Shown: positions 1 through 64,000 of the stretch, in pieces
Numbering within the stretch: position 1 is the stretch's first letter
Layout of the letters: the number at the start of each line of letters is the position of its first letter
DNA from: Candidatus Hydrogenedentales bacterium
GTDB lineage: Bacteria > Hydrogenedentota > Hydrogenedentia > Hydrogenedentales > SLHB01
Assembly (NCBI GenBank): GCA_041859475.1
Contig: JBHEKO010000113.1
Coordinates: forward strand, 11,212-75,211
Length of the DNA: 64,000 nucleotides
Direction: 5' to 3'
Notes under the pieces: generated by a model
What the model was told of the DNA's origin: nothing
Database searches by the model: none
The model's input: the letters and a program-made list of their open reading frames with translations, nothing else
Position numbers and translations under genes: made by a program

Positions 1-327
1 GCCATAGAACCGGACGCGCGCGCGGACGCTGTCCCCGCCGCCCCCCGTCGCCCGGCAATCGATCAAAAACGGACGCGGCACACGCACGTCCCCGTCCAGC
101 GGTTGCTTGAACGCCTCCGCGAATGCCGGGTCCTGCGGCCCGCCCAGGCCATGCCCCAACAACCCCCGCAACACCGCGATGGGCTGTTCCGGCAACTCCG
201 GCGCCCAACGCGCCAACGCCAACGTCAGCCGCGCCCCCACTACAGGTAAATCAACGTCAAACAATGCCGTGCCCCCCGGCGATTCGCTGCGACTGCTAAA
301 TGTAATGCCGATTGATAAACCGGATGT

Positions 328-585
328 GTTTCAATGCCGTGCTACCCGGCGTTCCTTATCCATTTCTTTGTAGCGCCCGGCCTCCGTGCCGGGCGTCTTC
401 ACAACAGCCCCGTGCTACCCGGCGCGGTCCCAACACTAGGGTCTGGTTATGTCTATGCGTTCATTGTGGATGCAGTTTCAATGCCGTGCTACCCGGCGCG
501 GTCCCAACACAGGTCTTCCGGTCCTCAAGCATCTGCTGAAATCAGGCTAGTTTCAATGCCGTGCTACCCGGCGCGGTCCCAACAC
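328..585 (-). CRISPR. CRISPR array 1. It has 2 intact 36-nt repeats (475-510, 550-585) plus leader-distal degenerate or truncated copies (328-351, about 407-436). Spacers at 437-474 (38 nt) and 511-549 (39 nt).
   Basis: The direct repeat is GTTTCAATGCCGTGCTACCCGGCGCGGTCCCAACAC on the plus strand. Its minus-strand reading ends in ATTGAAAC, the canonical 8-nt crRNA 5' handle. It lies next to cas2 and RT-cas1. Repeat degeneracy is at the low-coordinate end, opposite the leader. Confidence 0.85.
373..396. other. Perfect 8-bp GC-rich stem (CGCCCGGC / GCCGGGCG, 374-381 with 388-395) and 6-nt loop, inside the 55-bp insert between two truncated repeats
   Basis: Read directly from the sequence. No U-tract follows on either strand. 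Confidence 0.4.
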
Positions 586-768
586 GACCCCTCTTGGGGG
601 CCCTTGTGGCGTAAGGAGTTAGCAAGTGTAAAACGCTTACGACCGTCAAGAGTTTCATTTACGTCCCTATTTTGCCCTATATCCCTGCGTAAGTCAAGTC
701 CTATCAATGGGTGCTAGCGACCGTTCCGTATTGGAGCGTTTTCGGGCTTTCTGAACGCCTCCGATGCT
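586..768 (-). promoter_or_regulatory. CRISPR leader 1. About 155 bp (587-740) are about 95% identical to 3149-3300.
   Basis: A conserved non-coding block lies immediately on the leader-proximal side of both arrays. It is relatively AT-rich. In the minus-strand sense it contains a conserved TTGACT -35-like hexamer, present in both copies. Confidence 0.55.
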
Positions 769-1053
769 TCATACGATATAGTATCCTCGTGTTGTCTGAA
801 TTAGCGTGTTGCCCTCGGTTTCGCATTGCTCGCGGCAGGTGGCGCATGCCGTGTACAGACGCAGGGAATCCTCGCCCTCTTTCATCTCTGCAGTGACGGC
901 TTCGCGCATCTGTTCCAGCGAGGCCTCGGTCACCCAGCATTCGAACACGCTCTTTTGGACGCGTACGCCGAAGCGCTCCATCACGCGCGCCACGCGCCGC
1001 AGCCGACGGGCGTCACGCACATCGTAACACGCAATCCAGAAGCGTTGCTCCAT
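769..1053 (-). CDS. cas2: CRISPR-associated endoribonuclease Cas2
   Basis: 94 aa. The N-terminus is MEQRFWIACYDVRDARRLRRVARVMERFGVRVQKSVFEC, the typical Cas2 pattern (YDV..R.R.....G.R.Q.SVF.C). It sits 6 nt downstream of cas1. Confidence 0.85.
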   Translation of the reverse strand: MEQRFWIACYDVRDARRLRRVARVMERFGVRVQKSVFECWVTEASLEQMREAVTAEMKEGEDSLRLYTACATCREQCETEGNTLIQTTRGYYIV

Positions 1054-1058
1054 GGGTT

Positions 1059-2980
1059 CTACTTTCGCGCAAAGGGAACGTAGGCGTCAACAGCCCCTTG
1101 GACAAATCGGCGGAAGCGCAAGGTCTGGAGGTCGAGCACGCGCCGCCAGTCCACCTCATGTTCGACGTCGGGATGATGGAGGAGTTCGGCCAGTTTGTCT
1201 TCGAAGGCCTCGATGAAACGGTGGCGTGCCTCGTCCTTCATCAGGCACGGTTGCGGCGTGCCCGGCGCGAGGTAGAAATCGCCCTCTTCAAACGCGCCGC
1301 GGTTGGCGACGTTGAGTACGAGGGCGTCAACCACCAGCGCGCGGAATTCCTCGAGCAGGTCGGAGACCAGGGCTTGGTGGCCGGAACGGGTCTCGTGAAA
1401 GAGCCCCACCGCTGGGTCCAGCCCGCGCGCGAGAACGTACCCGTGGATGTTGTGATAGAGCATGGTGTAGCCGAAACTCAGCAAGCTGTTGATGGGGTCG
1501 AGCGGGGGATGGCGATTGCGGTGGTTGAAGGCGAGTCCGTTCCGGAAGCAGAGGGCGTAGCCTTCGAAGTACGCTGCCGCCGCACTGCCCTCGATGCCGC
1601 GGAGAGTGTCGTCGTCCGAACAATCGTGGACGCGCGCGTGCAGCGCTTCGATGCGTTCAAGGACATCGGCCAACGCGACTTCCGGGTGGTTTCGGTGGTG
1701 GTGTGACAGAAACTGGTGGGAATTGCGCAGTTTGCGTCGACGATGGCCTTGGCGGTACCGAGGCGTTTTTGTTCATCGTCGGCCAGCCGGTACTGTTGCC
1801 GACGCACCATCGGCGCGCCATCGTCGTCCTGTAGCTGATGGAGCAAGCCGTAGTAACTGCCGCGCCCCGAAAATAGATGTATCGGAATGCCCTTGCGCAG
1901 GCAAAACCCCATGACGCCGGACGTGAGGTGCACCCGTCCGAAGGTGAAGATTTGGTCGATGTGGTGCGCGGGCAAATCAATAAGCGTGGTCCCGTCGCGG
2001 CTGACCACGAGTCGGCCCCCGTGACACGCGAGGATGCTGCCCTGTTGCTGGATATAGAGCGTGCGGAGCAAGGTGTAGGGGAGGCCTTGCGAAGGTGGAC
2101 GGTGGGGCGGGGGATGCGGCGGTCTGTAGTCGGCCTCGTAAGGGTGCGGCGCGTCGTAAATCAGTTCCGTGCCGATAAGCGTGGCCCCGAGGAACGGGAA
2201 TCCCGCATCGAAGGTCGAGACTGAGGTCTTGTCCGCCGCCAGACGCAGGCCTAGCGATGCAAGCGCGCGCTCGGCCTCGCCCCGGGCCTTCTGCGCGGTA
2301 GCGTCGTCGACACAGCATACAACGAAATCGTCCGCATACCGCACGAGTTTCCACCCGGCCTCGACCATCGACCGGTCGAACGGGGTCAGATACAGGTTGG
2401 CCAGCAGCGGCGATATCGGAAGGCCCTGGGGCAGCCCTTCGGTCAGCGAGATCAGGCGATCGCGATCGGCCAGCGGGGCGCTCAACCAAAGCCGGATGAG
2501 GTTCAAAACATCACGCGGCGCATGGGCCGCTTCGAGCATGGCGAACAAAGGCGCGTGCTGGACGGTATCGAAAAAACGCTCGACGTCTGCGCGAAGTGCA
2601 TGGGCAAACCCACGGTCGCGGTATGAACAGACCATCGCGAGGGCATCGCGCACGCCGACTCCGGCGCGGTAAGCAAATGAACAGGGATGCAGGAGCGGCG
2701 CGATCAGCGCTTGAAGCAGCATCGTCACCGCCGTCATGGCCACACGGTCGCGGACTGTTGCGATGACCAGCCGACGTTGTCCGCCGCTTTCCTTGGGGAC
2801 GTATACCACGCGATAGGCCTGCGGACGATAGGTGTTGGAAGCGAGGTCGTTGTAGAGCGCGTCAAGATTGGCTGAAAGGTCGCACTCGAACGTCCGCGGG
2901 CTTATACCATCCAACCCCGGCGCTTCGCCCCCTGTCCGCGCATGTTCCCACGCCTCCTCCAAGAGACTTCGGTCGAACAT
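1059..2980 (-). CDS. cas1: Reverse transcriptase-Cas1 fusion (RT-Cas1). It is split over two reading frames by an apparent -1 frameshift at a TTT homopolymer around 1731-1733.
   Basis: The N-terminal about 300 aa carry group-II-intron-like RT motifs (RVVYVPKESGGQRRL, PQGLPISPLLANLYL, VRYADDFVV). Downstream come Cas1 motifs (LYIQQQGSILACHGGRLVV ... AKAIVDA). These continue in the -1 frame as KLRNSHQFL...ADVLERIEALH...LLSFGYTMLYH to the stop at 1059. One extra A (plus-strand T) would restore the frame. Confidence 0.8.
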
Positions 2981-3035
2981 TTGTCCCCGCGCCTCCCCTC
3001 ATCCGTAGAAGAAAAACGCAAACACCTTTTGCCCC

Positions 3036-3147
3036 CAAAACATGGCGTGCTACCCGGCGCGGTCCCAACACGGGTGATGTTGGCGGCATGACCTATGGCC
3101 GCACTATCGAAGTTTCAATGCCGTGCTACCCGGCGCGGTCCCAACAC
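3036..3147 (-). CRISPR. CRISPR array 2. It has one intact repeat (3112-3147), one degenerate leader-distal repeat (3036-3071, 29/36 identity) and a single 40-nt spacer (3072-3111).
   Basis: Same repeat as array 1, same polarity, same degeneracy pattern. It lies immediately upstream (minus-strand sense) of the RT-cas1 start. Confidence 0.8.
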
Positions 3148-3300
3148 TCCCCCTCTTGGGGGTCCTTGCGGCGTAAGGAGTTAGCAAGTGTAAAACGCTT
3201 ACGACCGTCAAGAGTTTCATTTACGTCCCTATTTTGCCCCATATCCCTGCGTAAGTCAAGGCCTATCAAGGGGTGCTAGCGACCGTTCCGTATTGGAGCA
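3148..3300 (-). promoter_or_regulatory. CRISPR leader 2 (paralogous copy of leader 1)
   Basis: 3149-3300 align with 587-740 with about 7 mismatches. It occupies the same position relative to the first repeat. Confidence 0.55.
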
Positions 3301-3474
3301 GATTGACCAATCCCAGGGTTTCAGCGGCGGCGAGAATTGGCCCATCTGAAACCTCTTTTGGTACGTCGCAAGGATGAAGATCAGAACCGCCCCATCTCCG
3401 AACTCGCTAGACTACCTACTTAGGCAAACTTTGGGAATATATGAGGGTAAAAGCCGAAAAGTTGACCCAACCAA

Positions 3475-4392
3475 CTAAAATTCCTCATTGTAACCTAGTT
3501 GCTTCGCTTCTTCTCGAACAGCGTGCATTATGGCGTGGATATCGCGGGAAGTTAGCTCCGCTCTCCACTTGATGTCCTCGCGAATGCTTTCAATACGCGC
3601 TAGGCGCATGCGATTGCCCACGATATGCTCCTCGCGGATAGGGTTACATAACATGGTTTCCTGATAGGGAACGCCGATGAATGCGCAGGCGTCACTCAAA
3701 GTCTTAGCGACATCGGCACACAGGTCCTCGTAGCGTATGCGTAGGACCTGCTCTCGTGACAAGGCGCGAACGTGTTCAAGACTATCCCTATAGTTAGCCC
3801 GCCAAGCGATGGCGCTGAATAGCGGGGTGTGCCCGTGGTAGGACCTTGACGATAGCGCGCACGCTGCGGGATGTCGCACTAAGTGAATAACCTTAAGCGA
3901 CACGCCCCCAAGATTCCTGAGCGCGAAAAGCTGAACAGGCAGTTTTGAGGAATCGACAAGAATGGATGTCTTCAAAATATCGCAGGCAGCGCCAATGAAA
4001 CGGTGATACGTCTCCTGAACGCGAGTAAGATGTGTGGCACATGGGCTAATGAAGGCCCGCGCGATCGATTGGACGCGCACGAACGCATCGGACGACCGAG
4101 GGCGAAACCAAATTCGCTGCGCCAACGTAGGTGGCTGTTGAAGAACTCTGGTATTCCAAGTGTTGTGGGCAAGCGAAAAGTGGGAGCTACAGATGCGGTG
4201 TTCAATTGCGTTGTAAAACGGACACTGACGAATGGGCTCGCCGCAGGAACAATCGAAAGGGCGGCCTTGAGCAAAGCGTGGTGGCCCGACAATCTCTCCC
4301 GTCGTGGCGATTTGCGAGTGATTCGACAACAACCTAGCCAGAAGAGTTGAGCCCGAATAGCTAAATCCTAGAATATAGACTAGTGTTGCCAT
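3475..4392 (-). CDS. Sulfotransferase family protein
   Basis: 305 aa. The N-terminal P-loop-like PAPS-binding motif is ILGFSYSGSTLL (compare PKSGTT of sulfotransferases). Size and architecture fit cytosolic/Stf-type sulfotransferases. Confidence 0.55.
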   Translation of the reverse strand: MATLVYILGFSYSGSTLLARLLSNHSQIATTGEIVGPPRFAQGRPFDCSCGEPIRQCPFYNAIEHRICSSHFSLAHNTWNTRVLQQPPTLAQRIWFRPRSSDAFVRVQSIARAFISPCATHLTRVQETYHRFIGAACDILKTSILVDSSKLPVQLFALRNLGGVSLKVIHLVRHPAACALSSRSYHGHTPLFSAIAWRANYRDSLEHVRALSREQVLRIRYEDLCADVAKTLSDACAFIGVPYQETMLCNPIREEHIVGNRMRLARIESIREDIKWRAELTSRDIHAIMHAVREEAKQLGYNEEF

Positions 4393-4472
4393 GCGCGTCT
4401 CTCTTGATGCCTAACATAATAGGGGGCAGTGCAGTACCTATAAATTATGGTCTGGAAAGCGCTCTGGCGGTT

Positions 4473-6734
4473 CTATTTTGCAGGCAACATCGGAGGAAAT
4501 TCCTTTACCTGGATGCGGCTTACGGAAATGCTTTCTCCCTCGGTAAGGTTCTTCGCGCTGATCAAGAGTTCCAATGACTCAATTTGAGCAGAAGAAAAGG
4601 CATCGCGGATGTGCAGCGCTTCCGTGTTGAGTGTGCCGCAAATCAGATCGCCGTCTTGCGATTTTATGAAAATTGATCTTTGAGTTCTCTGAAGAGGAAC
4701 TGTGACTTTGCGTTGCATTACCACATTACCATTTTTACTTATTGAAATATCTGTCATAGTCGCACTATCGATAGAAAACGCATATTCTGCCGACGCACCA
4801 TTCCCACTGGACCTGAGGCGAAGCTCAAGACGCGAATCGTCAGGAAGTGCTAGCAGCCGTTCGGGAGGCAAATCCCACGCAACGTTCGCCTGCTCTACTA
4901 CCTTCGGCGCATTCTTTCCAGATTGTTCCTGAATATCGACTGTTACGCAAAACTGGCTGGGAAGCCTTTTTTTGTATTTTATTGTCGATTCACCCCCTTT
5001 GACGGCGTGGAGCTCCAATGCTTCAGGATGGTACGCAAACGAGTGCTCGCCACTTACTTGTGCCCAATGACTGAAAAGACGGACAGCCCGGTCCGGTTCG
5101 AAAAGGTAATCTCCATCAAGAACAGATCTATCCTGCCACATCTCAGCGTTCGAGAAACATCCCGCTCCCCCATTACCAGCGAATAGGCCTTGTCCAAGCC
5201 CCTGCTGCCTCCATGCCTCGTTACGAAACGATATCGAAGGTCTGTCATCGACGCGAAAGGAGACTGTCCCTGGATGCGCAGTCAACTGCAATCTGTGCCA
5301 TTGTTCGATGTCAATTTCCTCGCTGGACGCGCCCCAAAGCTCGATGGCCTGTCCTGCGCGAACATCGACTATTCGAATGCGAGCCTGCGATGACGTTGGG
5401 GCGGACCTTGTCAAGACAAGAGCGCTGTAGTTCATGTCGTCGGCCACGGCAAATGCTAATCCGATATCCCCTGTGTTGCCGAGGAAACGAACGTCGCTTG
5501 ACAATACACTGTACTCCCCAATAGACCACGGGCATTTGAGAAGCCCCGTCGATTCCGCAGCTCCAAAGTAAAATGAGTTCGCCACGGGAGAATCGTCAAG
5601 CCTGGCGACTCGCCACTTTCCAGAAGCGGCATTCCACTGGCCCGTTTCCCGGTCAAGCAAGTCTCTGTGGTAGAGGAAGCCACTAATTGCTAGATTTCTG
5701 AATATAGGTCGTTTAGTATGAGATGAGACAACTGAAATGGAACCGTGAAGGTATTGACCATCGGATGTGCTCACGACGGAACTACCATCCCAGTAAACGT
5801 CGATATGTTCCCCCATTCTCCGTATTCCCAGACCGTGCCAATCGTCGCTGCCAGTGACTCGAGCCAAGGAGATTTCCTTCAGCAGTTCGGTTTTCCCGTC
5901 TGTCTCTGTTCGTACAAGACGAAGCACATGTGTGCCCTCGTTGCCAGGGTGTACCTCAACACGATGTGCCCCTTTTCCTTTTTGAATATCGAATTCCATT
6001 CCCACGAAGGAGTCCAAGTCCTTTGCTGTACACGGAGGGGCTTTGAAAGCGAGATCGGCGAAAAAACTCTGTCCCTTGTCGTCACACAATGGGTACACAA
6101 AAAGACCATCGTCACGCTTTATCCACCCTTCAGCTTCATCCACCAGAGAAACAGAGAGCAGCGTGGGAGTATAGCCAGGAGGCGAATATTGCGTGTGTGT
6201 CGTAAGAACAGCTTCGTCCAAGGCGGCCAAGTGGCCATCCTCGATTAGGCGCAAAAACTGATGCCCAGGCTCGTACGTATAGGTACCCACTTTGATCCAA
6301 TGCCAAACTCCGGGACTTTCCATAGAACTAATAACGCCATCCGACACAGGGCTTTCGGTCAAGCTCCTGTCGGAACCAGCAGTACTAGTCTGATACCGGA
6401 TTGCCCGTGCGCAAACGCAATGCCATTGCACTCGAACCCATACCGCGTAGGTGGCTCTTTCAGGAATATCAAAGCCAACCTCTATCATACCCCGTGGGGA
6501 TGCAACATCATCCACCCCGCCTTTCCCTGCTGCAGACGTCCGACTTCCCAATACAACGCAACCATCTCCTTGTGCGCCGTCTAAGAGACACACCTTGACA
6601 GGGGAAACGTAATCTTGAAATTTCTCCAATTCGAGAACCATTTGATCGGATGTCTTTATGGCTGCGGAGTTTACTGTGGTAGTCAAGAGTAGAATTGGCC
6701 ATGCGCATAGACGGCCTACAAATGAAAACCTCAT
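4473..6734 (-). CDS. Large secreted protein, function unknown. It shares a jelly-roll/CBM-like module with the product of 21975-23105.
   Basis: 753 aa. N-terminal signal peptide MRFSFVGRLCAWPILLLTTTVNSAA. The WHWIKVGTYTYEPGH and GNGGAGCFSN motifs are paralogous to WHWVKGQTVNLHKG and ANGGGVYFDN in the other protein. Confidence 0.45.
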   Translation of the reverse strand: MRFSFVGRLCAWPILLLTTTVNSAAIKTSDQMVLELEKFQDYVSPVKVCLLDGAQGDGCVVLGSRTSAAGKGGVDDVASPRGMIEVGFDIPERATYAVWVRVQWHCVCARAIRYQTSTAGSDRSLTESPVSDGVISSMESPGVWHWIKVGTYTYEPGHQFLRLIEDGHLAALDEAVLTTHTQYSPPGYTPTLLSVSLVDEAEGWIKRDDGLFVYPLCDDKGQSFFADLAFKAPPCTAKDLDSFVGMEFDIQKGKGAHRVEVHPGNEGTHVLRLVRTETDGKTELLKEISLARVTGSDDWHGLGIRRMGEHIDVYWDGSSVVSTSDGQYLHGSISVVSSHTKRPIFRNLAISGFLYHRDLLDRETGQWNAASGKWRVARLDDSPVANSFYFGAAESTGLLKCPWSIGEYSVLSSDVRFLGNTGDIGLAFAVADDMNYSALVLTRSAPTSSQARIRIVDVRAGQAIELWGASSEEIDIEQWHRLQLTAHPGTVSFRVDDRPSISFRNEAWRQQGLGQGLFAGNGGAGCFSNAEMWQDRSVLDGDYLFEPDRAVRLFSHWAQVSGEHSFAYHPEALELHAVKGGESTIKYKKRLPSQFCVTVDIQEQSGKNAPKVVEQANVAWDLPPERLLALPDDSRLELRLRSSGNGASAEYAFSIDSATMTDISISKNGNVVMQRKVTVPLQRTQRSIFIKSQDGDLICGTLNTEALHIRDAFSSAQIESLELLISAKNLTEGESISVSRIQVKEFPPMLPAK

Positions 6735-8575
6735 TTCGCCGTTGTCTCCAAGATTTTCTCGAGACGCTTAATCATGGATTGTGCCTCACTAACATATGCG
6801 CTCTCCGGAAAGCGTTCCGTAAGTTCTTGCAGTAAATTGCGCGCTGCGGGATACTGTTGCTGGGCCAACCTGTTATTCGCTAGCCAATATAAAGCCCGAG
6901 GAGCCACATCGTCTATTTGGTTCGCAATATCCCGCATGTCCGCTTCCGCCTGCTCGGTATCTCCTAGGGCCGACTCGCAAAGCGCGCAGAGGAATTTAGC
7001 CCTAACTTTGAAAGTCGCGCTCTCACTCTGTCCGGTAAGGAAAGGCTGAAGTGTAACATAGGCTTTTTCGTAGCTCTCGTTCTTGTAGAGAAGAAGCGCC
7101 AACGCGAAACGCCCTTTCTGCGCTTCTGGCGTGTCAGAGTACTCGTCAAGCAGACGCTGATACCGCTCTTCAGCCTTGGTCGGGGTCTGTAAAACAGAAG
7201 CCTCGTACTCTGCAGCCGCCAAAAGCATCCGCGGGCGCGCGAAGGAACTAGGACACATTTCGATAAATTGATCGTAGACTTGGATGGCTTTCTTTGACTC
7301 AGCCTTGCTTTTCAAGGCCATGGCATAAGTCTCCGATAATTCCGCAAAATGCTCCGTGATCGCACTGTCGCTTCTCACCGCACTTTGCGCCAAAAAGTAG
7401 GTAGGGGCTGTCAACGCCAGTGCCAGTTCATCTCGGGCCAAGGTTTCCGCCGGGGGAAGTCCAAGTAACTCCGCTTGCGCATTCGGATTTGTGCCAGCAG
7501 CGCCTAAAATGCGTGCAACTCGCTTTAGAGCGACGTCGGCATACCGGATTTCTCTTGAGGTAGGCATACCCGCCGTTTCTTTGGGGAGAGAGGCTAAGCT
7601 GTTTGCCTGCGTTCCCAAAGCCCTCAACAAATCCAAAGTACGCTCACGCGGCGTTTGAGAGTCGCAAAGAGCAAGTAATCGGACTAAGAAACTAATGGTT
7701 TCGTTGGATGCAGAGAGCGTTTCCAGGGTTATCTTAGAAGAGATGGCATCCAAACTGGGTGCAAGAGCGAAGTAAACCGAAGCGTATGCGTTTGCCCCTT
7801 CTTTTGGGAATGTGTCAGCGGTGGCGCAACCTCGCGCCAGATACTCTCGCATGTCATTTGCTACAACGGCTAGAAGGTCTGGAGAGTCCTTATAGACGTC
7901 TACCATCTCTTTCTCCAGCGAGAAACCGGCGTTAGCGAGAATCCGAAGCGACAGAATGCACACACCGGGAACTCTAAGAAACTCTGGGTAGTCCGCACAC
8001 ATGCTGAGGATATCCAGCGCCGCCGCCTTAGGGTCTCCGTTTGATTCACAGTGCTCGGCTCTCCGAAGAAGGGCCAGACGTCTTGATTTACCTTTTGTCT
8101 GAGACGCGATAATTTCCTCGCAACGGCTGGTAAACGCGGAAGCGTCTTCGCGCGCTAACGCCGTCAGACTTCGATCTAAGGCTGCAAGCGCCGCCTTCGA
8201 GTCGAGAGCCCGGGCCTGCAACATCACGACAAGCCCCGCTGCACGGTTCGGCGATTCCTCTGCATACTTGGTGTAAAGAAGGTCGAAAAGACAAATTCCA
8301 GCATCGTCATTTGCGACAAGAAGCAGCAAGTCCTCAGGACCGGCCTCTTTTTCAAGAACACTGTCATGTTTCCCAGACTCGATGAGACGATCCAGAATGC
8401 GGTCTGGATCGGGCGACTTCGAGAGCGCCGCCCACTCTTCTTTGTTCTTTTCTAACCAAGCAGTACGGCGATCTGTTTCTGATAGCTTCGTCTCGGGCTC
8501 GTTTTCTCTGTTCGAGCACGCTGTGAGGAGCATTAGCAAACAGATCGCATGGCAAAGAAGATTCCTTGTGCTCAT
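6731..8575 (-). CDS. TPR-repeat lipoprotein
   Basis: Lipobox LLTAC follows a hydrophobic N-terminus. There are multiple TPR-like helical repeats (for example YKNESYEKAYVTLQPFL, ALYWLANNRLAQQQYPAARNLLQEL). The start is placed at the MSTRNLL methionine. Confidence 0.5.
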   Translation of the reverse strand: MSTRNLLCHAICLLMLLTACSNRENEPETKLSETDRRTAWLEKNKEEWAALSKSPDPDRILDRLIESGKHDSVLEKEAGPEDLLLLVANDDAGICLFDLLYTKYAEESPNRAAGLVVMLQARALDSKAALAALDRSLTALAREDASAFTSRCEEIIASQTKGKSRRLALLRRAEHCESNGDPKAAALDILSMCADYPEFLRVPGVCILSLRILANAGFSLEKEMVDVYKDSPDLLAVVANDMREYLARGCATADTFPKEGANAYASVYFALAPSLDAISSKITLETLSASNETISFLVRLLALCDSQTPRERTLDLLRALGTQANSLASLPKETAGMPTSREIRYADVALKRVARILGAAGTNPNAQAELLGLPPAETLARDELALALTAPTYFLAQSAVRSDSAITEHFAELSETYAMALKSKAESKKAIQVYDQFIEMCPSSFARPRMLLAAAEYEASVLQTPTKAEERYQRLLDEYSDTPEAQKGRFALALLLYKNESYEKAYVTLQPFLTGQSESATFKVRAKFLCALCESALGDTEQAEADMRDIANQIDDVAPRALYWLANNRLAQQQYPAARNLLQELTERFPESAYVSEAQSMIKRLEKILETTAK

Positions 8576-8597
8576 TTTTCGCTCCGGCGTCAGCAAA

Positions 8598-10004
8598 TTA
8601 GTTGTAGATATCCATGGTCCGGGTATTCGGTGCTTCTACTTTACGGATAAATTTGTTTGCCTCTTCCGTTGTTCTCTGATACACGCCATCAACCGAAATA
8701 TGTGATTGATATGGATCAACTATTCCAGCAAGGGCCAATATATAGTAACCATTAAAACGCTCAAACGCGAATTCCCGACCGATAAGGTCGAATGGCCCCG
8801 CATCGAACAGCTTTGACTGGGATGTGTAAACAAGGTCCCAATTGCCGCAATTTTGCGCGCACAAAGGGGCGAAGTCCTTGCGTTCAATAACATCCTTTCT
8901 GCATGGATATCCGATCGGAGCGTTCTGTAGCGGTGCATCTTTTCGGGTAAGCCATTTAACAAGCCGCCAAGACGCTTTTTCCTTTTCGGGAGTGCTTTTT
9001 CGCACCGCCAAATAGTATGTGGTTTTATTGGCAGCGACATCGCGTCCAGAACAAGGCAGCGGCGCCAAAGCAAAGCGCTTGTCTTGGCGTATCTCCGCCA
9101 GGCGTTTCCTCGTTACAATCTCCATTGCGTATTCCGAGGTGGGTTTGAGGGTTGGCCTTACTCGCGCAGTGCCGTCGCCTACCATGAAAAGAGGGGCAAA
9201 AGACGGTAGTTTAAGAAGCTCAGGCAATTGCTGCAGAGCTTCTCTAACCGCAGAGGAGTTAACGTCAATTCCGTTTTCCGTAAAAAGATTGGCGCCGCGC
9301 TGCGCTAGGAATGTGAGATATAGTTGGCGTATTATCTTGCCGCTTTCCACAATAGCAAGCCCAAATACATCGAGTTGGCCATCGCCGTCGGTATCTTTGG
9401 CCAAACGATTAGAATAGTCTATACACTCCTCCCAGGTCTTGGGAGGCGCACTCAATCCTGCCGCTGCGAACAAATCTGTCCGATAGGCAAGCAAAAGAAG
9501 ACTGTCCGCGACAAAAGGCACACCCCAAGTTTTCCCGCCATACTGGACAGGAGGCAACAAGTTCGGATAAAAGGCATCGAGATGGAAATCGTTGTCTGGC
9601 AGGAATTGGTCCACTGGGACAATCACCTGATTTGCTCCCAAGTGTGCCGCCTCATATCCCGACCAGCTACTCAAGCCGATCACGTTTGCCGCTAGGCCGG
9701 GAGTGTCGATCAGCAACTCTTTGGAGCGACTCGGTTGATTGAAGTTCTTTATCGTAACTCTAATATTTGGGTTCGCTGCCATAAAAGCTTGCACTTCTGA
9801 TGTGAACCACGGCAGCATTTCTTTCGAGGAAAGGGATAGATTGCCGACTTCGAGCTCAATGACCCCAGAGGGGGCCGCAGTGGCGAGAGAAGTGCTTTCC
9901 GTTTGTTGCGTCGGCGCGTCTTGTGCACGAGAAAACGTCGCAAACAGCAGCGAGGCAAGCACCAATCCAGCCCGAAGCATCGTTTCATACACTCTCCGTT
10001 TCAT
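8598..10004 (-). CDS. ABC transporter extracellular solute-binding protein, family 1 (sugar-binding, MalE-like)
   Basis: Signal peptide MKRRVYETMLRAGLVLASLLFATFS. The family-1 SBP core shows in GKTWGVPFVADSLLLLAYRTDLF and PPKTWEECIDYSNRLAKDTDGDGQLDVFGLAI. The start is placed at the internal Met. Confidence 0.6.
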   Translation of the reverse strand: MKRRVYETMLRAGLVLASLLFATFSRAQDAPTQQTESTSLATAAPSGVIELEVGNLSLSSKEMLPWFTSEVQAFMAANPNIRVTIKNFNQPSRSKELLIDTPGLAANVIGLSSWSGYEAAHLGANQVIVPVDQFLPDNDFHLDAFYPNLLPPVQYGGKTWGVPFVADSLLLLAYRTDLFAAAGLSAPPKTWEECIDYSNRLAKDTDGDGQLDVFGLAIVESGKIIRQLYLTFLAQRGANLFTENGIDVNSSAVREALQQLPELLKLPSFAPLFMVGDGTARVRPTLKPTSEYAMEIVTRKRLAEIRQDKRFALAPLPCSGRDVAANKTTYYLAVRKSTPEKEKASWRLVKWLTRKDAPLQNAPIGYPCRKDVIERKDFAPLCAQNCGNWDLVYTSQSKLFDAGPFDLIGREFAFERFNGYYILALAGIVDPYQSHISVDGVYQRTTEEANKFIRKVEAPNTRTMDIYN

Positions 10005-10383
10005 ACTATCTCCTTTTTCCGTTAACAAAATCTTGCAGAAATCCTCGAAACACTCCGCCGCGCTGACGCTCGTGCACACTGCCAAGAAGGCTGATAGAGG
10101 ACAAATTCAACGAATCACTCGGTTTTTTGTAGCACGCATACCTACGCTATTTCAAGATTTGACACCACTAACTTGCTTTTGCTATGCATACACGGGTTTC
10201 TAGCCTCTCATCAGGCGGGTGCCCGGCATTTTGGGCCTGCATGCTGGCGGCAGAAGGACGACGAGCGTTTTAAATATCTGACTTTGAGTGGGTACCCGGT
10301 TCGAGACGGTCGACGCGTTGTCGGAAAGTTTCTTGAATCTTCGTCCCGTGACAAGCACATAACCGAGTAAGGAGGAGCAGGCT

Positions 10384-11484
10384 ATGGCCCGAAGTTTTGA
10401 ACGTCCCGACGCACCGAAGAGGAGGATAGTGACGCGCCTTTTGTGGGGCCTTGCGTTCGCTGGCTTCGTGGGGCTGCCGCTGTATGCCGCGCTCGACCAG
10501 ATGGTCTACGCGGACGTCTATGGCCCTCCGCGCTGCTCTGCTACCGCGCCGACAACTGTGGGGAGCGCTTTTCAAGAGGTCAATGTAACGGGCCCTTCGT
10601 CCATGTGTGCGGGGGCCAAAAGCCTTTACACGGCAGGCGGTGGCGGCGACATGGACGTCGTCTCTGCGACGGACTGCGCCCCCGCCTGTTCGGGAGCGAC
10701 TCCACACTGCGTTAGAGGCCAATGCAACGACAATACTTCCTATTCGTGGAACGTGACTGGTGGAGGGGCATCGACTCACGAAGTGTCTGGGCTCAATAAC
10801 TATAAGTGTACGGTGAAGGCATCCAGAAACGCCCCTAGCTCTTTTTCCATTTTCGCGTCGAGGAATGAAGTGTCTGCATATGGCGAAGGAGGGACTCACT
10901 CTTCCACACCGTTAAGCGTGTCCGTGACTGGGCCAGCGCTCACACAATATACCGCCGCGTCATGGGCGTATCCCGATTACTCAAACAGAGTGAAGTCTCC
11001 AGCTGGGGCGCTTGCCGATGGAGAGGCCGCGACTTTCGACGTGTTTACCGATGATGCCGATGGCCCGGATGCCTCGGCTGATACTATATGTTGCAAAGGG
11101 ATTGAAATTAATATGGGAGAATTGGACGATATATTCTGTACTATCGGTTTAGATAAAATTGGCGATGAGACAGAGTATAATGCGGTACAAGCCAAGTCAT
11201 GGAATGTTAAGTACGTAGCGGAGATCAATTGGTGCGGGAGGCCGGTGCGAGAAGGGGAAGAGGTTTTTGTGGGTTGCGCTCCCATTGGCACCAATCTGAA
11301 CAAAATGATTTTGATTGCGTCCGCCTCCGCAGCTGTAGTGGCTCATGAGTTTGGCCATACTAAAGCGGGCCTTGAAACATCGGCTGGCGGTGACGTTGAC
11401 GGCCATAATACTAATCCTGAAAATTTCATGTATGCTACAGATCCAGGAGTCTATGTAAACAGCACGCAGTGCGGTAAGTTTTGA
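10384..11484 (+). CDS. Secreted/anchored metzincin-like zinc metalloprotease candidate (cassette A, gene 1)
   Basis: 366 aa. Strong RBS AAGGAGG. N-terminal hydrophobic anchor or signal. The middle is rich in Ser/Thr/Gly. The C-terminal motif is HEFGHTKAGLE followed by an ENFMY Met-turn-like motif. It is paralogous to 14680-15797. Confidence 0.55.
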   Translation: MARSFERPDAPKRRIVTRLLWGLAFAGFVGLPLYAALDQMVYADVYGPPRCSATAPTTVGSAFQEVNVTGPSSMCAGAKSLYTAGGGGDMDVVSATDCAPACSGATPHCVRGQCNDNTSYSWNVTGGGASTHEVSGLNNYKCTVKASRNAPSSFSIFASRNEVSAYGEGGTHSSTPLSVSVTGPALTQYTAASWAYPDYSNRVKSPAGALADGEAATFDVFTDDADGPDASADTICCKGIEINMGELDDIFCTIGLDKIGDETEYNAVQAKSWNVKYVAEINWCGRPVREGEEVFVGCAPIGTNLNKMILIASASAAVVAHEFGHTKAGLETSAGGDVDGHNTNPENFMYATDPGVYVNSTQCGKF

Positions 11485-11496
11485 TACCCCCTAACA

Positions 11497-12258
11497 ATGG
11501 TGAGGAGCGAAAACATGAAGCCAAGTAGCAAAATTTCACTCATTCTGACAATAATTGCATTGTTGCTCTGCTGGCAAGGGCGGGGCAGCGCGCTGTCGCC
11601 GGAAGACGAAAAGGCGATTCGCGCAGAAATGGCGGAGCCCCTACGCGGTGGACTTAGGGAAAAGGACTTTGCGGATCAATACGGAAAAGATGCAATTCCT
11701 GTCTTGCTCGACATCCTCAAGTCCGGCGATGGAGAACGCTATTACTTAGGAGACGTGTGCCATATCTTGGGGGTGCTTGGCGCCCAAGAGGCATTGGACC
11801 CGATGAAGGAACTCGTGGATCGCGCATTGAGCAAGAAAGACCTCACCAGACGCGAATTTGTTCGGGTAGGACTCGCATTGCGGGGAATTGGTCATCTTGG
11901 CAGTGACGATGCGATAAGCTATCTAAATCAGTTCATTACGGGCTCCTACTGGGCAACGCGGGACGTTCACCCAACCGTTTCCGAGTCAAAACACACAAAG
12001 GCTATGAATCAAGATAAGGTTCAAGAAGAGTTGCGAACGTATAGCATAATCGCTCTTGGAATGGCGGGCAATCAAAAGGCGATCGACATGCTTACAGAAC
12101 TCCAAAAACAAGATGTTTCGCCCTCGCCGCACACACTCATAATAAAGGGGGCGATTGCAGACGCGGAGAAAGTGCGCGCTGGCGTGTATTGGAGCGAGAT
12201 GAGGGAAATGCAAAAGACGCTCAGCCCCACCCCTGCTCCCATCAGCGGCAAACCCTAG
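11497..12258 (+). CDS. HEAT/PBS-lyase-like repeat protein with signal peptide (cassette A, gene 2)
   Basis: 253 aa. Signal-like N-terminus KISLILTIIALLLCWQG. HEAT-like repeats at AIPVLLDILKSGDGERYYLGDVCHILGVLG and AIDMLTELQ. Confidence 0.45.
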   Translation: MVRSENMKPSSKISLILTIIALLLCWQGRGSALSPEDEKAIRAEMAEPLRGGLREKDFADQYGKDAIPVLLDILKSGDGERYYLGDVCHILGVLGAQEALDPMKELVDRALSKKDLTRREFVRVGLALRGIGHLGSDDAISYLNQFITGSYWATRDVHPTVSESKHTKAMNQDKVQEELRTYSIIALGMAGNQKAIDMLTELQKQDVSPSPHTLIIKGAIADAEKVRAGVYWSEMREMQKTLSPTPAPISGKP

Positions 12259-12463
12259 CAGTTGCGGGGCAATGTCTATTTTGCTGGGTAGATTGTGACA
12301 AGCTGTTCGCAGGATTTCTAGAAGGTTCCAGGGGCGCAGGTGTTGGGTTGCGTTCGTCCGCGGAAATGCCAAGCGTATCCCAGAGTCCATCGGATTTCCC
12401 CCGTTGCGGTTACTGGAGTCTATGCGGACACATCGGGACTATTGATCTGGAAGGCATTATTAC

Positions 12464-13516
12464 ATGCGTAGGAAAAGACTGAGGGCCTCTCTGTTTATTT
12501 TGTTGGGCATGACGGTGGTGTTCGACGCGCAGGCCGAAAACTACATGGACCGAATGATCACGAATCTTCGGCCTGGGTATGAGAAATTACCGGAGGCCAT
12601 TCAGCCCATTTATTCGGTGGCGTTGCGTGCTCGCAAAGAGCAGAAGTCCGATACCGCGCTGGAAGCGTTCACGAACATTGCCGAGATTGTGCAGCGCGAC
12701 GCTGCCTCGATAGACCCCAACATCGCGACGTATTTCTTGGCCCAATTGGCGCTTTCGCAAGAGGTCTCGAACAAGTATCCGTTGGCGATGAAGACACTTG
12801 AGCAGATACGGCAGTTGAGGAGTGAGCCGGAGGCCGAGGAAATCCGCTATCTGGCCGATCTCGAGCGGATGCGTTTGATGAACCAGAGCGGCGGGCACCC
12901 CGATATCCCGGAATTTGATCCGAGTATCGAGGAAAAGGAGAAACAGGCCAAGTTTCTATTCGAGACGTACAGTCCGTACCGCCAGGAGATTCTTAAGGCG
13001 CACGTTGAGTTTGCGCAAGACGCCTGCCAGGCCGCGCTGTCGGATCGCACGAAGTTCCGCTACCTACAGATCGCCATCGAGCAGTTGAAAGAAGTGCGCG
13101 ACATCGCCATGCGGATACAGCAGAATCCCGCGCTTGCGCAAGACGAGCGAACGGTGCGTGGGCTCGATTACTTTCTGCAATACACCGAACTAAACATTCC
13201 GCAGTGGGAGAAACTCCACGAGTCGATTAGCCCCGAAACGGTGGTTCTTTCGGACTTGGCGGGACCGCAAGCGGCTCCGGTGGGCCAAACGACGACAGCC
13301 GAGATTATCGAGTCGACGCAACGGGAAAGCGCCGCCGCGCCAACGCAGACGGTGCCGGGGACGGCAGCAGCTCCGCAGCCTAAAGCTGAGCCGACGAGCA
13401 CGGGAATGCGTTTCCCGGTCCTTTGGGTGATTTGGGCGGTGTTGGGGGCGGGGCTTTTGTTTGCCGTGGCCTATCGCCTGGGTAAGGCGTCGCGGCCTTC
13501 TTCCAGTGGAGAATAA
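12464..13516 (+). CDS. Signal-peptide protein with C-terminal transmembrane anchor (cassette A, gene 3)
   Basis: 350 aa. N-terminal signal MRRKRLRASLFILLGMTVVFDAQA. Helical middle. C-terminal TM FPVLWVIWAVLGAGLLFAVAY. It is clearly paralogous to 16736-17815 (shared AENY.D..I..LRP..., LAQLALSQE, GGHP.IP.F.PSIEEKEKQ). Confidence 0.5.
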   Translation: MRRKRLRASLFILLGMTVVFDAQAENYMDRMITNLRPGYEKLPEAIQPIYSVALRARKEQKSDTALEAFTNIAEIVQRDAASIDPNIATYFLAQLALSQEVSNKYPLAMKTLEQIRQLRSEPEAEEIRYLADLERMRLMNQSGGHPDIPEFDPSIEEKEKQAKFLFETYSPYRQEILKAHVEFAQDACQAALSDRTKFRYLQIAIEQLKEVRDIAMRIQQNPALAQDERTVRGLDYFLQYTELNIPQWEKLHESISPETVVLSDLAGPQAAPVGQTTTAEIIESTQRESAAAPTQTVPGTAAAPQPKAEPTSTGMRFPVLWVIWAVLGAGLLFAVAYRLGKASRPSSSGE

Positions 13517-13521
13517 TTCTT

Positions 13522-14589
13522 ATGACCAAGAGTATGCCGTTCTTGCGAGCGAGAGTATATACGTGTCTGTGTGTGCTGTTGCTTTCTTCGATAGGCCCCG
13601 TTTTCGCGCAACAGCCGGAGCAGAGCGCTGCCCGCCTGAAGCTGACAGAGCTGACCAAAGTTGTCGAGTTGCGCAGCGGCCTCGATTCCGTGCCTAAAGA
13701 AGTTGTAGCCCTCTACCAAAACACAGGGACCGCTCCGCTCACTGTGTCGGTCAAGAGCGTTTCCTGCGGTTGTACAAAGGCGGTCATCGAGACACCCTTG
13801 CTTGAGCCAGGTCAGGAAGGACGGATCAAGCTTGAGCTTGAGGAGAAGAAGTTCAAGAAAGACGGCACCGTCATGATACAACTCGCAACCAACGACCCAG
13901 AGCAAAAAGAGGCTTATCTCCAACTTGAGGTCAAGTGGATTCCGCCAGTCTCCGTCACCGGTGCCGGCCTGCTGCAATTGGGCCTTGTGCCGACCGGAGA
14001 ACAGCGGAAGGCGGCGGTCGCGCTGGTTCAGAATTTCGGAGACGTTCCCTTAAGTGTTGATATCAAGTCGTTAACGGGAAACTGCCTTGCCGTTGGCGTG
14101 AGCGAGGGAACCAAAGGCTCGCTAAAGACGTTTTCGTGTGAAATCACCTTCGCGGCTGTGAATCCGCCGGGGCCGTTCCGGGAGGAAGCGATTCTACAGA
14201 CGAACTTGACGGAGCCTCGGGATATCGTGGTCCCCGTTTCCGGAATAGTCGTGGGCGATATCGAAGTGGACCCGTGGCAGATCGATTTCGGCAGAGTGCC
14301 GCTCGGAACGACAAGAGACCGCCGTTTGAGATTACTTTCTTCCGCAGAGAAAGAAGCGAGGTTTGTGTCGGCCTACACCAATGTCCCGGCTCTTCGGCTA
14401 TCGTGGGACAAAAACGGAAAACCGACGAGTATTACGGCTACCTTCAGCGCCACCCAGGCGCAAGGGGACATCAAGGGAATGATTCACCTAGTTTCGAGCT
14501 CCGGTCAAGAAACGTATGTGCCCGTGACGGGAACCGTTGTTCCGGCGATTATCGATCTCGCTTCTTCAGGTTCTGCAGCTCCTCGGTAG
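13522..14589 (+). CDS. DUF1573-like secreted protein
   Basis: 355 aa. Signal peptide. The motif LTVSVKSVSCGCTKAV matches the N.G...L......SCxC signature seen in the two other DUF1573-like ORFs here (30885-29815, 50982-49987). Confidence 0.5.
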   Translation: MTKSMPFLRARVYTCLCVLLLSSIGPVFAQQPEQSAARLKLTELTKVVELRSGLDSVPKEVVALYQNTGTAPLTVSVKSVSCGCTKAVIETPLLEPGQEGRIKLELEEKKFKKDGTVMIQLATNDPEQKEAYLQLEVKWIPPVSVTGAGLLQLGLVPTGEQRKAAVALVQNFGDVPLSVDIKSLTGNCLAVGVSEGTKGSLKTFSCEITFAAVNPPGPFREEAILQTNLTEPRDIVVPVSGIVVGDIEVDPWQIDFGRVPLGTTRDRRLRLLSSAEKEARFVSAYTNVPALRLSWDKNGKPTSITATFSATQAQGDIKGMIHLVSSSGQETYVPVTGTVVPAIIDLASSGSAAPR

Positions 14590-14679
14590 ACATCCTGAAG
14601 CCCTACGATGAAGGGAGCAGGGAAAATGTGAAGCTCAGAGTTGGGTGTTGTACGTATCACGAACTTAGAACGATAGTAC

Positions 14680-15797
14680 TTGGGTAACCTCGATAAAGGA
14701 GAAATGCCAATGCAGGTAATGCGACTTTGCCGATGCAGCGGTGTATTGATTGCTTTTGTGGCAGCCGTGCTGGCGGCAGCGCAGAATAAAGTTGCGCATG
14801 CCGACATTCTGAGCGACCCCGGCTGTACCTCCACGCAGCTCCCCAACGTAGGCTCGAAATTCGATTATGTAGTGTGCAGCGGCCCCAGTTCGGTCGCGCC
14901 GGAAGCACCGCGGAGTTTTTCGCTTATCGAGGTGGCGATGACGACAAGATCGCTTCCTCTGGAGCAAACTGCCCGCCGCAGTGCACGAGTTTTCGAATTG
15001 CCTCCAATGGTGACCATGACTTCACCTGGGCGGTAGACCGCGCGGCAGCCTACGAAACATACGACGGGAGCGCCGGACTGAACGAAAAGTGCCGTATTAC
15101 GGCGTCCTACAACAGTTTTGAAAGTATCCAGATAACGGTTTCACGCACAGAGGTGAGCGCTTACTGCGACATGCCAGGAGGAACGTCCACGTATCCCATG
15201 ACGGTGAATGTCACCGAACCAGAGTGGTCCACGGTGACGGTGAGTGCCCATTCTTCAGTAAATCTTTCTACCTCGACCGTAAATGCTGATATGCGAAGCG
15301 GAACTCAAGATATTTTGCTGAGGGACGCTGATGGTCTTTCAAATACCGACGACGAGAGTTGTTGCCAAGGTCTTCAGCTCGCTGGCGAACTTACCACCTT
15401 CGAGGATATCGATGTGGACGGGGTGGGCCAACTTTCTTACCTTGATATAAACAGTGTTACAAAGGATACAAACATCAAGGCGGACTGGTCGAATAGCTCA
15501 AAAAAGAAGCAATGTGTTGTAGTGAAAACATGGACCTATAATTATGAGACGGGACTACTCGATTGGAATAACAGATCCTTCGTTGTAAACCATTCGCAAG
15601 GATATATCGTTGCTGATGACTTAACGCCTTATGTATGGATCCACGAGTGGGGGCATCTTAAAGGACTCAACGATAGGTACTACGACATTCCGCCCTTATA
15701 CCCTGCCTGGGCTACATACGGGGAGAACTTTATGGGGCCGCGGAATAAGACCCACGTACGTCTTGAGGAACAGTGCCTCATTTTGGGGTTACCATAG
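14680..15797 (+). CDS. Metzincin-like HExxH protein paralogue (cassette B, gene 1). It has an apparent frameshift near 14886-14897; possibly a pseudogene or an assembly error.
   Basis: The signal peptide MRLCRCSGVLIAFVAAVLAAAQ and GPSS lie in one frame (ORF 14680-15036). The remainder (RAGSTAEFFAYRGGDDD... HEWGHLKGLND ...ENFMG) lies in ORF 14874-15797. Alignment with 10384-11484 (P.C..T...VGS.F....GPSS / AG...YTAGGGGD) spans the junction. Confidence 0.5.
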
Positions 15798-15868
15798 TGA
15801 CTCACTTGGCGATGCGAAAGAATATTTTCAAATTGGAGAAGGTGTAAACCCAAAATACATAAGGAGGA

Positions 15869-16672
15869 GTGGCAGTGAACTTAACCAAATCATTATCGCA
15901 GTTTCGTCAGCCAAGGCTGGTATTCGTGGTATTTGTGTCCATCGCAGGAATGCTGACAACGCAGAACGCCTCTTGCGAATCAACGACGGCAGTCGGTCAG
16001 CCCGAGCAGTCGGCATCTTCTGATCCGGGCCGCGAACCTCTCAAAGAAACGGATATTGCCGAAATCAATCGCCGTTTTTTGGCTTGGGGATTTGACTCGG
16101 AAGGCGCGAGACTTACTGCGGACGAATACGCGAATAGGGCCATTGTCCCTTACCTGATTCAAGTGATTGACGAGCGGAGGAAAAGTGATTTATCCCCGAC
16201 GGAGCGTTGTCTTCGGCAATCGGCAATGGCGACGTTAGCCTATACAAAAGACGCGCGAGGAAAGGCTCTGTTTCGGAAGATTCTTAATGAACCTTTGAAG
16301 GAAGAGATGAGTTACTCCGATTGGTTTCTTATTCACGGCGCTTTACTTGGTCTTGGCGTGGGGGCCGATGATGCGACGCTCGATCTACTTTTCGAGGCAG
16401 CTACCGAGGAATATTGGATCAAGCGCAATCCCAAAGCATGTAGGAAAGGCGGAACGCCCAAAGACTTTCGCGACCATATGCGTATTGCAGCTCTTGACGG
16501 AGTCGCCAAATCCGGCAGTGAACGGGCTATAAAGGCCTTTACCTCATGGGAGGGCCTTCCGGAAGACAAACGCATGGATCAACCGTGGCTATTGAAGGGC
16601 GCAACTCGCATAAACAAAGAACTCACGAGAATTCCCGGAACACAGGGCAATACTGAAGAGGAATTGGAGTAG
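15869..16672 (+). CDS. HEAT-like repeat protein with signal peptide (cassette B, gene 2)
   Basis: 267 aa. GTG start with RBS AAGGAGGA. N-terminal hydrophobic segment. AIVPYLIQVIDERRKSD is related to AIPVLLDILKSGDGE in 11497-12258. Confidence 0.45.
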   Translation: MAVNLTKSLSQFRQPRLVFVVFVSIAGMLTTQNASCESTTAVGQPEQSASSDPGREPLKETDIAEINRRFLAWGFDSEGARLTADEYANRAIVPYLIQVIDERRKSDLSPTERCLRQSAMATLAYTKDARGKALFRKILNEPLKEEMSYSDWFLIHGALLGLGVGADDATLDLLFEAATEEYWIKRNPKACRKGGTPKDFRDHMRIAALDGVAKSGSERAIKAFTSWEGLPEDKRMDQPWLLKGATRINKELTRIPGTQGNTEEELE

Positions 16673-16735
16673 CGCTGCCGCCACGGTATGCAGAGAAAGA
16701 AGCATTGATGTGCCAACTATGGATTGCGCTGAAAT

Positions 16736-17815
16736 TTGCGGCTTTGGGGATTGACAATGCATTGTAAGAAGCGTCGTGCTTTGGTGTTCTGGGCGTTTTT
16801 CTATTTGGTAAACTCCGTATGCATGGCGGAGAACTATGCTGATACGCTTATAAGTTACCTTCGGCCTAAAGTGGCGGAATTTTCCGACGAGGGGAAGACA
16901 CTCCTGCAAATTGGCATGAATGCGAATAGAAAGGGAGAACCGCAGGCCGCGATAGAGGCGTTTTCGAGCATGCTTTCTGATGACTCGTTGGGATTGAGCC
17001 CGGACCAGCGCTCGTTGGCGCTGGCGCAATTGGCGCTTTCCCAAGAGGCGGCGAATCAGCATCCGGACGCCATGAAAACGCTTCAATCGTTGCGTGATTC
17101 GCGGCCCGAGCAGGAGGCGCAGGAAATCCGGTTCTTGGCCGACTGTGAGATGGCCCGGTTGATGGCGCAGTGCGGAGGGCATCCGAACATTCCCGGATTT
17201 ACGCCTTCGATTGAGGAAAAGGAGAAGCAGTACAATTTGCTTTTTTCCTCTTACACCCCGTATCGCATCGAAATTCTTGCCGCGCATTCGGATTTTGCCA
17301 AAGAGGCGTATGATGAGGTAATGCGCGGCGGCCCGCTGTATGCCGCCTATAAGAAAGTGGCTGTGCAACAACTTAAGGAAGTGCAGGCTATCGCGGAGGC
17401 GCTGACCGCGAATCCAGCGCTGGCCGCAGACAAAAGGATACTTTCGTCGCTGGGCTTCTATAAGGAATGGGCAGATCGCAAGATTCCGCGATGGGAACGT
17501 ACTTTTTCTACGCTTGCGCACGAATTACAGGTGAAGGAAGATATCGAGAGTATGCTTAGTTCCTCTTTGGAAGAAGAATCCACAAATACACCGCAAACGG
17601 CTTCATCGACCGGCGGAGATGTTCGGGAGTCCGTGGTAAGCATGGGGGCAACTGGGTCGGACGGCACATCCGTTGCGACACCCAATAGCCAACCCAAGCC
17701 TCGGGGTGAACTCTTGGCGACGCTTTCCGCTGCGGGCGCAGTGCTGATTCTTACTGCGACTGTCTGGGCGCGCAAGAGGAGAAAGGTTTTCGCCGCAGGT
17801 CAAAAGGAGAAATGA
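16736..17815 (+). CDS. Signal-peptide protein with C-terminal TM anchor (cassette B, gene 3), paralogue of 12464-13516
   Basis: 359 aa. AENYADTLISYLRP, LALAQLALSQEAANQHPDAMKTL, GGHPNIPGFTPSIEEKEKQ. C-terminal TM AVLILTATVWA followed by RKRRK. Confidence 0.5.
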   Translation: MRLWGLTMHCKKRRALVFWAFFYLVNSVCMAENYADTLISYLRPKVAEFSDEGKTLLQIGMNANRKGEPQAAIEAFSSMLSDDSLGLSPDQRSLALAQLALSQEAANQHPDAMKTLQSLRDSRPEQEAQEIRFLADCEMARLMAQCGGHPNIPGFTPSIEEKEKQYNLLFSSYTPYRIEILAAHSDFAKEAYDEVMRGGPLYAAYKKVAVQQLKEVQAIAEALTANPALAADKRILSSLGFYKEWADRKIPRWERTFSTLAHELQVKEDIESMLSSSLEEESTNTPQTASSTGGDVRESVVSMGATGSDGTSVATPNSQPKPRGELLATLSAAGAVLILTATVWARKRRKVFAAGQKEK

Positions 17816-17935
17816 CACCCGTACTCACGTGTGTCTTTCATAGCATAACCCTTTTCAGGCTGAGCATAGCGGGAAGACCGTTAGGTCTCGGTTGAATTTC
17901 TATGGTGCTCCGTGCGCCCGTCCGGAAAAGAAAAG

Positions 17936-19042
17936 CTATGTGAGGTCTGAGCGATCATAAAGTGCGAAAAGTTTCCGGTTCCATATTCTTGAGGAAAACT
18001 CTGTCTCGACTAGACGTCGTGCGTCGCTGGCCAAGCGCTCGCGGAGGGAATCATTTTGGGCGATGAGCAAGAGAGAATTGGCCAAGGTCTGCGGATCGCC
18101 TTCAGGGACGAGCAAGCCGGTCTTGTTGTGCAGAATAACGTCCGTTATTGCGCCCGCATCAGTACCCACGACGGCTAGTTTGTGAGACATCGCCTCGAGA
18201 ATAACATTGGGGACACCATCACGGTCACCATCGAGCGCGGTCACCGATGGCGCTACGAGCACATGTGATGTCCGGTAGCGAGCCGCGACAGCGCCGGGAG
18301 ACTGCCACCCTATCAACGCGACGTGCTCTTCCAACCGGAGGGTCGTAATCTGTGTTTCGAGCGCCTTGCGTTCTGGACCATCGCCGACTATGGCACAATG
18401 GAATGAGATCCTGCGTGCGCGAAGCAGCGCACAGGCGTCGATAAGAACCTTAAAACCTTTCTTGGGCACCAGACGCCCCACTGCGAGAATCTGATAAACA
18501 TCCCCCACCGAGTCGATGGTTGGAGAGACTTCTTCGGGCAAGTCAACACCATGTCGTATGAGTTCAAGTCGTGCTTCCGGATATCGCAGGGCCAAGTGGC
18601 GCTGTGCTGCGCTGTTGCAGACTGCGCAGAAAGTAGCGTGTTGCAGGACAACTCTTGGCGTGTCCTCTACGAAGACGTCGCGGGCATGGGCCGCCAAACT
18701 ATAAGGTTTATCGAGTATCTGCGCGAGGGCATAGGCCACTATGGCCGGCATGCCGAGAAAAGCCGCGTGGATATGGGTGGTGAGACCTGTATGGAGTCTG
18801 AGCGCCAGCGCCTGTGCAATGGCCCGTAGCGCGCGGATAGGATCATTGCGCAGGTTCTGGACTAATCGTAGAGTCGTTGTATTCGTAAAGGCTTTTGGCA
18901 AGCACTGGAGGAACGGTACGGAATCAAGCCCCACGACATCTATATGCATTCTGAGCTCTCGCAAACCGGCAATCTCTCTCGCGACAAAGGTTTCAGAGGG
19001 GACAGGATAACGGGCTACAATATAAAGAACTCGGCTAGCCAT
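17936..19042 (-). CDS. Glycosyltransferase family 1 (GT4-type)
   Basis: 368 aa. The C-terminal GT1 motif is DGVPNVILEAMSHKLAVVGTDAGAITDVILHNKTGLLVPEGDP. Confidence 0.65.
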   Translation of the reverse strand: MASRVLYIVARYPVPSETFVAREIAGLRELRMHIDVVGLDSVPFLQCLPKAFTNTTTLRLVQNLRNDPIRALRAIAQALALRLHTGLTTHIHAAFLGMPAIVAYALAQILDKPYSLAAHARDVFVEDTPRVVLQHATFCAVCNSAAQRHLALRYPEARLELIRHGVDLPEEVSPTIDSVGDVYQILAVGRLVPKKGFKVLIDACALLRARRISFHCAIVGDGPERKALETQITTLRLEEHVALIGWQSPGAVAARYRTSHVLVAPSVTALDGDRDGVPNVILEAMSHKLAVVGTDAGAITDVILHNKTGLLVPEGDPQTLANSLLLIAQNDSLRERLASDARRLVETEFSSRIWNRKLFALYDRSDLT

Positions 19043-20027
19043 GGATTCGGCTCTTCAATGTCTGCACGGCCTCGCGCGCCGCCAACAAACATCGTTCTCC
19101 TGTTGATCGATAGGCAGAGAACTCAACGTAGTCTTTTAGTACGCCACGGAACTTTTTCTTGAAACGAGTAATCGCCGGTATATTCGCTCCGCCAAGATCA
19201 AAATGCAACATCGTGCATGGCATCTCTTGCACGGCGCGCCACACCAGCAACGACGGCGCGCCTGTTTTCTTCAGTTGTTCATCAGACCCAGCGAGCGAAT
19301 AGTAGACTGAACGTTTATCCCACACAAAGAGGGCGCACGCGCAGGGGCTCCCGTCTGGCAACTTTGACACGTAGTAGCTTCCGATGCCGGATACGACGAG
19401 ATCGTCCAGAAGCTGGATGAGCGACGCCGTGTTGAAAGGTAATTCGCGTCCTTGACGCGAAAAGGTGTCTCTATACAGGGCATCAAATGCCTCGGCAGAT
19501 GTGTTTTTTTCGATCTGAATGCCTGCTTTTTCGGCTTTGCGGACCTTGTTGCGAGCCCCTGAGGCGATGCTGGACCAGAAGGCTGCAGAGTCCGTGATGT
19601 TATGGACGTAGGTGTGCCGTTTGCGAGTTGACCAATGGACCGGGAAAAGGGCCTCCGAAGCATTGGGGGGAAAGGCCAGCGTCGTAAGCGAGTGTTGTGC
19701 GCGTGTGGCATCGGCAAGTTTGGCGGCAAGGACTGCTTGCGAGTTTTCAAAGTTCTTTGCTACGACGATGCTGGCGTATGGGGTAGCAAAGGCGCGCCTG
19801 GCGATGGAGAACGGCCCTTTGCTTCGGATGGCGAGCGGCACGCCCGCGACCAGTTCGGTGTCCTGAAACGCGCCGTATACCAACCATGAATCTCTCGTCG
19901 CTCGACAGACCGCCGAAAGCCAGCGTGTATCGTGGTAGATCGTGCCTTCCGCCGAATCCGCTACCAAAGCGTTCCAGAATGGGAAATCCTCTGAGATTAA
20001 CGGGCGCACTTCCATTTGCTCAACCAT
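19035..20027 (-). CDS. FemAB-like (GNAT-fold) acyl/aminoacyltransferase, EPS-associated
   Basis: 330 aa. FemAB/BioF2-like family pattern (YHDTRWLSAV ... YYSLAGSDEQLKKTGAPSLLVWRAVQE ... FDLGG). The gene just upstream is a tandem paralogue. Confidence 0.5.
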   Translation of the reverse strand: MVEQMEVRPLISEDFPFWNALVADSAEGTIYHDTRWLSAVCRATRDSWLVYGAFQDTELVAGVPLAIRSKGPFSIARRAFATPYASIVVAKNFENSQAVLAAKLADATRAQHSLTTLAFPPNASEALFPVHWSTRKRHTYVHNITDSAAFWSSIASGARNKVRKAEKAGIQIEKNTSAEAFDALYRDTFSRQGRELPFNTASLIQLLDDLVVSGIGSYYVSKLPDGSPCACALFVWDKRSVYYSLAGSDEQLKKTGAPSLLVWRAVQEMPCTMLHFDLGGANIPAITRFKKKFRGVLKDYVEFSAYRSTGERCLLAAREAVQTLKSRIHG

Positions 20028-21030
20028 GTCTGCGATTACCCACGATCAAAGCCTTAAGCAACTCGCTTGCGGTTCGAGCGCGTTCGAGCGTTTCTATGAG
20101 CATGCGAGATACGGGTGACCGGTAAGCATGGCAATCAAGCACGGGATAGCTTTCGGGCGTGAACGTGCGTTTGAACTGCGCGATGCCTTCTGTCCCATAC
20201 CCCACGAGGTCGACTTCGTTGTAACGACCGTTCAGTTTTTCAAACGTCGTCCACCAAAGAAGAGACATCGCATTAGTCTTGCGCAATCGTGAATCATTAC
20301 CCGCCAACATGAAATAGGCCCGCTTCGAGTCATAGCCCACGACAAGAGCCGCCGCCGGTTCCTGCGATGCGGTTTTGGCCAGAAACACTTCGGCTAGGCC
20401 AGCCTCACACGCGTGTTGTATGGTGCTTTTCACAGAGTTCTCGCTTAGCGGCATCGGCGTACCCTGGCGCGTATAGGTCGATACGTACAGTGGATAGAAC
20501 GTCGAAGCGTCCGCCTTATCGACGACAATCCCGGCATCGCGTGCGCCCCGAATGTGTTGTCTGGCATGACGGTTCATCCGTTTCCACAACGCATCCAAGT
20601 CCGCGATCTGAACGACCGGCGTACGCTGCAACGTTGTAGACCATCCCTGCAACGGAACATCGGAAAAGCCATGAACGAGACGAACAAAGGGGTAACGTCG
20701 CAGCAATGCCGAAGACAATGCTTCTTGCGCCGACTCAGGCGCACCTGGGGCGAGAATGACGCCATTATACGCCGTAGCCCAGGGTTTGACCGCTCTCACG
20801 ATACCTAGCCGCGCTGTCCTTCGGACGATGGCCCCGGCAACGATATCTTCTCCGCGTTGCACGATATGCACCCGGATATCATGGCCCATGCCGTGTCTTA
20901 GCGCCTCTAGCCAGCCGCTCAAATGATAGACTGTCCCCAACGGCGCCCGCTCCACAAACCTATCCCACACATCTCGGGCATCGGCCCCTGAAAGCGAGCT
21001 CTCGGTCACGCTATAGTTGTCGGCGATCAT
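20020..21030 (-). CDS. FemAB-like acyl/aminoacyltransferase paralogue
   Basis: The start is placed at MIADNYSV (ATG 21030-21028), by alignment with the N-terminus of 19035-20027. VYHLSGWLEAL, YFMLAGNDSRLRKTNAMSLLWWTTFE, VDLVGYG. Confidence 0.5.
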   Translation of the reverse strand: MIADNYSVTESSLSGADARDVWDRFVERAPLGTVYHLSGWLEALRHGMGHDIRVHIVQRGEDIVAGAIVRRTARLGIVRAVKPWATAYNGVILAPGAPESAQEALSSALLRRYPFVRLVHGFSDVPLQGWSTTLQRTPVVQIADLDALWKRMNRHARQHIRGARDAGIVVDKADASTFYPLYVSTYTRQGTPMPLSENSVKSTIQHACEAGLAEVFLAKTASQEPAAALVVGYDSKRAYFMLAGNDSRLRKTNAMSLLWWTTFEKLNGRYNEVDLVGYGTEGIAQFKRTFTPESYPVLDCHAYRSPVSRMLIETLERARTASELLKALIVGNRRHG

Positions 21031-21073
21031 GTCGCGCCCTCTACGCAGAGATGCGTCCTCCCCATGTCTTCTA

Positions 21074-22006
21074 CTACTGCTCCGACGACGGGGACACGAG
21101 AAGTCCGAGCGCTGCCATAACGTCTTTGTCGAACGTCGCAAAATAGTGCGAGGCGAGATTTTCTGTGGTTGACTTGGACGTGCCGGCCCACAATGCACGA
21201 GCGCGTTGTGCCGCACTTGCGCCCAGAATATCGAGGTCGATAAGAAGCGCTGCTGCACAGCCTTTGCCTGTGAGTTCTTTTGTCGCTATGACGGGCGTCT
21301 GTTTGGAGATGGCGTATTTGCAGATGGCGTTGCCGAAACGTCCGGAGTTGGGGTCGTCTGGAACGAACAGAACGTCCAAGGAATGTTCTAGTTGCGCTTT
21401 GTCAATAGCCTTTTCGTAGTCGGAGTCGGTTCTGCATGCGCCTGCAGGAACTTTGACTGGGACAACGGATGCATCCGCCGTTGGCTTGTTTGCTCCAAGC
21501 GCGCTTAGCAGTTGCTGATTGGCGATGTTCCCGTCGGTGAAAAGGACGCCGAGGCTCTTTGTACCGGGTTTGAGCTTTAGTGCGGTTTGCCAGACTAGCG
21601 CCGTATCAGGCTCCGTGGACATAGCGCCGGGAAGTGCTTGAGCAGCGGCGTCGCGCGCAAAAAAGGCAACGAGGGGCAGTGAAGACGCTCGGGCGTGGAC
21701 AGCGGCATAAACTGCGTCGCCAAAGGTAAGAACGAGGTCTGGTGGACTGGTCTTCAATCCGTTAATGGCGCTTTTCAAGTCTGTGTCGCTACCCATTGCG
21801 TTCAGACGCTCGATTGCGCCTTGCTCGCCGTATTCTTTGAGTGTAGCGCTGAAAGCGGCGAGGACTTGTTCGTGCGACCGTGATGGTATCCATTCGATGG
21901 CAACTACGCGTTTGGACACCGTTTCCGCCTCTGCGAAAAAAAACCAGAGTAACAGCATTACGGCAAAGCATACACTAATGTTTGAAATCAGCCTGAATGT
22001 TGTCAA
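21074..22006 (-). CDS. ABC-transporter-type periplasmic substrate-binding-like protein (ABC_sub_bind-like)
   Basis: 310 aa. N-terminal TM/signal. Type-I periplasmic binding fold hints (VVAIEWIPSRSHEQVLAAF, LVLTFGDAVYAAV, VLFVPDDPNS). The domain call is tentative. Confidence 0.4.
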   Translation of the reverse strand: MTTFRLISNISVCFAVMLLLWFFFAEAETVSKRVVAIEWIPSRSHEQVLAAFSATLKEYGEQGAIERLNAMGSDTDLKSAINGLKTSPPDLVLTFGDAVYAAVHARASSLPLVAFFARDAAAQALPGAMSTEPDTALVWQTALKLKPGTKSLGVLFTDGNIANQQLLSALGANKPTADASVVPVKVPAGACRTDSDYEKAIDKAQLEHSLDVLFVPDDPNSGRFGNAICKYAISKQTPVIATKELTGKGCAAALLIDLDILGASAAQRARALWAGTSKSTTENLASHYFATFDKDVMAALGLLVSPSSEQ

Positions 22007-23105
22007 AATACACGCCCCCGCCGTTCGCTGTGAATAACCCTAACTGACCTCTCGGCTGGATAACGCATTGAGCTTGACAAACCAAAGTGTCGTCCAGAAA
22101 ACCTTGGATCGTTTGGCCATCCACGCGGTATCCCAACTGATACCATCGGTCAAATGCGAACCCCGCTATTGTAACCATCGCAAGAGGGGCTTGCGTATCG
22201 CTAGTTCGTTTCTCAATAGTCAGGATGCATCCAGTTTCGGATGCGTTCATAGATAATGCAAGGGTCTGGTCTGTTGCTGTAGAGAAAAATAGGAGACCCG
22301 CACTCGCGGGCCCCGAGAAGCGAATCGATACCTGGGCGTCATAGTCTGTCCAAATTGGAAAACCAGCCAATGCGGCTCCTCCGCTGGGATCCCACTGCGC
22401 CAGACAGGCGTTTACGCTGCTTTCGTCACGTCCAGGCTCGACAACTCGCCACTTTCCGCTCATGAATTGCCAACTACCTGTGTTGTCCGCATCACATCCT
22501 GCAAACCCGTCATAGAACCTCGTTATTTCACCGCCGAGTCCCTCAGGACAGTATGAAAGGTCATTTGTAATCTCCAGCTTATCCAACGCGATGCCGTCGC
22601 TATGATTGGAAAACGTCAGATAGTTGACGCCTTTATGCAGATTGACCGTCTGGCCCTTAACCCAGTGCCACTGGCCGAAGACGGCGTCATTTCCAAAGAC
22701 GGTTCGAGAACTTTGGTTGATGGAAAGGAAGACGGCATTAGTGCATCCGTCTTGCCAAAACATGCGCCCCCAGATACGGTAGCGTCCCCCGCTAGGCACG
22801 TCGATGCGATAGGTAACGCGGCCATTTCCCTTTCCGCGCCATCCCTGACCTGACCCGAGCGGAAGTTCGACGTATGCATCGCCGCTGGCTCCTGCGAGCG
22901 CGTGAGTCCGCTCAGCGCTTGGCTTATCGGAGAGTAGTGACGGAACAGTGGCGCTGGACGTTACATGGATAACCTGCATGGGTGCGACAATTTCGGCAAA
23001 GCTCTCTGATTCGATGATAAGCGCGCTAGGTTGCAGCGGTGCGATATCAAAAGCCATCGCAATCAGAACAAGTGTAAATATGGTTCCCCACAGTTTATTC
23101 ATCAT
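21975..23105 (-). CDS. Secreted protein with the CBM/jelly-roll-like module shared with 4473-6734
   Basis: Signal peptide MNKLWGTIFTLVLIAMAF. WHWVKGQTVNLHKGVNYLTF and FTANGGGVYFDNIQADFK. Confidence 0.45.
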   Translation of the reverse strand: MMNKLWGTIFTLVLIAMAFDIAPLQPSALIIESESFAEIVAPMQVIHVTSSATVPSLLSDKPSAERTHALAGASGDAYVELPLGSGQGWRGKGNGRVTYRIDVPSGGRYRIWGRMFWQDGCTNAVFLSINQSSRTVFGNDAVFGQWHWVKGQTVNLHKGVNYLTFSNHSDGIALDKLEITNDLSYCPEGLGGEITRFYDGFAGCDADNTGSWQFMSGKWRVVEPGRDESSVNACLAQWDPSGGAALAGFPIWTDYDAQVSIRFSGPASAGLLFFSTATDQTLALSMNASETGCILTIEKRTSDTQAPLAMVTIAGFAFDRWYQLGYRVDGQTIQGFLDDTLVCQAQCVIQPRGQLGLFTANGGGVYFDNIQADFKH

Positions 23106-24150
23106 TCGGCCTCGCAAAAGACAAGACAAAGCCATGTAACACTGCAAACGGCAGGAGTACTATTGCGGTCACTATTGGAGTAAGACAGGATGCTAGGAGG
23201 AATAATATCAACGCACAGCGAATCCTGGCGCATAAGGTATCTCCGTTTACCGCTAAGTGCCAGAGGGAGGTAAACCAATAGGTCACGGCGAACACACCGG
23301 CCAAACCAAATGAGGCTAGGAGCACCGCCAAACCAATCTGCGATCCTGGTTCCATCGTGTTTTCTTTGGGCAAGCCTTGATAGTATGGACCGATCTGAGA
23401 TTGGTAATTACCCGGTCCCAGCCCCCAAAGAGGGTGATCAGAGAGTACGCTAAGCGCCGCGTAGGTTTCAACGTACCGTTGAGGTATCGAAAAAGCATTC
23501 GCCCTCGTTGTTGCCTCAGCAGATCCACTCCAGGCGAGCCAAGTGGCCGCAAGAAGAGCAATCGTCGCGGTTGCGACAAGGCGGACCCTGGGCTCGCCTG
23601 GTTCAACTACGAGATGCACCCCGCATAAGCACAGGAGGGACGCCATCAGGCCGTACCGCGTGCCAAACACGTCTTGGAATAGTCCCGACGGCGCGAACGT
23701 CCATGCAGGAACACCCATAAACGCCAGGACTAACCCTACGCGTAAAGCCGCCCGAAGGTGAATCCGAGCTATCGGGTAACGTGCTATCCATCCGCTAATG
23801 CAGAGCGCGGCGGCGCAGTAGAGTACCACTTGCGCAAACTCCGGGATCGCCAAACGAATCGAAGAAGCGCCAAGCAAAGCAAATGCGACACAAAGAAGCC
23901 ACGGTAGCACAGGGCCCAACAGCGGAATGATGTGTCGCAGGTGGTGCTTTCCGAAGAATTGTGGCAAAAATAAACATATAGACAGCATGAGGAAGAGATC
24001 AGACAACGGCAATGGAAGTTCTCCAAATCTTCCCGCTGCAGGCGTAACCGCAATGGCAGCAAGAAACAACGTAACTCTTGCGTAGGTCAGCGGAGTGTCT
24101 TTTGTACTTGTCATGCTTTCGACGATCGTTTTTTGGATGTCGCCCCGCAT
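23095..24150 (-). CDS. O-antigen ligase/polymerase-like (Wzy_C domain) membrane protein
   Basis: 351 aa, polytopic. The Wzy_C signature is SDHPLWGLGPGNYQ. Confidence 0.55.
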   Translation of the reverse strand: MRGDIQKTIVESMTSTKDTPLTYARVTLFLAAIAVTPAAGRFGELPLPLSDLFLMLSICLFLPQFFGKHHLRHIIPLLGPVLPWLLCVAFALLGASSIRLAIPEFAQVVLYCAAALCISGWIARYPIARIHLRAALRVGLVLAFMGVPAWTFAPSGLFQDVFGTRYGLMASLLCLCGVHLVVEPGEPRVRLVATATIALLAATWLAWSGSAEATTRANAFSIPQRYVETYAALSVLSDHPLWGLGPGNYQSQIGPYYQGLPKENTMEPGSQIGLAVLLASFGLAGVFAVTYWFTSLWHLAVNGDTLCARIRCALILFLLASCLTPIVTAIVLLPFAVLHGFVLSFARPNDE

Positions 24151-24170
24151 TACGCTTCGTTCTCCTCTCC

Positions 24171-24776
24171 TTAGAGCATCGTTCGCATTGCGCCGCCAGT
24201 AATGGACGCGAGGATAATCGCGACACCGAGTAACCAGTTAGTACGTGGTGGAGCCTCGAACGAATGTCGACAGACAAACCCGGAGGTCAATACGAGCGCC
24301 AGATTTCTCGAAGCTTGATGGAACGTCCCCGGGTCGAGGTGGTCTCTGCCGCCGAGAAATCGGTAACCGCCCAATAGCAGTAATGCCAGGGCGAGAAGTG
24401 CGATAGTGCTGATTTTTAGGAGGCGCGTCGACGCGGGATTCCCTGGGCCTTGTGCGGACCAGGACGCCAGTGCGATAGCTCCCATCAAGAGAAGCGCCGG
24501 CCGCGCAACGGGAATCACGTCTCCGTTTAAAACGACCGGAATTTGAACTGTGAGATATGAGGCTGGAATGCTCCAATACGACAATACAAGCGTCCATATC
24601 ATAGGCCGCCACTCACGAAGCGAATGACATCTCGTCGCTAGAACCAATAGACCCAATCCCATTCCTGTCGTTGCGTCGAATAAGGCGCCATTTCTGATCG
24701 CGAAAATTGCCAATAGCCCTATTGCTGCGACGAAAATAAAGACCGTTGAGGAAATAACGCGACCTCTCAAGTCCAC
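24171..24776 (-). CDS. Polytopic membrane protein, possibly the detached N-terminal part of the Wzy-like gene downstream
   Basis: 201 aa with about 6 predicted TM helices. It ends 20 nt before the Wzy_C ORF in a different frame. Confidence 0.35.
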   Translation of the reverse strand: MDLRGRVISSTVFIFVAAIGLLAIFAIRNGALFDATTGMGLGLLVLATRCHSLREWRPMIWTLVLSYWSIPASYLTVQIPVVLNGDVIPVARPALLLMGAIALASWSAQGPGNPASTRLLKISTIALLALALLLLGGYRFLGGRDHLDPGTFHQASRNLALVLTSGFVCRHSFEAPPRTNWLLGVAIILASITGGAMRTML

Positions 24777-25942
24777 CTCCTTGCGCTCTGGGCAACTCGA
24801 AGATAGAATTCACTAAGATAGCTTAGTTGAGTTTCGAGTGAAAACTCTTCGCGTACGCGAGATTGGGCTGCTCGGCCAAGACGCGTAGCGAGGCTCGGGT
24901 CCACTATCAGGCGCATAACCGCCTCAGCAACGGCTTGGGGATCGTCTGGAGGCACGAGAAGACCGTTGACTCCGTCAATAATGACGTCAATGTTCCCGGG
25001 AACTCGAGTCGCCACAATTGGTTTCCCATGTGCCATCGCGTCTAGTAGGGAAAAAGCAAGTCCTTCATAGCGAGAGGTAGAAACATAAATGTCCAATTCT
25101 CGCAAGACATGGTCCATTTGATGTCCACGGTTCTCAGTGCAAAGCGCGATGTCAAGACCGGTCTGCTGCGCATATTCACGCAACGACGACTCAAGGGGAC
25201 CGTATCCATACAGGGCATAGCGCAGTTTTGGAAGTCGAGCCTGCAAGAGCGCGCAAGCGCGCAAAAAGGCCAAAGGGTCTTTTTGGTTGCAGAAACGACT
25301 GATAAAGCCGATGAGTGGTCGTTCATTCGAAAGACTTGCCTCTTTCGGCGTCGTGTCGGTCCATCCGACGGCGTTGGGAATGAGCTCGATGGATTTGTCC
25401 CGATAGCCAAGGCACTGCATTTCGTCCGCCTCACTCCGTGAAACGGCCATGACGGAGTGCGTGAACGGAACTTGCGTACGCTCCAGGGCGCGATAGAACC
25501 AACCTTTCAAACCACCCGTCAAAAAAGCGAATGCATGGGGGGAATAGACAATGGGAGGTCGTGCTCCAAAACAGAAAGCTAGTCGCGTGACTGCACCGGC
25601 CTTCGAACTGTGAGAATGGATTACATCGAAGGGGTATTCATGGAAGAGGCGGCGTAAGAATCGAATCCCCCGAAAGTCCTCGAAAAGCCTGATGTCGCGA
25701 GACATATCCAACGTCCAAACATCGATGCCCAGTTGTCGAAACTGCACGATGACTTTGTCAAACGTGGGATCTCTTTTCAGAGAACATAACAGCGAGTGCT
25801 TTTGTTCTTTTGACTGAAGACGTGGAAGCAGTGTCTCTACCCAACGTCGCGTCCCACCTTCAGTTGCCTCTAACACATGCAGCACGGACACAAGGGGTTT
25901 CATACAAATCGCGCCCTTAAATACGCTGCCAGAAACCGGCAC
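24767..25942 (-). CDS. Glycosyltransferase family 1
   Basis: 391 aa. EGLAFSLLDAMAHGKPIVATRVPGNIDVIIDGVNGLLVPPDDP. Confidence 0.65.
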   Translation of the reverse strand: MPVSGSVFKGAICMKPLVSVLHVLEATEGGTRRWVETLLPRLQSKEQKHSLLCSLKRDPTFDKVIVQFRQLGIDVWTLDMSRDIRLFEDFRGIRFLRRLFHEYPFDVIHSHSSKAGAVTRLAFCFGARPPIVYSPHAFAFLTGGLKGWFYRALERTQVPFTHSVMAVSRSEADEMQCLGYRDKSIELIPNAVGWTDTTPKEASLSNERPLIGFISRFCNQKDPLAFLRACALLQARLPKLRYALYGYGPLESSLREYAQQTGLDIALCTENRGHQMDHVLRELDIYVSTSRYEGLAFSLLDAMAHGKPIVATRVPGNIDVIIDGVNGLLVPPDDPQAVAEAVMRLIVDPSLATRLGRAAQSRVREEFSLETQLSYLSEFYLRVAQSARRWT

Positions 25943-27468
25943 TCTCTTACGCCGAACAAATGAGCCACGATGAGGTAAGTCATCAAAATTACCATTCCGC
26001 CGAAGCAGATTGTGCCGAGGCGCGTGATAAACCCGCCTGTGCCAAGTACGGGAAGTGCTTCTGTGACACTTGCGGTGCCCGCAATTCCCGCAAAAAGTGT
26101 GGCAGGAACGAGTCTAAGCAGTTCTCTCAGTTCAAGCTGACGTACGGTTACCTTGCCGCGTCGATAAACGCTCCACCCTAGTGCTATTACCTTAAGTCCG
26201 CGCGCCAAAACTATGGCCGCCGGAATCGCGACAATTCCGAAGTATTGAACACACGAAATAATCAACGCGATTTTGGCCAAAACACAAAAACTTCCGATCA
26301 GGAATGGGGGCCACAGATCTTCTCTGGAAAAGAAATGCTGCATAAGGAGTTGTTCGATGACATCAAAGCACATACCCGGTGCCAACCAAAAGAGAATGAG
26401 GGCGACAAGTCGGGTAGATTCCGCGTCGAACATCCCACGCTGATATACCAGCGCTACAATGGGCTCGGCTAGAATGACCATCATTAAGACCATCGGCAGA
26501 AATAGGAACAACATCCCACGAATCCCGCGCCCCAGGAGTCCGGCCATGCTCGAATGGTCGTGTTGGGAATTTAACTCGGCGAAGAATGTAAATAGAACCG
26601 TCGAACAAGCAACTGAGATGACGAGCAAAGGGAGATTGGTGAGCTTTCGGGCAAAGCTCAGCGCTGAGACCACCCCCTCGCCCAAATTACTGCATGCGGC
26701 GTTCTCGACAAGCCCTCCCGCTTGGGCAAAAATAGTCCCGAGAATTGGAGCAGTCATCAGGAGCAGGGAGCGTCGAAACTCCTCACTTGCGAAGACCAGT
26801 TTGAGACGCGGGCGAGACCAAAGACGGCCTATCGTAAACGAGTGGAACAGTAACGCCATGAAAAGTGATGCGATTGTACCCACGGCGAGGGCCTTTGCGC
26901 CGAGGGGATGTGCAAGTAATACGATCACACCCAACAAGGTCATCTTCATAGCTAGGTCCGTCAGAGGCGGTATGACGAAAAGGCGACGCGCCGTCATAAC
27001 GCAGTTCGACAATGGGAGCAGTGAGAAGACCACGGCGCAAGGAAGCATCAGACGCAACAAATCAACACACAGTGCGTGGGTAGAGGGAGCAAATCCCGGC
27101 GCAAGCGTATGGATGACTGTATCCGCGCATAAAAAAACGATCAACCCGAAAGCAGCGGTTAACGCGGCGAATAATATCGTCCACGAGAGCAGGTGCGAAG
27201 AAACCTCGTCCCACTGTTCTTCCTGGTTCTTGCGTACAAACAAAGGCCCTAAGACCGGTTTCACCAAACTGGAAGCCGCGAAAAATGCTATCATGACAAA
27301 GTTCACGGCCATTAGGTAAGCGTCGTAATCATGCCTAGTGCCAAAGAAAGCGGCTGCCACGACTTTCTCTACAAACCCGCCGACCCGGACAAGTGCAGTA
27401 ATACTCGCAACGGTAGCAACATAGCCCAGCACAAGACGAGGACTGTACAAAGACTTTGTAAGAGTCAT
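25900..27468 (-). CDS. Polysaccharide biosynthesis protein / Wzx-like MOP-family flippase
   Basis: 522 aa with about 12-14 hydrophobic helices. It is embedded among glycosyltransferases. The N-terminus resembles Wzx/MurJ-type exporters. Confidence 0.55.
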   Translation of the reverse strand: MTLTKSLYSPRLVLGYVATVASITALVRVGGFVEKVVAAAFFGTRHDYDAYLMAVNFVMIAFFAASSLVKPVLGPLFVRKNQEEQWDEVSSHLLSWTILFAALTAAFGLIVFLCADTVIHTLAPGFAPSTHALCVDLLRLMLPCAVVFSLLPLSNCVMTARRLFVIPPLTDLAMKMTLLGVIVLLAHPLGAKALAVGTIASLFMALLFHSFTIGRLWSRPRLKLVFASEEFRRSLLLMTAPILGTIFAQAGGLVENAACSNLGEGVVSALSFARKLTNLPLLVISVACSTVLFTFFAELNSQHDHSSMAGLLGRGIRGMLFLFLPMVLMMVILAEPIVALVYQRGMFDAESTRLVALILFWLAPGMCFDVIEQLLMQHFFSREDLWPPFLIGSFCVLAKIALIISCVQYFGIVAIPAAIVLARGLKVIALGWSVYRRGKVTVRQLELRELLRLVPATLFAGIAGTASVTEALPVLGTGGFITRLGTICFGGMVILMTYLIVAHLFGVRECRFLAAYLRARFV

Positions 27469-28643
27469 GATGCCCCCCGTTGATCGACGTTTCGCACAGA
27501 CGCCGTCGGCTGACGCGCAAGAGCCTGCTCGTAGGTCGTGAGCAACGCTTCAGCATGACGGTCCCATGTAAAACGTGCAGCGTGTCGAAGTCCTCGCGCG
27601 ATCAAATCTGTCCGAAACTTGGGCTGCGAGAGAAGATTGTCTAACATCTTTGCCCAGGCCGATATATCGTCAGGCTCCAGCAGCATCGCGGCATTCCCGC
27701 ATATCTCTCGCAAAGCTCCGCATGACGAAACCAACGTCGGCGTGCCACACGCCATCGCTTCGAGGGGGGGGAAACCAAAGCCTTCATTCAACGACGGATA
27801 TAACACGGCAACCGCCCGCTGATAGAGGGCCAAAAGGGTGTCGTCATCAATATAGCCGGTTCGTATGACGGCTCGTTCAAGGTTGAGCCGCTGGATGAGG
27901 CGTTGCAGGTGCGCAACATCGTTACCCTGCGCGCCCGCGAGAACGAGCAGTAGATCAGGATAGCCGTTCGCGCGCAAACGCGCGAGGGCCTCTATCGCCA
28001 GGCCTAGGTTTTTCTTTTTTTCCATGCGCCCAACGCAGAGTACGTAGCGAGCGGAATTCGGTAGTCCAAGATCCCCAAAACCTGAAGGAACCGATTCGGA
28101 AGCTAGGGGGCAAAATCCTGAGGAAACACCCAACGGGATAACGTGAATGCGTGATGGCTCGATGTTGACGAAGGCAAGCAAGCGTTCTCTTACATAACGG
28201 CATGGTACGACAACTCGAGCGGAAGCGCGCACGCTGCGGCGCAGAGCCAAGCGATAATGCAGAAAATTGGAACGAGTCGTAAGGGTCGGGGTGTCGAGCG
28301 CAATGGTATCGTAAACGGTCAATACCGTGGGCGACCCAAGGTTGGGAGAAGCAACGTACCCGGTAGCGTGATAGACGTCCGGCAACTGGCGGCGCATGCT
28401 CATAGGAAGCGCCATCTGCTGCCAGACAATTCGCCCTAGCCGCCCTGCGCCTGCCAAAGACGAAACCGCCACTTCCTGTTCCGCCGCGCCCTCAGGTAGC
28501 GTGGCGAGGCACGATGCGTTGGTATAAATAGTCATACATTTCGGCGGAAGGCGACGCAACAAGGCCGCCAACATCTCGCGGACGGCAACTCCGACACCGG
28601 TCGGTGCTGTGCCCGTCAACATATACTCAAAACCAATTCTCAT
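27465..28643 (-). CDS. Glycosyltransferase family 1
   Basis: 392 aa. NEGFGFPPLEAMACGTPTLVSSCGALREICGNAAMLLEPDD. Confidence 0.6.
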   Translation of the reverse strand: MRIGFEYMLTGTAPTGVGVAVREMLAALLRRLPPKCMTIYTNASCLATLPEGAAEQEVAVSSLAGAGRLGRIVWQQMALPMSMRRQLPDVYHATGYVASPNLGSPTVLTVYDTIALDTPTLTTRSNFLHYRLALRRSVRASARVVVPCRYVRERLLAFVNIEPSRIHVIPLGVSSGFCPLASESVPSGFGDLGLPNSARYVLCVGRMEKKKNLGLAIEALARLRANGYPDLLLVLAGAQGNDVAHLQRLIQRLNLERAVIRTGYIDDDTLLALYQRAVAVLYPSLNEGFGFPPLEAMACGTPTLVSSCGALREICGNAAMLLEPDDISAWAKMLDNLLSQPKFRTDLIARGLRHAARFTWDRHAEALLTTYEQALARQPTASVRNVDQRGAS

Positions 28644-29818
28644 GACAGCAGTTCTCGGTAAAGCTGGAGCACTTCCTCCGCGTGCCGCTCCGGAGTGAAC
28701 CGTTCGCTAGCAGTCGCGCCCGATGCCGTAAGACTCCGCATGAGCGCCTGGTCAGAAAGAAGCCGCGCCAAGGTCCTGGCCAGACTGTCAACATCACCTG
28801 CGCGAAAACACAGACCTGTATCCTTATGCGCAACAAGCTCCGCCGGTCCGCCTATATCCGAGACTACTACCGGCAAGCCCATTCGCCACGCTTCAACGAT
28901 TACCCGCCCAAACGGCTCATTATCCGATGGTAAAACTAGCACATCGGCGCAAGCGTAAAGTGCATCCATATCGTCATGTTGCCCAAGAAACCAGACTTTT
29001 CCCCTCAACCTCGATTCCGAGGCAAACCTTTCAAGCTTGCTCAGATATGCCTTAGCACATCCCCACCAATCGCAGCCAGCAAGAAGAACGCGAATATCGT
29101 ATCCCTGTTCGACAAGTCGCGATGCCGCACCAAGCAGCAAGTCATGCCTTTTCCAGGGCACTATCTGGGCAGCCATCAAGAGGACAAGGCTGTTTCCCGG
29201 GATGCCAAGTCTACTTCGCGTCTCCTCTCGAAGTATCGGTCTCTTGCCTGGCACCGGACGAAACGCCACGCCATTTGGAATGACCCGCACTTTACCAGCG
29301 CAAAAAGGCGACTGCCGCAACAACGCCTGCGCAACGAATCTAGACGGCGCGACAATCGCAGACGCGGCGGATGCCAAGCCACCTTCCAGAAATCGACGCC
29401 GCGGGAAGTCACGCATATGCCAAACACAAGGAACTCCACGCCCTATCGCCGCCACGGGCACAAACAAAAAGCCTTTCCAACCATTCCCGTGCAATATTGG
29501 ATCGCTATCTTGCGCAATACTCCTGCGTAATCGATACGTACTGCGACACAGCGCAGCAATATCGCTGCCGCGCGCCCAAGAGTTTGACTTGCCCTCGGGT
29601 TTCATAGTCGGCAAAAGCGTCACGGGAACACCGCATGCTTCTGTCTGACGTGATAGCGCACCATCTACTGGGCACGCCAAACGTACTTGCGCCCCCCCAC
29701 TAGCGCGCAATGCACACGCCAACTCCAACAGACTCCTTTCCGCCCCGCCCAGGTTACCAGTGTGCGAGACCAACGTTACCGTTGGAAAATAGCTAAAACC
29801 TTTTGTATGCATGCTCAT
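28640..29818 (-). CDS. Glycosyltransferase family 1
   Basis: 392 aa. NEPFGRVIVEAWRMGLPVVVSDIGGPAELVAHKDTGLCFRAGD. Confidence 0.65.
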   Translation of the reverse strand: MSMHTKGFSYFPTVTLVSHTGNLGGAERSLLELACALRASGGAQVRLACPVDGALSRQTEACGVPVTLLPTMKPEGKSNSWARGSDIAALCRSTYRLRRSIAQDSDPILHGNGWKGFLFVPVAAIGRGVPCVWHMRDFPRRRFLEGGLASAASAIVAPSRFVAQALLRQSPFCAGKVRVIPNGVAFRPVPGKRPILREETRSRLGIPGNSLVLLMAAQIVPWKRHDLLLGAASRLVEQGYDIRVLLAGCDWWGCAKAYLSKLERFASESRLRGKVWFLGQHDDMDALYACADVLVLPSDNEPFGRVIVEAWRMGLPVVVSDIGGPAELVAHKDTGLCFRAGDVDSLARTLARLLSDQALMRSLTASGATASERFTPERHAEEVLQLYRELLS

Positions 29819-30885
29819 TGGGGCAGTTGCGGCTCAATGACTGTCGCATACAACGCAACAGCCCCGATACGCGCGTTCTTGCTGTCAAAGACATCTACAC
29901 GGGTATTCACTGGACCCAGCGCTTTTGCGTCGGACTTCAGCGTCGCCATCAATGTCCACGTCCCTTCAGCCGGCCCAGCTGCAATTCTCGCCATAATGCG
30001 CGGATCGTCACATTTAGCTGAGACTGGCACCATCTCAGGATTGCTACCCTTACTCAACTTAACTGACTTCTCCTTACTCGCGCCCGCTTGAACTATTCCC
30101 AAGAGTATGGCCTTGGGCTCAGAAGAGAGAGAGCCAGCCGTTCGAGCGGAAATACGTGTTTCAAGTATAGGTGATTGATTTGAGGAGGTCGTGAATACGA
30201 TTGAGGATTCCAGCACCTCTGACGGAAGTTTTGAGTCTAGTACGACTTGATATCGCGTCATTATAATGTCCGCGCCTCTTTGTTCATCGAGTTGGCGCAC
30301 CATAAAGCCCGCCGATGTGGGGGCCACAGACAGAATCTCCGGAAACATGCCGTCCCAAAAACGTTCTAGCGTAATTTCTCCGCTTGGCGTTTCGCCATCT
30401 GCAACTACCCCAAAATCAAGAAAACTCGGTTTCACTTCCACCTGGTTTATAAGCCGGGTTTTGAGCGATAAAGTCACCGTCGGAGTCGCCGGATCATTCG
30501 TCGTCAGTTCCGCAGTAAAAACCTGTTCTCCATGCTTCTCTTTCCCCTTCAAGGGAACGTAGCCTAGCTTCACCACACTCATCTGCCCAGGCAGGATCGG
30601 TGCGATTTCTGATTCAAAAGCCACACAACCGCAGCTTCTTTTTGCGAACTTCGCTTCAAGCGGCGCCTTTCCGATATTCTCGACTTCAAAAGGGACAAAA
30701 AAACTCTGCGAAACAAAGCGATACGGAATCTCAATTGTATTCGCCTTAACATGAATCGTGGGTACAGGAGAACCCGAAGGAGAAGGCGTCGCGCCGCTGG
30801 AGGATATCTCCGCACAATACCCCCTATACACGACGCCAAGCCCACACAGAATCGCTATGGCGCAAAGACGGGAATTCTTTCTCAT
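29815..30885 (-). CDS. DUF1573-like secreted protein
   Basis: Signal peptide MRKNSRLCAIAILCGLGVVY. FEVENIGKAPLEAKFAKRSCGCVAFE. Confidence 0.5.
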   Translation of the reverse strand: MRKNSRLCAIAILCGLGVVYRGYCAEISSSGATPSPSGSPVPTIHVKANTIEIPYRFVSQSFFVPFEVENIGKAPLEAKFAKRSCGCVAFESEIAPILPGQMSVVKLGYVPLKGKEKHGEQVFTAELTTNDPATPTVTLSLKTRLINQVEVKPSFLDFGVVADGETPSGEITLERFWDGMFPEILSVAPTSAGFMVRQLDEQRGADIIMTRYQVVLDSKLPSEVLESSIVFTTSSNQSPILETRISARTAGSLSSEPKAILLGIVQAGASKEKSVKLSKGSNPEMVPVSAKCDDPRIMARIAAGPAEGTWTLMATLKSDAKALGPVNTRVDVFDSKNARIGAVALYATVIEPQLPQ

Positions 30886-31289
30886 TTTATTTCCCTCATT
30901 AAGCGCGTGTTTTCTATCTCATCTCGTCCTAGATAAACTGTGCGCAACGTACTTGCCTCCAAAACTATTTCCTACGCTCCCACCCTCAGCACTTCACCAG
31001 CGCAAAGGAGTCCAAGTTGAACTCGACCAGGCGCCAATAGTACATAGTACTTTCCCTTGAGAAGCATATTGATCCGCCGCAATGTATACCGCTCTGGCGA
31101 GCCAAGCGATTGCATTCCCGCTTTCCAAACCTATTCTACAGCGTCAGTTCCCTCCCTGAAAATCCGAACGCAAGAAGGAATGTCTAAATGCAGTCATACC
31201 ACTACTTCCCCTCATCCTAGAGTTGTCATTTCTCGTCGGCCAATTAAGTTCAACGACGTCAAATAAATCTTGCGTACTCGCAAGCGTCG

Positions 31290-33587
31290 TTACGGTTTTC
31301 TTTTTTCCTCACTCAAGCCAAGTCGTTTTTCGTTTATACGCTCATTTACCTCTTTCCCGGCGGTTGATATCGTCGGAGGATTTTCGCAAGTAGGTCCAGA
31401 AATGACGGGGCGCAGGACTAGGATAATTTCTTGCTCGGTATTTGTCTTCTCGTTATTCTTGAAAAGATTGCCCAACAGCGGCATCTTTCGCAAGCCGGGC
31501 ACGCCTTGTTCTGCTTCTTTTCGAGTGCGTTGTCGTAAGCCACCAAGAATCACTGTGCCGCTATCGCGAACGCTTACAGAAGATTCCGCGGTGGAACGGT
31601 CCACAACGGGCACGCCGCTACGAATTTCTACAAGACTGCTCTGTTCGAGCTGAACTTGAAGATTGATGAGGCCTTCCGAATTGATAACGGGCTTTACTCT
31701 AAGTGTCGTGCCGATATTTAAGAAACGAACGTCTTGCAGTGTCGTGTTGGTGTCGCCATTTACGGTAACGACGGTGTAAGGTTCATCGCGGGTGCTGCTA
31801 AAGCTCGCTTCCTTACCGTCGCGCGCGAGAATGCGCGGACTCGCGATGATATGCGTGTCATTGTCCGTGGTAAGCGCCTGAATCAGGGCGTTGTAGTCGG
31901 CTCTATCCAAATTTCCGATGGACAAGTGCGCTTGGTTGTCTGTATCGCCCACGACTGGGGGAAACGTGATTGCTGCGGAGCCACGCGTATAGGTTCCGGC
32001 ATCGTCGACTTTGTCCAGCACAGCTTGCCATCTAATACCGAGCTGGCGAATCAACGTTGCGTTCACGGATAGAATCTCCGCTTCGATATGCACCTGGCGT
32101 ACGGTTTCGTCCCATTGGCGCAATAGCCCGAGAATTTCCTCGGCTTGTTTGGTGCTTGAGCGAAATGTGACTTTGCGCCCAGCGGCGTCGACGTTAACAT
32201 AGGCGTTGTCTCTGGGCAGCAAGTCCTGTAGCTTGGTTTCAACTTCCAGTTCAGTGGGATCAGCATTCTGAAATTGGAACACGTGTAAGTCGCTTGGGAC
32301 ATCCACGCTTGCGACGATCTGGGCCAAACGGTCTAGTATCGAGGTAGTATGCGTCACAATAACCGAGTTCGTTCGCGGGTCTGAAACAACCGTTGCTAGC
32401 GGTCCCAGCGCCGTCTCTTGGCCGTTCACTCCCGTTGTGCTCGTCGTCATCACGGCAGGCGTCGGAAGAGTGGGCGTCGCAGGCGAAGCGATCCCGCTAC
32501 GTCCTATTCCCGCATCGGTTACGGGCGCTTCCCCGGAGGCAGTGGTGGCTGTAGCGCCCGTCCCTTTTCCGATAATTTTCGGCGCACTGGGGGCTTGGCG
32601 TTCAGCGCCGGCAGAAGCGTCCGTTATTGGTTGGGACGTGGCTGTGCGAGCACCCTCAAATGAGGATGTCGCAGTTCTTGTGATGTTCGATATCTTGCTT
32701 GTTCGCTGTTCGTTGCTAATGGAGGATTGTGAAGTTTTCGAGCCTGTCAATACTTCGCGCAGAATCTGGGCCACATTGTCGGCCTGAGCATAGCACAGGG
32801 CGAAAACCCGAGTCTGCATTCGATCTGGCTGATCAAGCTGCCGAATCAGTTCCTCGATCTTAGAGAGATTGGAGTCTGTCTCTGTAATCATAAGTTGATT
32901 GGTGCGCAAATCCGCTTGGACGGCTGTCGGCGTACTCGCATAACTTTGAATTAGCGAAAGTAAATCACTAGCTGAAGCGCATTGCAACGGGAAAACGCGC
33001 GTCGCGCGCGGCTGGTCTAATTGCACGATTAAGTCCATCGCATCTTTGAGTTTTTCAGACTGCTCTGCGATAAGGACGGCGTTCGTATGCACATATGGAA
33101 TGACGACTGCGTCTTTGCTCAGTAAACTCTTATTACTCAGCGTTTGCGCCACCTCACTTGCTTTGGCGTATTTTAACACCACTACGCGACGCTCACGGCC
33201 CATTTGAAAGTCTTGCACATATTCGTCATGTGTCAATACCCACACGACGTTGCCGTTCTTGACGTAATCCAACCCATTGACTTTGCAGGTCTCCGCCAAC
33301 GCTTGGTCCGGGTCCATGTCGCGGATAAATGCATTCAGTTTACCAGCAACCTTTGAACTAAGGATCACGCTGTAGCCCGTGGCTTCTGAAAGCATACTCA
33401 TCGCTTCCGCCGCATCCGTGCCGCTGATCGTGAGCGTAATCGAAGGCTTCACCACATTCGCCAAATCTTCCGCAGGTGCTCCGGCGGAAGTAATTGGTTC
33501 GCTCGTTTGTGACCATGCGCAGACAGAAAGCGACGCGACGCACGCCATGAGCATTATCGAGACCCAGCAGGTTTTCCCATGCTTCAT
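31290..33587 (-). CDS. gspD: Secretin (GspD/PilQ family) outer-membrane channel
   Basis: 765 aa. Signal peptide. The C-terminal secretin domain is VNGDTNTTLQDVRFLNIGTTLRVKPVI...VILGGLRQRTRKEAEQGVPGLRKMPLLGNLFKNNEKTNTEQEIILVLRPVI. Confidence 0.75.
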   Translation of the reverse strand: MKHGKTCWVSIMLMACVASLSVCAWSQTSEPITSAGAPAEDLANVVKPSITLTISGTDAAEAMSMLSEATGYSVILSSKVAGKLNAFIRDMDPDQALAETCKVNGLDYVKNGNVVWVLTHDEYVQDFQMGRERRVVVLKYAKASEVAQTLSNKSLLSKDAVVIPYVHTNAVLIAEQSEKLKDAMDLIVQLDQPRATRVFPLQCASASDLLSLIQSYASTPTAVQADLRTNQLMITETDSNLSKIEELIRQLDQPDRMQTRVFALCYAQADNVAQILREVLTGSKTSQSSISNEQRTSKISNITRTATSSFEGARTATSQPITDASAGAERQAPSAPKIIGKGTGATATTASGEAPVTDAGIGRSGIASPATPTLPTPAVMTTSTTGVNGQETALGPLATVVSDPRTNSVIVTHTTSILDRLAQIVASVDVPSDLHVFQFQNADPTELEVETKLQDLLPRDNAYVNVDAAGRKVTFRSSTKQAEEILGLLRQWDETVRQVHIEAEILSVNATLIRQLGIRWQAVLDKVDDAGTYTRGSAAITFPPVVGDTDNQAHLSIGNLDRADYNALIQALTTDNDTHIIASPRILARDGKEASFSSTRDEPYTVVTVNGDTNTTLQDVRFLNIGTTLRVKPVINSEGLINLQVQLEQSSLVEIRSGVPVVDRSTAESSVSVRDSGTVILGGLRQRTRKEAEQGVPGLRKMPLLGNLFKNNEKTNTEQEIILVLRPVISGPTCENPPTISTAGKEVNERINEKRLGLSEEKRKP

Positions 33588-33596
33588 CCTTCTGCC

Positions 33597-34061
33597 TCAC
33601 CTTCTCTTTAAAAAATACTCGTCGCTTCCTTTTTGCAGTCGAATGCCGTCTTTTTCGACGGATACGACTAGAAAAACGCCCAACGTCTCGCCAGTGCCAA
33701 CGGAAAAAGCGCGATTCAATTTCATGTCTTTTATGAAGGCGCGCAACTGTCCGTTTCGCGAGGATATCCCCATCAGTTGATAGCGCCCAGCCTCATTGAC
33801 CACTTTTCCCTCTGCGGAGTGATAGGTTCGAAAAATCGCTTTGCCTGTGGTAGCCGAAGAAACCTGTTCCATTGAAAGAGTCTCGAGGCGTTCCAGCGAC
33901 GTCACATCTTGCGCAATCTCCTGTGCGGCCTCGGCGCGGTTGGGTACCCAAGTTTTCTGCGTTAGCGTCAAGATGGAAAACCCCACGCTCAATAAGGTGT
34001 TCACAATGAGCACCCCGAGCAATAGTTTTTTTAGTCTTAGCTCCAAACGCCTAATACCCAC
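33597..34061 (-). CDS. PilP/GspC-like inner-membrane-anchored secretin-interacting protein
   Basis: 154 aa. N-terminal TM. Position between the PilO-like gene and the secretin. Confidence 0.35.
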   Translation of the reverse strand: MGIRRLELRLKKLLLGVLIVNTLLSVGFSILTLTQKTWVPNRAEAAQEIAQDVTSLERLETLSMEQVSSATTGKAIFRTYHSAEGKVVNEAGRYQLMGISSRNGQLRAFIKDMKLNRAFSVGTGETLGVFLVVSVEKDGIRLQKGSDEYFLKRR

Positions 34062-34608
34062 TCGTCTTCTCCGCGCGGATCTGGTATATCTTGGTTACAG
34101 ACACCGTGACGGAAATTGGCGGAGCCGTGCGGTTCGCTAACAACGACAGCGTCTCCGCATTCAAAAGGTGCTCGGAGCTTTGCAGCGCTTGCAAGAACTT
34201 AATCACGCTGTGGGCTTCACCGCGCGCACTTACTTCCACGCCGATACGCTCAAATCGGCCTTCCGTCTTTTTCGCCAATGGACGCACATTGGCAATATCG
34301 AGTCCCGCACTACGCGCCAAGCCGTCGACCTCCGAAAATAGCACAAGCATCGGGTCTTCAGTCGCCGGTCGTTCCTTAATCGCCTGTTGTACTTTGGCGT
34401 ATTCTCGTTCAATCGTCTCTCGGTGCGCGGCGAGAGTTTTCAGCTCCACCAGACGCAGCTCAAATTTGAGTGCAAGTTTATGCATCTCCGCCCAGTGCGA
34501 AATCAATGGTTCGCACACAACGATATATCCCAGCCCCAATGCCGCGACAATGAATGTCGTCGCCGCAATTCCACGCTCGCGCCGAGTCAAACGCCTCAGT
34601 TTAATCAT
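34051..34608 (-). CDS. PilO/GspM-like assembly protein
   Basis: 185 aa. N-terminal TM followed by a coiled-coil. Operon position. Confidence 0.4.
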   Translation of the reverse strand: MIKLRRLTRRERGIAATTFIVAALGLGYIVVCEPLISHWAEMHKLALKFELRLVELKTLAAHRETIEREYAKVQQAIKERPATEDPMLVLFSEVDGLARSAGLDIANVRPLAKKTEGRFERIGVEVSARGEAHSVIKFLQALQSSEHLLNAETLSLLANRTAPPISVTVSVTKIYQIRAEKTSGY

Positions 34609-36062
34609 TCACGCCCCGTCTTATCGGCAGCGGCCAGCCTGCATGTTACCTTAAACTCCACCAATTCGCCGTCGGCGTTTCTGGGCTTCGCGCATTGAAC
34701 TAATTCTGGTGCTTTGTACCGCTTCGATTTACGGATAACGTCGACAAATTGATATACCGCCGCGTATGACTTCGCTTCGCCGGACAATGTTATGATGCGG
34801 CGCGCATCATAGCGGAAGTTGTTGATGGCGATTTCCGGCGGGCTAATGTTGTACAGCTCCAAAATCGCTTGAAGAGGTAATGCAATTCCCGCACGCTCCG
34901 CCGAAAGCTTACGGAGTTGTTCTCGCTTCTCAGCCAAGTCGCTGACGGCGGCGCCGAATTGCGCAATTTCGTTCTGCGCCGTCTCCGCTCGCGTTCTCTC
35001 CAATGCAAACGAATAATACACCATGCCCACTAGCAACGCCGTTGTCCAAAGAAATGCCGCGCAAAGATGGATGAGCACGCGCGCAATCCGCCGCCGCAAG
35101 AGGCGTTTCTTTTCGCGCGTCGGCATGAGGTCGCAGATATTCTCGTCGTCGCTGGCCGCCAATGCGGCGCCAACGGCTATAAGCCCTGCGGCCGAGGTCG
35201 GCGCGGAACCGTTCAGGCCACTAATTCTCAATTCCGCCGCGCTGCGAAAAATGCGTTTGGAATCGCTCCACACGCCCGGTAAATCGTTCCGAAGAACATC
35301 ACCGATGTCGGAAAAAAGAAATATATCTACCTCGCCGCATTCCCCATCGCCTCGCCGCTTATCCAACGCCTCGGACTGGGCCAACATCCCCATCGCGTCA
35401 CCGTCCGGGGCGCTGCCGCGCGAAAATACGGGACGCCCCTCCGCGGAAACGCGGACGTACTCGTAATCATCGCCCGTAAGCGAAAGAAATGCCGTGGGCG
35501 TGGACCGATTAGCCTTCCGCGCTAAACGGCACAGCGACAAAGTTGATATTTCCACGGACGTAACGATGACACCCAGCGCCCGCAGCCGCTCGATATGACG
35601 CTGCACAGTATGCGCTTGAATCAGGACGACCAAAACCAGACTGTACCCGCGCTCGTCGTGTCCCGTCACTTCATAGCCGACGAGGCATTCTTCTATCGGC
35701 CACGGTGCGAGCGATGTGCATTCGTATCCGACCATCTGGGCAATTTGGGCGGGGATCGTTGTCGGAAGCGATATCCAGCGCAGAATCGCGTGTCGCCGCG
35801 GAAGGGACAGCGTGACGTTCGCCCCAGGACGGTAACCCCACTGCGACAGGGCGACTTTCTCCGCTCCCTCCTGCGCCGGGACGAACATTTCAGAAATCTT
35901 CAATATCCTTCGAGCATGGACAACACGGGCTAATCGATAGCCATCATCCCCAGTAGGCAGTACGCCAAACGCCAACGGATGCGAAAAGCCCCACGGCCGC
36001 CTACGTTTCACAGATTGTGGCGCAGCACTCTCGGGTTTGTCTAGAATTGCGTATCGCGCCAT
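34605..36062 (-). CDS. PilM-PilN fusion / GspL-like assembly protein
   Basis: 485 aa. N-terminal actin-like (PilM) region, an internal TM segment (VLIHLCAAFLWTTALLVGMVYY) and a periplasmic tail. Confidence 0.45.
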   Translation of the reverse strand: MARYAILDKPESAAPQSVKRRRPWGFSHPLAFGVLPTGDDGYRLARVVHARRILKISEMFVPAQEGAEKVALSQWGYRPGANVTLSLPRRHAILRWISLPTTIPAQIAQMVGYECTSLAPWPIEECLVGYEVTGHDERGYSLVLVVLIQAHTVQRHIERLRALGVIVTSVEISTLSLCRLARKANRSTPTAFLSLTGDDYEYVRVSAEGRPVFSRGSAPDGDAMGMLAQSEALDKRRGDGECGEVDIFLFSDIGDVLRNDLPGVWSDSKRIFRSAAELRISGLNGSAPTSAAGLIAVGAALAASDDENICDLMPTREKKRLLRRRIARVLIHLCAAFLWTTALLVGMVYYSFALERTRAETAQNEIAQFGAAVSDLAEKREQLRKLSAERAGIALPLQAILELYNISPPEIAINNFRYDARRIITLSGEAKSYAAVYQFVDVIRKSKRYKAPELVQCAKPRNADGELVEFKVTCRLAAADKTGRE

Positions 36063-37156
36063 TCAACAAGTTCCAACTCGCCGGACTCCCGAAAGACCAC
36101 TAGCTCACCTTCCGCTTGGGAGTTTGGATTCAATATCGTGACCTGCGTATAGAAACGAAACGCCGATGAGGTCAATCCCAACTCAATATCTGCTAATGCA
36201 AGCGATGTCAATTGGGCTTCAGACAGATACGTGGTCAGTTCGGTGATGTCGGCAAAAGGACGATCATCCTCGGTTCCGTCGAGTTTGTCTGCTCCGCGAC
36301 GACGCGCCAAAATTTCTCCGGCGATCGCGCGCGGGTCCCCCTCTCCCAAGTGGGCAACGCTTAATACCGTACTCAGAAGCGGTTCCGGCATAGTATTCAC
36401 GTTTAGCGCTCCATCTCCATACACCGTCAACATGTCGATTAGCCCCAACTGGAGACGCCCATCTTGGTTATCCACAGGAAGATAGATGTCGCCGTCGTCT
36501 TCGTTAGGGTCGAGCAGACCGTTGTGATTGGCGTCCTCGCCAAAAAACAGTTGAGACGTTACGCCCTCGACGAAAAGAAGCTCCTCAATCCGCTTAAGGC
36601 TCGCGTTCGCCGGAGAATACGCCGGCGTTTTGCGCGCATAAAAATCGCTCTCGTACGCCCCGGAATCGTCCGCGTCGCGCCAATCATTGATCGCCGTCGC
36701 GATTTCCGACGCGTTCGTCGATACCCCAGCCTCGAGTAACACCTCCGTCAGAATCGAAGGGGACGTCAGATTGATATTTAACTTGCCGCCCTCGTCTTGC
36801 GGGATCACGGACAACTCAAACGGATGCTTAAACCCTGGAAGCGTGCCTCCCGAGTCTAGCATAGTCGCGCTGGTAAATCTCAGACGTCGGCCCCATGGCT
36901 TCGCATAGCTTACCACCTCATTGTCCTCGTCCGAGCACAACCGTTCGAGCGCTAGGCGCGCCCCTGACGACAGCAATTCTCGCTCCTCCAACTCGACCTG
37001 AGCCCACAACTCGCGCCGTACGCTCAACTGCGACCGAGACATCAACGTCAGCGCCAAAAACGCCAAAAACGCTGTAATCCACAACGTCACCACAAGTACC
37101 GCGCCCTCGGTAGCGCGCCAACATTTCTGTTTTCTCACGGTGCTATACTCCCGCAC
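36041..37156 (-). CDS. gspK: Minor pseudopilin GspK-like
   Basis: 371 aa. N-terminal TM AVLVVTLWITAFLAFLALTL. Large periplasmic domain. It follows the J-like gene. Confidence 0.5.
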   Translation of the reverse strand: MREYSTVRKQKCWRATEGAVLVVTLWITAFLAFLALTLMSRSQLSVRRELWAQVELEERELLSSGARLALERLCSDEDNEVVSYAKPWGRRLRFTSATMLDSGGTLPGFKHPFELSVIPQDEGGKLNINLTSPSILTEVLLEAGVSTNASEIATAINDWRDADDSGAYESDFYARKTPAYSPANASLKRIEELLFVEGVTSQLFFGEDANHNGLLDPNEDDGDIYLPVDNQDGRLQLGLIDMLTVYGDGALNVNTMPEPLLSTVLSVAHLGEGDPRAIAGEILARRRGADKLDGTEDDRPFADITELTTYLSEAQLTSLALADIELGLTSSAFRFYTQVTILNPNSQAEGELVVFRESGELELVEWRDTQF

Positions 37157-37746
37157 GAAACAGGTAAAGTCCGCTGCATCTCAACGCCGTCCGCCAACGT
37201 CAACGAAACGATCACCGCCACCGGAAGCCCATCTTCATTCCACGTCTCAGCGATCTCGCCACTCTTACTTAGGTAATCAAAACGAAGCCCAGAAACCCTT
37301 GCCAACAACGGCGTTTCCGTTGACTGCCCCTCAAGAGCGCCCGTCGTCACAAACAGCGTTTCCCCACGCACAAGCTCCTCTACTCCGTCATCCGACGCGC
37401 GCAAGAAATAATTTGCCTGACTCCACACCGCCCCGCGACCGGCGCGTTGCTTTTCTCTGGATTCCAGCGTCGTAATTGCCAAGACCTCGCCCACAGCGTC
37501 CTCCGACTTCTCGACGAAGGCCGGCGTATTTTTGTCCATCTTTGCGGCGCACCGCACGTCCCGGGCCATGATGTCCAACGCCGCACCCCGCTCAGCCAAT
37601 GCCGCCTGATGTTTGCGTACGTTCTGCCACGTCTTTACACCCGCCCGAAGCCCCACGACAAGAATAGACATTAACATCGCAAATAACGCTATCGTCAGTA
37701 GCATTTCAACGAGGGTGAAACCCTTTTCGCTGCTACCCACCCACAT
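37135..37746 (-). CDS. gspJ: Pseudopilin GspJ-like (prepilin-type N-terminal cleavage/methylation domain)
   Basis: KGFTLVEMLLTIALFAMLMSIL. Confidence 0.5.
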   Translation of the reverse strand: MWVGSSEKGFTLVEMLLTIALFAMLMSILVVGLRAGVKTWQNVRKHQAALAERGAALDIMARDVRCAAKMDKNTPAFVEKSEDAVGEVLAITTLESREKQRAGRGAVWSQANYFLRASDDGVEELVRGETLFVTTGALEGQSTETPLLARVSGLRFDYLSKSGEIAETWNEDGLPVAVIVSLTLADGVEMQRTLPVSCGSIAP

Positions 37747-38173
37747 TTAGAATCGTCCGTAACGAATACGTCGGCCGTGTTTCGGAAGCGCCAGGTACGT
37801 GCTGGAAAACTGTAAGACACACAATAACAAATGGAGCTGTATCAGCAGGGGACTCGAATACGGCCTTCCAGGAATAATCTTCACAAGGAGCAGCAAAATC
37901 CCCGGTCATATCTTTTGTCTGCGAAGCCAAGGAGTGTTGCCGTAAAAACAAGAGCTGTCGTTCCGCGAGAAAACGCCCCGTCTCTCGCTCATTCAATGCG
38001 CTTTGCGACCGCGCGCAGCTGGACAGACTCCAAAGGAACGTTCCAAAGCCAGCGCCAATGATGGCCGTGGATACAAGAACTTCCATCAGAGCCACCCCGC
38101 GCGGCCTTGATGTACGAAGATTGCCCAGGCGCGTCAAGAAAGGACTATTACTCATCGCTACGTTTTTCCGCAT
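37733..38173 (-). CDS. gspI: Pseudopilin GspI-like
   Basis: RGVALMEVLVSTAIIGAGF, a prepilin-type N-terminal segment. Confidence 0.45.
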   Translation of the reverse strand: MRKNVAMSNSPFLTRLGNLRTSRPRGVALMEVLVSTAIIGAGFGTFLWSLSSCARSQSALNERETGRFLAERQLLFLRQHSLASQTKDMTGDFAAPCEDYSWKAVFESPADTAPFVIVCLTVFQHVPGASETRPTYSLRTILNVGG

Positions 38174-38720
38174 CCGCGCCGGAGCCCGTCACTGTTCCCC
38201 GAACGTCGTCCACCCAAGGACCAATCGATATTTTTCCCATACGTCCGTCACGGTCCGCCACCCAGACTATCGTCGCCTTCATTAAGCCGCTCGGCTCAAA
38301 GACTAACTGCGGCGGCCTGAATACTTGGCCACCCTGTTCGATCTTGTCCAACGAAACTCCTGACGGAAACTCCCGACGCTTGTCCCAAAACGCGTCACCA
38401 AAATTAGTGTATTTGACGGTCCGTCCGGCCCCTACCTCCTGGAGACGAAAAACATATTCCCGGGCGTCTTCGTCAACGCTCCACAAGACCTTTAACTGTC
38501 TATGCATAGCTTCCAGACGTGCCGTGCGAATTTCTTGCGCCAATCGCGCTGTTGCATCTTCAAGCCCTATGGACCTAAACATGCCACTAAACAGTGGCGT
38601 TACCGTTGCAGCTAGCAACGCAATCAACGCAGCCACCAGCAGCAACTCAACCAGCGTAAAGCCCCTATTAGAGCGATGGAGCAGCTTCCTTGTCTTTCTT
38701 GCGCACATTCGCAATATCAT
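38148..38720 (-). CDS. gspH: Pseudopilin GspH-like
   Basis: RGFTLVELLLVAALIALLAATV. Confidence 0.5.
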   Translation of the reverse strand: MILRMCARKTRKLLHRSNRGFTLVELLLVAALIALLAATVTPLFSGMFRSIGLEDATARLAQEIRTARLEAMHRQLKVLWSVDEDAREYVFRLQEVGAGRTVKYTNFGDAFWDKRREFPSGVSLDKIEQGGQVFRPPQLVFEPSGLMKATIVWVADRDGRMGKISIGPWVDDVRGTVTGSGADAEKRSDE

Positions 38721-39138
38721 CGTCGGTGTCTAACTGACCGTCCGGCCCCACAGAAATAATGTCGTAATCGACGATCAATTCCCCTGGAGAACGATACGTA
38801 AGAGAACGCTTCCACGGATCCAGCGGAACCTCCCGAAGATACGGCCCATGCCAAACATCTTCCTGGGCCAGCGCTGACGGCTTCGTGACCAAGGCCATAA
38901 GGCCTTCTTCGCTGGTGGGAAAACGACCAACGTCCAGCTCAAAATTGTCCAAAGCCGTAGCGACCGACTGAATTGATGCTTTCGCCGCTGTGATCTTCGC
39001 CCGCTCCGTCTTGCCCGCCATACGTGGCAGCGCAATCGCTGCGATCACTCCAATGATCACCACCACCAGCATCAGCTCAATCAGCGTAAACCCCCGACGA
39101 GCCTTCTCTTTTCGCCGCATGGCACTATATAGAATCAT
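38668..39138 (-). CDS. gspG: Major pseudopilin GspG
   Basis: RGFTLIELMLVVVIIGVIAAIALP, plus the GspG core DPWKRSLTYRSPGELIVDYDIISVGPDGQLDTDDD. Confidence 0.8.
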   Translation of the reverse strand: MILYSAMRRKEKARRGFTLIELMLVVVIIGVIAAIALPRMAGKTERAKITAAKASIQSVATALDNFELDVGRFPTSEEGLMALVTKPSALAQEDVWHGPYLREVPLDPWKRSLTYRSPGELIVDYDIISVGPDGQLDTDDDIANVRKKDKEAAPSL

Positions 39139-39314
39139 AGACGTTCCTCAGAGTATTGGCACCTAGTTCAAGCGGCTTGCCCCCAAAACTGTCCCACACA
39201 AACATGACGATTATTGCGTACACTCTCTTGTAGCACTGGGAATGGAGGAATGTCAATTAGACAATCCTCACCTATTTTACCCATAAACATCCCCCGCATA
39301 GCAGCGCGTTACCC

Positions 39315-40538
39315 CTACTCCACATTGACGACGTCGCCGAGAGAAAAGATAGGCAGGAGCATAGCCACTACAATGAAGCCGACCATGCCGCCCATGAGAA
39401 TGATCATGAGGGGCTCGAGAAGGGCCATGGCGGTCTTGACTTCGCGGTCAATCTCTTTTTCGTACTCGATGGCGACGTGATCGAGGGACTCTGCAAGTGT
39501 GCCGCTTTCTTCGCCGACGGCGATGACGCTCGTCAGCATTTGAGGAAACGGTGGCGCGGTCTCAATCGCTTGACTAAGCCGGGCGCCTTCGCGCAACGCG
39601 GTGCCCAGTCTTGCCGCCGCTTCGCGATAGTAGACATTCGTCAGCGTAGCAGCGGTAATACTCAATCCATGCACGATAGGTACACCACTTGCCAGCAGTG
39701 TGGCAAGCGTGCGGGCAAAGTCAGCGACCTGGCTCTTACAAACAATTCCGCTCAAGACCGGCAGATGCAGGACTAGAGCACTCCTGATGTGTTTGCCTCT
39801 ATCGGTCTTGAGAAAACGCATTAGGACAAAGAGTGTCAGCGCGCACCCCGGCAAAATCACTGGCCACCATATCTGTAGTCCATGACTAATCATTACCAGC
39901 GCCTGCGTCGGCCAAGGGAGTTGTTGTCCTGTATCTTTGAATACGCCGGTAAACATAGGCACCACAAAGGTGAGTAGCACTACGACGGTGGCTACGCCCA
40001 ATGAAATCATAACGGTGGGGTAGAGCATGGCCATTTTCACGCGCGCAATGAGTTCGTCTCGTTTTTCGCCGACTTCGGCCAAGCGAACCAAAGATTCCAC
40101 CAGTCTGCCGCTTTCCTCGCCAGCCCGAACAAGGCCCAAGTACATTGGCTCAAAAATCTGCGGATATTGGGAAAGCGCCTCGGCGAATGTCCGCCCCTCT
40201 TCCAAGTCCGCAAGCAGTCCGGCAGCAATACGGCGCCATGCGTGCTTTTCAAAACGTACCTGCAGTGTGCCCAGCGATGCCGAAAGCGTCAATCCTGCAC
40301 GTAGCAACGAGGCCAAGTCACGCGTCAACCGCGTTAATTCGTTGCGGCGCAGTCCCGTCCTCCATCCAAAACACAGCGAACGCCGCGAGAACCCCGACGA
40401 CTCGCTGTCCTCCACACGCAGTACATGGTAGCCTTTCGCCAACAGAATCGACGCGGCAGCCTGGGCAGAATCGGCCTGAATCTCACCGCGCTCCGAATTC
40501 CCCGGCTCGCGAATCGCCTCATAGATAAAAAGGCTCAC
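39315..40538 (-). CDS. gspF: T2SS inner-membrane platform protein GspF (PilC family)
   Basis: 407 aa. Duplicated GspF domain architecture with 3 TM segments. LSQYPQIFEPMYLGLVRAGEESGRL and GEESGTLAESLDHVA. Confidence 0.75.
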   Translation of the reverse strand: MSLFIYEAIREPGNSERGEIQADSAQAAASILLAKGYHVLRVEDSESSGFSRRSLCFGWRTGLRRNELTRLTRDLASLLRAGLTLSASLGTLQVRFEKHAWRRIAAGLLADLEEGRTFAEALSQYPQIFEPMYLGLVRAGEESGRLVESLVRLAEVGEKRDELIARVKMAMLYPTVMISLGVATVVVLLTFVVPMFTGVFKDTGQQLPWPTQALVMISHGLQIWWPVILPGCALTLFVLMRFLKTDRGKHIRSALVLHLPVLSGIVCKSQVADFARTLATLLASGVPIVHGLSITAATLTNVYYREAAARLGTALREGARLSQAIETAPPFPQMLTSVIAVGEESGTLAESLDHVAIEYEKEIDREVKTAMALLEPLMIILMGGMVGFIVVAMLLPIFSLGDVVNVE

Positions 40539-40552
40539 GCGCCGTTTCTCCC

Positions 40553-42076
40553 TTACGCCTGGGCTTCACGATCATCCTGCGTTACACGCAGTACTTCATC
40601 CAACGTCGTCTGACCGCGACTCGCCTTCGCCCAACCGTTGTCGCGCAATGTCTTCATACCGTTCGCCAGCGCCGCGCGCTTGATCAGCGATGCCGGCGCA
40701 CGATCCATGATTAGTCGGCGGATTTCATCGTCCATCATCAGCATTTCATAGATGGCCGTCCGCCCGAAATATCCCGAATGGCGGCACACGTCGCAGCCAC
40801 ACCCACGACGAAAACTGCTGAGGTCCGCCGTTCCGGGTTCAACGCCCATCTCGTTCAACGCCTCGTACACAGGAACATCAGGCTCGGCGCAATGTGGACA
40901 TACGACACGAACTAAGCGTTGTGCGATAAAAGATTCCACCGACGATGCCAGTAGGTATGGCTCAATGCCTATATCAACCAGACGCGGCGCAGCACCCGCC
41001 GCGTCGTTGGTATGCAACGTGCTGAACACTAGATGCCCTGTAAGCGCGCAACGAATCGCCAGTTCGGCCGTTTCGAAATCGCGGATTTCGCCAACCATCA
41101 TCACATCTGGATCGTGCCGCAGCATAGACCGCAGCCCACGTGCAAACGTAAACCCGATATCCGCGCGAACGTGCATTTGACAAATGCCCTCGATCTGATA
41201 CTCGACCGGATCTTCCACCGTGATAATCTTGCGCTCGACGCCATTAATGCGGCTTAAGCATGCATACAGCGTCGTCGTTTTCCCGCTACCCGTCGGTCCC
41301 GTCAGCAGAACAATCCCGTGAGGCTTCTTCAGCAACTCGCCAAAGCACACAATGTCATGCTCGCCGAAACCGATTGCCTCCAACCCCATCAGCACGTTGC
41401 TGCGCTGCAAAATACGAATGTTAATGCTTTCCCCGTGTGCGATTGGAATCACTGACACACGCAGGTCGAAATCTTTGCCGTCGATGCGAGCGCGAATGCG
41501 GCCGTCCTGCGGGAGCCGTCGTTCGGCAATGTCCATATTTGCCATAATCTTGATGCGCGACGTGATCGAATCGCGAAAATGACGAATCGAGTCCGGGATG
41601 TGCGCATCAAACAGAATGCCATCGATGCGATAGCGCACGCGCAAGTGACTTTCAAAAGGTTCGAAATGAATGTCCGTCGCGCGACTATTGTACGCATCGA
41701 CTACTAGCTGATTCACAAACTTGACGATCGATGCGTCGCCAGCGCTTTCATCCAATCCCGCGTCCTGAACATTTGCGCTCACGAGCTCAATATCACGGTT
41801 CTGGACCAGCGCCTCGAGTGTTTCCGCGCCCACCCCGTAGTGCGCGCGAATCGCCTCCGCGATCGCCTCCGCATCGGCGCGCTCCGCGCGAACTGAGCGC
41901 CCCAATGTCAATGTCAGTTCGTCCAGCACATCAACGCGATCTGGGTCGAGCATCGCCACGACCAATCCACCAGCACTATCGATCTCTAGTGGCACGATCC
42001 CGTAGTGAACCGCCACTCGCGGCGAAACCACATCAATCGCCTCGGGCGAAGACTTTAGCATTCTATCAATCGTCAT
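40553..42076 (-). CDS. gspE: T2SS ATPase GspE (PilB/GspE family)
   Basis: 507 aa. Walker [17 protein letters not shown]. Asp/His boxes. Tetracysteine CPHCAEP...CGCDVC zinc motif. Confidence 0.85.
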
Positions 42077-42282
42077 CTCTCATGTTCCCGTCTCGGCAAT
42101 GCATACTTAAACCGTAGTCCTACGCAACTAGCGGCAGCTTCAAACGCCATAACACCACACTTAGTTCCTAAAGTTAGCATCATACTGCAGTCGCAATGCT
42201 TGGAGCAAGCCATGCGGTCACAGACAACTCAAACGAGGCCCAACGGGCTATGCACTAGAATGTATCCTTGCCGTAATGCGAT

Positions 42283-43383
42283 CTAATTTGCTATCGAATA
42301 ACTCGCCGTATAGCTATCGCGATTCGGGGCAACACGATTTCCGTCCAGGTAGAGACTTCCTGAACGCATTTTCGATTTGGCCTCGCCTGATACTGTAACG
42401 GTGAACGAAGTGGGCGTTGCGCTGTAGCACGTAACCCTGAGCGTCGTGCTTAAGCCGAATTGGTCGAATACCCACCAGGGCTGAGTAATGACTTGTACTC
42501 CTGAAACGCTTACCAAAGAAGATGCAGGTATTGTTGTATCCATGTAGCTATTGAACATTATTGCAAGTGTAACCGGATAACCAGGACGGCCGACCGGCCC
42601 ACTCGGAGCACAGCCAATGAGCGTCGGGCATAAATAAACTGACCCACCGTATATGCCGACCGTTGGCGGATTGGGATCGGCGTACAGTACATACGCGGGG
42701 TAGGTCGATAGGGACGTGTCCGCTATCATCCGACTAAAAATACCGTCGATATCTTGACCCGCTTGAAGGGCATTAACTAGGTCAGCATAACCGAAAGACA
42801 CACCGCTATTAAAACAGTTATACCCTTGCCCCTGTGTCCCGCAAGAGAAAACAAACGAAATTCCGTGCCGTGTTGGATGAAAAGTTGTACACCATCCCAT
42901 TGTTACCGAAGAATGAACTTTCAAAAAATAGTGCGTTTCAGGTCCATTCTCTTTCTGAACCTCAAAACTTGACTTTGCTATCTTTCCTGGATATAGCACT
43001 TCATACTCCGCCAACTTCGTGTTACAAGCGACCTCATCTGTTCCGAAAGTGTCAATTGCACACCAGTCGATAGAACCACCTCCTCCATGAGCCGCGTAAA
43101 GCACAACGCCTTTTCCTGTCTCGAGTCGATTCCTAAGAGATGCTAGCGTGCATACGCTTGGCGCACCATTTGGTGTGGACGTTTCCTCAAACTTATACTT
43201 CACGTAATCTGATATCTGCATTATATAGGGCGACATTACGCCATCAAGTGAAGAAATATGGTAGGCGTGTGGCCCCCAAATCAAGTAGCCGGCGGACTCG
43301 GGGAGAGCTGCGACGGCTGAAACCGAGTGTGCGCATGCCAAACCCAAAGCAAGCAAGATATTCCAAGCCTTAAGTGATTTCAT
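42283..43383 (-). CDS. Secreted hypothetical protein (a possible caspase/gingipain-like His-Gly...Cys arrangement is speculative)
   Basis: Signal peptide MKSLKAWNILLALGLACAHSVSA. LYAAHGGGGS and FVFSCGTQGQG segments. Confidence 0.35.
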   Translation of the reverse strand: MKSLKAWNILLALGLACAHSVSAVAALPESAGYLIWGPHAYHISSLDGVMSPYIMQISDYVKYKFEETSTPNGAPSVCTLASLRNRLETGKGVVLYAAHGGGGSIDWCAIDTFGTDEVACNTKLAEYEVLYPGKIAKSSFEVQKENGPETHYFLKVHSSVTMGWCTTFHPTRHGISFVFSCGTQGQGYNCFNSGVSFGYADLVNALQAGQDIDGIFSRMIADTSLSTYPAYVLYADPNPPTVGIYGGSVYLCPTLIGCAPSGPVGRPGYPVTLAIMFNSYMDTTIPASSLVSVSGVQVITQPWWVFDQFGLSTTLRVTCYSATPTSFTVTVSGEAKSKMRSGSLYLDGNRVAPNRDSYTASYSIAN

Positions 43384-43426
43384 TGAACTATCCTTTTTCT
43401 ACGAATGACCCGCAATTTTCTTAATC

Positions 43427-44656
43427 CTACTCAAGAGGAGGGGCAGGAGGCAGTACAAGAGCAGCGGCCTCCTTGCGAGACACGATCGCCTTGACCTTGG
43501 GGAGTATGTCATCTCCTAAGTTCGCTGCCAATTCACGCGTCATCGCACGAATCTCAATGATTTCAGAAAGAAGGCACTCCGCTTGCAGCAGAGGAACAGC
43601 GCGAGCCATCTCCAACACCGCAGCGAAACGAGCGACACTGTCCTTACCCACTCCAAAGGAAACCTCAACGCCTCCGGCCCCGATGAACACCAGCAAGTCC
43701 TTGCGCAACTCTCCAGCAAGGGCTTTCACTACTTTATCCGCTTCTTCCGCCGACGCATTGCTCTTGCCCGTTATCGAGTTTCCACGCACATCGAATATTG
43801 TACCGTTCTCCAAGTCGTAGTTAACAGGGAAGAAGGTTGTGTTGCGATTTATCCAAATAACCCCTGACTCATCGACCTTTGTGTTCTCAATGACTCGCTG
43901 GCTATTCAAGAATTCCACCACCTTTTTCTGGGCATCTTTAGGCGTGTAGCTTTTCAAGAGCTGCGGATACAGGCTCGCGGTTACGTAATCAGTCAGAGAG
44001 GAGATGTCTCCAAACTGCCCGTCTGTCGGCAAGGAAGAGAGTGCGCGAGGCTTGGAAACGGTGTGTGATACTTGCGGAAGAAAGCGTCGAATGACCGCAC
44101 CGTTTACCTTCACCTCGATGGTCCGTTCGTCCGCCGCGAACTCGCGGTACACGGAATAGGGCGGCGGAACCATACGTCCATTTACAAAGAGAAGCCCGCT
44201 CGCTATCGCGTCGGCTCGAAGTGCGTTAGATGGCAGCGCAAACTGAAAGCGCGCCCTAATTTCACTCTCCGTCAGAGCGGGATCATACGCCACACGGGAT
44301 GTTGGCGAAAAAATGTGCCACGCGCCATCTTTCAACTGGCATGAAAGCTCCGCGCCGTTGCCTGCAATGAAGGCCATCCATTTCTCTGGTGAGGTGACCC
44401 TGCTAGGTTCGAGCTGAGAAAAGTATGTGATGCACGGAGAGTCAAAAATAACCGGCATTTTCGTGTAGGCCGCAATTTCCTCAAGTACGCGCTTCGTTTC
44501 AACGCAACGCGCCTCGACGTACAGGTCTCCTCCTTCGGCCTGCCTGATTGCTAGGTGCCCCAAAGGAAGCTCGGCCGTCTGAGCGAAGACGCCTGGTGGC
44601 ATCGTGAGGGCACACAAGAAGATAATCACCACGCCAACAATAAATTGGTTCGCCAT
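43427..44656 (-). CDS. Secreted hypothetical protein
   Basis: Start placed at MANQFIVGVVIIFLCALTMPPGVFAQT (signal peptide). No recognisable domain. Confidence 0.4.
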   Translation of the reverse strand: MANQFIVGVVIIFLCALTMPPGVFAQTAELPLGHLAIRQAEGGDLYVEARCVETKRVLEEIAAYTKMPVIFDSPCITYFSQLEPSRVTSPEKWMAFIAGNGAELSCQLKDGAWHIFSPTSRVAYDPALTESEIRARFQFALPSNALRADAIASGLLFVNGRMVPPPYSVYREFAADERTIEVKVNGAVIRRFLPQVSHTVSKPRALSSLPTDGQFGDISSLTDYVTASLYPQLLKSYTPKDAQKKVVEFLNSQRVIENTKVDESGVIWINRNTTFFPVNYDLENGTIFDVRGNSITGKSNASAEEADKVVKALAGELRKDLLVFIGAGGVEVSFGVGKDSVARFAAVLEMARAVPLLQAECLLSEIIEIRAMTRELAANLGDDILPKVKAIVSRKEAAALVLPPAPPLE

Positions 44657-44807
44657 TTTTTCGCTCCTCGTATCGTTTGCACACCCCTGCATTCGCTGGA
44701 TTGTACAACTTCCAGTTTTTAGCGGCAAGCGTCGATTGAAAGAAATTGTCATTCACTAAGCCTCGCGTTCACTGACTACGCGGGCAATTATGAATAAACA
44801 TGATTGC

Positions 44808-45962
44808 CTAGCGGCACCGATACCGAACTCCGGTGAGTCCCATCAGCATGACCAGTATACCTCCGCCTACAAGCGTCCAACGTCTTATATTCTTCTCATG
44901 TGTTGCCTGAGTATCCGCGGATGTAACTGGCTCCGGCAAAGACGATGTGCCCGAAGGAGAGCTTGCGACGGCCGCAAGATCGGCTGGGGGAGGTAGAGGC
45001 AAGTCATCAAGGCTCATCGATAATTTCTCCACTGGCTCTAAGAGCTGCTGTTGCGCGATAGCTGTCATGCTTGCGCGCTCGGAATTCACTTTGACTTCTT
45101 TCATCCGTTTTTCCATCACGTCGCGAATGATAGCGAGAGTGCTTTTTCCCAGCTGAATTAACTCTTCAGAAGGAGGAATCGGGCTTGATGAATCAAAAAA
45201 CGCGTTCTCCAGCGTCGAAAACAAAAAAGAGTCCAAATCGTTAGCTAGGCCCGAAAGGAACATTTGTATCTGTGGGTGCAACGACGTATTCAGTGAGGCG
45301 TTGGGGTCGTAATATCTTTTAAGCGTCTCCCATTTTCCTTTCATTGTGCTCTGAATGTTGATATTCTGCGTCCGTAGGCTTGTAAGTACATCTTCTGACT
45401 GAGGCGAGCCATCTTTGGTCATACCGAACAACCGTCCCCCAAAATATACATCTACATCTCTGTTATAATGCTTTGTAAACCGCTCATCGGCCCTTTGCTT
45501 TAGGGTATCCAACAAAGGACTTGGGAGAAAGTAGTAATCCTGTTCAATCCAGGCGGCCAACGCTTTTCGAAACACAATCGAGTTTTCGATGTCTTGGGCG
45601 CGCTGTTTTTCCGATAGTTCCGGAAGCGCAAGATAGTTGTCGAGCGACTGCCCCAGCCGTAACTCGATCAAGCCAAACGAGGAGTCATCGAAGGCAGATG
45701 GATCGCTGTATCCTTTGAAAAGGTTCAGCCGTTCGAAGTCGTGGAGACCGTCCTGGGCCTTCCTAGAGGGAACCTCCTCGGCTTTCTCCAGTTTGGACTC
45801 AATAACCTTTATCAGGCGGTCTTTCCAAGCCGAAGTAAATGCTGTGTTTTCTTCGATCTGCGCTGAAAACCCCTTGATCAGGGCCTCATTTGCCGCGAAA
45901 GCAAACGCCGGACACCCCAGTACGATCAATACCCACAAAATGCCACTATTGATGTTTTTCAT
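44808..45962 (-). CDS. Signal-peptide protein with C-terminal TM anchor
   Basis: Signal MKNINSGILWVLIVLGCPAFAFA. C-terminal TLVGGGILVMLMGLTGV. Confidence 0.4.
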   Translation of the reverse strand: MKNINSGILWVLIVLGCPAFAFAANEALIKGFSAQIEENTAFTSAWKDRLIKVIESKLEKAEEVPSRKAQDGLHDFERLNLFKGYSDPSAFDDSSFGLIELRLGQSLDNYLALPELSEKQRAQDIENSIVFRKALAAWIEQDYYFLPSPLLDTLKQRADERFTKHYNRDVDVYFGGRLFGMTKDGSPQSEDVLTSLRTQNINIQSTMKGKWETLKRYYDPNASLNTSLHPQIQMFLSGLANDLDSFLFSTLENAFFDSSSPIPPSEELIQLGKSTLAIIRDVMEKRMKEVKVNSERASMTAIAQQQLLEPVEKLSMSLDDLPLPPPADLAAVASSPSGTSSLPEPVTSADTQATHEKNIRRWTLVGGGILVMLMGLTGVRYRCR

Positions 45963-47799
45963 CGTTCGTTTCCTGGGGTTGCCTTTTTAACTGGGTATAA
46001 ATTTGTAGACTTACTTTCTCTTGCTGGCTTGCATACGGCATCTCTTCAGGTGGATGGGGTACATCACCCTGTTTTTCAAAGAAGCTTGTGAGACGATCCC
46101 GCCATTCTGTGCAACGTCGGGACAGAGCGACAGGGATATTACTCCTGGTGAGTGCCTGTTGCGCACAAACGAGGGCCATACCTAGACGATCCTGTACGAC
46201 CAGGCGAGCTACCTCACGACCAATGTCCGTGTCAGGAACCTGCCCATAGGCTGGGATCAGGTATTGGGTGGTCACAATCGCCCCCATTTCTTCCGAAATA
46301 AACTCATAGGTAAACTGCACAAGGCCTTCGATACTATATGTGTAATATCGTTGTGGAATCTCGTTGCGTATGTAGAAATCAGAGTAAGCCGCGAGGGACT
46401 CTGCCAGCCGAGCCCGATCACCGGTCTTCAACGCCGCAAACGCATTGTATTTGATGCACTGTTGCCTCTCCAAAGAAGATTCAGTATACAACTCATCGTG
46501 GGAGTAGTAGCTCGGAACATACGTAGCATTATGCTCACTAATCGCTGAATACAGCAGATCGAGACGAGATGCGGAGTCTTTGATACGAGCCAGCACCGTA
46601 GTCCTATGCTGGGCTGCGGCTTCTGCGACATCCTCGATTGGTGCAACCTCAAGGTATTTGGTCTCATAGTGAGGGATTGAGTCTGCAATATAGGACATTG
46701 CTGAAAGCTCAAGCCGTCCGTCTATAGTATTCTTGAAAGACACCCGAAGTATCGATTCCTTGGGAGGATACTGAATGGCCCTTTTGGGCTGATAGCTGCT
46801 CGCTGGCATCTGGGCTAGACCCGCCGTGCCTTGAGCGTCATACCGAATCGAATCCTGCAGGATCATGGTGCGAGGTCTAAGCCTGACGTCGTACCCTCTG
46901 AGCGCACCTTCCTTGGAAAAGTGACCATACCATTCCTGAAATGGCCCATTTCTGTCCTCAATTCTGGCAATAGGTGCAGTAGGAGATTTGGGGAATAAGC
47001 TGTCCAAACTTTGGACTTGTAGCTTCCTGGCGTGCGCAAACGTCGTAGCTCCCCACGTACATGAGTAAAGTGTCGCCTGGAAGGGAATGGGCCGGACAGG
47101 TAATCTCTGAGCAAATATCTTGGCGAATGGAATGGAATCATACACGCTCAACCCATCAGTCCAGTGCGCATGATGCGCGAACGGAAAAAACGGGAGAGTG
47201 AGCTCTCTGCGGACAAACAGGGGTTCATACCAGTCGGCAAAAAGATCACGCGTCTCGCCATCCGTGTATGTTGTGGCATCCATATATACTGGATATTGAT
47301 TCATCAAATAGTTCGATTGCGCGTAGCGAAAGTGACTGCGTAGCGAGGTAAGGCCAGCATATGAGAGTCTAGATAACTCTGAGTAAAATCTCGCCTTTGT
47401 GTCGGCATGCCAATAGCTGCGCGTATCGGTGCCTGCCGATGTCAGACTATCAGGAAGAAACGACGGAACGTCAGGAATTTCCCTGTCAACTCCTGTATAC
47501 GATAGAGCTAGTGGAATCTTCTCTAGTCGCCGCTGGGCCAAGTCGAAGGGAAGCACACTCGCTTCAAAGAGAAAGTCTACTGCTGTTCGTGAATTCAGAT
47601 AAGGTACAGGATCCACTTTTGCAAATGAATCTGATATTTGCTTTATAGCGGCGTCACGAGCGCGAACCATTGCATCCTTTGCTTGTTGCTCAGCAACCTC
47701 CGTTGAGCCCTCCCCCGGCGCAGCGTCTGCAGACAGTCCCCAAAGCAGCGCCAATGCGCCCCCCAGAAGCGCTATCTTAGAGGCACGAGGTACGAACAT
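45946..47799 (-). CDS. Large secreted hypothetical protein
   Basis: Start placed at MFVPRASKIALLGGALALLWGLSADA (ATG 47799-47797). About 617 aa. No recognisable domain. Confidence 0.4.
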   Translation of the reverse strand: MFVPRASKIALLGGALALLWGLSADAAPGEGSTEVAEQQAKDAMVRARDAAIKQISDSFAKVDPVPYLNSRTAVDFLFEASVLPFDLAQRRLEKIPLALSYTGVDREIPDVPSFLPDSLTSAGTDTRSYWHADTKARFYSELSRLSYAGLTSLRSHFRYAQSNYLMNQYPVYMDATTYTDGETRDLFADWYEPLFVRRELTLPFFPFAHHAHWTDGLSVYDSIPFAKIFAQRLPVRPIPFQATLYSCTWGATTFAHARKLQVQSLDSLFPKSPTAPIARIEDRNGPFQEWYGHFSKEGALRGYDVRLRPRTMILQDSIRYDAQGTAGLAQMPASSYQPKRAIQYPPKESILRVSFKNTIDGRLELSAMSYIADSIPHYETKYLEVAPIEDVAEAAAQHRTTVLARIKDSASRLDLLYSAISEHNATYVPSYYSHDELYTESSLERQQCIKYNAFAALKTGDRARLAESLAAYSDFYIRNEIPQRYYTYSIEGLVQFTYEFISEEMGAIVTTQYLIPAYGQVPDTDIGREVARLVVQDRLGMALVCAQQALTRSNIPVALSRRCTEWRDRLTSFFEKQGDVPHPPEEMPYASQQEKVSLQIYTQLKRQPQETNDEKHQ

Positions 47800-48131
47800 C
47801 CGACATATGCTCCTTTCTGGGGATTTTAATTGTGCTGCGAAATCTACTGGACGGACAACGCATCGCGCACTGACGGATACCTCACAATACGTACTCATCC
47901 CTGCCCGCAACTCCCTCGCAACATAGAAACCGACGAGATATATCGTACTTCCGTGGCATTGCACCAATACTAAGGAATGGGCAAGGTAGCAGGCGAACTT
48001 CTAAGGCTAAACCGGTGCCGCCACACGTTATCATTTCGTAGCGAGGAATTCGCAAGCCGTCCTTATCCGGCTTAATCACATTAACCGACCATGAGTCGAA
48101 GTGAGATTTAGGTCACATAAATAACCATACC

Positions 48132-48872
48132 CTAGTGACGCTGGAAATCCAATAGTGAAATAGTGTATAGAACATCCTTCATTGTCCAAGCAACACAACT
48201 CTGCCTCATCTCATTTGACTCCAGGGTTTTCCATTCCGTGTGGGTGCTTGCTGCGATCCGTTTGATCGCGTCGACTTGCTCCTTCCGCAATCGCTCAAGA
48301 TTCTGATCGTTCAAGGGAAGTTTGTATTTCGGGCAGAACCATGCGTCGATCATACACTTACGGTAATCGACATATTCTTGCACGGGTTTGATGAGTTCAG
48401 CTGGCGTGCAAATACCTGAGAAAGCCTCTTGCAGAGCCTGCGCAATCGTGGCCGCTAAAATCGAAGACTGTGCTTCGAGCTTTGCACGTTGAGCCACGGA
48501 CGGTGGCTCGGTCTTTATCATGATCGCAAAAGCTGCATCGAGCTGTTCAAGGATGGATTCGACGGACCGCGATTCTTGTTGTAGTTCGCGTTGAAGCGCA
48601 TCTCCCAAAAGTCGGAATGAGATTTGAGCATAGTCTGGCCCGACCGCAACGAGACGAGGTTCCAGACGTGGCAAGTGTGCTGCAAACACAGCCTGCGCAG
48701 ACTGAAGGAATTGCCCATTCGGCCAACCGTTCGACGCTTGTTCAACACCCGCTTTGAACGCCTCATAACACGGTGACGCTTGTGAAATTTCCCCAGACGC
48801 AGGCACGATGCAAAGAAGAGCTACGGCCAGCAGGAACAGCCGCATACCATATGTTGAATTGATTATCTTCAC
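48132..48872 (-). CDS. Secreted hypothetical protein
   Basis: Signal-like MRLFLLAVALLCIVPASG. Helical. Confidence 0.35.
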   Translation of the reverse strand: MKIINSTYGMRLFLLAVALLCIVPASGEISQASPCYEAFKAGVEQASNGWPNGQFLQSAQAVFAAHLPRLEPRLVAVGPDYAQISFRLLGDALQRELQQESRSVESILEQLDAAFAIMIKTEPPSVAQRAKLEAQSSILAATIAQALQEAFSGICTPAELIKPVQEYVDYRKCMIDAWFCPKYKLPLNDQNLERLRKEQVDAIKRIAASTHTEWKTLESNEMRQSCVAWTMKDVLYTISLLDFQRH

Positions 48873-48972
48873 TAAGAGAGACCTCTGGCTCTAGAGAGGC
48901 AATATGCCCTCCTCAAAGAAAGGCGCACTTCGTATGGGAAGGGCGCCTTTCCAGCACGATATCTTTCACTCA

Positions 48973-49830
48973 TTACTGTATTCGAACTGTCGAAAACGTA
49001 CTGTAGCTGACCGTTCCGTCAGTGCGGTCTGCGCTACCACTCGATATAGCTTCCAAATGACGCTTGTAGGCGCGAGAAGCACACGTTGTATCACTGTAAA
49101 TAGGGCCGCTACACGACATGTTGAAGGTTATACCTCCCCATATGTGCCGGTACGTAGTGGTCTCAACGCCTGTCGTCACAGTAATGCTCTCTGAGCCGCC
49201 ACATGGGCATTCCTGCGCGGTCAGGGGAGCGTTTACGACCGTTGTGTACACGGCGTTATTCTCATCCGTAAAGGTAGGCGGTGTTCCAGTTGAGTAACCA
49301 CTTCCCGCCGTGTAGCTTAGTGCCTCAAGGCAGGACGTCCCACGGCCGTAATACATTATCGGTAATCCTCCTGCAGGAAACTTCCACCAAAGGTCCGCTA
49401 GCATGTAACCTGAGACGGCGGCCGTGTTGGTGCCCACGGAAGTTGGTGGGACTTTCATGTCTACAGTAATCGACATATCTCCACGAATCGTCGGATGGAA
49501 CGCATACGGCGCAGGATCGCCAGGCCCACTCCATGTCCACGTTGTCGTCGCATTCCACAGCACAGCACCAGACGCCTCGGTGTAGCCAACTGCTGCGGAT
49601 GCGGAGCCGTGGGCACCCGACATGATCACGGTAATGGGAGTCGGTGAAAACCCCGGAACACCCCAATCTGGATACACTTCTGCGCAGTACTTCGAACCCG
49701 TGGCGGCCGCTCCGCTCTGGTCTGGGCTCCCCGAGCCAGTGACAATCCAATATCCTGCTGATGCTGGCAAGCATACTAAAGAGCCCCATAGAGCCACAGC
49801 GATCACCGCAACTTCTCTCCAACTCTTCAT
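48973..49830 (-). CDS. Secreted Ser/Thr/Gly-rich hypothetical protein
   Basis: Start MKSWREVAVIAVALWGSLVCLPASA, preceded by an AGGAGGAG RBS. Confidence 0.4.
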   Translation of the reverse strand: MKSWREVAVIAVALWGSLVCLPASAGYWIVTGSGSPDQSGAAATGSKYCAEVYPDWGVPGFSPTPITVIMSGAHGSASAAVGYTEASGAVLWNATTTWTWSGPGDPAPYAFHPTIRGDMSITVDMKVPPTSVGTNTAAVSGYMLADLWWKFPAGGLPIMYYGRGTSCLEALSYTAGSGYSTGTPPTFTDENNAVYTTVVNAPLTAQECPCGGSESITVTTGVETTTYRHIWGGITFNMSCSGPIYSDTTCASRAYKRHLEAISSGSADRTDGTVSYSTFSTVRIQ

Positions 49831-49986
49831 GATTTCTCCTCCTGTTCGTTTGAGCGGGCCCACTAAACAAGACATACGTATCGGAAGCCTTTCTTGTCGC
49901 AAATCTACATCGGGGCAGATTGAATAAATAAGCGACTGCTCCTATTCCCCAACCCATAGTATCCTATTTTCCGCCGATCAGTCAGA

Positions 49987-50982
49987 CTACTTAGGCGCGG
50001 GTGCGATGCACGCAATACGAATGGGGGACGAGTCATCTGAAAAATATAGACAAAGGGTTCCTCGCGAAACACCGTAGATTCCTTCCTTAGTTTTTATCTT
50101 ACAGATCAGGACATCCGGCGTATCTTCCTGTTGCTCAAGGGCCTCTAGAATAATTGACTCGCTTTCCATCTCCCATCGCGTCACGTGCGGATATGGAGGA
50201 GAGAAACTGGACAGCTTGATGCGATACTCGGTCAGAGTCGGCACTACGAATAAGGTCTGGGGATAAACCTCAACAAATGAAGCGATGTTCATTGAAACAG
50301 GAATCCTCAAATCCCCTCTTTTGGGGTGTTGCAGCACTATCGCTCCCGCTAGCGGACCATGATTTTCATTCGGAACCGTCACCCTCACATCAATCTTGAG
50401 CAATTGGCCTTGCCGTTTGAACTCATAGAACTCTATCCAATTAGAACTTCGCGCCAAGTGGTATTCTTCAGAGGAGTCGTTTTCGGGAATTCTAATGAGC
50501 AGTTTTTGGTGAAGCGTCTCCCCTGCGCGGACCATTCCAAAGACAATTTTACTCGGGGTGGCATCAGGCATTTTGAGTATCGGCGCATCTCCGGTAACAG
50601 GTAGTATTATAGCCGTGGGAACGCCTCCCTCAAGCGAGATGAAAATCGTAACCTGTACGCCTTTACTTTTCCCGGTCGTATCAACCTCTATATGCAGCGC
50701 CGTCGATTTTCCCGGTTGAATGGTCCAGTCTTCCACCTTGACAGATGCACACGGGCAAGAGACCTCTACCTTTTTCAGGCGAATATCCTTGGTGCCAGTG
50801 TTCGACAACGTCACCACCTTTGAGTATATTTTTCCAGGCTCAATGATTCCTAGCGAGACGGAGTCAGGCACAACTTTTAGTGTGCTCGCGTCTGAATCCA
50901 CTGCTGAAGATAGACACAGAAACATAGCTATAGCTATTGAACACAGAAGCACGTGATTCAAGGTGTTTCGACTCGTGGCCAC
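49987..50982 (-). CDS. DUF1573-like secreted protein
   Basis: Signal peptide. VTLSNTGTKDIRLKKVEVSCPCASVK. Confidence 0.5.
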   Translation of the reverse strand: MATSRNTLNHVLLCSIAIAMFLCLSSAVDSDASTLKVVPDSVSLGIIEPGKIYSKVVTLSNTGTKDIRLKKVEVSCPCASVKVEDWTIQPGKSTALHIEVDTTGKSKGVQVTIFISLEGGVPTAIILPVTGDAPILKMPDATPSKIVFGMVRAGETLHQKLLIRIPENDSSEEYHLARSSNWIEFYEFKRQGQLLKIDVRVTVPNENHGPLAGAIVLQHPKRGDLRIPVSMNIASFVEVYPQTLFVVPTLTEYRIKLSSFSPPYPHVTRWEMESESIILEALEQQEDTPDVLICKIKTKEGIYGVSRGTLCLYFSDDSSPIRIACIAPAPK

Positions 50983-52097
50983 TAGAGAGATTTCCTTGCC
51001 GCAGGCCGTCGTCTTAGCCTGACGAGCCAGTAGAGCAGCACCGCCAGTAATATTCCGCCAACAATCAATCGGGTAATTAGCCTAGAGGGCAGGAAAGGCA
51101 GCGCGGTGTGAACCTGGACCTCCACCCTAGTCGCAACTTCCGCAAGGTCGGCGTCTTTGGCTGGTGCGTAAAGGTCCTCACTGTAAACAGGCCTTGCTCT
51201 CGGCTCGCCTAAACCGCCGGTGTCGCCGTCCGGAAGCGATGGGGCATAGCTGTTGGCGATAGTGTACCTCTCGCCAAGTATCCTGTCATCCACTCGAGTG
51301 CCCGGCGGAAACGTTATACGCATCTCGTTGTCGTCTATTGGGCCATTTACGACAACCCGGTCAAACCTTGTCAACAGCACCCGCTCTTGCAACGAGTCCT
51401 TCTCATAGGTCCGTTTTGTTATTGCCCCCGGCACCCATATCCCGGGGGCGACTTCCCGATAGTCGGAAAATTCAGACTCAAATGACGGGTTACCGTCCCT
51501 ATCCGTATAACTGGAAGACGTCGGCATATATCCTAATTTGGGATCTACGGTCAGGACAAATTTCATGGCCTGAACTGATTGCCGCAGGACATAAAGTGAG
51601 CGCTGCGCGTCCCACGTAATATCGGCTCCGGTTTTGACAAAGTGTTCGAGTGGAACTCCCCCGATGGTCCACACAGAATCGAAGAAAGGGTGGCCGGCGT
51701 TAGCTAGATCATTCTTATAGCCTCTTTCTACAATGCCGTCAAAGACAGGGGCCTTTGGGCTCTTGTCCGGGGGGTACTCGTCTAGTCTTTTGTTCCATTT
51801 GTCGGTGTACTCCCAGGACAGAACCGAGTCGCTCCTCTGGCTGCGGAAATAGCTGTGCTTGGGCGTCCAAAGCAAAAGGTTGGAGCAATTATCCAGGAGA
51901 ATCTTTCCCGGCGCGGATAAGTCTGAGCCCGGATACTCAACAGATTTCTTATCGAACTCTATGCGCAGTGACTTGATTTCTTGTCTTTTGGCCGTCATCA
52001 GGTCGACCAGTTCATCTACTTGTAGCGCGCTCTGGGCGTTGATATCTCTAGCAAGAAGAAGAACAAGGAAACACATTAACCACCGCGTCACCGGCAT
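50982..52097 (-). CDS. Signal-peptide protein with C-terminal TM anchor
   Basis: Start MPVTRWLMCFLVLLLARDINAQS. C-terminal LIVGGILLAVLLYWLV followed by RLRRRP. Confidence 0.4.
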   Translation of the reverse strand: MPVTRWLMCFLVLLLARDINAQSALQVDELVDLMTAKRQEIKSLRIEFDKKSVEYPGSDLSAPGKILLDNCSNLLLWTPKHSYFRSQRSDSVLSWEYTDKWNKRLDEYPPDKSPKAPVFDGIVERGYKNDLANAGHPFFDSVWTIGGVPLEHFVKTGADITWDAQRSLYVLRQSVQAMKFVLTVDPKLGYMPTSSSYTDRDGNPSFESEFSDYREVAPGIWVPGAITKRTYEKDSLQERVLLTRFDRVVVNGPIDDNEMRITFPPGTRVDDRILGERYTIANSYAPSLPDGDTGGLGEPRARPVYSEDLYAPAKDADLAEVATRVEVQVHTALPFLPSRLITRLIVGGILLAVLLYWLVRLRRRPAARKSL

Positions 52098-52219
52098 GGC
52101 GACAGCTCCTCTGGAGTTGGAAGAGTCCATTTCTTAGAAAGAGGCTGCCGCCCCCCCTGAGAGTAAGACAAACTACAATTTTATCTATTATAAATGTTTC
52201 AAATGCAACAATAATTCTG

Positions 52220-52684
52220 TTAATACCTGCACTGTGTGGCTTCTTCTCCGCAGGGCTCGTCAGGCTCACTTAGACCAGCGCACCAACTATCGAAGACAAA
52301 CCCAGTGCATATGCCGCTCAACTTTTCCTTCCCTTTGCACGGGTGAGATTGCGTCACCTCGCAAGCCCATCCCCAATTCGAACAGTCCATACATTCTCTG
52401 TATGCGGTAGCATCAGAACATATCCACGCATTTCCATATTGCTGGCAAGAGGTTGAATATCCGTTGCCTTGGTCAGCTACGCAGTCATAGGGGTAACCAC
52501 CCGGACGACAGTAGTTTCCTGTATTTGCGCAGTCAGTATCGTCGCACGCACCTCCATAGAGTCGTGCTTGTTGTTCAATACTTACCGATGTGCCCAGTGG
52601 CAAAGAGGGTCCGCCCAAAAAGAACATCGATCCCCAGAACATTACGGCAAATGCAGTAACAAACACCAAGACCATTCTGCCCAT
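52220..52684 (-). CDS. Small Cys-rich secreted protein (about 20 Cys in about 154 aa)
   Basis: Start MGRMVLVFVTAFAVMFWG with an AGGAGGAG RBS. CDDTDCANTGNYCRPGGYPYDC...CMDCSNWGWAC... Confidence 0.4.
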   Translation of the reverse strand: MGRMVLVFVTAFAVMFWGSMFFLGGPSLPLGTSVSIEQQARLYGGACDDTDCANTGNYCRPGGYPYDCVADQGNGYSTSCQQYGNAWICSDATAYRECMDCSNWGWACEVTQSHPCKGKEKLSGICTGFVFDSWCAGLSEPDEPCGEEATQCRY

Positions 52685-52758
52685 GTTGAGCTCCTCCTCT
52701 AATTCAAAATTTCGCACTTCTAGCAGCGTTAGCACTGTACGCAAAAACGCAGGCCGTG

Positions 52759-53457
52759 TTACATAGAGTCCGGTATGCGTATCCGTTTTCGCTCAAAAAA
52801 TGGGCGAGAGAGCAGCACGCTGGTTCCGATCAATGCGAGAGCCCCGAGGCTAATCCAGCTCCATTGGCGCGGATTCGGCACAGATCGGGTTTGGATTCCC
52901 AGTACAATGATCGCATACCACGTTGCCTCTGGAATCTTGTCAAGGTTGGCGTCCGTTAGGGTTAGCGGCTCAAGGGGTCCATCGAGAACATAAAACCTTC
53001 CCCTGTTCGCCGGAACGAACAGCTGAAAATGCCCGACAGCGCCGCCGTCCTCTGGTTCTTGGCTGCGCATCACAATTGCGGGAGATCGCAGACGGCGCAA
53101 GTCATCAACCGTGACGATAACCGTTGTAGTTTCATATCCTCGTCGCTCGAAGAAATCCCCAATACTTTTGATTGTGCAGCCTTTTTCTGAGACATCCAAC
53201 TCCTTCGTCAGTGCGTCGAGCGTTTCTGGACGTTTAAGCAGACTAAGTAGGTGCCACACCGCATATGGTCCACAGAGGTTCTCCGGGCCACGACCCTCGG
53301 GTCTCTCGACGGAACTTAGATAATCAAGTGCCCAACCGTTCTTGACTATGGGGGCTGCCGTTGCGGCGCAAGGTACACTCAGCGAAAGCCCAAGAAGAAC
53401 GCATGTTACGAGGAGACAGAATCGAAACACGTCAGATTTGTTGTTAAGCACTGCCAT
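52759..53457 (-). CDS. Peptidase C39-like (papain-fold Cys/His/Asp) domain protein with signal peptide and C-terminal TM anchor
   Basis: ENLCGPYAVWHLL (candidate catalytic Cys), GAVGHFQLFV (His), FYVLDGP (Asp). C-terminal WSWISLGALALIGTSVLL. Start MAVLNNKSDVFRFCLLVTCVLLG with a GGGAGGAA RBS. Confidence 0.45.
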   Translation of the reverse strand: MAVLNNKSDVFRFCLLVTCVLLGLSLSVPCAATAAPIVKNGWALDYLSSVERPEGRGPENLCGPYAVWHLLSLLKRPETLDALTKELDVSEKGCTIKSIGDFFERRGYETTTVIVTVDDLRRLRSPAIVMRSQEPEDGGAVGHFQLFVPANRGRFYVLDGPLEPLTLTDANLDKIPEATWYAIIVLGIQTRSVPNPRQWSWISLGALALIGTSVLLSRPFFERKRIRIPDSM

Positions 53458-53742
53458 CCCTAAGCTACATTCCTCCCGGAGATCGAGCAGGTTCTCACAA
53501 TCGCTACATGCACAGGCAACATTCAATACCATCGGCGTCAAGTACATCCTGAAGTACCGACCCGCCATCTCATATCAGCGCGTTGCACTACCGGCTGCAA
53601 TGATCTAACTACCAGGAAAAATATACATACAATATATGTATATGTCAAGTAGTATTTTGAATCAAGCTTATTTATGATTTGACCTAGATTTTTAACATTA
53701 CGATTTCCATAGTAGTAGTGCGTCCAGGGAAAGGGGCAATCA

Positions 53743-55638
53743 ATGCGGATAAGCGTAGCGTTGTCGATGAGGTGGACTCTTGGGCTCATGCCTCTGCTTC
53801 TGATGGGCTTGGACGCTTGGTCTGCAGAGGCCAAGGGTCGGACTGACTCTCCGGAAATGGCAGCGGTTCCCGGTGGTTGGTTTATCATGGGCAAAGGCCC
53901 GGGAGCGACTCTGCAAAAAGCTGAGGAAGAGCAACTGTCACTGCCGGTCATGCTGAACGCTCAGGGAATGGGTGGTGGCGATCATAATGGTCTGGGGACG
54001 GTGTTTGAGGGAATAGAGAATGGGAATGGTATAATTGATTTGGTCGAATTTGGCTACCTCGACTGTATCTTGCATGACTCGACAAGACCGCAGCATTTGT
54101 TGGTGAACAAGGCATGGAAGCATAATGTCGACAAGGTTAGGGAGATCCTGTCCGGCCTGACCGGAAAAGCCAAGGAATGGTGGGTCACTAAAGCCAAGAG
54201 CGGGATTGGTACGTCAGGAAATGTACCGTTACCTGATATGACGGTTTACTGTATTGCGTCGTACATTACGATTGGCGAACCGTTGGACTATGTAGAGGGT
54301 TGGCTCGGCTCAATAGTCTATGGTGCAGGGAAACGCTATGAGATCACCGATCCTGAATTTGATCTTAGTGCTACATCTGTATTACGTCCTGACGCCGATC
54401 CCGACAAAGACTGGGTATCAAACAAAGATGAATGGGACAAACTTGGAGGCAACTGGTGGTTCACTGCGCTTCCATGGTTCATCAAACTCGATGCTGTTGA
54501 GCAGTATGCCCAGATCGCTCTGAACCCAGCCTACATTGGTTCCCGAAGTGAAAACCAAGGCCACCCGACCAGCGACAACCCCGTCCAAATCCTCTCGCCC
54601 CCACCTTCTGATCAGGAAAGCGCCCAAACCCGCGCAGAGGATGAAAAAAACTATCTAGCTACTCTCCAGGTCGTCGCCGAAGGCAAACGGCGTATGGGCG
54701 AAAGAATGAATATCCCCAAGTACAAGAAGTTCGAATGGCCCTTCGCAGCTGCCGAAGAACATGCTGTTTGGCTCGATTCATACAGGATCGGTCGGTACGA
54801 AGTCACCAACGCTGAGTTTGCTGAGATGCTTACCGACTACGACAAAAAAGGCAAATTCACATATTCGCCCAAAGGCTCACCCCATCTGAATGGATACGAC
54901 ATAATCCACCTGGCCGATGCCGACTGTCAGATCACTCGCGATCCCGAAACGTCAAAGTACTTACCCAAGATACAGGATGGAATCCCGTGCGATAATTACC
55001 CTGTTGTAGAAGTCACTTGGTATGGTGCCGTTGCCTACGCCAATTGGCTTAGCGAGAAACACGGATTCGCTACCTGCTATGACTCTAACACCTTAGAACC
55101 GCTCATTCCGTTTCGTGACGGGTACCGCCTCCCGACCGAGGCAGAATGGGAACGAGCGGCGGGATGGGTTTCAGATGCTCCGAACGGCGTTAGGCTCCCA
55201 GATGGAACCAAGGGAGTAGCATGGAGGTTTGCCGTGTCGAGCAACGAAATAGTCGAGAGCAGAGCCAACTTCGGGAAAAACCCTGAAAAAACGGGAGGCA
55301 CCGGCCTGACTCTCCCGCAAACTACTCCCATCGGGGTTTTCACTGGCTCCACGGGCACGCAGAATTGTTCTCCTGTCGGTTGTGCGGATATGAGTGGAAA
55401 CGTCTGGGAGTGGTGCCATGACTGGTATACTCCACGCCCAAAAGACACCCAGCACAATCCCCTTGGTCCCCCCTCTGGCCAGTTTAAGATCACGCGTGGA
55501 GGCGCCTGGAACTATCCCAAAGAAGGATGTCTTGTCTATAGCCGCGGTTGGGAAATCCCTGGGCATTCATCCTTTAACCACGGTTTCCGACTGGCCCGGT
55601 CCACAGCCCAAGGTTCCACCAAAATTTCTCACCGATAA
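53743..55638 (+). CDS. Secreted protein with C-terminal formylglycine-generating-enzyme (FGE/SUMF1) domain
   Basis: 631 aa. Signal peptide. C-terminal FGE motifs RIGRYEVTNAEF, YRLPTEAEWERAAGW, GNVWEWCHDWY, RGGAW. The N-terminal about 300 aa are unassigned. Confidence 0.65.
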   Translation: MRISVALSMRWTLGLMPLLLMGLDAWSAEAKGRTDSPEMAAVPGGWFIMGKGPGATLQKAEEEQLSLPVMLNAQGMGGGDHNGLGTVFEGIENGNGIIDLVEFGYLDCILHDSTRPQHLLVNKAWKHNVDKVREILSGLTGKAKEWWVTKAKSGIGTSGNVPLPDMTVYCIASYITIGEPLDYVEGWLGSIVYGAGKRYEITDPEFDLSATSVLRPDADPDKDWVSNKDEWDKLGGNWWFTALPWFIKLDAVEQYAQIALNPAYIGSRSENQGHPTSDNPVQILSPPPSDQESAQTRAEDEKNYLATLQVVAEGKRRMGERMNIPKYKKFEWPFAAAEEHAVWLDSYRIGRYEVTNAEFAEMLTDYDKKGKFTYSPKGSPHLNGYDIIHLADADCQITRDPETSKYLPKIQDGIPCDNYPVVEVTWYGAVAYANWLSEKHGFATCYDSNTLEPLIPFRDGYRLPTEAEWERAAGWVSDAPNGVRLPDGTKGVAWRFAVSSNEIVESRANFGKNPEKTGGTGLTLPQTTPIGVFTGSTGTQNCSPVGCADMSGNVWEWCHDWYTPRPKDTQHNPLGPPSGQFKITRGGAWNYPKEGCLVYSRGWEIPGHSSFNHGFRLARSTAQGSTKISHR

Positions 55639-55842
55639 GGGTTGCAGCTTCAGTTAACCAGATACTCTCGAACATCTACTCAAACGAGGCCCGTCGAGCC
55701 GTCACGCTCTGGAGTCCCTCGGTCTATTATTCGGTTAGCTCGAGCCTACCCCAACACAGGCGCTTGTATTGACTCATTCCACTCTCTGTGTTATCGTCTA
55801 GATTAATATTGGGGTGCTTTCCGTCTGCATTGGGGGTAACCA

Positions 55843-56802
55843 ATGGAGTTATTGTCTGGCAGGTGGCGGCCTAGGCTCTACGGCGGTGTGGCGGCATTGT
55901 TGCGCGTAGTAGCTTTAGGCGCGTGCGTAGCGTGTAGCCCATACGCATGGGCGGTTTCGGGCGGGCTTTCGGAAGAGGAGCAACTCGACCTTCTGGAGCG
56001 CGCCGATAAGTACTGCTATTCCCCAGGGAGTTCGAGCCGCGAAGCGATTCGACTCTACGAGGAAGTACTCGAAAAGGTCGATTTGGCGCCACCTATCCGG
56101 CTAGACATCCAGTTTCGCATCGCCAACATGCACCTGTTTTTGCTTACCAAAGATACGGGCGGCAAACCGGACCTTCTTGGAGCGCTGGAACGGTACCAGG
56201 CTATTGTGCGCGACTACCCCAAGAACGAGGTAATCGTTTTTCAGTCCAGCGGATACATCGCCGATTGCTATTCTTTGCTTAATCGACGTCCCGAGGCCGA
56301 AAAACAATATCTTTCGGTTCGCCGTTTTGCCCGGGCCGTTCCCGAATCCGATGCTCCTCGGTATGGCCCCTATCTCAAGGGTTGGCGAGACGGCGCGATG
56401 CGGAATGTGATCGGACTATACGACTGGGAAGGCGAAATCGGGATCGCCAATCTGCAGCGCGTCGCCCGGGAAAACCCCGACGATACCGAGTTGTGTGCCG
56501 AAATCGAGAAGACCATCTCCAGAATGAAGGAGAAGAGCATCAAAGAAGCCGCCAACGCCCTTACCGAGGACTTGACCGCGCAGAACGTCGCGATGCCAGA
56601 TTCTTCACCCGCCAATGCGAACGGCTCTGCCTCCTCTGACGATGAAGTGACTCCCGCCGCCCCCACGGTCTCCGAGACCGTGCCCGTAGCGTCACCCCGC
56701 GAGAATCGCATGGCTTACTATGGCTACGGCGGAGCGCTCGCGCTTCTCCTTGCCATCGGCGGCCTTTTCTATCTGCGTAGTCGCGACAGAAAGAAGGCCT
56801 AG
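55843..56802 (+). CDS. TPR-like protein with signal peptide and C-terminal TM anchor
   Basis: 319 aa. C-terminal YGYGGALALLLAIGGLFYL followed by RSRDRKK. Confidence 0.4.
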   Translation: MELLSGRWRPRLYGGVAALLRVVALGACVACSPYAWAVSGGLSEEEQLDLLERADKYCYSPGSSSREAIRLYEEVLEKVDLAPPIRLDIQFRIANMHLFLLTKDTGGKPDLLGALERYQAIVRDYPKNEVIVFQSSGYIADCYSLLNRRPEAEKQYLSVRRFARAVPESDAPRYGPYLKGWRDGAMRNVIGLYDWEGEIGIANLQRVARENPDDTELCAEIEKTISRMKEKSIKEAANALTEDLTAQNVAMPDSSPANANGSASSDDEVTPAAPTVSETVPVASPRENRMAYYGYGGALALLLAIGGLFYLRSRDRKKA

Positions 56803-56811
56803 TAGCCAAAA

Positions 56812-57816
56812 GTGTTGCCGTACAGCCGTTTCAAGTATATGGACCGAATAGGGAAAGGAGAGCCGAGGATGACGCGCTGGACCACCATCATGCTCACGGC
56901 GGGCTTGACCGTTGGATCGCTATTTGCCGACGGGAAAGCCGCTGCGGACTATGCCTGGACCACGGGCGATCCTCCGAGGGGAACCATTTCCCCAAACGAC
57001 GCCCAGGTCCTTTTAGCCCCAGGAAAGTCCAAGCAATTTACGGCCTATGAAATTGGGGACAACGACTGCAAGAAGGACACCTCCACAAACGAACTCTTTA
57101 CCGTGGCCGATGAAGTCCCCACTACCAAGGTGCGCTGGGGATTGGACCGCTCCTTTGGAACCCTCACACCGGCTTCCGGTGTAGGAACCTCCGTCACGTA
57201 CACTTCCCCGACGACGAGCGGGCCTTGGGTAAGGCTCACGCTGTACGTAGACGATTTGTCCGCCAATCCGCCAGGTGCTCATGATCCTGAGTATCCGGCC
57301 GATTTCGTAGATATTTACCAGGTTCTGCCGAATGGGGAAGATGTAGAGTGGCAAGACCACTTTTCCAAGGCACCACATGAAATCGGCGACAAGTTCAGCC
57401 CACATACAGTCTATTTCAAGAGTTTTTTGGGAGAACGCCAGAACGTAGATTTTTCCGGCCTCGTCATCACGGAATACCAAGGTTTTCAATTCGTTTCCTG
57501 TTCGGTGCCGAATTTATCAGTGGATGAAGTGATGCAAGGGCAAGAAGGCTGGAATGGAAATTGGACCATAAACGGGAGTAATCAGAGGAGTGAAAACGAC
57601 GAACACGGATTTAATCGAGATGCTTTAGGGGGCGATTGGCTAGGTACAGGAGAAGTGGTTATCAACCAGAGGATGAAGGTGACGTCTCCGGTAGTGGGCT
57701 CCACCTGGTTTGTGATCCATCAGTTGAAATTCCGGTTCAAGAATGAAGGTTTGCCACCCAATACGGAATATAACTGCTACGTAAGCAAGCACGGCGTCGC
57801 ATGCCCGGACTTTTAG
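56812..57816 (+). CDS. Secreted hypothetical protein
   Basis: Probable start at MTRWTTIMLTAGLTVGSLFA (56869). No recognisable domain. Confidence 0.4.
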   Translation: MLPYSRFKYMDRIGKGEPRMTRWTTIMLTAGLTVGSLFADGKAAADYAWTTGDPPRGTISPNDAQVLLAPGKSKQFTAYEIGDNDCKKDTSTNELFTVADEVPTTKVRWGLDRSFGTLTPASGVGTSVTYTSPTTSGPWVRLTLYVDDLSANPPGAHDPEYPADFVDIYQVLPNGEDVEWQDHFSKAPHEIGDKFSPHTVYFKSFLGERQNVDFSGLVITEYQGFQFVSCSVPNLSVDEVMQGQEGWNGNWTINGSNQRSENDEHGFNRDALGGDWLGTGEVVINQRMKVTSPVVGSTWFVIHQLKFRFKNEGLPPNTEYNCYVSKHGVACPDF

Positions 57817-57892
57817 TCAGTGAAAGACTCTCAACGGCTGCGGCTTTCGTGCGCTTCAAGAGAGGAACGCGACAAAACGAGGAGGTATCGAG

Positions 57893-58699
57893 ATGTTCGC
57901 TACATTTAAGGTGACAACACTGTTGGCTGTTTTGTTTAGCCTGCTGTGCCTTAGCCCGGCCCAGGCGGCCCCGCTTCCTGCGGACATCGAAGGTAAACGA
58001 GCCTTGAACATATCCGAAGAGGAAGAGCGCCATGCGATTATGGCGGTGGGTGGCCTTACCTCGGAATATGAAGTTGCAATTTCGTACGAGAGTGCGATGC
58101 CCAGCGACCCGAATCCGGAAAAGCGAATTTCCTACCGGATTCGACGCAACGAAACGTTGGGCATGGCGCTCTCGATGTTCAAGGGCGGCACGAACGGGAT
58201 GCTCGAGGCCAAGCGCATTCGAAACGTGCTGTGCGTCGTATACAATACACCGCCCGGCGTCGTGAATCCGCTGGACTGCAAGGTCTCACTCAAGCTCGAA
58301 AACGTCACCGCGTGGGAAGCGTTTAAAACGCTCGGGAAAACCATCAATACATTGCCCCAGTTTGCCAAGCGCCCCGCAGCGCTGGTGAAAACGACTGTTC
58401 CCATCGGATTTGGAAAAGATCGCGCCGTGCCCCCTGTTTTGTACAAAGAGAAGTGCATTACGCTGAACCTGACCGATGTCACGGCGCGCGAAGCGGCGTG
58501 CGCGATTGTCGAGGCCGCCCCGTTCGAAATGAAGTTCCAATACATACATGGCGACGAGAACCCAAACAGTGGCCACTACCAGGACACCCTTTACATACAG
58601 GTGCTCCAGAACGGAAAGCCAGTAAGCACGGAGCCCTTGACTAAGGAAGAAGAGGAGTTCTGGCGCGCGGAAATTAAGGACGGTCTGGCACGGCCCTAG
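57893..58699 (+). CDS. Secreted hypothetical protein
   Basis: Signal peptide MFATFKVTTLLAVLFSLLCLSPAQA. A decayed copy of its 5' end lies at 58741-58850. Confidence 0.45.
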   Translation: MFATFKVTTLLAVLFSLLCLSPAQAAPLPADIEGKRALNISEEEERHAIMAVGGLTSEYEVAISYESAMPSDPNPEKRISYRIRRNETLGMALSMFKGGTNGMLEAKRIRNVLCVVYNTPPGVVNPLDCKVSLKLENVTAWEAFKTLGKTINTLPQFAKRPAALVKTTVPIGFGKDRAVPPVLYKEKCITLNLTDVTAREAACAIVEAAPFEMKFQYIHGDENPNSGHYQDTLYIQVLQNGKPVSTEPLTKEEEEFWRAEIKDGLARP

Positions 58700-58740
58700 A
58701 AAAAGCGTGCGGAAAGGGAGACGGCAGAGCGACGACCATA

Positions 58741-58850
58741 CACCGGAGGACAACGCCGTTGGCTGTTTTGGCCTGCTGTGCTTGTGTCGGCGCAGGCGGC
58801 CCCGTTTCCCGAGGACATCGAAGAAAAACGGGCCCTGAACGGCTAGCCGG
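58741..58850 (+). pseudogene. Degenerate duplicate (about 80% nt identity) of the 5' signal-peptide region of 57893-58699, frameshifted and truncated
   Basis: GACAACGCCGTTGGCTGTTTTGGCCTGCTGTGC...GGCGGCCCCGTTTCCCGAGGACATCGAAGAAAAACGGGCCCTGAAC aligns with 57914-58015. Confidence 0.45.
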
Positions 58851-59012
58851 AGGTGGCCTAACGAAATGTGCCTATCTCCGAACTACTCAAGAAGTATCCG
58901 CTGCTTTATCTGGCCTTCTTGGTGGCCTGTCCTCACTGCTTCTCTGCGAGTGGTGTCCGACGGTTTGACAAAGCAAGCCTGCAACCAGATTGATTCGGGT
59001 GGCCTCGGGCGA

Positions 59013-60581
59013 TTACACAAACACGGGGTCGGTGACGACGGGCATGACGCAGACGGCTTCTTCTCTTGCGCCGTCGAGTCGGTTTTGTTCGTGGGCGAGC
59101 ATGGCGCAACGGACGGCGTCGATGATGTGGTCGTTGCCTTTGGAGTAGACGACGTTGCCGTTTTGCAGGGTGTAGGTGTGGGTGGTGAATTGGTCTTCCA
59201 CCTCCCCATCGTCGGCGGGCAGCACGAGTTGCCTGCGTTGCAGCGCGCCGTTGATGAGACTCGTCATCAGTTCCTTGGTGCGTTTCTTTACCTCCCGTCC
59301 GTCGCGTATGGCCAGCGTGGTCATGCCGCCGAAATCATAGCCGTGCAGGCGCCCTTCGAGTTGGAGCGGCTTGTACTTGTCCAGCGCGAGCAGTTCCTGC
59401 ACGACGGCGAGCCCGTTGCCGCCGTTGTCCACGCCGATCCCCACCGGCGTGAAGTACCGTTCCAACAGCGCGATCGTCTGCGCGATGTGCGGATACGTGA
59501 CGTGTTCCATATGCACGCGCAGAACGAGCGTCAGGACCTTCCGTTCAGCGACCTCGCTCTCGCGAAACACCACGAGTTCCGTTGGGTCGTTGGTGTACCC
59601 GAGGTCGCCGCCGATCCAGAACACGCCCGTCTGCGGCATGAGGTTGAGGAGCATTTCCAGGCGGTCATGCGCGGCCTCCTCGGTCTCGCAATCGCGCAAC
59701 TCGCCGCCCGTGATCTCGAGTTTCCGGTACTCGGGCACGTCCTGTCTACACAGCCCGAGATACTCCACGTTGAACGCGCCGTAACTGGGCTTGCCGTGTT
59801 CGCCCGCCACCTCGTGTTGCCATCCCGCCGTATCGCGCCCGCCGTAGAACTCGAGCAGCTCCGCTTCGCGTGCGGGCGACCAATTCGGATTGATCCACGA
59901 CGGCCAACGAAACACGCGGAACTGCGTCGACGACGTGAGCCGGTAATACGTGGTGTCCCGCAGCCCGTTCGGCGTCGAGTAGATGCGCAGCGTGCCGTCC
60001 GCGTTGAGGCATTGCCGCAACGCTTTCCACGCACGTTCGGACAGCCACGCGCCTTCGTCCACCCAGATGCGGTCCACATGCAATGACCGAAACGCGTCGC
60101 CGTACGGACCCGCGGGCCGAAAGTACAGCACCGCACCGTTCGCGAATTCGATGCGGAAATACGGCTTGCGATGAATTTTCGGTTTGCCGTACTGGGTGGT
60201 CGCCACGCTCTTCATGAGCAGCGGGTTTGCGTCGAGTTGGAACTCGAACTCCTCGATGATGGTGTCCAGATGCCCTTGCTGCGGCGCGGCAATGAGTCCT
60301 TGTCCGCCGGTCGTGATGAAGGCGTAATGCAACGCGGCGGTGGACAGGGCAATCGTTTTGCCTACGCCACGGCCGTCGAGGTGGATGATGTTCTTCTCCG
60401 GGGCGAGTAGGTCTTCCGTCTGGTGCGGCCAATACTCACGCGGCGAGCCATCGCGGTTGCGCAGGTAATGGCGCCCCCACGACGCGGGATTTGTCAGCAC
60501 TTCGCGCAGACGTCGCTGTTCCTCGCGCGTCAATGAGTTCAAATCAGCGCCTCCCGTATCGCACTCCTTACCGTTGCCCAT
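59013..60581 (-). CDS. Phage terminase large subunit
   Basis: 522 aa. N-terminal ATPase Walker A HLDGRGVGKT. C-terminal RNaseH-like nuclease region with NDHIIDAVRCAM. Confidence 0.75.
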   Translation of the reverse strand: MGNGKECDTGGADLNSLTREEQRRLREVLTNPASWGRHYLRNRDGSPREYWPHQTEDLLAPEKNIIHLDGRGVGKTIALSTAALHYAFITTGGQGLIAAPQQGHLDTIIEEFEFQLDANPLLMKSVATTQYGKPKIHRKPYFRIEFANGAVLYFRPAGPYGDAFRSLHVDRIWVDEGAWLSERAWKALRQCLNADGTLRIYSTPNGLRDTTYYRLTSSTQFRVFRWPSWINPNWSPAREAELLEFYGGRDTAGWQHEVAGEHGKPSYGAFNVEYLGLCRQDVPEYRKLEITGGELRDCETEEAAHDRLEMLLNLMPQTGVFWIGGDLGYTNDPTELVVFRESEVAERKVLTLVLRVHMEHVTYPHIAQTIALLERYFTPVGIGVDNGGNGLAVVQELLALDKYKPLQLEGRLHGYDFGGMTTLAIRDGREVKKRTKELMTSLINGALQRRQLVLPADDGEVEDQFTTHTYTLQNGNVVYSKGNDHIIDAVRCAMLAHEQNRLDGAREEAVCVMPVVTDPVFV

Positions 60582-60871
60582 ACCAACCTCACGAGCGCCT
60601 GTTCGATGTCCGGTGTCTGCGCTTCCTCGCGCGCCTCAGCCCGCAGCGCAATGGCGGCCTCCTCGAGCGCGGTCCACTCCGGGTACTTTTGCGAGGCGGC
60701 CTCCGCGCGGGCTAATGCGTCGTCTATGCGCCCCGCGACGAGTTCGGCCCCCAACGCGACGAGCGTCAACCCCGCGCGCAGCACAGCGGCTTCGTTGGCC
60801 TTGAGCACGTCAGCGGGGTTCATCGGCGGCCTCCTGTTTCGCGGCCCAGCGGTCCAGCGCCTCGAGAGCAT
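60539..60871 (-). CDS. Hypothetical protein upstream of terminase (phage small ORF)
   Basis: 110 aa. No motif. Overlaps the terminase start. Confidence 0.25.
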   Translation of the reverse strand: MLSRRWTAGPRNRRPPMNPADVLKANEAAVLRAGLTLVALGAELVAGRIDDALARAEAASQKYPEWTALEEAAIALRAEAREEAQTPDIEQALVRLVWATVRSAIREALI

Positions 60872-61082
60872 CGGTCAAGCGTTCACCGATGCCGCACAAC
60901 CGTTCGGCGTCCGGGTGATTGGTTTGTGCCAGTGCCGCGTTGGATTCGCGCACGTACTCCGGCGCGTAGCGGTTTACGGTGTGGATGGCGTTCACGACGC
61001 GGTCCGGGGGGCGGCTGTGCGCGCATCCGGCGGACATGCAAAGGACGCCAAGGGCAATAACGGCGGACCTACTCAGCGGCAT
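60810..61082 (-). CDS. Small lipoprotein
   Basis: MPLSRSAVIALGVLCMSAGC lipobox. ATG at 61082-61080. Confidence 0.3.
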   Translation of the reverse strand: MPLSRSAVIALGVLCMSAGCAHSRPPDRVVNAIHTVNRYAPEYVRESNAALAQTNHPDAERLCGIGERLTDALEALDRWAAKQEAADEPR

Positions 61083-61182
61083 GTAGCGCTCCTTCCCGGG
61101 ACTTGACTTCCTCCCCCACACAGAGCGTGTATGTGCTCACGCGGCGGCACGGGGTCGCCGTGAAAACGCAAAGAGGAGAGCG

Positions 61183-61590
61183 ATGATGGAAATGACAAAG
61201 GACCTCACCGTGCGCGACGCGGCACAGGTGTATCTGGAACATCTGCGGGCGCAGGGGAAGAAAGAGCGGACTCTGTACACGTACTCGCGCGATCTGGAAC
61301 AGATGGAGGCCTTCTTCGGTGCGGACCGGAAACTCGCGGCCATCCTGCCTGCGCACGTAGGGAAGTTTCTGAAAAGTGACGAGCTGCTCCGGCTGCCCAA
61401 CGGAACCGAGCGCGCCAAGCCCACGGTGGACAAGACCGTGCGCGTGCTGCGCATGTTCTTCTTGTGGGCGAAAGACACAGGACGTATCGAGAAGCTGCCG
61501 CTGCCCAAGGACCTGCCCATGGGCCGAAGCCTGGAGAAGGAGAACCGCGATGCCGACGGCGACTGCGCTGACGCTTCTGCCGAATCCTGA
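61183..61590 (+). CDS. Stand-alone phage-integrase N-terminal SAM-like (core-binding) domain protein
   Basis: 135 aa. AAQVYLEHLRAQGKKERTLYTYSRDLEQMEAFFG ... RVLRMFFLWAKDTGRI. There is no catalytic domain. The 3' end overlaps the integrase start out of frame. Confidence 0.45.
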   Translation: MMEMTKDLTVRDAAQVYLEHLRAQGKKERTLYTYSRDLEQMEAFFGADRKLAAILPAHVGKFLKSDELLRLPNGTERAKPTVDKTVRVLRMFFLWAKDTGRIEKLPLPKDLPMGRSLEKENRDADGDCADASAES

Positions 61591-62485
61591 GCCGCTGCAC
61601 GTTGCCGTGGACGCTTTCGCCCGGCGGCTCGAAGCGCAAGGGGCCTCACCGCGCACCGTGTCCGCGTACACGCGCGACCTTGAGCGGGTGGCGTCCGTAC
61701 TGGCCGCGCGGCAACCGGGGCTCGCTGTGGGCGATGTGACGCCCGCGCTGCTGGACGACGTGCTCAGCAGTCCGGCCATGATGGCGGAGACAAAAGGCGC
61801 GCCCTGCTCGCCCGCGACGTTGCATCGTCTCAAGGCGGCCGTGCGCTCGTTCTTCGCGTGGGCGGAAGAGACTGGGGTGATTGCCTCGAATCCCGCGCGC
61901 TTCGTTCGGCTGCCGCGGCTCCATCCCAAACCGCCGGCGTTCCTCACCGAACGCGAGAAGCGCCAATTGCTCAAGACGCTGCGCCAGACGGACACGCGCG
62001 AGGCAAGACGCGACCGCGTCATTATCGAGATGTTTCTTGGCACAGGCATCCGATTGCAGGAACTCGTGAACCTCGATGTGGACGATGTGGACCTCGACGC
62101 GAAACACATCCGCATTGTGGGCAAAGGCAACGTGCCGCAAGTGAAGTTTCTCAAAACAGACCTCCGTTCAATACTGCGCAGTTATTTGTCCGTTCGACGT
62201 CGCATGGGCTCGGGCGAGACGACGGCATTGTTCCTGTCCAACAGGGATACGCGCCTCACCTCACGGCAAGTGGCGCGGCGTCTCGATGTTTGGTTAAAGG
62301 CCGCGGGCATCAACAAGCACCTCGGTCCGCACGCGCTACGCCACACGTTTGCCACGCACCTCTACGCGAAGTCCGGCGACATCCTCATCGTGCAGCGCGC
62401 GCTCGGCCACGCCAGTCTGTCCACAACGCAGGTGTACACCCACCTTGTGGACGGCGCGCTGGAGAATGCGATCGAACGGCTGTGA
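61550..62485 (+). CDS. Tyrosine recombinase/integrase (XerC/XerD-like)
   Basis: Start MPTATALTLL. N-terminal SAM-like domain AFARRLEAQGASPRTVSAYTRDLERV. Catalytic region GTGIRLQELVNLDVDDVD, HALRHTFATHL, LGHASLSTTQVYTH (R..HxxR..Y). Confidence 0.75.
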   Translation: MPTATALTLLPNPEPLHVAVDAFARRLEAQGASPRTVSAYTRDLERVASVLAARQPGLAVGDVTPALLDDVLSSPAMMAETKGAPCSPATLHRLKAAVRSFFAWAEETGVIASNPARFVRLPRLHPKPPAFLTEREKRQLLKTLRQTDTREARRDRVIIEMFLGTGIRLQELVNLDVDDVDLDAKHIRIVGKGNVPQVKFLKTDLRSILRSYLSVRRRMGSGETTALFLSNRDTRLTSRQVARRLDVWLKAAGINKHLGPHALRHTFATHLYAKSGDILIVQRALGHASLSTTQVYTHLVDGALENAIERL

Positions 62486-62809
62486 TGAATCCATAGCGCC
62501 CGCTACGCTGGGTTGTGCGTTCGTGGTTCGCATCGGCAGACTCCGTCCGAACAGCCGTGCTGGTCCAGCATTTCCGTCAAGCGCCTTATGTTCTCCCAGG
62601 CCACTTCATTCGCCCGAAGCAATGTGGCGGTCTGCGCCCGCAATTCCTTGATAACCTCAGCCAACGGGCATTGCTCCGAACCGCAGTGTGCTCTCATTGA
62701 TGATGACTTTCATTTGGAGCGCCGCGGTCCTTTGGTCCGCTTCCCGCCGCCGAATCGGATGGTGTAGCTCAGGCGGATGCCTTTGCCGAGAATCCAGGTA
62801 ACGAGCGTC

Positions 62810-63367
62810 TTAAACATCGGCCACGTCCTTGCAGTATCGGTTCCAGTTGGCGATGTACTCGGCGGCCGTCCCTTTCCCTGCAGGCGTGTTGTACCAACGC
62901 TTCCAGTACGCCGCCTGGTCTGCGAGGGATTCAGGAATCGCTCCGGGCACGCGGTAGTAATGCAGCCGCGCGAAAAGCGCGCCGACCTTGTCGTTGTCGT
63001 CCAGGCGCAGCGCCCACAACAGCGCGTCCATCGGGATGAGGTCCGGCCAGGTCACCGGCGCATGCGGGTCGGCGAACAACCACTGCGTCGCGCGCGCCAA
63101 CATCTCTGGCCGTGCGCGCAGATACGTCAACGATGCGGCAACCGAGCCCGGCTCCACTTGCCACTTGCTGAACCCGCCCACCTTTCCCTCGAATCGCGGA
63201 GAACGTTGCCGTTCCCACGTCAGGCCGCTTTCCTGCGCGGCGGTGCCGAACAGAAGTCTTGCCGTGCGGTCCACGTACCCCGGCGTTGGCGGCGTCGCGC
63301 CGTATACCGTCTTCGCGCAGCCCTGGCAGAGCCGCCAGATACGCCGCGCGTGTTCTACCTCAACCAT
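62810..63367 (-). CDS. Hypothetical protein (mobile-element cargo)
   Basis: 185 aa. No confident motif; FGTAAQESGLTW is faintly lysozyme/transglycosylase-like. Confidence 0.3.
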   Translation of the reverse strand: MVEVEHARRIWRLCQGCAKTVYGATPPTPGYVDRTARLLFGTAAQESGLTWERQRSPRFEGKVGGFSKWQVEPGSVAASLTYLRARPEMLARATQWLFADPHAPVTWPDLIPMDALLWALRLDDNDKVGALFARLHYYRVPGAIPESLADQAAYWKRWYNTPAGKGTAAEYIANWNRYCKDVADV

Positions 63368-63410
63368 GCATCACCTCCCTCTGACTTGACTTCCTTCTCG
63401 CCTGGAAGCG

Positions 63411-63653
63411 ATGAATCCGGTAAGGAACAGCAGGAGGACAGCCATGGACAAGAGGAATCGGACCTCGCCCGCGAGCGCCGCGGAGGAGTACCGGCAGCGA
63501 GCCCAAGCCATTGATGCCTTGCTCGACGAGCTTAGGCAGAAACTCGATGCGCACGCCGCGCGTGCCGCCGCGGCTCCTAAGAACTGGACGTACGCGGGGG
63601 ACCTCGGTCACGTCGAGGAAGTCCTGCTCGAAATTGTCACGTTCATGAGATAG
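63411..63653 (+). CDS. Small hypothetical protein
   Basis: 80 aa, helical. No motif. Confidence 0.2.
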   Translation: MNPVRNSRRTAMDKRNRTSPASAAEEYRQRAQAIDALLDELRQKLDAHAARAAAAPKNWTYAGDLGHVEEVLLEIVTFMR

Positions 63654-63664
63654 CCGCATCGCGT

Positions 63665-63970
63665 TCATTGCGATGCCTCGAGCGCGTCTTCCGCGAGCGC
63701 CTGGACCTCTTCGAGCAACTGGCGCAAGCCTTCCGCGCTTGTCTCGTCCGTCCGACAAACCTCCACGATGTTTTCCAGGGTGTCCCGGTATGCGGTCGCC
63801 TCGGCGCGCAGGCGTTCGCGCTCGTCCGTTTGCGTGCCGCACGGCTCAGCCAAAGACGTACGCTCGGGCTCAGCGTCTTCCTGTTCGTCCACGCGATTGC
63901 GCCATTCCTTTGCGAGGCCCTTCATGGCGCTGCGATTGTCCGTCACCGCGAGCAACTCGGCGCGGGACAT
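63665..63970 (-). CDS. Small hypothetical coiled-coil protein
   Basis: 101 aa, acidic and helical. Confidence 0.2.
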   Translation of the reverse strand: MSRAELLAVTDNRSAMKGLAKEWRNRVDEQEDAEPERTSLAEPCGTQTDERERLRAEATAYRDTLENIVEVCRTDETSAEGLRQLLEEVQALAEDALEASQ

Positions 63971-64000
63971 TTCCGAAAGCGCGAGAACGTCCTTCCTGCT

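Follow-up and report, generated by a model that had tools for sequence, protein, structure and literature searches.

In the type III-D CRISPR-Cas system of Vibrio vulnificus YJ016, an RT-Cas1-Cas2 module is located between two arrays, one with 2 and one with 9 spacers, the repeats of which are identical and the leaders near-identical, differing only at distances of over 119 bp from the first repeat; these leaders carry the array promoters, and promoter activity has been measured (Gonzalez-Delgado et al. 2019, PMC6821258). Marinomonas mediterranea MMB-1 encodes a type III-B Cas6-RT-Cas1 protein, and its RT-Cas1/Cas2 integrates spacers at the leader-proximal repeat, on in vitro substrates comprising 20-40 bp of leader (PMC11014452). 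Type I-F leaders, of about 150 bp, are folded by the integrase and host factors (bioRxiv 10.1101/2023.05.26.542337), and leaders of types I-E and I-F bear sites for IHF and, upstream, motifs bound by Cas1 (PMC5224486; bioRxiv 10.1101/2023.05.26.542337; Santiago-Frangos et al. 2021 as cited there). In systems of type I-D (PMC6607411) and in those of type I-A in Sulfolobus (PMC9456107), which differ from the present one in subtype and sequence, short conserved leader motifs are reported to control Cas1 binding or acquisition levels.

Here, we describe a pair of CRISPR leaders in a Hydrogenedentota genome. Self-comparison of the window, i.e. the whole stretch of 64,000 nucleotides analysed, identified a direct repeat (549-737 and 3111-3299) of 189 nt with 96% identity. 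Of these 189 nt, 36 are a CRISPR repeat, 152 lie outside the repeat and one is a matching base of the spacer. When the CRISPR repeat is excluded, 586-737 and 3148-3299 are identical at 145 of 152 positions (95.4%), which bears out the ~95% identity given by an earlier note on this DNA. The duplicated block that this note had placed at 587-740 and 3149-3300 is real, but its 740 and 3300 ends are about 3 nt too long, because identity collapses past 737 and 3299. The 64-kb window holds only two copies of the block, where chance would give 0, and the 7 positions at which they differ all lie outside the -35 and -10 boxes and the conserved block 2 described below.

As the note had also stated, each block abuts the intact, high-coordinate repeat of an array: 586-737 touches the repeat at 550-585, and 3148-3299 touches that at 3112-3147. 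Together with 475-510, these are the perfect copies of a 36-nt repeat that reads GTGTTGGGACCGCGCCGGGTAGCACGGCATTGAAAC on the minus strand and ends, as claimed, in ATTGAAAC. Array A (258..585, minus strand) comprises about 5 repeats and 3-4 spacers; its repeats are perfect at 585..550 and 510..475, partial at 436..401 and 363..328, and degenerate at 293..258. Array B (minus strand) comprises its leader-proximal repeat (3112..3147, an exact match to the 36-nt repeat), a single 40-nt spacer (3072..3111) and a terminal repeat (3036..3071), the 3' end of which, in the minus sense, is degenerate and has lost the ATTGAAAC tag. In both arrays, the degenerate or truncated repeats are hence located opposite the block. 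The two arrays have no spacers in common, and their repeat has no match in viral contigs. The sequence at the repeat 3' end belongs to the 8-nt crRNA tag type of type III systems, being ATTGAAAC here and ATTGAAAC, ATTACGAC, ATTACGAG or ATTGAGAC in relatives. The only match in an Rfam search was a weak one to CRISPR-DR29, inside array A at 370-405 (28 bits for a cut-off of 39).

The degenerate distal repeats, the ATTGAAAC end and the presence of RT-cas1, cas2 and a cas6-like gene on the same strand uphold the minus-strand reading with the block as leader. The blocks will therefore be referred to as leader A, upstream of array A (586..737, minus strand; nhmmer match 736..588, E=1e-35), and leader B, upstream of mini-array B (3148..3299, minus strand; nhmmer match 3298..3149, E=8e-36). 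They join the first intact repeat, face degenerate distal repeats, are common to both arrays and have a G+C content (51-53%) below that of the cas genes (62.5%); high leader identity within the genome and lower leader G+C are also found in six relatives. Taken together, these data make us confident that both blocks belong to a type III-associated RT-Cas1 locus as paralogous CRISPR leaders read on the minus strand. Versions of related loci from different samples (L009 versus L026 and L023; L004 versus L005) showed no spacer gain at the leader end, and since the compared array versions carry the same spacers, they give no polarity signal on spacer acquisition.

Read on the minus strand, the locus runs from leader B through the 2-repeat mini-array, a frameshifted RT-cas1, cas2, leader A and the ~5-repeat array to the cas6-like gene. 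The RT-Cas1 fusion gene (1059..2980, minus strand), which starts 55 nt after mini-array B, encodes Pfam RVT_1 and the N-terminal half of Cas_Cas1, followed by the C-terminal half of Cas_Cas1. It is split into two ORFs, 1478-2980 and 1059-1673, by a -1 frameshift that three-frame reading places in an A-run at ~1731-1733. Once repaired, RT-Cas1 shares 52-58% identity with intact homologues, which have 640-663 aa, and the same split ORFs are present in Logan contigs from three runs. The RT domain begins at residue 61, leaving no room for an N-terminal Cas6 domain; whereas Cas6 is part of the fusion in MMB-1, a separate cas6-like gene follows array A here. Next to RT-cas1 lies cas2 (769..1053, minus strand; Pfam CRISPR_Cas2, E=7e-21), the stop codon of which is 32 nt from the start of leader A. 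An RT fused to Cas1 with an adjacent cas2, as in type III RT-Cas1 adaptation modules, is thus present, with the fusion ORF interrupted. Only the N-terminal part of the cas6-like gene (1..246, minus strand) is contained in the window, off which it runs; by tblastn it matches the gene located after the downstream array of the related locus L028 (36% identity over 77 aa, E=4e-6), and it has a match in L008 too. The L028 gene itself has a weak CRISPR_Cas6 Pfam match, and PF27225 AF_1859_N is listed for it in the locus table.

Relatives of this locus are type III loci with Cas10, RAMP, Cmr and Csm genes, Csx19 and Cas6. No effector cas genes (Cas10, RAMP) were found at positions 3300-64000 of the window, and tblastx against the relatives' loci yielded only noise outside 1-3300. 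The CRISPR locus leaves the window at position 1, and effector genes may lie past that edge. With RT-cas1 frameshifted, the arrays tiny (1 and ~3-4 spacers) and several repeats broken, the locus looks decayed in this genome. Because of the frameshift and the lack of effector genes in 3300-64000, its leaders may no longer be functional. The flanking of the adaptation operon by two arrays and the frameshift in RT-cas1 both go beyond the earlier note.

The layout is equivalent to the two-array arrangement of V. vulnificus YJ016, as judged from the published description of the latter. The Vibrio module belongs to another phylum, has two Cas2 genes and is intact and active, whereas RT-cas1 is frameshifted here. 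Duplicated leaders on two arrays flanking an RT-Cas1 module are already known, and those of the window are ordinary leaders in this respect; what is new is a gapless conserved leader family, a second conserved block and the occurrence of the two-array layout in relatives.

Members of this family from 7 species give a gap-free alignment of 155 nt, adding an ungapped cross-species conservation to what is described for V. vulnificus YJ016. Fourteen leaders aligned to the leader-repeat junction share CTTGACTTAC at -113..-104 from the first repeat (CTTGAGTTAC in L028), xAxxAT at -89..-84 and block 2 at -64 to -41, of the form TTGAC-11 nt-TTTYACAC. In the window, this alignment places block 2 at 3188..3212 in leader B (CTTGACGGTCGTAAGCGTTTTACAC) and at 626..650 in leader A, both on the minus strand. 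Block 2 was found too in L031, L033 and L011, and the 39-nt spacing between the two conserved leader blocks is also kept in L031 and L033. Conservation reaches approximately -135, and a heptamer pair lies inside the leader, with its upstream copy at -134 and its second copy at -56; the two copies co-vary only partly, and L031 and L033 break the pattern. A leader profile matched twice in each of L004, L006, L008, L009, L027 and L028 and once in each of L031 and L033. All of these sites lie immediately upstream of an array next to RT-cas1-cas2, and the profile does not match the two further arrays of L006. These results define a family of leaders at the RT-Cas1 loci of Hydrogenedentota in which spacing is strictly conserved.

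The earlier note had singled out a TTGACT hexamer, conserved in the leader sense, as a promoter candidate. The hexamer is present on the minus strand of both copies (697..692 and 3259..3254) and represents a credible -35 box, as it pairs with CAAAAT after 17 nt and the combination is kept across species. A consensus scan predicts sigma70-type promoters at 669..697 in leader A, with a transcription start near 662, and at 3231..3259 in leader B, at a position kept in relatives (both on the minus strand); these are the only two sigma70-like matches in 1-3600. They match 9/12 consensus positions, of a sigma70 consensus that may not be that of Hydrogenedentota. Six other species have the predicted promoter at -112..-84 from the first repeat, with the same spacing and -10 type, L028 carrying TTGAGT; the -35 box of L033 reads TGGACT. 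The promoter spacer is variable in sequence among species despite its fixed length. The predicted promoter, its TTGACT at -112..-107 separated by 17 nt from CAAAAT at -89..-84, would start the pre-crRNA ~77 nt before the first repeat, and a Cas6-type enzyme would cut the repeats, leaving the ATTGAAAC tag. From leader B to the start codon of RT-cas1, there is no such site other than the predicted leader B promoter, which probably drives RT-cas1-cas2 as well. We infer that transcription starts from the leaders and that RT-cas1 and cas2 are co-transcribed. For the window, our results settle the strand and polarity of both arrays and provide likely promoters for arrays that bracket an apparently decayed RT-Cas1 adaptation operon.

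How did one genome come to carry two such leaders? The earlier note proposed that duplication of a leader with a seed repeat had generated the second array. A recent event of this kind, having created array B (or A) de novo and with the 95% identity reflecting its age, would agree with a duplicated unit of exactly one leader and one repeat, with spacers that are not shared and with the single spacer of array B. In addition, L029, L030, L031 and L033 are devoid of an upstream array beside RT-cas1, so that the clade has seen gains or losses of arrays. However, in five other species (L006, L008, L009, L027 and L028) arrays with family leaders lie directly on both sides of RT-cas1-cas2, while in L004 the second array is farther away, past the effector genes. 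Moreover, leaders are 80-97% identical within a genome and 39-75% between genomes, paralogues being each other's closest relatives, which would call for a separate recent duplication in each lineage or else for an older pair that was homogenized. In L027, near-perfect identity extends from the -35 box to the repeat and breaks upstream of the -35 box, which looks like a conversion tract and argues against a recent duplication. Taken together, the layout of these five species and the likeness of leaders within genomes point to an old, widespread two-array arrangement, the leaders of which are kept alike by recombination or repeatedly re-duplicated. We therefore consider the proposal poorly supported: a recent duplication in this genome is possible but rather unlikely, and array B is probably not the product of a one-off birth, although duplication of a leader and seed repeat is possible as the original event. 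Under the old two-array arrangement, the copies would be held ~95% alike by recombination or gene conversion between them, or by re-duplication. Self-comparisons of RT-Cas1 loci from other phyla (L016-L020), inspected for duplicated leaders, gave a signal cluttered by arrays.

Another explanation is that the leader's conserved portion works not as a site on the DNA but as an RNA with structure, be it a small RNA encoded by the leader or an element bound by the RT. Block 2 is indeed downstream of the predicted transcription start, and an inverted copy of the block-2 heptamer occurs 8-20 nt downstream in 4/9 species, each of which has its own sequence (CGTAAG/CTTACG, TTACCG/CGcGTAA, GGTTAG/CTAACC and GGTTAG/CTAACT). 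The inverted copy is missing in the 5 other species, though, RNAalifold called no consensus pairs on the ungapped leader alignment, the window leader RNA folds no better than shuffled sequences (z = -0.11) and no Rfam family matches the leader, making an RNA role very unlikely.

The 189-bp direct repeats are 2562 bp apart and bracket the adaptation operon, which recombination between them would loop out, and short-read contigs (Logan, 1.2-2.6 kb) end exactly at these repeats, as if they were the ends of a mobile or excisable RT-cas1-cas2 cassette, LTR-like or flanked by a target duplication, instead of functional leaders. Against this, each copy lies at a constant distance from the first CRISPR repeat and has a predicted promoter conserved in many species, no transposase or integrase except Cas1 is encoded between the copies, and the strict two-motif leader pattern has no match in viral contigs. 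We consider a cassette highly improbable. Finally, the notion of a generic dispersed repeat (REP or MITE-like), with the block standing by chance beside arrays, finds support only in its occurring twice and has a negligible likelihood, given the mere two copies in 64 kb, profile matches in 30 other loci that are all array-adjacent, the same lack of viral matches, and the recovery from JGI metagenomes, with the strict two-motif pattern, of only two contigs (L004 and L009), both RT-Cas1 loci with two copies each.

We return to the two blocks as paralogous CRISPR leaders. To our knowledge, little is known about the leader requirements of RT-Cas1 integrases. The leader segment assayed for MMB-1 was 20-40 bp, while conservation extends much further here. 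Across species, block 2 and the upstream heptamer sit at a fixed distance, free of indels, from the leader-repeat junction, which is what one would expect of an integration site set by a protein or by a DNA-bending ruler. Block 2 is thus probably a docking site for the integration machinery, and the leader a likely landing platform for the Cas1-Cas2 integrase, as judged from conservation. Like type I-E and I-F leaders, this leader is ~150 bp long and has conserved motifs at fixed distances from the junction, the spacing of which may position the integrase. Unlike them, it shows no IHF consensus, carries other motifs (TTGAC, 11 nt, TTTYACAC) and belongs to an RT-Cas1 locus of a type III system. 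The IHF consensus WATCAANNNNTTR is absent from both leaders; in the window it occurs only at 14061 and 62641. We tentatively propose, as a hypothesis that we hold to be less probable than its negation, that the leader, with its 155 bp, serves RT-Cas1-Cas2 in Hydrogenedentota type III systems as a clade-specific, ruler-like platform, bound by the integrase or a co-evolving host factor, with gene-converted copies of which the upstream one doubles as the RT-cas1-cas2 promoter. If so, adaptation genes and crRNAs would be co-expressed from one element. Intact relatives, among them L004, L006 and L027, are ready substrates for studying which leader elements direct the integration of RNA-derived spacers.

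Two further readings of the leader were discarded. Block 2 does not qualify as a second promoter, as TTGACG and TACACT are only 13 nt apart and no -10 box is kept at 16-18 nt. An internal direct spacing of 78 nt raised the idea that the leader consists of two fossil repeat-spacer units; by eye, the site-1 region resembles the 3' half of the repeat in the window and not in the other species.

The window contains a 189-nt direct repeat of 96% identity (549-737 and 3111-3299), each copy of which comprises a matching spacer base, one 36-nt CRISPR repeat and a unique stretch of 152 nt. These stretches, leader A (586-737, minus strand, fronting array A at 258-585) and leader B (3148-3299, minus strand, fronting array B at 3036-3147), are identical at 145 of 152 bases (95.4%); their likeness ends sharply past 737 and 3299, and the 64-kb window holds only these two copies. 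The repeat, which reads GTGTTGGGACCGCGCCGGGTAGCACGGCATTGAAAC on the minus strand, is perfect at 475-510, 550-585 and 3112-3147, and partial or degenerate at 401-436, 328-363, 258-293 and 3036-3071. Each block thus adjoins the intact, high-coordinate repeat of its array, with the broken repeats at the opposite end. At 328-363 and 401-436, the partial copies look like a single repeat interrupted by a 58-nt insert (352-409), with a 15-bp duplication (repeat positions 10-24) at its borders, the sum of 15 and 58 being 73, the usual repeat-plus-spacer period. The insert, which holds a perfect 8-bp-stem hairpin (CGCCCGGC-CTCCGT-GCCGGGCG) and a sub-threshold match to Rfam CRISPR-DR29 (370-405), has no further copies in the window or in viral contigs, and may represent a foreign repeat or the product of aberrant integration.

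Between the two blocks lie the minus-strand genes for an RT-Cas1 fusion (2980..1059) and Cas2 (1053..769). Along transcription, the order is leader B, a mini-array of two repeats and one spacer, RT-cas1, cas2, leader A, an array of about five partly broken repeats, and a minus-strand cas6-like ORF (246..1), which runs off the window and resembles the gene following the downstream array in relatives. This arrangement matches the type III-D locus of V. vulnificus YJ016, in which the RT-Cas1/Cas2 module sits between CRISPR01, with 2 spacers, and CRISPR02, with 9; the two arrays there have identical repeats and leaders that diverge only at distances above 119 bp from the first repeat, and promoter activity has been measured (PMC6821258). 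Types I-A, I-D, I-E and I-F are already known to have conserved leader motifs that play a part in integration. Given this shared layout and these known motifs, we conclude that the duplicated leader blocks are an ordinary feature, correctly read in the earlier note, whose description of blocks and repeats proved right to within about 3 nt.

The RT-Cas1 gene (1059-2980) is split by a -1 frameshift, at an A-run near 1731-1733, into two overlapping minus-strand ORFs, one (1478-2980) carrying RVT_1 and Cas1 profile positions 1-122, and the other (1059-1673) the remainder of that profile. The site shows a 1-nt deletion, GCAAAC where homologues have GCx AAA CTG. Identical split ORFs were found in Logan assemblies from three sequencing runs, indicating that the frameshift is not one assembly's error, and RT-cas1 here is probably a recent pseudogene. 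No effector genes were found within 3300-64000, a region that opens with a sulfotransferase followed by unrelated genes. Given a frameshifted RT-cas1 and arrays that are both damaged and tiny, the CRISPR system looks inactive or decaying.

Across leaders, the promoter hexamers and their 17-nt spacing do not change, whereas the sequence between the hexamers is variable, a pattern expected of a real sigma70-type promoter, and within window positions 1-3600 the leaders carry the only such match. From this predicted promoter, transcription of a minus-strand pre-crRNA would begin in each leader some 77 nt ahead of the first repeat, and Cas6 would process the transcript into ATTGAAAC-tagged crRNAs. 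The RT-cas1 start codon lies 55 nt past the mini-array, after a ribosome-binding-like stretch (GAGGGGAGG); since the leader B promoter is the sole candidate upstream, it probably drives the adaptation operon too. The leader promoter is likewise the sole candidate before RT-cas1 in the related loci L008, L009 and L027, and L006 has an additional one. A terminator-like minus-strand hairpin (308-323, CCGGTTTATCAATCGG then CATTACATTT), a weak match within the degenerate distal portion of array A, might stop the array A transcript ahead of the cas6-like gene.

Even the closest intact homologues of the repaired RT-Cas1 share just 52-58% identity with it; several come from Candidatus Hydrogenedentota MAGs. 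The relatives' loci are type III, with Cas10, RAMP, Cmr or Csm genes, Csx19 and Cas6. The comparison took in 7-9 species. Five of the relatives (L006, L008, L009, L027, L028) have arrays that directly flank RT-cas1-cas2 on both sides. In L004 the second array lies farther away, past effector genes, and L029, L030, L031 and L033 have no array upstream beside RT-cas1; the layout with two arrays is widespread across the clade, though not universal. The leader profile matched solely sites immediately upstream of arrays at these loci, twice each in L004, L006, L008, L009, L027 and L028, and a single time in L031 and in L033, both on contigs that stop at that point; the other two arrays of L006 were not matched. 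In L006 (GCA_016182605.1 JACPGE010000045.1), three consecutive arrays lie upstream of RT-cas1 (5686-9827), one with a variant repeat (GAACTGCCCCAATGATTGGGGATTGAAAC) and two with leaders unrelated to the family, the family leader being restricted to the arrays directly flanking RT-cas1-cas2. The L008 upstream mini-array (7606-7710) has a diverged repeat, GTCGGCCGACCCAGCCCTCGAACGGGGGATTACGAC versus CTTGATCGACCCCGCCCTCGCTCGGGGGATTACGAC downstream (10414-11317), and a leader only 80% identical to its partner, which suggests that in several species the upstream mini-arrays are drifting or decaying. Just upstream of RT-cas1 in L032 (4880-5000) lie two repeat-like pieces (..GAGGGGATTGAGAC and ..GAGGGGATTGCTAG) with no family leader ahead of them, perhaps the leaderless remains of an upstream array. 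In L004 (6321-8960) and L005, the RT-Cas1 module sits beside an 879-aa RAMP-domain protein, a 300-aa RAMP, a CARF-type Cas_APE2256 protein and Cas6, with no separate Cas10 visible within the 22 kb examined; the L004 locus may be a fused-RAMP type III variant. Comparison of the L026 and L009 downstream arrays showed, in one strain, a tandem spacer duplicate a single base apart (TACTGGTAAGATCCTGGCCTGCGAGG.. beside ..CTGAGAGG..), which is an internal repeat-spacer duplication, not a leader-end gain. Between sampled versions of an array (L009 against L026 and L023, L004 against L005), no spacer gain at the leader end was seen.

Leader pairs are mutual closest relatives in every genome (94, 97, 94, 80, 90, 82 and 85% identity), the highest identity between genomes being 75%. 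Between the -35 box and the repeat, the L027 pair is near-perfectly identical; upstream of that box the identity breaks off, much like a conversion tract. The simplest reading of these sequences is an old two-array arrangement whose leaders were homogenized by recombination, repeated re-duplication of the leaders being the alternative. Duplication of a leader with a seed repeat, which the earlier note proposed as the origin of the second array, is plausible as the original event, but a one-off recent birth here is not favoured by the evidence.

Aligned to the leader-repeat junction, 14 leaders from 7 species show zero gaps over 155 nt, at only 39-75% identity between genomes and with CRISPR repeats that differ as well. 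Conserved columns, counted from the junction, are CTTGACTTAC at -113..-104 (CTTGAGTTAC in L028), an xAxxAT hexamer at -89..-84 (CAAAAT, TAAGAT, TACGAT, TAGAAT, TAAAAT or TATTGT), block 2 at -64..-41 (TTGAC, 11 nt, TTTYACAC) and a weaker element at about -135. This gapless, clade-wide leader family and its block 2, which has no assigned role, are modestly new. L011 has block 2 at nearly the same junction distance and lacks the promoter boxes; L028 shows the reverse, with the promoter present and block 2 absent. The tie of block 2's position to the integration site, together with the indel-free leader, suggests a DNA-level spacing function for the integrase or an architectural protein, which would be analogous to the motif phasing and roughly 150-bp leader folding of types I-E and I-F. 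No IHF consensus was found in the leaders. As a standard promoter, block 2 is ruled out by a gap of only 13 nt between TTGACG and TACACT, and an RNA role for the leader is unsupported, with zero consensus pairs and zero excess folding energy.

The leaders also carry two heptamers 78 nt apart, at -134 and -56, alike within each genome and unlike between genomes: CGCTAGC and CGTAAGC in the window, CATTACC and GATTACC in L006, GGTTAGA at both sites in L008 and L009, and GGTTACC and GATTACC in L028. Since L031 and L033 fit less well, this genome-specific pair is only suggestive. In 4 of 9 species, an inverted copy of the -56 heptamer lies 8-20 nt downstream of it, different in sequence in each and not conserved in the other 5; in the window, CGTAAG at 640..635 faces CTTACG at 614..609, and such copies could either form a hairpin particular to each species or make up a palindromic site for a protein.

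What the first reader, a model, noticed from the sequence alone, without database searches (positions are those of the whole stretch)
1700..1760. RT-Cas1 is interrupted by a -1 frameshift at a 3-nt homopolymer
The RT and N-terminal Cas1 motifs read in one frame up to AKAIVDA. The remaining Cas1 (KLRNSHQFLSHHHRNHPEVALADVLERIEALH...) reads in the -1 frame. A single extra T in the plus-strand TTT run at 1731-1733 (GCAAAC to GCAAAAC on the coding strand) restores a continuous ORF of about 640 aa. This is either a sequencing or assembly indel, a programmed or tolerated frameshift, or recent inactivation of the adaptation enzyme. Inactivation would fit the near-empty arrays.
Basis: seen in the sequence. 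Interest (0 to 1): 0.55.

Follow-up and report, generated by a model that had tools for sequence, protein, structure and literature searches.

The report
Frameshifted RT-Cas1 gene, recently broken
A CRISPR spacer-acquisition gene (a reverse transcriptase fused to Cas1) has lost one base, which cuts off its integrase active site; this looks like an ordinary, recent gene inactivation and not a new mechanism.

Summary
On the minus strand, an RT-Cas1 gene (2980 to 1059) reads in one frame through ...AKAIVDA (A416, 1735-1733). It continues as Cas1 (LRNSHQF... to the stop at 1061-1059) only in the -1 frame. Adding one base gives a 640-aa protein that matches Pfam RVT_1 and Cas_Cas1 end to end.

An 88%-identical ortholog (GCA_022706145.1, JAKJDE010000328.1) reads GACGCGAAACTG where the window reads GACGC-AAACTG, and its frame is intact. 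Twenty-nine more distant homologs aligned here are single proteins of about 640-690 aa.

The same broken sequence appears in three independent SRA-run assemblies that I checked base by base. This makes an assembler artefact unlikely.

The out-of-frame part shows dN/dS of 0.04 against the ortholog, with no stops or further indels. The lesion is therefore young.

There is no slippery heptamer and no significant downstream RNA structure, and the shift is not conserved. Programmed recoding is therefore unlikely.

All four conserved Cas1 active-site residues lie downstream of the shift. The RT domain and cas2 are intact.

Small arrays also occur next to an intact relative, so they are weak support for the inactivation reading. 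Frameshifted RT-Cas1 genes are already on record. Interest is low.

The parts
1478..2980 (-). ORF as encoded (500 aa). It comprises the RT domain, the Cas1 N-terminal domain (residues 1-416), and an 84-residue out-of-frame tail.
   Evidence: This exact 500-aa product is on record as P0001 in NCBI and Logan.
2180..2800 (-). Reverse-transcriptase domain (residues 61-267). The YADD active-site motif lies at 2327-2338.
   Evidence: Pfam RVT_1 E 5e-29. R214, A216, D217 and D218 are invariant in alignment A1.
1733..2059 (-). Cas1 N-terminal part still in frame with the RT (residues 308-416).
   Evidence: Pfam Cas_Cas1 profile positions 1-122.
1730..1736 (-). Frameshift site. The coding strand reads GC-AAAC, with one base missing compared with GCGAAAC in the ortholog. 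The plus-strand TTT is at 1731-1733.
1059..1732 (-). Rest of Cas1 in the -1 frame (residues 417-640 plus the stop). It carries the conserved active-site residues E464 (1590-1592), H529 (1395-1397), D541 (1359-1361) and E544 (1350-1352).
   Evidence: dN/dS is 0.038 against L004.
769..1053 (-). cas2, intact (94 aa).
   Evidence: Pfam CRISPR_Cas2 E 7e-21 and TIGR01573.
258..585 (-). CRISPR array 1, with 5 repeats and 4 spacers. The two leader-proximal repeats are perfect (GTGTTGGGACCGCGCCGGGTAGCACGGCATTGAAAC). The three distal repeats are degenerate.
586..737 (-). Leader of array 1.
   Evidence: Part of a 189-nt direct repeat with 3111-3299, 96% identical.
3036..3147 (-). CRISPR array 2, with 2 repeats (one degenerate) and 1 spacer.
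3148..3299 (-). Leader of array 2, a second copy of the array 1 leader.

Best explanation
This is a genuine, evolutionarily recent one-base deletion in the RT-Cas1 gene of a type III-style CRISPR adaptation module. The host is probably a Hydrogenedentota bacterium.

Translation from the ATG at 2980 gives a 500-aa protein. It keeps the reverse-transcriptase domain and the Cas1 N-terminal domain, then runs into 84 nonsense residues. It lacks the whole C-terminal catalytic domain of Cas1, including E464, H529, D541 and E544.

By inference, the cell can no longer integrate new spacers through this enzyme, although cas2, the leaders and the existing spacers remain.

Shown here: the deletion, its absence in the ortholog, its presence in several read sets, and the intact state of everything else. 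Inferred here: loss of function, and that the sequence is not a systematic sequencing error.
For: 1. Ortholog L004 (88% nt identity, 355 of 374 residues identical) is continuous across the site. It reads GACGCGAAACTG where the window reads GACGC-AAACTG.
2. Twenty-nine homologs of 38-58% identity are single proteins of about 640-690 aa. The alignment is ungapped at the site and K417 is nearly invariant. The PDB Cas6-RT-Cas1 structure 7KFT and stand-alone Cas1 structures align straight through the site.
3. Logan contigs from three different SRA runs (SRR30207021, SRR30164231, SRR30207031) cover the site. They are 100% identical across the genes, with no gap. In all, 6 Logan contigs carry this cas2, and 3 of them carry the 500-aa ORF.
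4. No intact allele of this strain turned up among the hits of a search of 5.8 billion protein clusters.
5. The lesion is recent. In the out-of-frame part there are 52 synonymous and 8 nonsynonymous differences to L004. That gives omega 0.038, against 0.094 upstream and 0.104 for cas2. There are no stops or extra indels in 223 codons. The Poisson upper bound of 14.4, set against roughly 107 expected for a fully neutral branch, puts the lesion in the last ~13% or less of this lineage's branch.
6. No other broken gene was noticed in the 64 kb. Stop-to-stop ORFs tile 93% of the window, and the neighbouring genes scanned give Pfam matches with no family split across adjacent ORFs.
7. Frameshifted RT-Cas1 genes have been reported before (PMC6753606).
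Against: I could not see reads, the sequencing platform or run metadata. The three SRA runs may come from the same project as the deposited assembly. A reproducible, context-specific sequencing error is therefore not formally excluded.

Perfect preservation of the downstream frame is also what a sequencing error or a still-translated gene would give.

Loss of function is inferred from the position of conserved residues. It has not been measured.
Confidence: 0.8

Rival explanations
1. The missing base is a sequencing or assembly error. The real gene would then be an intact 640-aa RT-Cas1.
For: The downstream frame is perfectly preserved: omega 0.038, no stops and no second lesion. This is just what an error in an intact gene would look like. 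The genome appears to be a metagenome-assembled contig.
Against: The same sequence was assembled independently from at least three SRA runs by a different, k-mer-based pipeline. Those contigs end at the duplicated leader, as expected for accurate reads. The site is at most a 3/4-base run and possibly not a homopolymer at all. No other broken gene was noticed in 64 kb. No intact allele of this strain is among the hits of the protein search.
Confidence: 0.12
2. The frameshift is tolerated or used. One version is low-level -1 ribosomal slippage at GCA AAC that yields some full-length RT-Cas1. The other is that the C-terminal catalytic domain is translated separately (TTG at 1673, 204 aa) and works in trans with the RT-Cas1N protein.
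For: The -1 frame is open from 1772 onward. A TTG with a weak GGAAG upstream exists at 1673. Gene callers predict a 204-aa or 134-aa Cas1 fragment. The downstream part shows no decay.
Against: There is no X XXY YYZ heptamer at the only place where homology allows the shift, between A416 and L418. An A3 run is far too short for transcriptional slippage. The 126-nt fold spanning the site and the sequence downstream of it is not significant: z = -1.6, with 14 of 200 shuffles folding as well. The shift is absent from the 88% ortholog and from all 29 aligned homologs, so it is not a conserved feature. The 204-aa ORF overlaps the upstream ORF by 195 nt and lacks the first conserved helix. From my own knowledge, no natural Cas1 split between its two domains has been described.
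Confidence: 0.04

Closest known systems
RT-Cas1 fusion proteins of type III CRISPR-Cas adaptation modules. Examples are Marinomonas mediterranea RT-Cas1 and Thiomicrospira Cas6-RT-Cas1 (PDB 7KFT/7KFU).
   Same: It has a group II intron-like RT domain with YADD fused upstream of a complete Cas1 domain. cas2 lies immediately downstream. Co-directional arrays have repeats ending in ATTGAAAC. Relatives sit beside Cas10, RAMP, Csx19 and Cmr3 genes.
   Different: There is no N-terminal Cas6 domain (640 aa against 984 aa in 7KFT). Identity to any intact protein in the searched database is at most 58%; the partial ortholog L004 is about 95% identical over 374 residues. The gene is broken by a 1-nt deletion, so the Cas1 catalytic domain is out of frame. 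No effector genes lie within the 64-kb window.
Frameshifted or lost RT-Cas1 genes in type VI-A/RT loci: Drancourtella sp. An57 and Eubacterium rectale strains (Toro et al. 2019, PMC6753606).
   Same: Strain-level frameshift mutations disrupt an RT-Cas1 fusion while the rest of the CRISPR locus persists.
   Different: Those lesions lie in the RT domain and in type VI-A loci of Clostridia. Here the lesion is in the Cas1 domain of a locus whose relatives are type III.
Programmed -1 ribosomal frameshifting (for example dnaX, or IS3-family transposases).
   Same: Two overlapping frames together encode one conserved protein, and the downstream part is in the -1 frame.
   Different: There is no slippery heptamer, no significant stimulatory structure, and no conservation of the shift in orthologs.

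Membership tests
RT-Cas1 fusion (CRISPR adaptation) | Reverse-transcriptase domain with the catalytic YxDD motif | tested here: met
   Pfam RVT_1 E 5e-29, residues 61-267. YADD at residues 215-218; A216, D217 and D218 are invariant in A1.
RT-Cas1 fusion (CRISPR adaptation) | Complete Cas1 domain with conserved metal-binding residues (equivalents of E. coli E141, H208 and D221, by established knowledge) | tested here: met
   After adding one base, PF01867 matches positions 1-282 of 283 at E 2e-89 and TIGR00287 scores 267 bits (cutoff 71.7). E464, H529, D541 and E544 are invariant columns. All four sit in the -1 frame.
RT-Cas1 fusion (CRISPR adaptation) | RT and the whole of Cas1 encoded in one uninterrupted reading frame | tested here: not met
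   The frame breaks after A416, and the ORF as encoded holds only Cas1 profile positions 1-122. The feature is met in ortholog L004 across the site and in 80 of 84 related loci.
RT-Cas1 fusion (CRISPR adaptation) | cas2 adjacent, with a CRISPR array and leader nearby | tested here: met
   cas2 lies at 769-1053. Arrays lie at 258-585 and 3036-3147 with duplicated leaders.
RT-Cas1 fusion (CRISPR adaptation) | Association with a type III (or VI-A) effector module | tested here: inconclusive
   No cas effector genes were found in the window ORFs that I scanned. The left-edge ORF 1-255 has no hit, and the sequence beyond base 1 is not available. Relatives L085, L086 and L088 have Cas10, RAMP, Csx19, Cmr3 and Cas6 genes.
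RT-Cas1 fusion (CRISPR adaptation) | Spacer acquisition from RNA by reverse transcription | not testable with these tools
   This needs experiments.
Programmed -1 ribosomal frameshift | Slippery heptamer X XXY YYZ at the shift site | tested here: not met
   The site reads C GCA AAC, and neither tRNA can re-pair in the -1 frame (read directly from the sequence). Homology confines the shift to A416-L418.
Programmed -1 ribosomal frameshift | Stimulatory RNA structure downstream | tested here: not met
   MFE is -38.6 against a shuffle mean of -33.0, z = -1.61, and 14 of 200 shuffles fold as well.
Programmed -1 ribosomal frameshift | The frameshift is conserved among orthologs | tested here: not met
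   The 88% ortholog and all 29 aligned homologs are in one frame.

The most novel reading that the evidence does not exclude
The break is functional rather than destructive. In this reading, the RT-Cas1N product and a separately initiated Cas1 catalytic domain (or rare -1 slippage) together give a down-tuned or regulated adaptation enzyme. That would explain why the downstream frame shows no decay at all.
Probability: 0.03. Interest if true: 0.6.

Novelty: new member of a known kind. Interest (0 to 1): 0.12.

Why it matters
It matters little beyond annotation. The gene should be labelled a frameshifted RT-Cas1 pseudogene and not as two proteins (databases hold the 500-aa product plus a 134-aa or 204-aa Cas1 fragment).

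It adds one more case of a CRISPR locus that keeps its arrays and cas2 after losing its integrase, caught very soon after the event. Anyone surveying the family can take the protein from this report.

Tried and rejected
- I looked for either allele in JGI metagenomes with a pattern that allows 0 or 1 base at the site, and for close protein relatives there. Both found nothing.
- The genome-contig scan returned only relatives of at most 54% identity.
- I tried to identify the truncated ORF at the left edge (1-255, minus strand) as a cas gene. Pfam at E up to 10, a homolog search, tblastn against 88 loci and BLASTP against a Cas10 all found nothing.
- The deposited 76.9-kb NCBI contig could not be retrieved for its extra flank.
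- Paper searches for the assembly and run accessions, and for RT-Cas1 in Hydrogenedentes, found nothing.
- No spacer matches anything in the window.
- I considered and rejected a legitimately split Cas1, because the ortholog is continuous.
- I rejected -1 slippage at the nearby A5 run (CAAAAAC, 1767-1773). It would replace the conserved RLGTAKAIVDA with unrelated residues.
- I rejected the idea that the small arrays are a consequence of this frameshift, on timing and because L088 is intact with 5+5 repeats.

Full report
**What is in the sequence**

The gene lies on the minus strand. From the ATG at 2980, one frame is open for 500 codons down to 1478. Its first 416 residues contain a reverse-transcriptase domain (Pfam RVT_1, residues 61-267, E 5e-29) and the first 122 profile positions of Cas1 (PF01867). 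After ...GTAKAIVDA the frame continues for 84 residues that look like nothing (NCAIPTSFCHTTTETTRK...).

The -1 frame is open from 1772. It reads KLRNSHQFLSHHHRNHPEVALADVLERIEALH... down to the stop at 1059-1061. That stretch carries Cas1 profile positions 130-282. The distance from start to stop is 1922 nt, one base short of a multiple of three.

With one base added, the 640-aa product matches Cas_Cas1 over 1-282 of 283 positions in one piece (E 2e-89). It also matches TIGR00287 cas1 at 267 bits against a cutoff of 71.7. It aligns straight through the site to the solved Cas6-RT-Cas1 of Thiomicrospira (7KFT, E 1e-58) and to stand-alone Cas1 structures.

**Surroundings**

cas2 (769-1053, minus strand) follows directly and is intact. 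Two small arrays flank the genes, and both are co-directional with them.

- Array 1 (258-585) has five repeats and four spacers. Only the two leader-proximal repeats are perfect (GTGTTGGGACCGCGCCGGGTAGCACGGCATTGAAAC).
- Array 2 (3036-3147) has two repeats and one spacer.
- Each array is preceded by a copy of the same ~150-nt leader. The leaders form part of a 189-nt direct repeat that is 96% identical.

The ORFs I scanned in the rest of the 64 kb hold no cas effector genes. The window carries exopolysaccharide and type II secretion / type IV pilus clusters, plus a GC-rich stretch with a terminase and an integrase at the far end. The best named relative of the secretion ATPase is a Candidatus Hydrogenedentes protein at 72% identity. 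The nearest intact RT-Cas1 proteins (55-58%) also include Hydrogenedentes entries.

**Comparison with relatives**

The decisive result came from looking up cas2. A 94-aa Cas2 in the same 90% cluster sits on NCBI contig JAKJDE010000328.1 (GCA_022706145.1; locus L004). That contig is 88% identical in DNA to the window over 1479 nt. It encodes the last 373 residues of RT-Cas1 in one frame. At the site it reads GTC GAC GCG AAA CTG CGC (V D A K L R), where the window reads GTCGACGC-AAACTGCGC.

Twenty-nine further homologs (38-58% identity, about 640-690 aa) align without a gap at this point, and K417 is nearly invariant. Of 84 related loci fetched, 80 have the gene as a single ORF. The four exceptions are:

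- L046, which has a TAA nonsense codon;
- L072, where the RT and Cas1 parts lie 1.6 kb apart;
- L049, which is naturally unfused;
- L020, which simply ends early at the C-terminus.

Cas1 therefore does not legitimately stop and restart here, and the shift is not a family feature.

Which base was lost cannot be told. The ortholog's GCGAAAC becomes the window's GCAAAC by loss of the G alone. An A4-to-A3 contraction from GCAAAAC is equally consistent.

**Real mutation or error**

The exact 500-aa product and the Cas1 fragments are on record from NCBI and from Logan assemblies of public sequencing runs. I checked three Logan contigs from three different runs base by base: SRR30207021, SRR30164231 and SRR30207031. 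All cover the site. All are 100% identical to the window across the genes, without a gap. The only four mismatches in L001 lie at its end, in the duplicated leader.

These contigs were built by a different, k-mer-based pipeline, and they end at the repeated leader or repeat sequences, as accurate reads would give. No intact allele of this strain is among the hits of the protein search. No other gene in the window looks broken. Stop-to-stop ORFs tile 93% of it, and the neighbouring genes I scanned give Pfam matches with no family split across adjacent ORFs.

I could not see reads or run metadata, so a reproducible platform-specific error stays possible. I put it at about 0.12.

**Age of the lesion**

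Against L004, the part now out of frame has 52 synonymous and 8 nonsynonymous differences. That gives dS 0.42 and omega 0.038. For comparison, omega is 0.094 for the in-frame Cas1 part and 0.104 for cas2. There are no stops and no further indels in 223 codons.

If this lineage's half of the divergence had been neutral for a fraction f of its length, about 107 x f extra nonsynonymous changes would be expected. The 95% Poisson bound on 8 observed is 14.4. So f is below roughly 0.13, by inference. The lesion is young.

This also bears on the arrays. Three repeats of array 1 carry 5 to 13 substitutions each, which is far more damage than the shifted gene shows. An intact relative (L088) also has only 5+5 repeats, while others have 30 and 69. 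The small arrays are therefore not a consequence of this frameshift. At most they hint at low adaptation activity beforehand.

**Programmed recoding**

Homology fixes the shift between A416 and L418, within C GCA AAC TG. This is not an X XXY YYZ heptamer. tRNA-Ala cannot re-pair on CGC, and a run of three A is far too short for transcriptional slippage. These points come from reading the sequence and from established knowledge of -1 frameshift sites.

The 126 nt spanning the site and the sequence downstream of it fold no better than shuffles: z = -1.61, with 14 of 200 shuffles as good. The shift is also absent from the ortholog.

A separately translated C-terminal piece (TTG at 1673, 204 aa) is conceivable. 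It would overlap the upstream ORF by 195 nt and would lack the first conserved helix. From my own knowledge, no natural Cas1 split between its two domains has been described. I give all such readings together about 0.04.

**Consequence**

The invariant Cas1 residues are E464, H529, D541 and E544. By established knowledge, they correspond to the metal-binding residues of E. coli Cas1 (E141, H208, D221) and of P. aeruginosa Cas1. All four lie downstream of the shift. The encoded protein keeps an apparently intact RT (YADD at 2327-2338) and the Cas1 N-terminal domain, but it has no integrase active site.

The inferred result is loss of spacer integration by this module. cas2, the leaders and the five existing spacers remain. 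This is inference from sequence and has not been measured.

**Comparison with what is known, and novelty**

The repaired gene is a Cas6-less member of the RT-Cas1 fusions. Its relatives sit next to type III genes: Cas10 palm, RAMPs, Csx19, Cmr3 and a PF10040 Cas6. It meets the domain, motif, cas2 and array criteria. It fails only the single-frame criterion. The link to an effector could not be tested, because the window ends 255 nt beyond array 1.

Frameshift mutations in RT-Cas1 genes, and loss of the fusion or of the whole adaptation module in sister strains, were described by Toro et al. 2019 (PMC6753606). The finding is a correctly spotted and correctly repaired pseudogene of a known kind. 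Its value lies in annotation, not in mechanism.

**Verdict**

- Real, recent one-base deletion that inactivates the Cas1 part of RT-Cas1: 0.80.
- Sequencing error: 0.12.
- Recoding or a functional split: 0.04.
- Interest: 0.12.

Noticed in passing
window 549-737 and 3111-3299: The last repeat plus a ~150-nt leader is duplicated (189 nt, 96% identical). Both arrays flanking RT-Cas1-cas2 therefore have the same leader. Relatives L085 and L088 also have arrays on both sides of the adaptation genes.
   Followed up: partly
window 258-436: Three consecutive distal repeats of array 1 are heavily degenerate. The oldest (258-293) begins GTCGCAG..., like the repeat of ortholog L004 (GTCGCAGAGGTGAGCCGGGTAGCACGGCATTGAAAC). 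It does not resemble the window's current repeat, which begins GTGTTGG... This may be a trace of an older repeat form.
   Followed up: no
window 1-3300 versus 3300-58000: The CRISPR adaptation island has 60-64% GC, and the adjacent chromosomal genes have about 50-55%. The jump falls right after the second leader. This suggests the module arrived by horizontal transfer.
   Followed up: no
window 59013-62485: A GC-rich stretch (63-66%) encodes a large terminase subunit (59013-60581, minus strand) and a tyrosine integrase (61376-62485, plus strand). It may be a prophage or another mobile element. None of the five spacers matches it.
   Followed up: partly
window 1-255 (minus strand): An ORF starts just beyond array 1 and runs off the window edge (VDLPVVGARLTLALARW...RPFLIDCRATGGG...). 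It has no Pfam hit and no homolog in the 5.8-billion-cluster search. It could be the first gene of an effector or cas6 module, or it could be a non-coding GC-rich ORF.
   Followed up: partly
L046 10001-12040 (Ideonella sp. MAG2, PTEU01000001.1): The RT-Cas1 homolog carries an in-frame TAA at codon 436 of the match, inside the Cas1 N-terminal domain (GFLSQLGR*YGRYEG). This is another apparently inactivated RT-Cas1.
   Followed up: partly
L072 7707-11002 (CAZKAZ010000015.1): The RT part and the Cas1 part of the homolog lie 1.6 kb apart in different frames, with no N in between. This may be an insertion into the fusion gene, or two separate genes.
   Followed up: no
L004 1478-1863: The ortholog has about 385 nt between cas2 and the leader that the window lacks. 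A 173-aa ORF without Pfam hits was called on the opposite strand there.
   Followed up: no
window 17936-30885 and 33597-42076: There is a long minus-strand exopolysaccharide cluster (glycosyltransferases, FemAB-like acyltransferases, a Wzy-like ligase, a MurJ-type flippase). A secretin / T2SS-T4P cluster (secretin, PilN, GspK-like, GspF, GspE) follows. All of the genes I scanned appear intact.
   Followed up: partly

Follow-up and report, generated by a model that had tools for sequence, protein, structure and literature searches.

Tandem operon copies for a predicted exported zinc protease and its dedicated HEAT-repeat partner in a Candidatus Hydrogenedentales bacterium

Introduction

Among the partners of secreted enzymes, Inh/AprI is paired with serralysin, Inh and the potempins are beta proteins of the beta-barrel type, and Lif is an alpha-helical scaffold. 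To our knowledge, a HEAT solenoid fold occurs in none of CpaB, Inh and the potempins. [quoted passage not shown] Secreted metzincins with adjoining cognate inhibitors are also known (PMC9890683).

Here, a stretch of 64,000 nucleotides from a Candidatus Hydrogenedentales bacterium, referred to as the window, was analysed. It contains two old tandem operon copies, A and B, for an exported zinc protease (g1), a dedicated HEAT partner (g2) and two envelope accessory proteins (Table 1).

Organization of the region

An initial annotation, made from the letters alone, had read the region as an old tandem duplication of a three-gene cassette, both copies of which are maintained. The paralogues of g1, g2 and g3 do follow each other in the same order, with a similarity far beyond chance. 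The g1 products are 34% identical over 190 aa (E=5e-19) and the g3 products 37% over 333 aa (E=2e-68); g2A and g2B match each other weakly (23%, E=6e-4), and both join one HEAT family via intermediates. The duplication must indeed be old, since at the DNA level the copies are still alike only along 286 nt of gene 3 (67%).

The annotated open reading frames were all recovered except that of g1B, whose 1118 nt hold no single ORF. There is an N-terminal ORF of 118 aa (14680-15036), with a likely ATG at 14704 behind GGAG, and a second ORF of 307 aa (14874-15797) in a different frame. Between GPSS (frame 1) and AGS (frame -1), the homology to g1A passes from one frame to the other, implying a 1-nt deletion within about 14893-14897. 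The Shine-Dalgarno sequence, the ATG and the signal peptide are intact, and an independent Logan assembly (L018) has a g1B sequence identical to that of the window. Copy B at present lacks a functional protease gene, and for this gene the maintenance of both copies fails.

Table 1. Features of the duplicated module and its divergent neighbours in the window
Feature	Coordinates	Strand	Basis or size
TPR protein, possibly associated, divergent from module	6731-8596	-	Pfam
Orphan SBP_bac_1 solute-binding protein, possibly associated, divergent from module	8598-10085	-	Pfam
g1A, predicted exported two-domain metzincin	10384-11484	+	ORF, 366 aa
g2A, exported HEAT-repeat partner of g1A	11497-12258	+	ORF, 253 aa
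g3A, signal peptide, helical TPR-like body, C-terminal TM	12464-13516	+	ORF, 350 aa
DUF1573 protein, last gene of module	13522-14589	+	ORF, 355 aa
g1B, frameshifted g1A paralogue	14680-15797	+	Two ORFs, different frames
g2B, exported HEAT-type partner, type B	15869-16672	+	ORF, 267 aa
g3B, g3A paralogue	16736-17815	+	359 aa, or 352 aa from the gene callers' start at 16757

The g1 protease family

The motifs on which gene 1 had been taken for a protease are present, with HEFGHTKAGLE in g1A (HEFGH at 11344-11358), HEWGHLKGLND in g1B (15642-15674, with HEWGH at 15642-15656) and the ENFM Met-turn in both (11419-11430 and 15723-15734). g1A is built up of a signal peptide (about residues 1-43, A-x-A then D), a Cys-rich Ig-like domain (residues 45-182, nt 10516-10929), which agrees with the beta-rich part suggested ahead of the zinc site, and a catalytic domain (residues 183-366, nt 10930-11481), and has 13 Cys. 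A C-C-K-G motif lies at 11089-11100; D-x-H-C-C-K-G and a C-terminal Q-C are conserved, family-specific motifs of the catalytic domain.

The metzincin-type site is likewise supported. When the catalytic-domain profile is compared with PDB sequences, metzincins rank top, with an alignment that spans HExxHxxGxxH...M, and an AF2 model from an alignment of 19 g1-family sequences reaches a pLDDT of 76.9. H, E, H and M are invariant across these 19 sequences at 20-32% overall identity, and HExxHxxGxxD/H is canonical in g1B and most relatives. Members of the family give sub-threshold matches to Reprolysin_5/4/3, Matrixin and M54; no window protein passes a Pfam metzincin threshold, and a single relative only grazes Reprolysin_4 (22.3 versus 22 bits). 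g1A departs from the canon, with Ala at the Gly position and Glu at that of the third zinc ligand; the model has low confidence in its loop of residues 333-340. In one L014 copy, N-F-L replaces the Met-turn.

On the basis of its fold, the invariant HExxH and Met-turn and the sub-threshold Reprolysin/Matrixin matches, gene 1 ends in a true metzincin-type catalytic domain. The family is a previously undescribed, small exported one within the metzincin clan. Snapalysin (M7), to which a resemblance was first proposed, is a bacterial metzincin of small size whose third zinc ligand is Asp, and g1B has HExxHxxGxxD. The comparison is not borne out: Peptidase_M7 is absent from the Pfam tables, and in fold the domain is closest to adamalysins and pappalysins.

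The HEAT partner and its linkage to g1

Gene 2 encodes an exported HEAT-repeat protein, as annotated. g2A matches Pfam HEAT_2 (32.2 bits, cutoff 27.7), and the family profile matches alphaRep/HEAT structures (E=6e-39), with only HEAT/alphaRep-type proteins among the matches. g2B alone has no Pfam match; it is alignable over its full length in alignment A7 and resembles the partner of L011 (29% over 268 aa, E=2e-24) and both partners of L008 (E about 1e-17). N-terminal signal peptides are found on g1, g2, g3 and the DUF1573 protein, and on HEAT partners elsewhere.

A g2-type gene lies directly behind each of nine listed g1 copies from six organisms (window A and B, L003, two in L008, L010, L011 and two in L014). 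Contigs L009 and L013 break off too close behind g1 to be counted; outside the nine, the g1 of L015 (P0012) is followed by a 283-aa protein not assigned to the g2 type. Furthermore, the catalytic domain is tied to HEAT in all ten testable loci from further metagenomes (soil or sediment), as the next gene in eight, often with a 4-nt spacing or an overlap, and by fusion in two. Both domains reside on one polypeptide in P0021, P0023, L106 and L113, and g2A resembles the C-terminal HEAT domain of P0023 (25% identity, E=2e-12). The conserved unit is this core pair. Other uncultured bacteria have it as well, in some cases as a fusion, and it also occurs in unrelated neighbourhoods that lack g3, DUF1573, exopolysaccharide (EPS) and T2SS genes.

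The two components have diverged in concert, as their similarity matrices are correlated (r=0.88, Mantel p about 4e-4). Type B of the window clusters with L011 and L008b for the catalytic domain and HEAT alike. Of type A, the HEAT partner clusters with L003; the catalytic domain has L108 as nominal top match and shows a weak grouping with L010/L003. In tandem g1 paralogues the 5' half is kept similar while the catalytic domain and the HEAT partner have diverged: the identities of N-domain and catalytic domain are 35/28%, 100/40% and 81/52%, and those of the g2 pairs 22-38%. In L008, the 5' half includes 610 nt over which the DNA of the two copies is 100% identical.

Accessory proteins and genomic surroundings

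Gene 3 has the signal peptide, helical body and C-terminal membrane anchor ascribed to it. In g3A, the TPR-like body carries a conserved motif (P-S-I-E-E-K-E...L-F-x-T-Y-S-P-Y-R) and is followed by a Pro/Thr/Ala-rich linker, a TM helix (residues 314-340) and a short tail; no relative was found in Pfam, NCBIfam or PDB. The TM of g3B spans residues 325-345, and its start is likely that of the gene callers.

The DUF1573 protein (Pfam DUF1573, 61.2 versus 26.1 bits; NCBIfam OS_HP2 (seleno)protein, 3.6e-10) comprises about three Ig-like domains; its S-C-G-C motif lies at 13762-13773, and the C-G-C reads U-G-C in selenoprotein relatives. L003 and L014 each have an orthologue behind g3, with 44.5% identity in L003 and 30% (E=7e-45) in L014. 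Regarded at first as a mere extra of copy A, it is a component of the module in the Ig-domain subfamily, the only one with the complete module. The gene families thus co-occur outside this genome, contrary to what would have refuted the initial annotation, but the supposed conserved triad gives way to a universal pair of catalytic domain and HEAT, with g3 and DUF1573 in one subfamily.

In the window, the module adjoins an EPS-type locus and a T2SS (31290-42076). GT1/FemAB-like genes, the same as those of the window, follow it in L003-L007. In L008, the module itself contains an SBP_bac_1 homologue (29% identity, E=9e-55) along with a TPR protein, and L014 has a TPR/SLT protein upstream; the TPR and SBP_bac_1 neighbours in the window are possibly associated with it.

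Possible function

By analogy with CpaA/CpaB or a KLIKK peptidase and its potempin, the module may represent a metzincin exported by Sec, together with a cognate HEAT protein that holds it as chaperone or inhibitor, a reading to which we give about an even chance. In its favour are the fold and conserved active site of g1, the constant linkage of g1 and g2 up to fusion, their co-divergence, the export signals and the T2SS of the window. g1 would reach the periplasm by its Sec-type signal peptide and act there as a zinc endopeptidase, with a disulfide-rich Ig-like domain and a compact adamalysin/pappalysin-like domain carrying HExxHxx(G/A)xx(D/E/H) and the Met-turn. The g2 solenoid would bind one-to-one to the catalytic domain of its own g1, most likely as a chaperone and/or an inhibitor that keeps it latent until export or release, in the way of CpaB with the T2SS metzincin CpaA, Lif with lipases and potempins with KLIKK peptidases. 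Judging from architecture, g3, with its periplasmic helical domain and TM, may anchor the complex to the cytoplasmic membrane or organise it there, and the motif of the DUF1573 protein suggests that it could aid oxidative folding of the 12-Cys protease. The deviating residues of g1A count against this reading, as do the differences of g2 from the known T2SS chaperones and cognate inhibitors in anchoring and fold, the lack of T2SS genes within 10 kb of the module in L008, L014 and the FG-GAP subfamily loci, and the frequent gene decay (the g1B frameshift, a TAG in L003 g1, an IS in L014 g3), which puts the need for the module in question. The surface protein-maturation module proposed earlier is possible; a cognate chaperone or inhibitor fits the data better.

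Close to that proposal, g2 could be a substrate-recruiting or scaffolding subunit and no inhibitor, forming with the membrane-tethered g3 and the DUF1573 protein an envelope machine for a specific exported or surface protein, perhaps linked to the adjoining EPS and T2SS genes. HEAT solenoids are generic protein-binding scaffolds, the fusions suit an exosite domain as well as an inhibitor, and the anchor on g3, the EPS and T2SS surroundings and the GT1/FemAB-like genes of L003-L007 agree with such a role. However, the core pair also occurs in unrelated neighbourhoods, no conserved candidate substrate gene adjoins the module, and a HEAT partner that diverges faster than the catalytic domain, in strict pairwise co-divergence, is more typical of a direct enzyme binder. 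We regard this alternative as unlikely.

It is also doubtful that g1 and g2 form a polymorphic effector-immunity pair, in which g1 would be a secreted metallopeptidase toxin, antibacterial (or anti-eukaryotic), whose N-terminal delivery domain is constant and whose C-terminal toxin domain varies, and g2 its HEAT-type immunity protein, periplasmic because the toxin hits envelope targets. Constant or homogenised 5' halves such as that of L008 next to divergent catalytic domains, a faster-evolving, co-diverging partner, and the occurrence of arrays, remnants and pseudogenes would be accounted for, and Imm-HEAT and zincin toxin domains (Tox-MPTase1-5) are known in polymorphic toxins, some with plain signal peptides (PMC3482391). 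Natural catalytic-HEAT fusions are, however, unexpected for a toxin and its immunity protein. RHS, filamentous-haemagglutinin, LXG and other trafficking or pre-toxin domains were not found, nor were orphan cassettes of C-terminal toxin plus immunity gene, the remnant found being N-terminal. Tox-MPTase is absent from the Pfam tables, PADLOC gave only a weak HEAT match, and genomes contain at most two pairs.

That g1 is a non-catalytic adhesin or pseudo-protease with a relic HExxH is highly improbable: the Ala and Glu of g1A, the N-F-L of L014 and several g1 pseudogenes would suit it, but the invariance of H, E, H and Met at such low identity indicates purifying selection on catalysis, and the site is canonical in g1B and most relatives.

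Comparison with known systems

Polymorphic toxin systems (Zhang et al. 2012, PMC3482391) share with this module a constant N-terminus, a variable C-terminal enzyme domain and a fast-evolving cognate binder, and in some of them the HEAT fold serves as immunity protein. Imm-HEAT is described with Ntox34 and Tox-REase-7, not with peptidases (PMC3482391), whereas g2 pairs with a peptidase-type g1; Tox-MPTases are Wss1-like zincins (PMC3482391) and g1 is a metzincin. Here, RHS and other trafficking modules are absent and enzyme-HEAT fusions exist. The catalytic domains of adamalysin/reprolysin (M12B) and pappalysin/ulilysin (M43B) share 7-15% identity with that of g1, which is shorter (about 185 aa).

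For the preferred reading, a metzincin held by a cognate chaperone or inhibitor, a parallel is found in CpaA/CpaB of Acinetobacter, also a secreted multi-domain metzincin with its partner gene directly downstream (PMC4713064, PMC7542363). CpaB does its work in the periplasm, and this window likewise contains a T2SS. However, CpaB has an SRPBCC domain and is anchored by an N-terminal TM (PMC4713064), whereas g2 is a soluble-looking HEAT solenoid with a cleavable signal peptide, and the four glycan-binding domains of CpaA surround the chaperone where g1 has one Ig-like domain. The two pairs have no sequence relationship, and the secretion route of g1 is one that we infer.

LipA and Lif/LipH similarly combine a client and its client-specific steric chaperone in one operon, periplasmic before T2SS export (PMC4713064, PMC13381987), but the client is a lipase and Lif is N-terminally membrane-anchored; the g2 profile search detected no homology to Lif, giving HEAT/alphaRep-type matches only. 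The potempins of Tannerella forsythia are outer-membrane lipoproteins of 98-132 residues encoded upstream of their KLIKK peptidase (PMC9890683), whereas g2 is a HEAT-repeat protein of about 250 aa, encoded downstream of its protease and sometimes fused to it.

Organization of the Duplicated Cassette

Eight ORFs occupy the plus strand between 10384 and 17815 (see table). They make up two copies, A and B, of a cassette encoding a metzincin-like protein (g1), a HEAT-repeat partner (g2) and a helical protein with a C-terminal membrane anchor (g3), and a DUF1573 gene closes copy A. The tandem duplication recognized in the initial annotation is confirmed by paralogy: g1A and g1B share 34% identity over 190 residues (E=5e-19), g3A and g3B 37% over 333 residues (E=2e-68), and g2A and g2B, merely 23% identical (E=6e-4), are joined into one family through their relatives. 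At the DNA level, the two copies can be aligned in just 286 nt of g3, at 67%, and the duplication is therefore old. The genes are co-oriented, with gaps of 13 nt between g1A and g2A and 72 nt between g1B and g2B. No further family fragments were detected when all family members were compared with the window by tblastn, Rfam and PADLOC defence-system scans were negative, and a promoter/terminator scan gave no excess over shuffles.

The cassette lies in the interior of the window, where the G+C content is 0.50-0.56 vs 0.59-0.65 at the ends (1-4000 and 58000-64000). The repeats beside the RT-Cas1 gene resemble CRISPR arrays of the reverse-transcriptase-associated kind. [quoted passage not shown]

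Features of the cassette and of the surrounding window
Feature	Position	Strand	Evidence or content
37-nt direct repeats	327-585 and 3035-3147		flank RT-Cas1 gene; spacing of 73-76 nt; four and two copies on the two sides
RT-Cas1 fusion gene	1478-2980	-	Pfam RVT_1 (3e-29), Cas_Cas1 (1e-25)
TPR and SBP_bac_1 genes	6731-10085	-	divergent from g1A; orphan solute-binding protein, no adjacent permease genes
g1A	10384-11484	+	ORF
g2A	11497-12258	+	ORF; Pfam HEAT_2/HEAT_PBS
g3A	12464-13516	+	ORF
DUF1573 gene	13522-14589	+	ORF; Pfam DUF1573; S-C-G-C
g1B	14680-15036 and 14874-15797	+	two overlapping ORFs in different frames
g2B	15869-16672	+	ORF; homology via L011/L008 partners
g3B	16736-17815	+	ORF
Exopolysaccharide-type locus	17936-29818	-	directly downstream of cassette; four GT1/GT4 glycosyltransferases, two FemAB/Acetyltransf_6-like, Wzy_C-like, MurJ-like flippase
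DUF1573 paralogues	29815-30885 and 49987-50982	-	S-C-G-C or S-C-P-C
T2SS cluster	31290-42076	-	secretin, PilN-like, GspK, GspJ, GspF, GspE; DUF1573 gene at downstream end
Large ORFs beside T2SS	42283-47967 and 50982-52130	-	366, 441, 384, 673 and 382 aa; no Pfam family at E<=1e-4

Gene 1 Encodes a Metzincin

Neither g1A nor g1B gives a significant match in Pfam or NCBIfam, and a word-indexed search of 5.8 billion proteins with g1A returned g1A itself as the sole match. With a 16-sequence g1 profile the same search was swamped, returning 5 matches, and the 16-sequence alignment is too divergent for the derivation of a pattern. When a profile of the two paralogues was run exhaustively with HMMER against 1.84 billion cluster representatives, 17 proteins were matched. 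In the family alignment H321, E322, H325, M349, V278 and, within D-x-H-C-C-K-G, D233 and C237 are invariant; the H, E and H of the zinc motif are found in 19 of the 19 aligned sequences. The family carries the extended metzincin motif HExxHxxGxxH/D, with most members reading HExxHxxGxxD or HExxHxxGxxH (relatives have, for example, HEYGHTRGLGH and HEYGHFCGLKD). The motif of g1B, HEWGHLKGLND, is canonical and that of g1A, HEFGHTKAGLE, is a variant in which Ala replaces the Gly and Glu stands in place of the third ligand. M349, which alignments A3 and A4 show as the invariant Met of N-x-M (ENFM), provides the Met-turn and aligns with that of the MMPs when a profile of the C-terminal 190 residues is searched against PDB sequences. 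In this search metzincins come out on top, with E from 0.002 upward and over both the zinc motif and the Met-turn: MMP-2, -13, -8 and -9, a fragilysin-like protease, snake-venom metalloproteinases, ADAMTS-5 and karilysin.

The catalytic domain also has the fold of the clan, namely a twisted beta-sheet, an active-site helix and a C-terminal helix. Fold comparison gives values of 10.9 for Atrolysin C, 10.7 for Ulilysin, about 10 for ADAM22, ADAMTS-5, ADAM8, ADAMTS-1 and ADAMTS-13, 9.8 for CpaA, 9.3 for Mirolysin and 8.5 for both Archaemetzincin and fragilysin. An AF2 model of g1A from the two window paralogues alone was of no use (pLDDT 34); one built on an alignment of 19 sequences reached 76.9. 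The zinc site and zincin fold postulated in the initial annotation are thus borne out by motif, Met-turn and fold. Its comparison with snapalysin (M7) has to be abandoned, as there is no Peptidase_M7 sequence match and snapalysin is not the closest fold.

Family members have sub-threshold Pfam matches to Reprolysin_5/4/3, Matrixin, M66, M6 and M54. Measured against the gathering thresholds of Reprolysin/adamalysin M12B (Reprolysin_2-5), g1A and g1B are without a Reprolysin match at E<=1, and the best scores among relatives are a Reprolysin_4 match of 22.3 bits in protein P0014, vs a cutoff of 22, and a Reprolysin_5 match with E=1.3e-4, below the cutoff. By sequence, g1 is a new family in the metzincin clan that falls in none of M12B, M10, M43 or M7. 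The N-terminal domain matches bacterial Ig-like domains (FdeC, Lig, invasin, filamin) and is the only part of g1 picked up by Foldseek. Because g1A furthermore begins with a signal peptide and contains 13 cysteines, most of them at conserved positions, g1 is regarded as an exported, disulfide-rich protein combining an Ig-like domain with a metzincin of predicted peptidase activity. A possible Tat signal in g1A (KRRIVT) was discarded, since it is not conserved in relatives.

Decay of Module Genes

The copy-B protease gene, annotated initially as one gene (14680-15797), is split over two frames. One frame encodes its first 70 residues, among them a signal peptide homologous to g1A residues 38-83, and the -1 frame encodes the remainder; the switch, a 1-nt deletion, is located between the conserved GPSS and AGS at about 14893-14897 (GTCGC). 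It is otherwise intact, with a Shine-Dalgarno sequence, an ATG at 14704 and the downstream frame. Since L018, an independent assembly of a sequencing run, has exactly the same g1B sequence, frameshift included, the gene must count as a recent pseudogene or, at the minimum, as disrupted in the dominant population. Programmed -1 frameshifting was rejected because the switch site has no slippery heptamer.

Such decay is frequent. The g1 orthologue of metagenome contig L003, the closest relative, has an in-frame TAG at 6053-6055, which recurs in five assemblies (L003-L007). It replaces a non-conserved Ser/Thr position, so that a pseudogene is the simplest reading; selenocysteine or pyrrolysine was rejected on the basis of this codon and position. 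The same contigs contain, before g1 (5166-5420 in L003), a g1 remnant of 84 aa; it is N-terminal and has 53% identity to the N-terminus of the related protein P0007. In L014, three transposase genes (DDE_Tnp_1, IS66) are inserted within the module (12088-17743), one of them splitting g3, and one g1 paralogue has a Met-turn changed from M to L (N-F-L).

The Partner Proteins

All g2 proteins start with signal-peptide-like, cleavable-looking sequences with A-x-A-type sites, as read from the sequence. The g2A protein passes the Pfam gathering thresholds for HEAT_2 (32.2 vs 27.7) and HEAT_PBS (25.3 vs 20.9), and a g2 profile built from nine homologues and two fused domains matches alphaRep/HEAT structures with E=6e-39. 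Taken alone, g2B has no Pfam match; it is homologous through the partners in L011 and L008. In the g3 proteins a signal peptide precedes a helical body, in which the segment P-S-I-E-E-K-E...L-F-x-T-Y-S-P-Y-R...A-H is strongly conserved; a low-complexity linker then leads to a hydrophobic C-terminal helix with basic residues behind it. The earlier descriptions of gene 2 as an exported HEAT protein and, by prediction, of gene 3 as a helical exported protein with a C-terminal anchor can therefore be retained. No relatives of g3 were found in Pfam, NCBIfam or PDB, where a profile search gave marginal matches to designed TPR proteins only, and scans of genomes and metagenomes with a g3 alignment returned nothing. 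For a helical, C-terminally anchored protein in L008, homology to g3 is marginal at best (hhalign E=0.004, probability 8%).

The fourth gene of copy A matches DUF1573 (PF07610) with 61.2 bits vs a gathering threshold of 26.1, and NCBIfam OS_HP2 as well; its product has approximately three Ig-like domains and the S-C-G-C motif. As selenoprotein members have U-G-C in place of C-G-C (PMC9312934), the motif suggests that this uncharacterised domain acts in thiol redox chemistry. With the DUF1573 gene of the cassette, the window holds three such paralogues.

Conservation in Other Loci

The closest g3 homologue (49% identity) is encoded on metagenome contigs L003-L007, where the order is g1 remnant, g1, g2, g3 and DUF1573, and then the same glycosyltransferase and FemAB-like genes that the window has. 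The first three genes of the window's exopolysaccharide-type locus are syntenic with these contigs, in which a B12-radical SAM gene comes next. A Hydrogenedentota MAG (L008) has g1-g2-g1-g2-TPR-SBP-(g3-like)-...-DUF1573, and a second one (L011) has g1-g2-g3 up to the contig end. The 1.6-Mb contig L014 carries g1-g2-g1-g2, three IS elements, the IS-split g3 and DUF1573; the short contig L010 carries g1-g2, and the short contig L015 carries g1, an unassigned 283-aa protein and a g3-like protein. Those g1 relatives that are named come from Hydrogenedentota MAGs. A HEAT gene follows g1 in every related locus of the Ig subfamily in which a HEAT gene was identified. The homologues of the window TPR and SBP_bac_1 proteins inside the L008 module raise the possibility that these two genes may belong to the same system.

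Profile searches and a metagenome scan reveal a second subfamily, in which a signal peptide and FG-GAP-like repeats precede the same catalytic domain (HEYGHTRGLGH...AVM). In all 10 testable loci a g2-type HEAT domain comes directly after the catalytic domain, either as a separate protein with its own signal peptide (8) or as a fusion (2). Proteins P0021 and P0023 are further fusions of catalytic domain and HEAT, and g2A matches the HEAT domain of P0023 with E=2e-12. No g3 homologue occurs in the second-subfamily loci, the neighbours there being unrelated housekeeping genes. The proposed triad thus does recur elsewhere, and the gene orders in L003-L007 and related loci add DUF1573 to it. The universal unit, however, is the catalytic domain plus HEAT, because second-subfamily loci keep the pair without g3; g3 and, presumably, DUF1573 are additions in the Ig-domain subfamily.

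Co-divergence and Competing Interpretations

Catalytic domains and their HEAT partners have correlated similarity matrices, with r=0.95 over 16 pairs and r=0.88 (Mantel p ~4e-4) in the Ig subfamily alone, the HEAT partner diverging faster than the enzyme. In type B, g1B and g2B are both nearest to L011 and L008b. In type A, g2A is nearest to L003, and the catalytic domain groups weakly with L010 and L003, its nominal top match being L108. By these type-wise affinities, the two window cassettes are ancient types inherited as units. Tandem g1 genes are more alike in their N-terminal half than in their catalytic domain in 3 of 3 genomes (35% vs 28% in the window, 100% vs 40% in L008, 81% vs 52% in L014). 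In L008, 610 nt comprising the 5' UTR, signal peptide and Ig domain are 100% identical (9924-10533 vs 12229-12838); with the catalytic domains so different, this points to a recent gene conversion that did not extend beyond the 5' half.

The sequence comparisons establish a core consisting of an exported metzincin, selected for catalysis, and a genetically inseparable, co-diverging exported HEAT protein, and also that one subfamily has membrane-tethered and Ig-like accessory proteins (g3, DUF1573). It can be speculated, tentatively, that exported HEAT proteins form a new class of specific metzincin binders (inhibitor, immunity protein or steric chaperone), co-evolving one-to-one with polymorphic secreted mini-metzincins. 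The constant Ig-like or FG-GAP N-domains would then serve delivery, and recombination would exchange the units of catalytic domain and HEAT, in an undescribed protease-based conflict or secretion system.

The constant N-terminal and variable C-terminal halves in three genomes, with a downstream partner that co-diverges, together with gene conversion and remnants, also accord with a polymorphic toxin-immunity pair, g1 being the toxin and g2 its immunity protein; Imm-HEAT proteins and zincin toxins do exist (Zhang et al. 2012; PMC3482391). We nevertheless consider this unlikely: natural enzyme-HEAT fusions occur, there are only two variants per genome, Pfam finds no RHS, FilH, LXG, PT-TG or other trafficking, repeat or pre-toxin modules in g1, and no orphan toxin-immunity cassettes were seen, the sole remnant (L003 5166-5420) being N-terminal. 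Equally doubtful is the adaptor or maturation machine suggested initially, which would suit the fusions and the g3 anchor but comes without a conserved substrate gene and leaves the faster-evolving, pair-specific HEAT partner unexplained. A pseudo-protease is highly improbable, as it is contradicted by the invariant active-site residues.

Significance and Comparison with Known Systems

That the module is real and conserved is solidly supported. Its fold and the general logic of a secreted protease with a dedicated adjacent partner are already known; the metzincin family, the obligatory HEAT-repeat partner and the g3/DUF1573 extension appear to be undescribed, and a full-text literature search on metzincin and HEAT repeat gave only an unrelated match, while DUF1573 is named in four papers. 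Metzincins are among the best-studied protease clans, and an unrecognised, very sparsely sampled family, covered by no Pfam or NCBIfam model, is added here. The proteinaceous partners of bacterial metzincins known to us (Inh/AprI, potempins, CpaB) have folds quite unlike HEAT, and if a HEAT solenoid does bind a metzincin specifically, this would constitute a new way to keep a secreted protease latent or folded. HEAT proteins of the alphaRep type are in use as engineered binders. Co-expression would put the idea to a direct test, which the natural fusions, the tandem pairs of types A and B and the smallness of the proteins make feasible. Furthermore, C-G-C DUF1573 proteins and a family of C-terminally anchored helical proteins obtain a first functional context.

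In the best-supported model, g2 would act in the periplasm as a chaperone and/or latency inhibitor by binding to the catalytic domain of the cognate g1. Three precedents speak for it. The gene of CpaB lies beside that of the T2SS metzincin CpaA; secretion of CpaA requires CpaB, whose tail enters the active site of CpaA (PMC4713064, PMC7542363). T2SS lipases are served by Lif foldases (PMC4713064, PMC13381987), and potempin genes adjoin those of KLIKK metzincins (PMC9890683). The membrane tether, which is part of Lif and CpaB themselves, may here come from g3, and the DUF1573 protein may help disulfide formation. Weak points of the chaperone/inhibitor model are that g2 looks soluble, that its fold is unlike the precedents and that adjacency to a T2SS, found 13 kb from the cassette, is not conserved in other loci. 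The HEAT fold of the partner sets it apart from CpaB, Lif and potempins alike. Unlike the Lif/CpaB class, g2 has a cleavable-looking signal peptide and no N-terminal transmembrane anchor, the membrane anchor of the module being the C-terminal helix of g3; as in that class (Harding et al. 2016), the g2 gene is adjacent to, and co-oriented with, the gene of the enzyme.

Follow-up and report, generated by a model that had tools for sequence, protein, structure and literature searches.

Double-glycine leaders and the C39 peptidases are known as a cytoplasmic system that is coupled to ABC transporters. The consensus of these leaders comprises a GG or GA end and hydrophobic residues at positions -4, -7 and -12 (PMC13642728, PMC10885120), of which the hydrophobic residue at -7 is needed by LahT-type enzymes (PMC10885120), and a "Q-C-H motif" has been quoted for C39 peptidases (PMC13642728). 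The only periplasmic member known to have been studied is FapD. This stand-alone protein of the functional-amyloid (Fap) system of Pseudomonas is exported by Sec, and the secretion of cargo across the outer membrane depends on its catalytic Cys; the substrate was not identified and no canonical GG leader was recognized (PMC5557850). FapD is a precedent for an active C39 peptidase in the periplasm. The known C39-like domains (CLDs), a subgroup that occurs in type I secretion systems, have lost the catalytic Cys (PMC5557850). A different arrangement is that of GlyGly-CTERM proteins and rhombosortase, in which, according to a report on VesB of Vibrio cholerae (PMC6219818), a membrane-associated protease processes a glycine-rich signal on type II secretion system (T2SS) cargo.

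This article deals with a pair of adjacent genes, encoding a C39 peptidase and a Cys-rich protein, located in a stretch of 64,000 nucleotides that was analyzed as a whole (the window). The pair recurs across Planctomycetota, often as one fused protein. For the peptidase, the most likely task is to take off a double-glycine propeptide on the extracytoplasmic side, with no ABC transporter involved. Searches of the literature and of model libraries retrieved no description of such a module.

The C39 Peptidase

The peptidase gene and its main features are the following:

52759..53457, minus strand: C39-like cysteine peptidase gene, 232 aa from MAVLNNK
53362..53439, minus strand: N-terminal signal peptide or membrane segment of the peptidase (residues ~7-32)
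52888..53328, minus strand: C39 papain-fold catalytic domain (residues ~44-190)
53274..53272, minus strand: codon of the catalytic Cys62
53031..53029, minus strand: codon of the catalytic His143
52983..52981, minus strand: codon of the catalytic Asp159
52810..52872, minus strand: C-terminal membrane anchor of the peptidase (residues ~196-216, AF2 helix 196-216)

The ORF 53457..52759, for which further in-frame starts exist upstream at 53532 and 53568, encodes a real C39 peptidase domain. Its product contains NLCGPYAVWHLL, GHF and LDGP, that is, the C39-like motifs (GHF and DGP among them) to which a sequence-only reading of the window had drawn attention, and the HMM search that this reading had proposed returned the Pfam model PF03412 (Peptidase_C39) at 27.6 bits (E=2.9e-6), which exceeds the curated threshold of 22; scores among relatives reach up to 47 bits. 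No match of the window peptidase was obtained with the NCBIfam models. Among solved structures nothing significant was found with the single sequence, and the matches came with a family profile built from 32 members, which retrieved the peptidase domain (PEP) of ComA (3k8u, E=6.7e-13), LahT150 (2.4e-8) and PCAT1 (2.8e-8). The profile alignment places C62, H143 and D159 in register with C17, H96 and D112 of ComA; consequently, the Cys of NLCGPY, whose misalignment with the catalytic Cys had been named as grounds for rejecting the assignment, does coincide with Cys17 of ComA PEP. The AF2 model of the peptidase has a core with pLDDT >90 and a helix that begins at residue 62, the very position of the catalytic Cys. 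The top Foldseek matches of this model were again PCAT1, ComA PEP and LahT150 (rmsd 2.7-3.9 A over ~130 residues, target-normalised TM ~0.7), and its other structural neighbors included the C39-like domain of HlyB (3zua, 7sgr) and the staphopains.

Two hydrophobic segments flank the catalytic domain. The N-terminal one (FRFCLLVTCVLLGLSLSVPCAATAAP) is modeled by AF2 as a helix spanning residues 7-32 and has an equivalent in the peptidase-family members of alignment A1. The second one is also helical in the model and is followed by the basic tail FERKRIRIPDSM, with ERKRIR directly behind the hydrophobic residues; an anchor and a basic tail are likewise present in family members of ~200-260 aa. 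The signal peptide and C-terminal TM anchor that had been read from the letters are therefore both borne out (hydrophobic ~7-32 and 196-216). Since the domain lies between the N-terminal signal segment and an anchor with a basic tail, the positive-inside rule predicts that it is periplasmic. No ABC-transporter domain is fused to the peptidase, in agreement with the same reading, and none occurs in the window genes that were scanned.

The conservation of the catalytic residues was surveyed over 82 distinct domains of the family. Cys is kept in all 79 alignable domains and His in 80 of 82, while the third position holds Asp in 74 and Asn in 4 (78/82). In alignment A1 C62 and H143 are invariant and D159 is at least 90% conserved. 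These frequencies speak against a non-catalytic or transglutaminase-like module, the other option that had been considered from the sequence. The oxyanion-hole Gln, which stands about six residues before the catalytic Cys and corresponds to Gln11 in ComA, is absent from all 82 domains, and the window peptidase has R56 at this position. Owing to this family-wide absence, catalysis may differ in detail or be weak.

The Cys-Rich Protein and Its Leader

Downstream on the same strand lies the gene of the Cys-rich protein:

52220..52684, minus strand: Cys-rich pre-pro-protein gene, 154 aa
52699..52693, minus strand: ribosome-binding site GAGGAGG of the Cys-rich gene
52613..52678, minus strand: signal peptide or signal-anchor of the Cys-rich protein (residues 3-24)
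52550..52585, minus strand: double-glycine leader V34-SIEQQARLY-G44-G45, placed by alignment with homologues
between 52550 and 52549, minus strand: predicted cleavage site, after G45
52223..52549, minus strand: predicted mature core A46-Y154, 109 aa

The small secreted protein rich in Cys that had been noticed beside the membrane-anchored peptidase is encoded by an ORF at 52684..52220, with both ORFs on the minus strand at the coordinates that had been given, and has its own signal peptide, as had also been proposed: after MGR comes a hydrophobic stretch that AF2 models as a helix (3-23, pLDDT ~80). The search for a GG or GA motif suggested at that stage was likewise successful, since the leader VSIEQQARLYGG ends in G44-G45 ahead of AC and carries V at -12, Q at -7 and L at -4. 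The number of Cys residues had been overestimated (about 20); there are 14, all of them past residue 45, and 12 occupy positions that are invariant in the family. This is the sole plausible gene of the window with >9% Cys. Other ORFs of the window with high Cys content are short and look spurious.

The core has no match among the Pfam and NCBIfam models, a profile of the Cys-rich domain gave only noise against the PDB and no relative of solved structure, and a metagenome scan with the Cys-rich protein alone retrieved no relatives. The single-sequence AF2 model of this protein is unreliable (pLDDT 48). An HMM built from outside relatives only scores the window protein at 34.3 bits, whereas the best of 2000 composition-preserving shuffles reached 6.3 bits, and the protein is thus homologous to the Cys-rich domain at the C-terminus of fused relatives.

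Modification of a Cys of the small protein by the divergent FGE-sulfatase protein was also considered and discarded, as the small protein has no CxPxR motif and the FGE gene is not conserved beside the module.

Fusion and Gene Order in Planctomycetota

Word-index searches with either protein produced self-matches only, and their profile version three proteins only. A genome scan in which a 13-sequence alignment subset served as query led to related loci that share 20-35% identity and represent at least three lineages of Planctomycetota. In 19 of the 21 informative distinct loci, a homologous leader and Cys-rich domain are either encoded by the gene next to that of the peptidase or fused to the peptidase C-terminus. 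The fused loci are L004-L007, L010, L014-L017, L019, L021 and L022, and the fused proteins P0011, P0013, P0016, P0022, P0023, P0026, P0031, P0038, P0039, P0056 and P0061. In these polypeptides the C39 domain is followed by "...L-x-G-G" immediately before C and then by a domain with 12-14 Cys, so that the leader becomes internal.

In 24 of 26 distinct sequences, every fused form among them, the leader closes with GG or GA just where the Cys-rich domain begins; the two relatives without GG at the aligned position read MFVG before VC (L012) and LVGQ before LC (L027). Over 23 leaders, position -2 is always G (23/23), G also occupies -1 in 22 with A in the remaining one, position -4 holds L, I or M in 22/23 and -12 holds L, I or V. 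At -7, where LahT-type enzymes need a hydrophobic residue, Gln is the family norm (15/23) and also the residue of the window protein. The leader of P0013 is matched weakly by the GG-leader model TIGR04149 (20.8 bits, under the cut-off of 25). Downstream of the leader, an alignment of 21 sequences shows 12 invariant core Cys columns, all of which are kept in the window protein, together with the invariant first G of the GG.

Signal peptides occur on the peptidase, the Cys-rich protein and the fused forms, which, together with the basic tail behind the peptidase anchor, favors a location of both proteins on one side of the membrane. The split-form homologues of the Cys-rich protein start with typical Sec signals, and a signal peptide lies ahead of the leader in the window protein as well as in L008, L009, L012, L024, L027 and L028.

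Comparison With Described Systems

The module resembles the PCAT/AMS systems (ComA, PCAT1, LahT, CvaB) in the papain-like fold of the enzyme and its Cys-His-Asp triad in register, in a leader that closes with GG or GA and is hydrophobic at -4 and -12, and in that enzyme and substrate are encoded together. It departs from them in several respects. The peptidase is neither fused to nor placed beside an ABC transporter and instead either has a tail anchor or is joined in one chain with TPR repeats and its own substrate; it lacks the oxyanion-hole Gln; the leader usually has Gln at -7; and the core is large (~95-110 aa, with 12 invariant Cys). In addition, the Sec signals on both enzyme and substrate predict that the reaction occurs outside the cytoplasm, unlike that of PCAT/AMS. 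The precursors of bacteriocins, microcins and RiPPs carry the leader at their extreme N-terminus, have no Sec signal and are exported by ABC transporters, whereas here a signal peptide precedes the leader.

With regard to FapD, the window peptidase has no match to the corresponding model (NF058616) and its relative P0015 reaches 20 bits, versus a cut-off of 330. FapD is encoded in the fapA-F operon together with the FapF pore, a different operon context, and no C-terminal membrane anchor is mentioned for it. Its substrate lacks a canonical GG leader, whereas in the module a partner with such a leader is evident. The CLDs of HlyB-type T1SS share the fold of the module peptidase and bind the substrate prior to export, but they are cytoplasmic, fused to the transporter and devoid of the catalytic Cys, whereas the module family keeps Cys, His and Asp. 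The GlyGly-CTERM/rhombosortase system is similar in concept, as it combines a dedicated membrane-associated protease, a glycine-rich sequence and an exported protein linked to a T2SS; however, rhombosortase is a rhomboid serine protease and the module enzyme a C39 cysteine peptidase, and the GlyGly-CTERM signal is C-terminal whereas the GG signal of the module is N-terminal.

Associated Genes and Type II Secretion

The following elements surround the two genes:

53620..53648, minus strand: promoter-like site TTGACA-17-TATATT upstream of the C39-like gene (consensus match only, 11/12)
50982..52130, minus strand: conserved third gene, 382 aa, with a signal peptide and possibly a LolA-like domain
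49987..50982, minus strand: fourth module gene, 331 aa, DUF1573 / Ig-like (Pfam PF22544 and PF07610)
31290..42076, minus strand: type II secretion operon, downstream of the module on the same strand

No terminator-like sites were detected in 51900..53900 and hence none between the peptidase and Cys-rich genes, which are thus probably co-transcribed. An Rfam scan of the window returned nothing.

The third protein of the window has a C-terminal membrane anchor with RRRPAARK. In relatives, the third gene encodes ~380-450 aa and is weakly LolA-like, the hints being a Pfam match with E=0.005 in L017 and a PDB match (9tp6) with E=0.063. It follows the GG/Cys-rich element in 18 of 21 loci and precedes the peptidase in L030; L009 and L024 are partial loci that stop short of its position, and wherever a locus is long enough the third gene is found with the peptidase. 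In L025 and L030 the peptidase occurs with a third-like gene and no Cys-rich gene nearby, which means that the peptidase may have another or an additional substrate, possibly the third protein. The DUF1573 gene comes after the third gene in all four split-form loci extending far enough, occupying the same position in L008, L012 and L028, and the C-terminal ~95 aa of the fourth protein are homologous to an extension that the third gene carries at its C-terminal end in fused-form loci.

The T2SS operon comprises genes for GspE, F, G, pseudopilins, J, K, an L/PilN-like protein, M, a 154-aa protein and the secretin GspD. An operon with matching gene order lies beside the module in the distant relative L032, and no T2SS genes were found within ~5 kb of the fused-form loci. 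On the basis of these two loci, the T2SS is a candidate for the export of the matured product.

Several proteins of the window end in an anchor and a basic tail, some of them after a GG, and these ends were evaluated as GlyGly-CTERM-like signals cut by the C39 peptidase. This idea was ruled out, given that the tails have no common motif and the conserved GG precedes, rather than follows, the Cys-rich core.

A Proposed Route for Removal of the Propeptide

The pairing of a processing enzyme with its substrate, already envisaged in the sequence-only reading, is supported by the C39 fold, the conserved GG leader and the gene fusion, and the two genes probably form a module of enzyme and substrate by which a double-glycine propeptide is taken off outside the cytoplasm. 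In the proposed route, both the peptidase and the Cys-rich protein would be exported by Sec, and the C-terminal anchor would tether the peptidase to the inner membrane on its outer face. The 154-aa protein would be a pre-pro-protein consisting of a signal peptide (~1-25), a leader ending in L(-4)-Y-G-G (34-45) and a 109-aa core. The peptidase would bind the leader and cut after G45 by means of C62, H143 and D159, and the released core may then fold with about six conserved disulfides. The third (possibly LolA-like) and DUF1573 proteins might act with the core as chaperone, carrier or receptor, the adjacent T2SS may export the core product, and this product might be a toxin, adhesin or bacteriocin-like protein, as suggested in the sequence-only reading. 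As peptidase, leader and core form one secreted polypeptide in most relatives, processing would there be self-processing. The wider proposal is about as likely as not; according to it, this is a previously undescribed route of Planctomycetota in which a dedicated C39 peptidase, anchored in the membrane or contained in the same chain, removes the GG propeptide of a Sec-exported precursor, and in which the product, a member of a new 12-Cys family, has a LolA-like partner and, in the split form, is exported by a dedicated T2SS.

The peptidase could instead act mainly on the third protein or on a T2SS or envelope protein, with the Cys-rich domain as its partner, regulator or inhibitor, in the manner of staphopain and staphostatin. 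This would account for L025/26 and L030/31, where the peptidase and the third-like gene persist with no nearby Cys-rich gene, and for the presence of the third gene with the peptidase in every sufficiently long locus; furthermore, FapD has no identified canonical GG substrate and staphopains are among the structural neighbors of the peptidase. Nevertheless, the GG-type leader falls exactly at the boundary of the Cys-rich domain in 24 of the 26 distinct sequences and in every fused one, an inhibitor would have no need of a conserved L-x-G-G junction, and an informal reading of the third proteins revealed no conserved GG motif, making this explanation unlikely.

Quite unlikely is that the C39-like domain is a non-proteolytic, HlyB-like chaperone that binds the leader, or a transpeptidase or transglutaminase that moves the GG-terminated part to an acceptor. 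The family-wide lack of the oxyanion-hole Gln and the structural proximity to the HlyB domain (3zua, 7sgr) are compatible with such functions, a transferase activity has been raised as a possibility for other papain-like toxin domains (PMC3482391), and in the fused forms the GG-terminated chain of the enzyme itself would serve as acyl donor. Against them stand the almost invariant catalytic Cys, His and Asp, when known C39-like domains have lost the Cys, as well as the active peptidases ComA, LahT150 and PCAT1 being the best matches both in sequence and in structure; for a transferase, moreover, no acceptor is evident.

It is very improbable that the genes are functionally unrelated neighbors and the GG a chance dipeptide in a glycine-rich sequence, for although the GG lies in a juxtamembrane linker of ~20 residues in a protein with ~10% Gly (a chance roughly guessed at ~0.2 for the window alone) and both proteins are near-orphans in word-index searches, this is already contradicted by the fusions and conserved order in 19/21 loci, which represent at least three lineages of Planctomycetota and share 20-35% identity, and by the invariant GG and 12 Cys columns.

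Implications

If extracytoplasmic removal of the propeptide is true, double-glycine processing would be separated from ABC transporters and the periplasmic C39 peptidases would acquire a first clear substrate. Because gene fusion points to this substrate, extracytoplasmic C39 peptidases become open to direct tests of their specificity and mechanism, and the consequence of the missing oxyanion-hole Gln could be examined in the same module. Leader removal from disulfide-rich proteins could be a further use of a peptidase that is self-contained, specific for the leader and active in an oxidising compartment. The secreted and envelope proteins of Planctomycetota are mostly uncharacterised. The module defines an unannotated secreted domain with 12 Cys and an unannotated partner protein, both widespread in this phylum, and it suggests a candidate cargo for a planctomycetal type II secretion system.

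The C39-type peptidase

Two adjacent genes, located by reading of the open reading frames, are followed on the same strand by two further genes, and these four form the module described here:

53457..52759, reverse strand, C39-like peptidase, 232 aa from MAVLNNK (gene callers elsewhere choose upstream starts, at 53532 or 53568)
52684..52220, reverse strand, cysteine-rich protein, 154 aa
50982..52130, reverse strand, third gene
49987..50982, reverse strand, DUF1573 gene

The peptidase carries the motifs NLCGPYAVWHLL, GHF and LDGP and matches Pfam Peptidase_C39 (E=2.9e-6) with 27.6 bits, above the cut-off of 22 bits. Single-sequence homology searches with either window protein returned self-hits only, and a single-sequence PDB search gave no match. 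Searched exhaustively with HMMER, 1.8 billion representatives yielded 70 relatives of the peptidase, and 31 relatives of roughly 190-270 aa share its architecture, namely a signal segment, a C39 domain, and a basic tail behind a C-terminal membrane segment. Within the alignment of these relatives C62, G107 and H143 are invariant and D159 and W180 are conserved in at least 90%, at pairwise identities of only 20-35%. The profile of the family alignment was compared with solved structures:

ComA PEP (3k8u, 5xe8), E=6.7e-13
LahT150 (6mpz), E=2.4e-8
PCAT1 (4ry2), E=2.8e-8

The AF2 model built with the family alignment has a core pLDDT >90 and places C62 at a helix start; its best solved neighbours by Foldseek were PCAT1, ComA PEP and LahT150. 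The C39-like domain named in the sequence-only reading is thus borne out by Pfam, profile and Foldseek, and so are its signal segment and C-terminal anchor, as hydrophobic segments occur at both ends (the C-terminal one followed by ERKRIR) and correspond to helices 7-32 and 196-216 of the model. That reading had left its case to whether the Cys of NLCGPY aligns with the catalytic Cys of C39 enzymes; it does, because the profile alignment to ComA PEP pairs the family Cys, His and Asp with C17, H96 and D112, the catalytic triad of ComA.

The alternative of a non-catalytic or transglutaminase-like module is disfavoured by the conservation of the triad over 82 distinct family domains (Cys in 79/79 alignable, His in 80/82, Asp in 74 and Asn in 4 of 82). 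With its triad intact, the domain belongs to the true C39 type and is not a catalytically dead relative. The Gln six residues before the catalytic Cys, at the oxyanion-hole position, is a defining C39 feature; it occurs in none of the 82 domains, and the window residue there is R56 (codon 53292..53290). A P-x-Y-L motif about 16 residues before the Cys is nearly invariant in the C39-like family and may be of importance.

The cysteine-rich protein and its leader

The peptidase gene is preceded by a strong promoter-like site, no terminator-like site was seen between this gene and that for the cysteine-rich protein, and a ribosome-binding site (GAGGAGG) precedes the latter by 7-8 bases. The protein begins with MGR and about 21 hydrophobic residues. 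It has 14 Cys, fewer than the about 20 originally counted, every one of them after residue 45. The GG or GA motif whose presence had been left to be checked is a GG two residues before the first Cys, at the junction ...VSIEQQARLYGG/ACDDTDC (here and below a slash marks the leader/core junction), and the leader reads V(-12) S I E Q Q(-7) A R L(-4) Y G G / A C.

An HMM built from 14 tails of fused relatives only (see below) scored the 154-aa protein at 34.3 bits, with an alignment that starts in the leader and reaches the last Cys; the maximum among 2000 composition-preserving shuffles was 6.3 bits. All of 21 aligned leader-plus-core sequences, the window's among them, keep twelve Cys columns and the first G of GG.

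Table. Leader positions anchored on GG (n=23; the window's own leader is outside these counts).
Position -12: L/I/V in about 20/21
Position -7: Q in 15, M/L/I in 8 of 23
Position -4: L/I/M in 22 of 23
Position -3: R/K in 16 of 23
Position -2: G in 23/23
Position -1: G in 22, A in 1 of 23
Position +1: C in 17, W in 4 of 23

Judged by these residues, the family leader fits the classical double-glycine consensus at -12, -4, -2 and -1 (PMC13642728, PMC10885120), with mostly Q instead of a hydrophobic residue at -7. The leader of the related protein P0013 weakly matched the GG-leader RiPP model TIGR04149. For the Cys-rich domain there is no covering model in Pfam or NCBIfam, and no solved-structure relative was found.

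Gene fusions and synteny

Longer HMMER relatives combine in one polypeptide a signal peptide, TPR repeats, the C39 domain, a linker of about 60 aa, a GG motif (for example LSQQQIESIKGG, ADQKLANLKGG or LNEQRQACLRGG) and a domain of about 95-105 aa with 12-14 Cys. This fused layout is found in the proteins P0011, P0016, P0022, P0023, P0026, P0031, P0038, P0039, P0056, P0061 and P0013, and in four Planctomycetota MAG loci (Pirellulales, Phycisphaerae, Sedimentisphaerales and an unclassified Planctomycetota bacterium). In P0014 the split arrangement of separate adjacent genes is read through in one frame, as C39, membrane segment, signal peptide and LSMDQQLHLRGG/C...

Three HMMs, for the C39 family, the leader with its core and the third gene, were run against six-frame translations of all fetched loci. 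The order C39, GG/Cys-rich element (same ORF or next gene) and third gene (about 380-450 aa) recurs in the loci with enough sequence save L025/26 and L030/31, and the GG/Cys-rich element is present in 19/21 informative distinct loci. From sequence comparison, the Cys-rich protein is a conserved partner of the peptidase, and the enzyme-substrate pair first suggested gains support from fusions, synteny and the conserved GG leader. L025 (C39 then third gene only, 1931..4037, forward) and L030 (a divergent third-like gene then C39, 3334..5642, forward) have no Cys-rich gene nearby. The peptidase may therefore act on a different substrate, or else these two genomes may carry the Cys-rich gene at some other place.

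Behind the peptidase gene of the closest relative (P0006, 36% identity) lies a partial gene that opens with a signal peptide and then LTADEQAGIFGG/GTYLCKDC. Other split-form loci have these junctions:

L008, LSIEEQSQMKGG/C
L009 (partial), LTMAEQHAARGG/VC
L012, 3434..3865, forward strand, MFVG/VC, no GG
L027, 1031..1462, forward strand, LVGQ/LC, no GG
L028 and L032, LSATEQLVVGG/AC

The L012 peptidase, P0017, has AH in place of GH at the catalytic His motif, and this and the non-GG junctions of L012 and L027 may reflect co-variation of enzyme and cleavage site. Directly upstream of the L012 C39 gene, the stretch 1513..2577 (forward) encodes a membrane protein of the MauE family and, in an ORF of 152 aa, a CPDC motif, thioredoxin-like by eye. 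MauE is linked to disulfide formation, and its presence in this single locus would agree with a product rich in disulfides.

The fourth gene of the split form encodes a DUF1573/Ig-like protein in the window, L008, L012 and L028, and over its last ~95 aa it is homologous to the extension found at the C-terminus of the fused-form third gene. LolA-like signals in the third protein are weak (Pfam E=0.005; PDB 9tp6 E=0.063). Nothing further is conserved around the module in related loci.

Type II secretion operon and genomic surroundings

The module heads a long same-strand run. Next come six secreted proteins that have no annotation, then a complete type II secretion system (T2SS) operon, and after it another DUF1573 gene and a polysaccharide-synthesis cluster:

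42076..31290, reverse strand, T2SS operon: GspE, F, G, pseudopilins, J, K, L/PilN-like, M, a 154-aa gene and secretin GspD
17936..30885, reverse strand, polysaccharide cluster directly downstream: several GT4 glycosyltransferases, a MurJ-like flippase, a weak Wzy_C-like gene and two FemAB/GNAT-like genes

In L032, whose peptidase is 29% identical to that of the window, a T2SS operon ends 4 kb upstream of the module with the same order of K, L-like, M-like, ~155-aa and secretin genes. No T2SS genes were seen in the flanks of fused-form loci.

GC content is 0.50-0.57 at 4000..58000, covering the module, T2SS and polysaccharide genes, vs 0.59-0.65 at 1..4000 and 58000..64000, and this lower-GC region may be a genomic island. 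A tyrosine integrase gene (61376..62485, forward) lies near the right-hand transition. A sulfotransferase gene is located at 3475..4392. A reverse transcriptase-Cas1 fusion gene (Pfam RVT_1 + Cas_Cas1; 1478..2980, reverse) is flanked by 37-nt direct repeats about 74 nt apart (327-585 and 3035-3147), a pattern that resembles two small CRISPR arrays, of which the first may extend beyond the start of the window.

Divergent from the C39 gene, 53743..55638 (forward) encodes a secreted protein of 631 aa that contains an FGE-sulfatase domain (E=3.7e-41); in other loci the gene is not conserved beside the module, and a CxPxR motif is absent from the Cys-rich protein. Three DUF1573/HYDIN-VesB-like Ig-domain paralogues occur in the window (13522..14589, forward; 29815..30885, reverse; and the module's fourth gene, 49987..50982, reverse). 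Five proteins end in a hydrophobic segment and a basic tail (12464..13516, 16736..17815 and 55843..56802, forward; 50982..52130 and 52759..53457, reverse), a layout that points to periplasmic proteins anchored by their tails; no shared motif precedes the segment, so that a C-terminal sorting signal of a known kind is unlikely.

Proposed mechanism and comparison with known systems

Both peptidase and Cys-rich precursor would be exported by Sec, and the catalytic domain is placed outside the cytoplasm, beside the precursor, because of the positive-inside rule. The peptidase would bind the short leader and cut after G45, freeing a 109-aa core whose 12 invariant Cys are probably paired in six disulfides; fused relatives would carry out this cut on themselves. 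We regard this extracytoplasmic double-glycine processing as probable, given the observed fold, triad and GG leader, the homology between core and fused domain, and the gene fusion and synteny. The third and DUF1573 proteins probably hold or pass on the product. That the adjacent T2SS exports it is a more tentative proposal, which we rate as somewhat doubtful.

The module would work like the PCAT/ComA double-glycine system; it differs in the lack of an ABC transporter and in the predicted Sec export of both enzyme and substrate, and tests of PCAT membership were negative. FapD is an active periplasmic C39 peptidase (PMC5557850), and the module peptidase is likewise predicted to be of periplasmic C39 type. 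The NCBIfam model does not place it in the FapD family, and an evident candidate substrate, which FapD lacks, sets it apart.

No description of this module was found in the literature searched. Its product could be bacteriocin-like, adhesive or structural. What would be new is double-glycine processing that is extracytoplasmic and ABC-independent, together with enzyme-substrate fusions, a 12-Cys domain and a conserved partner.
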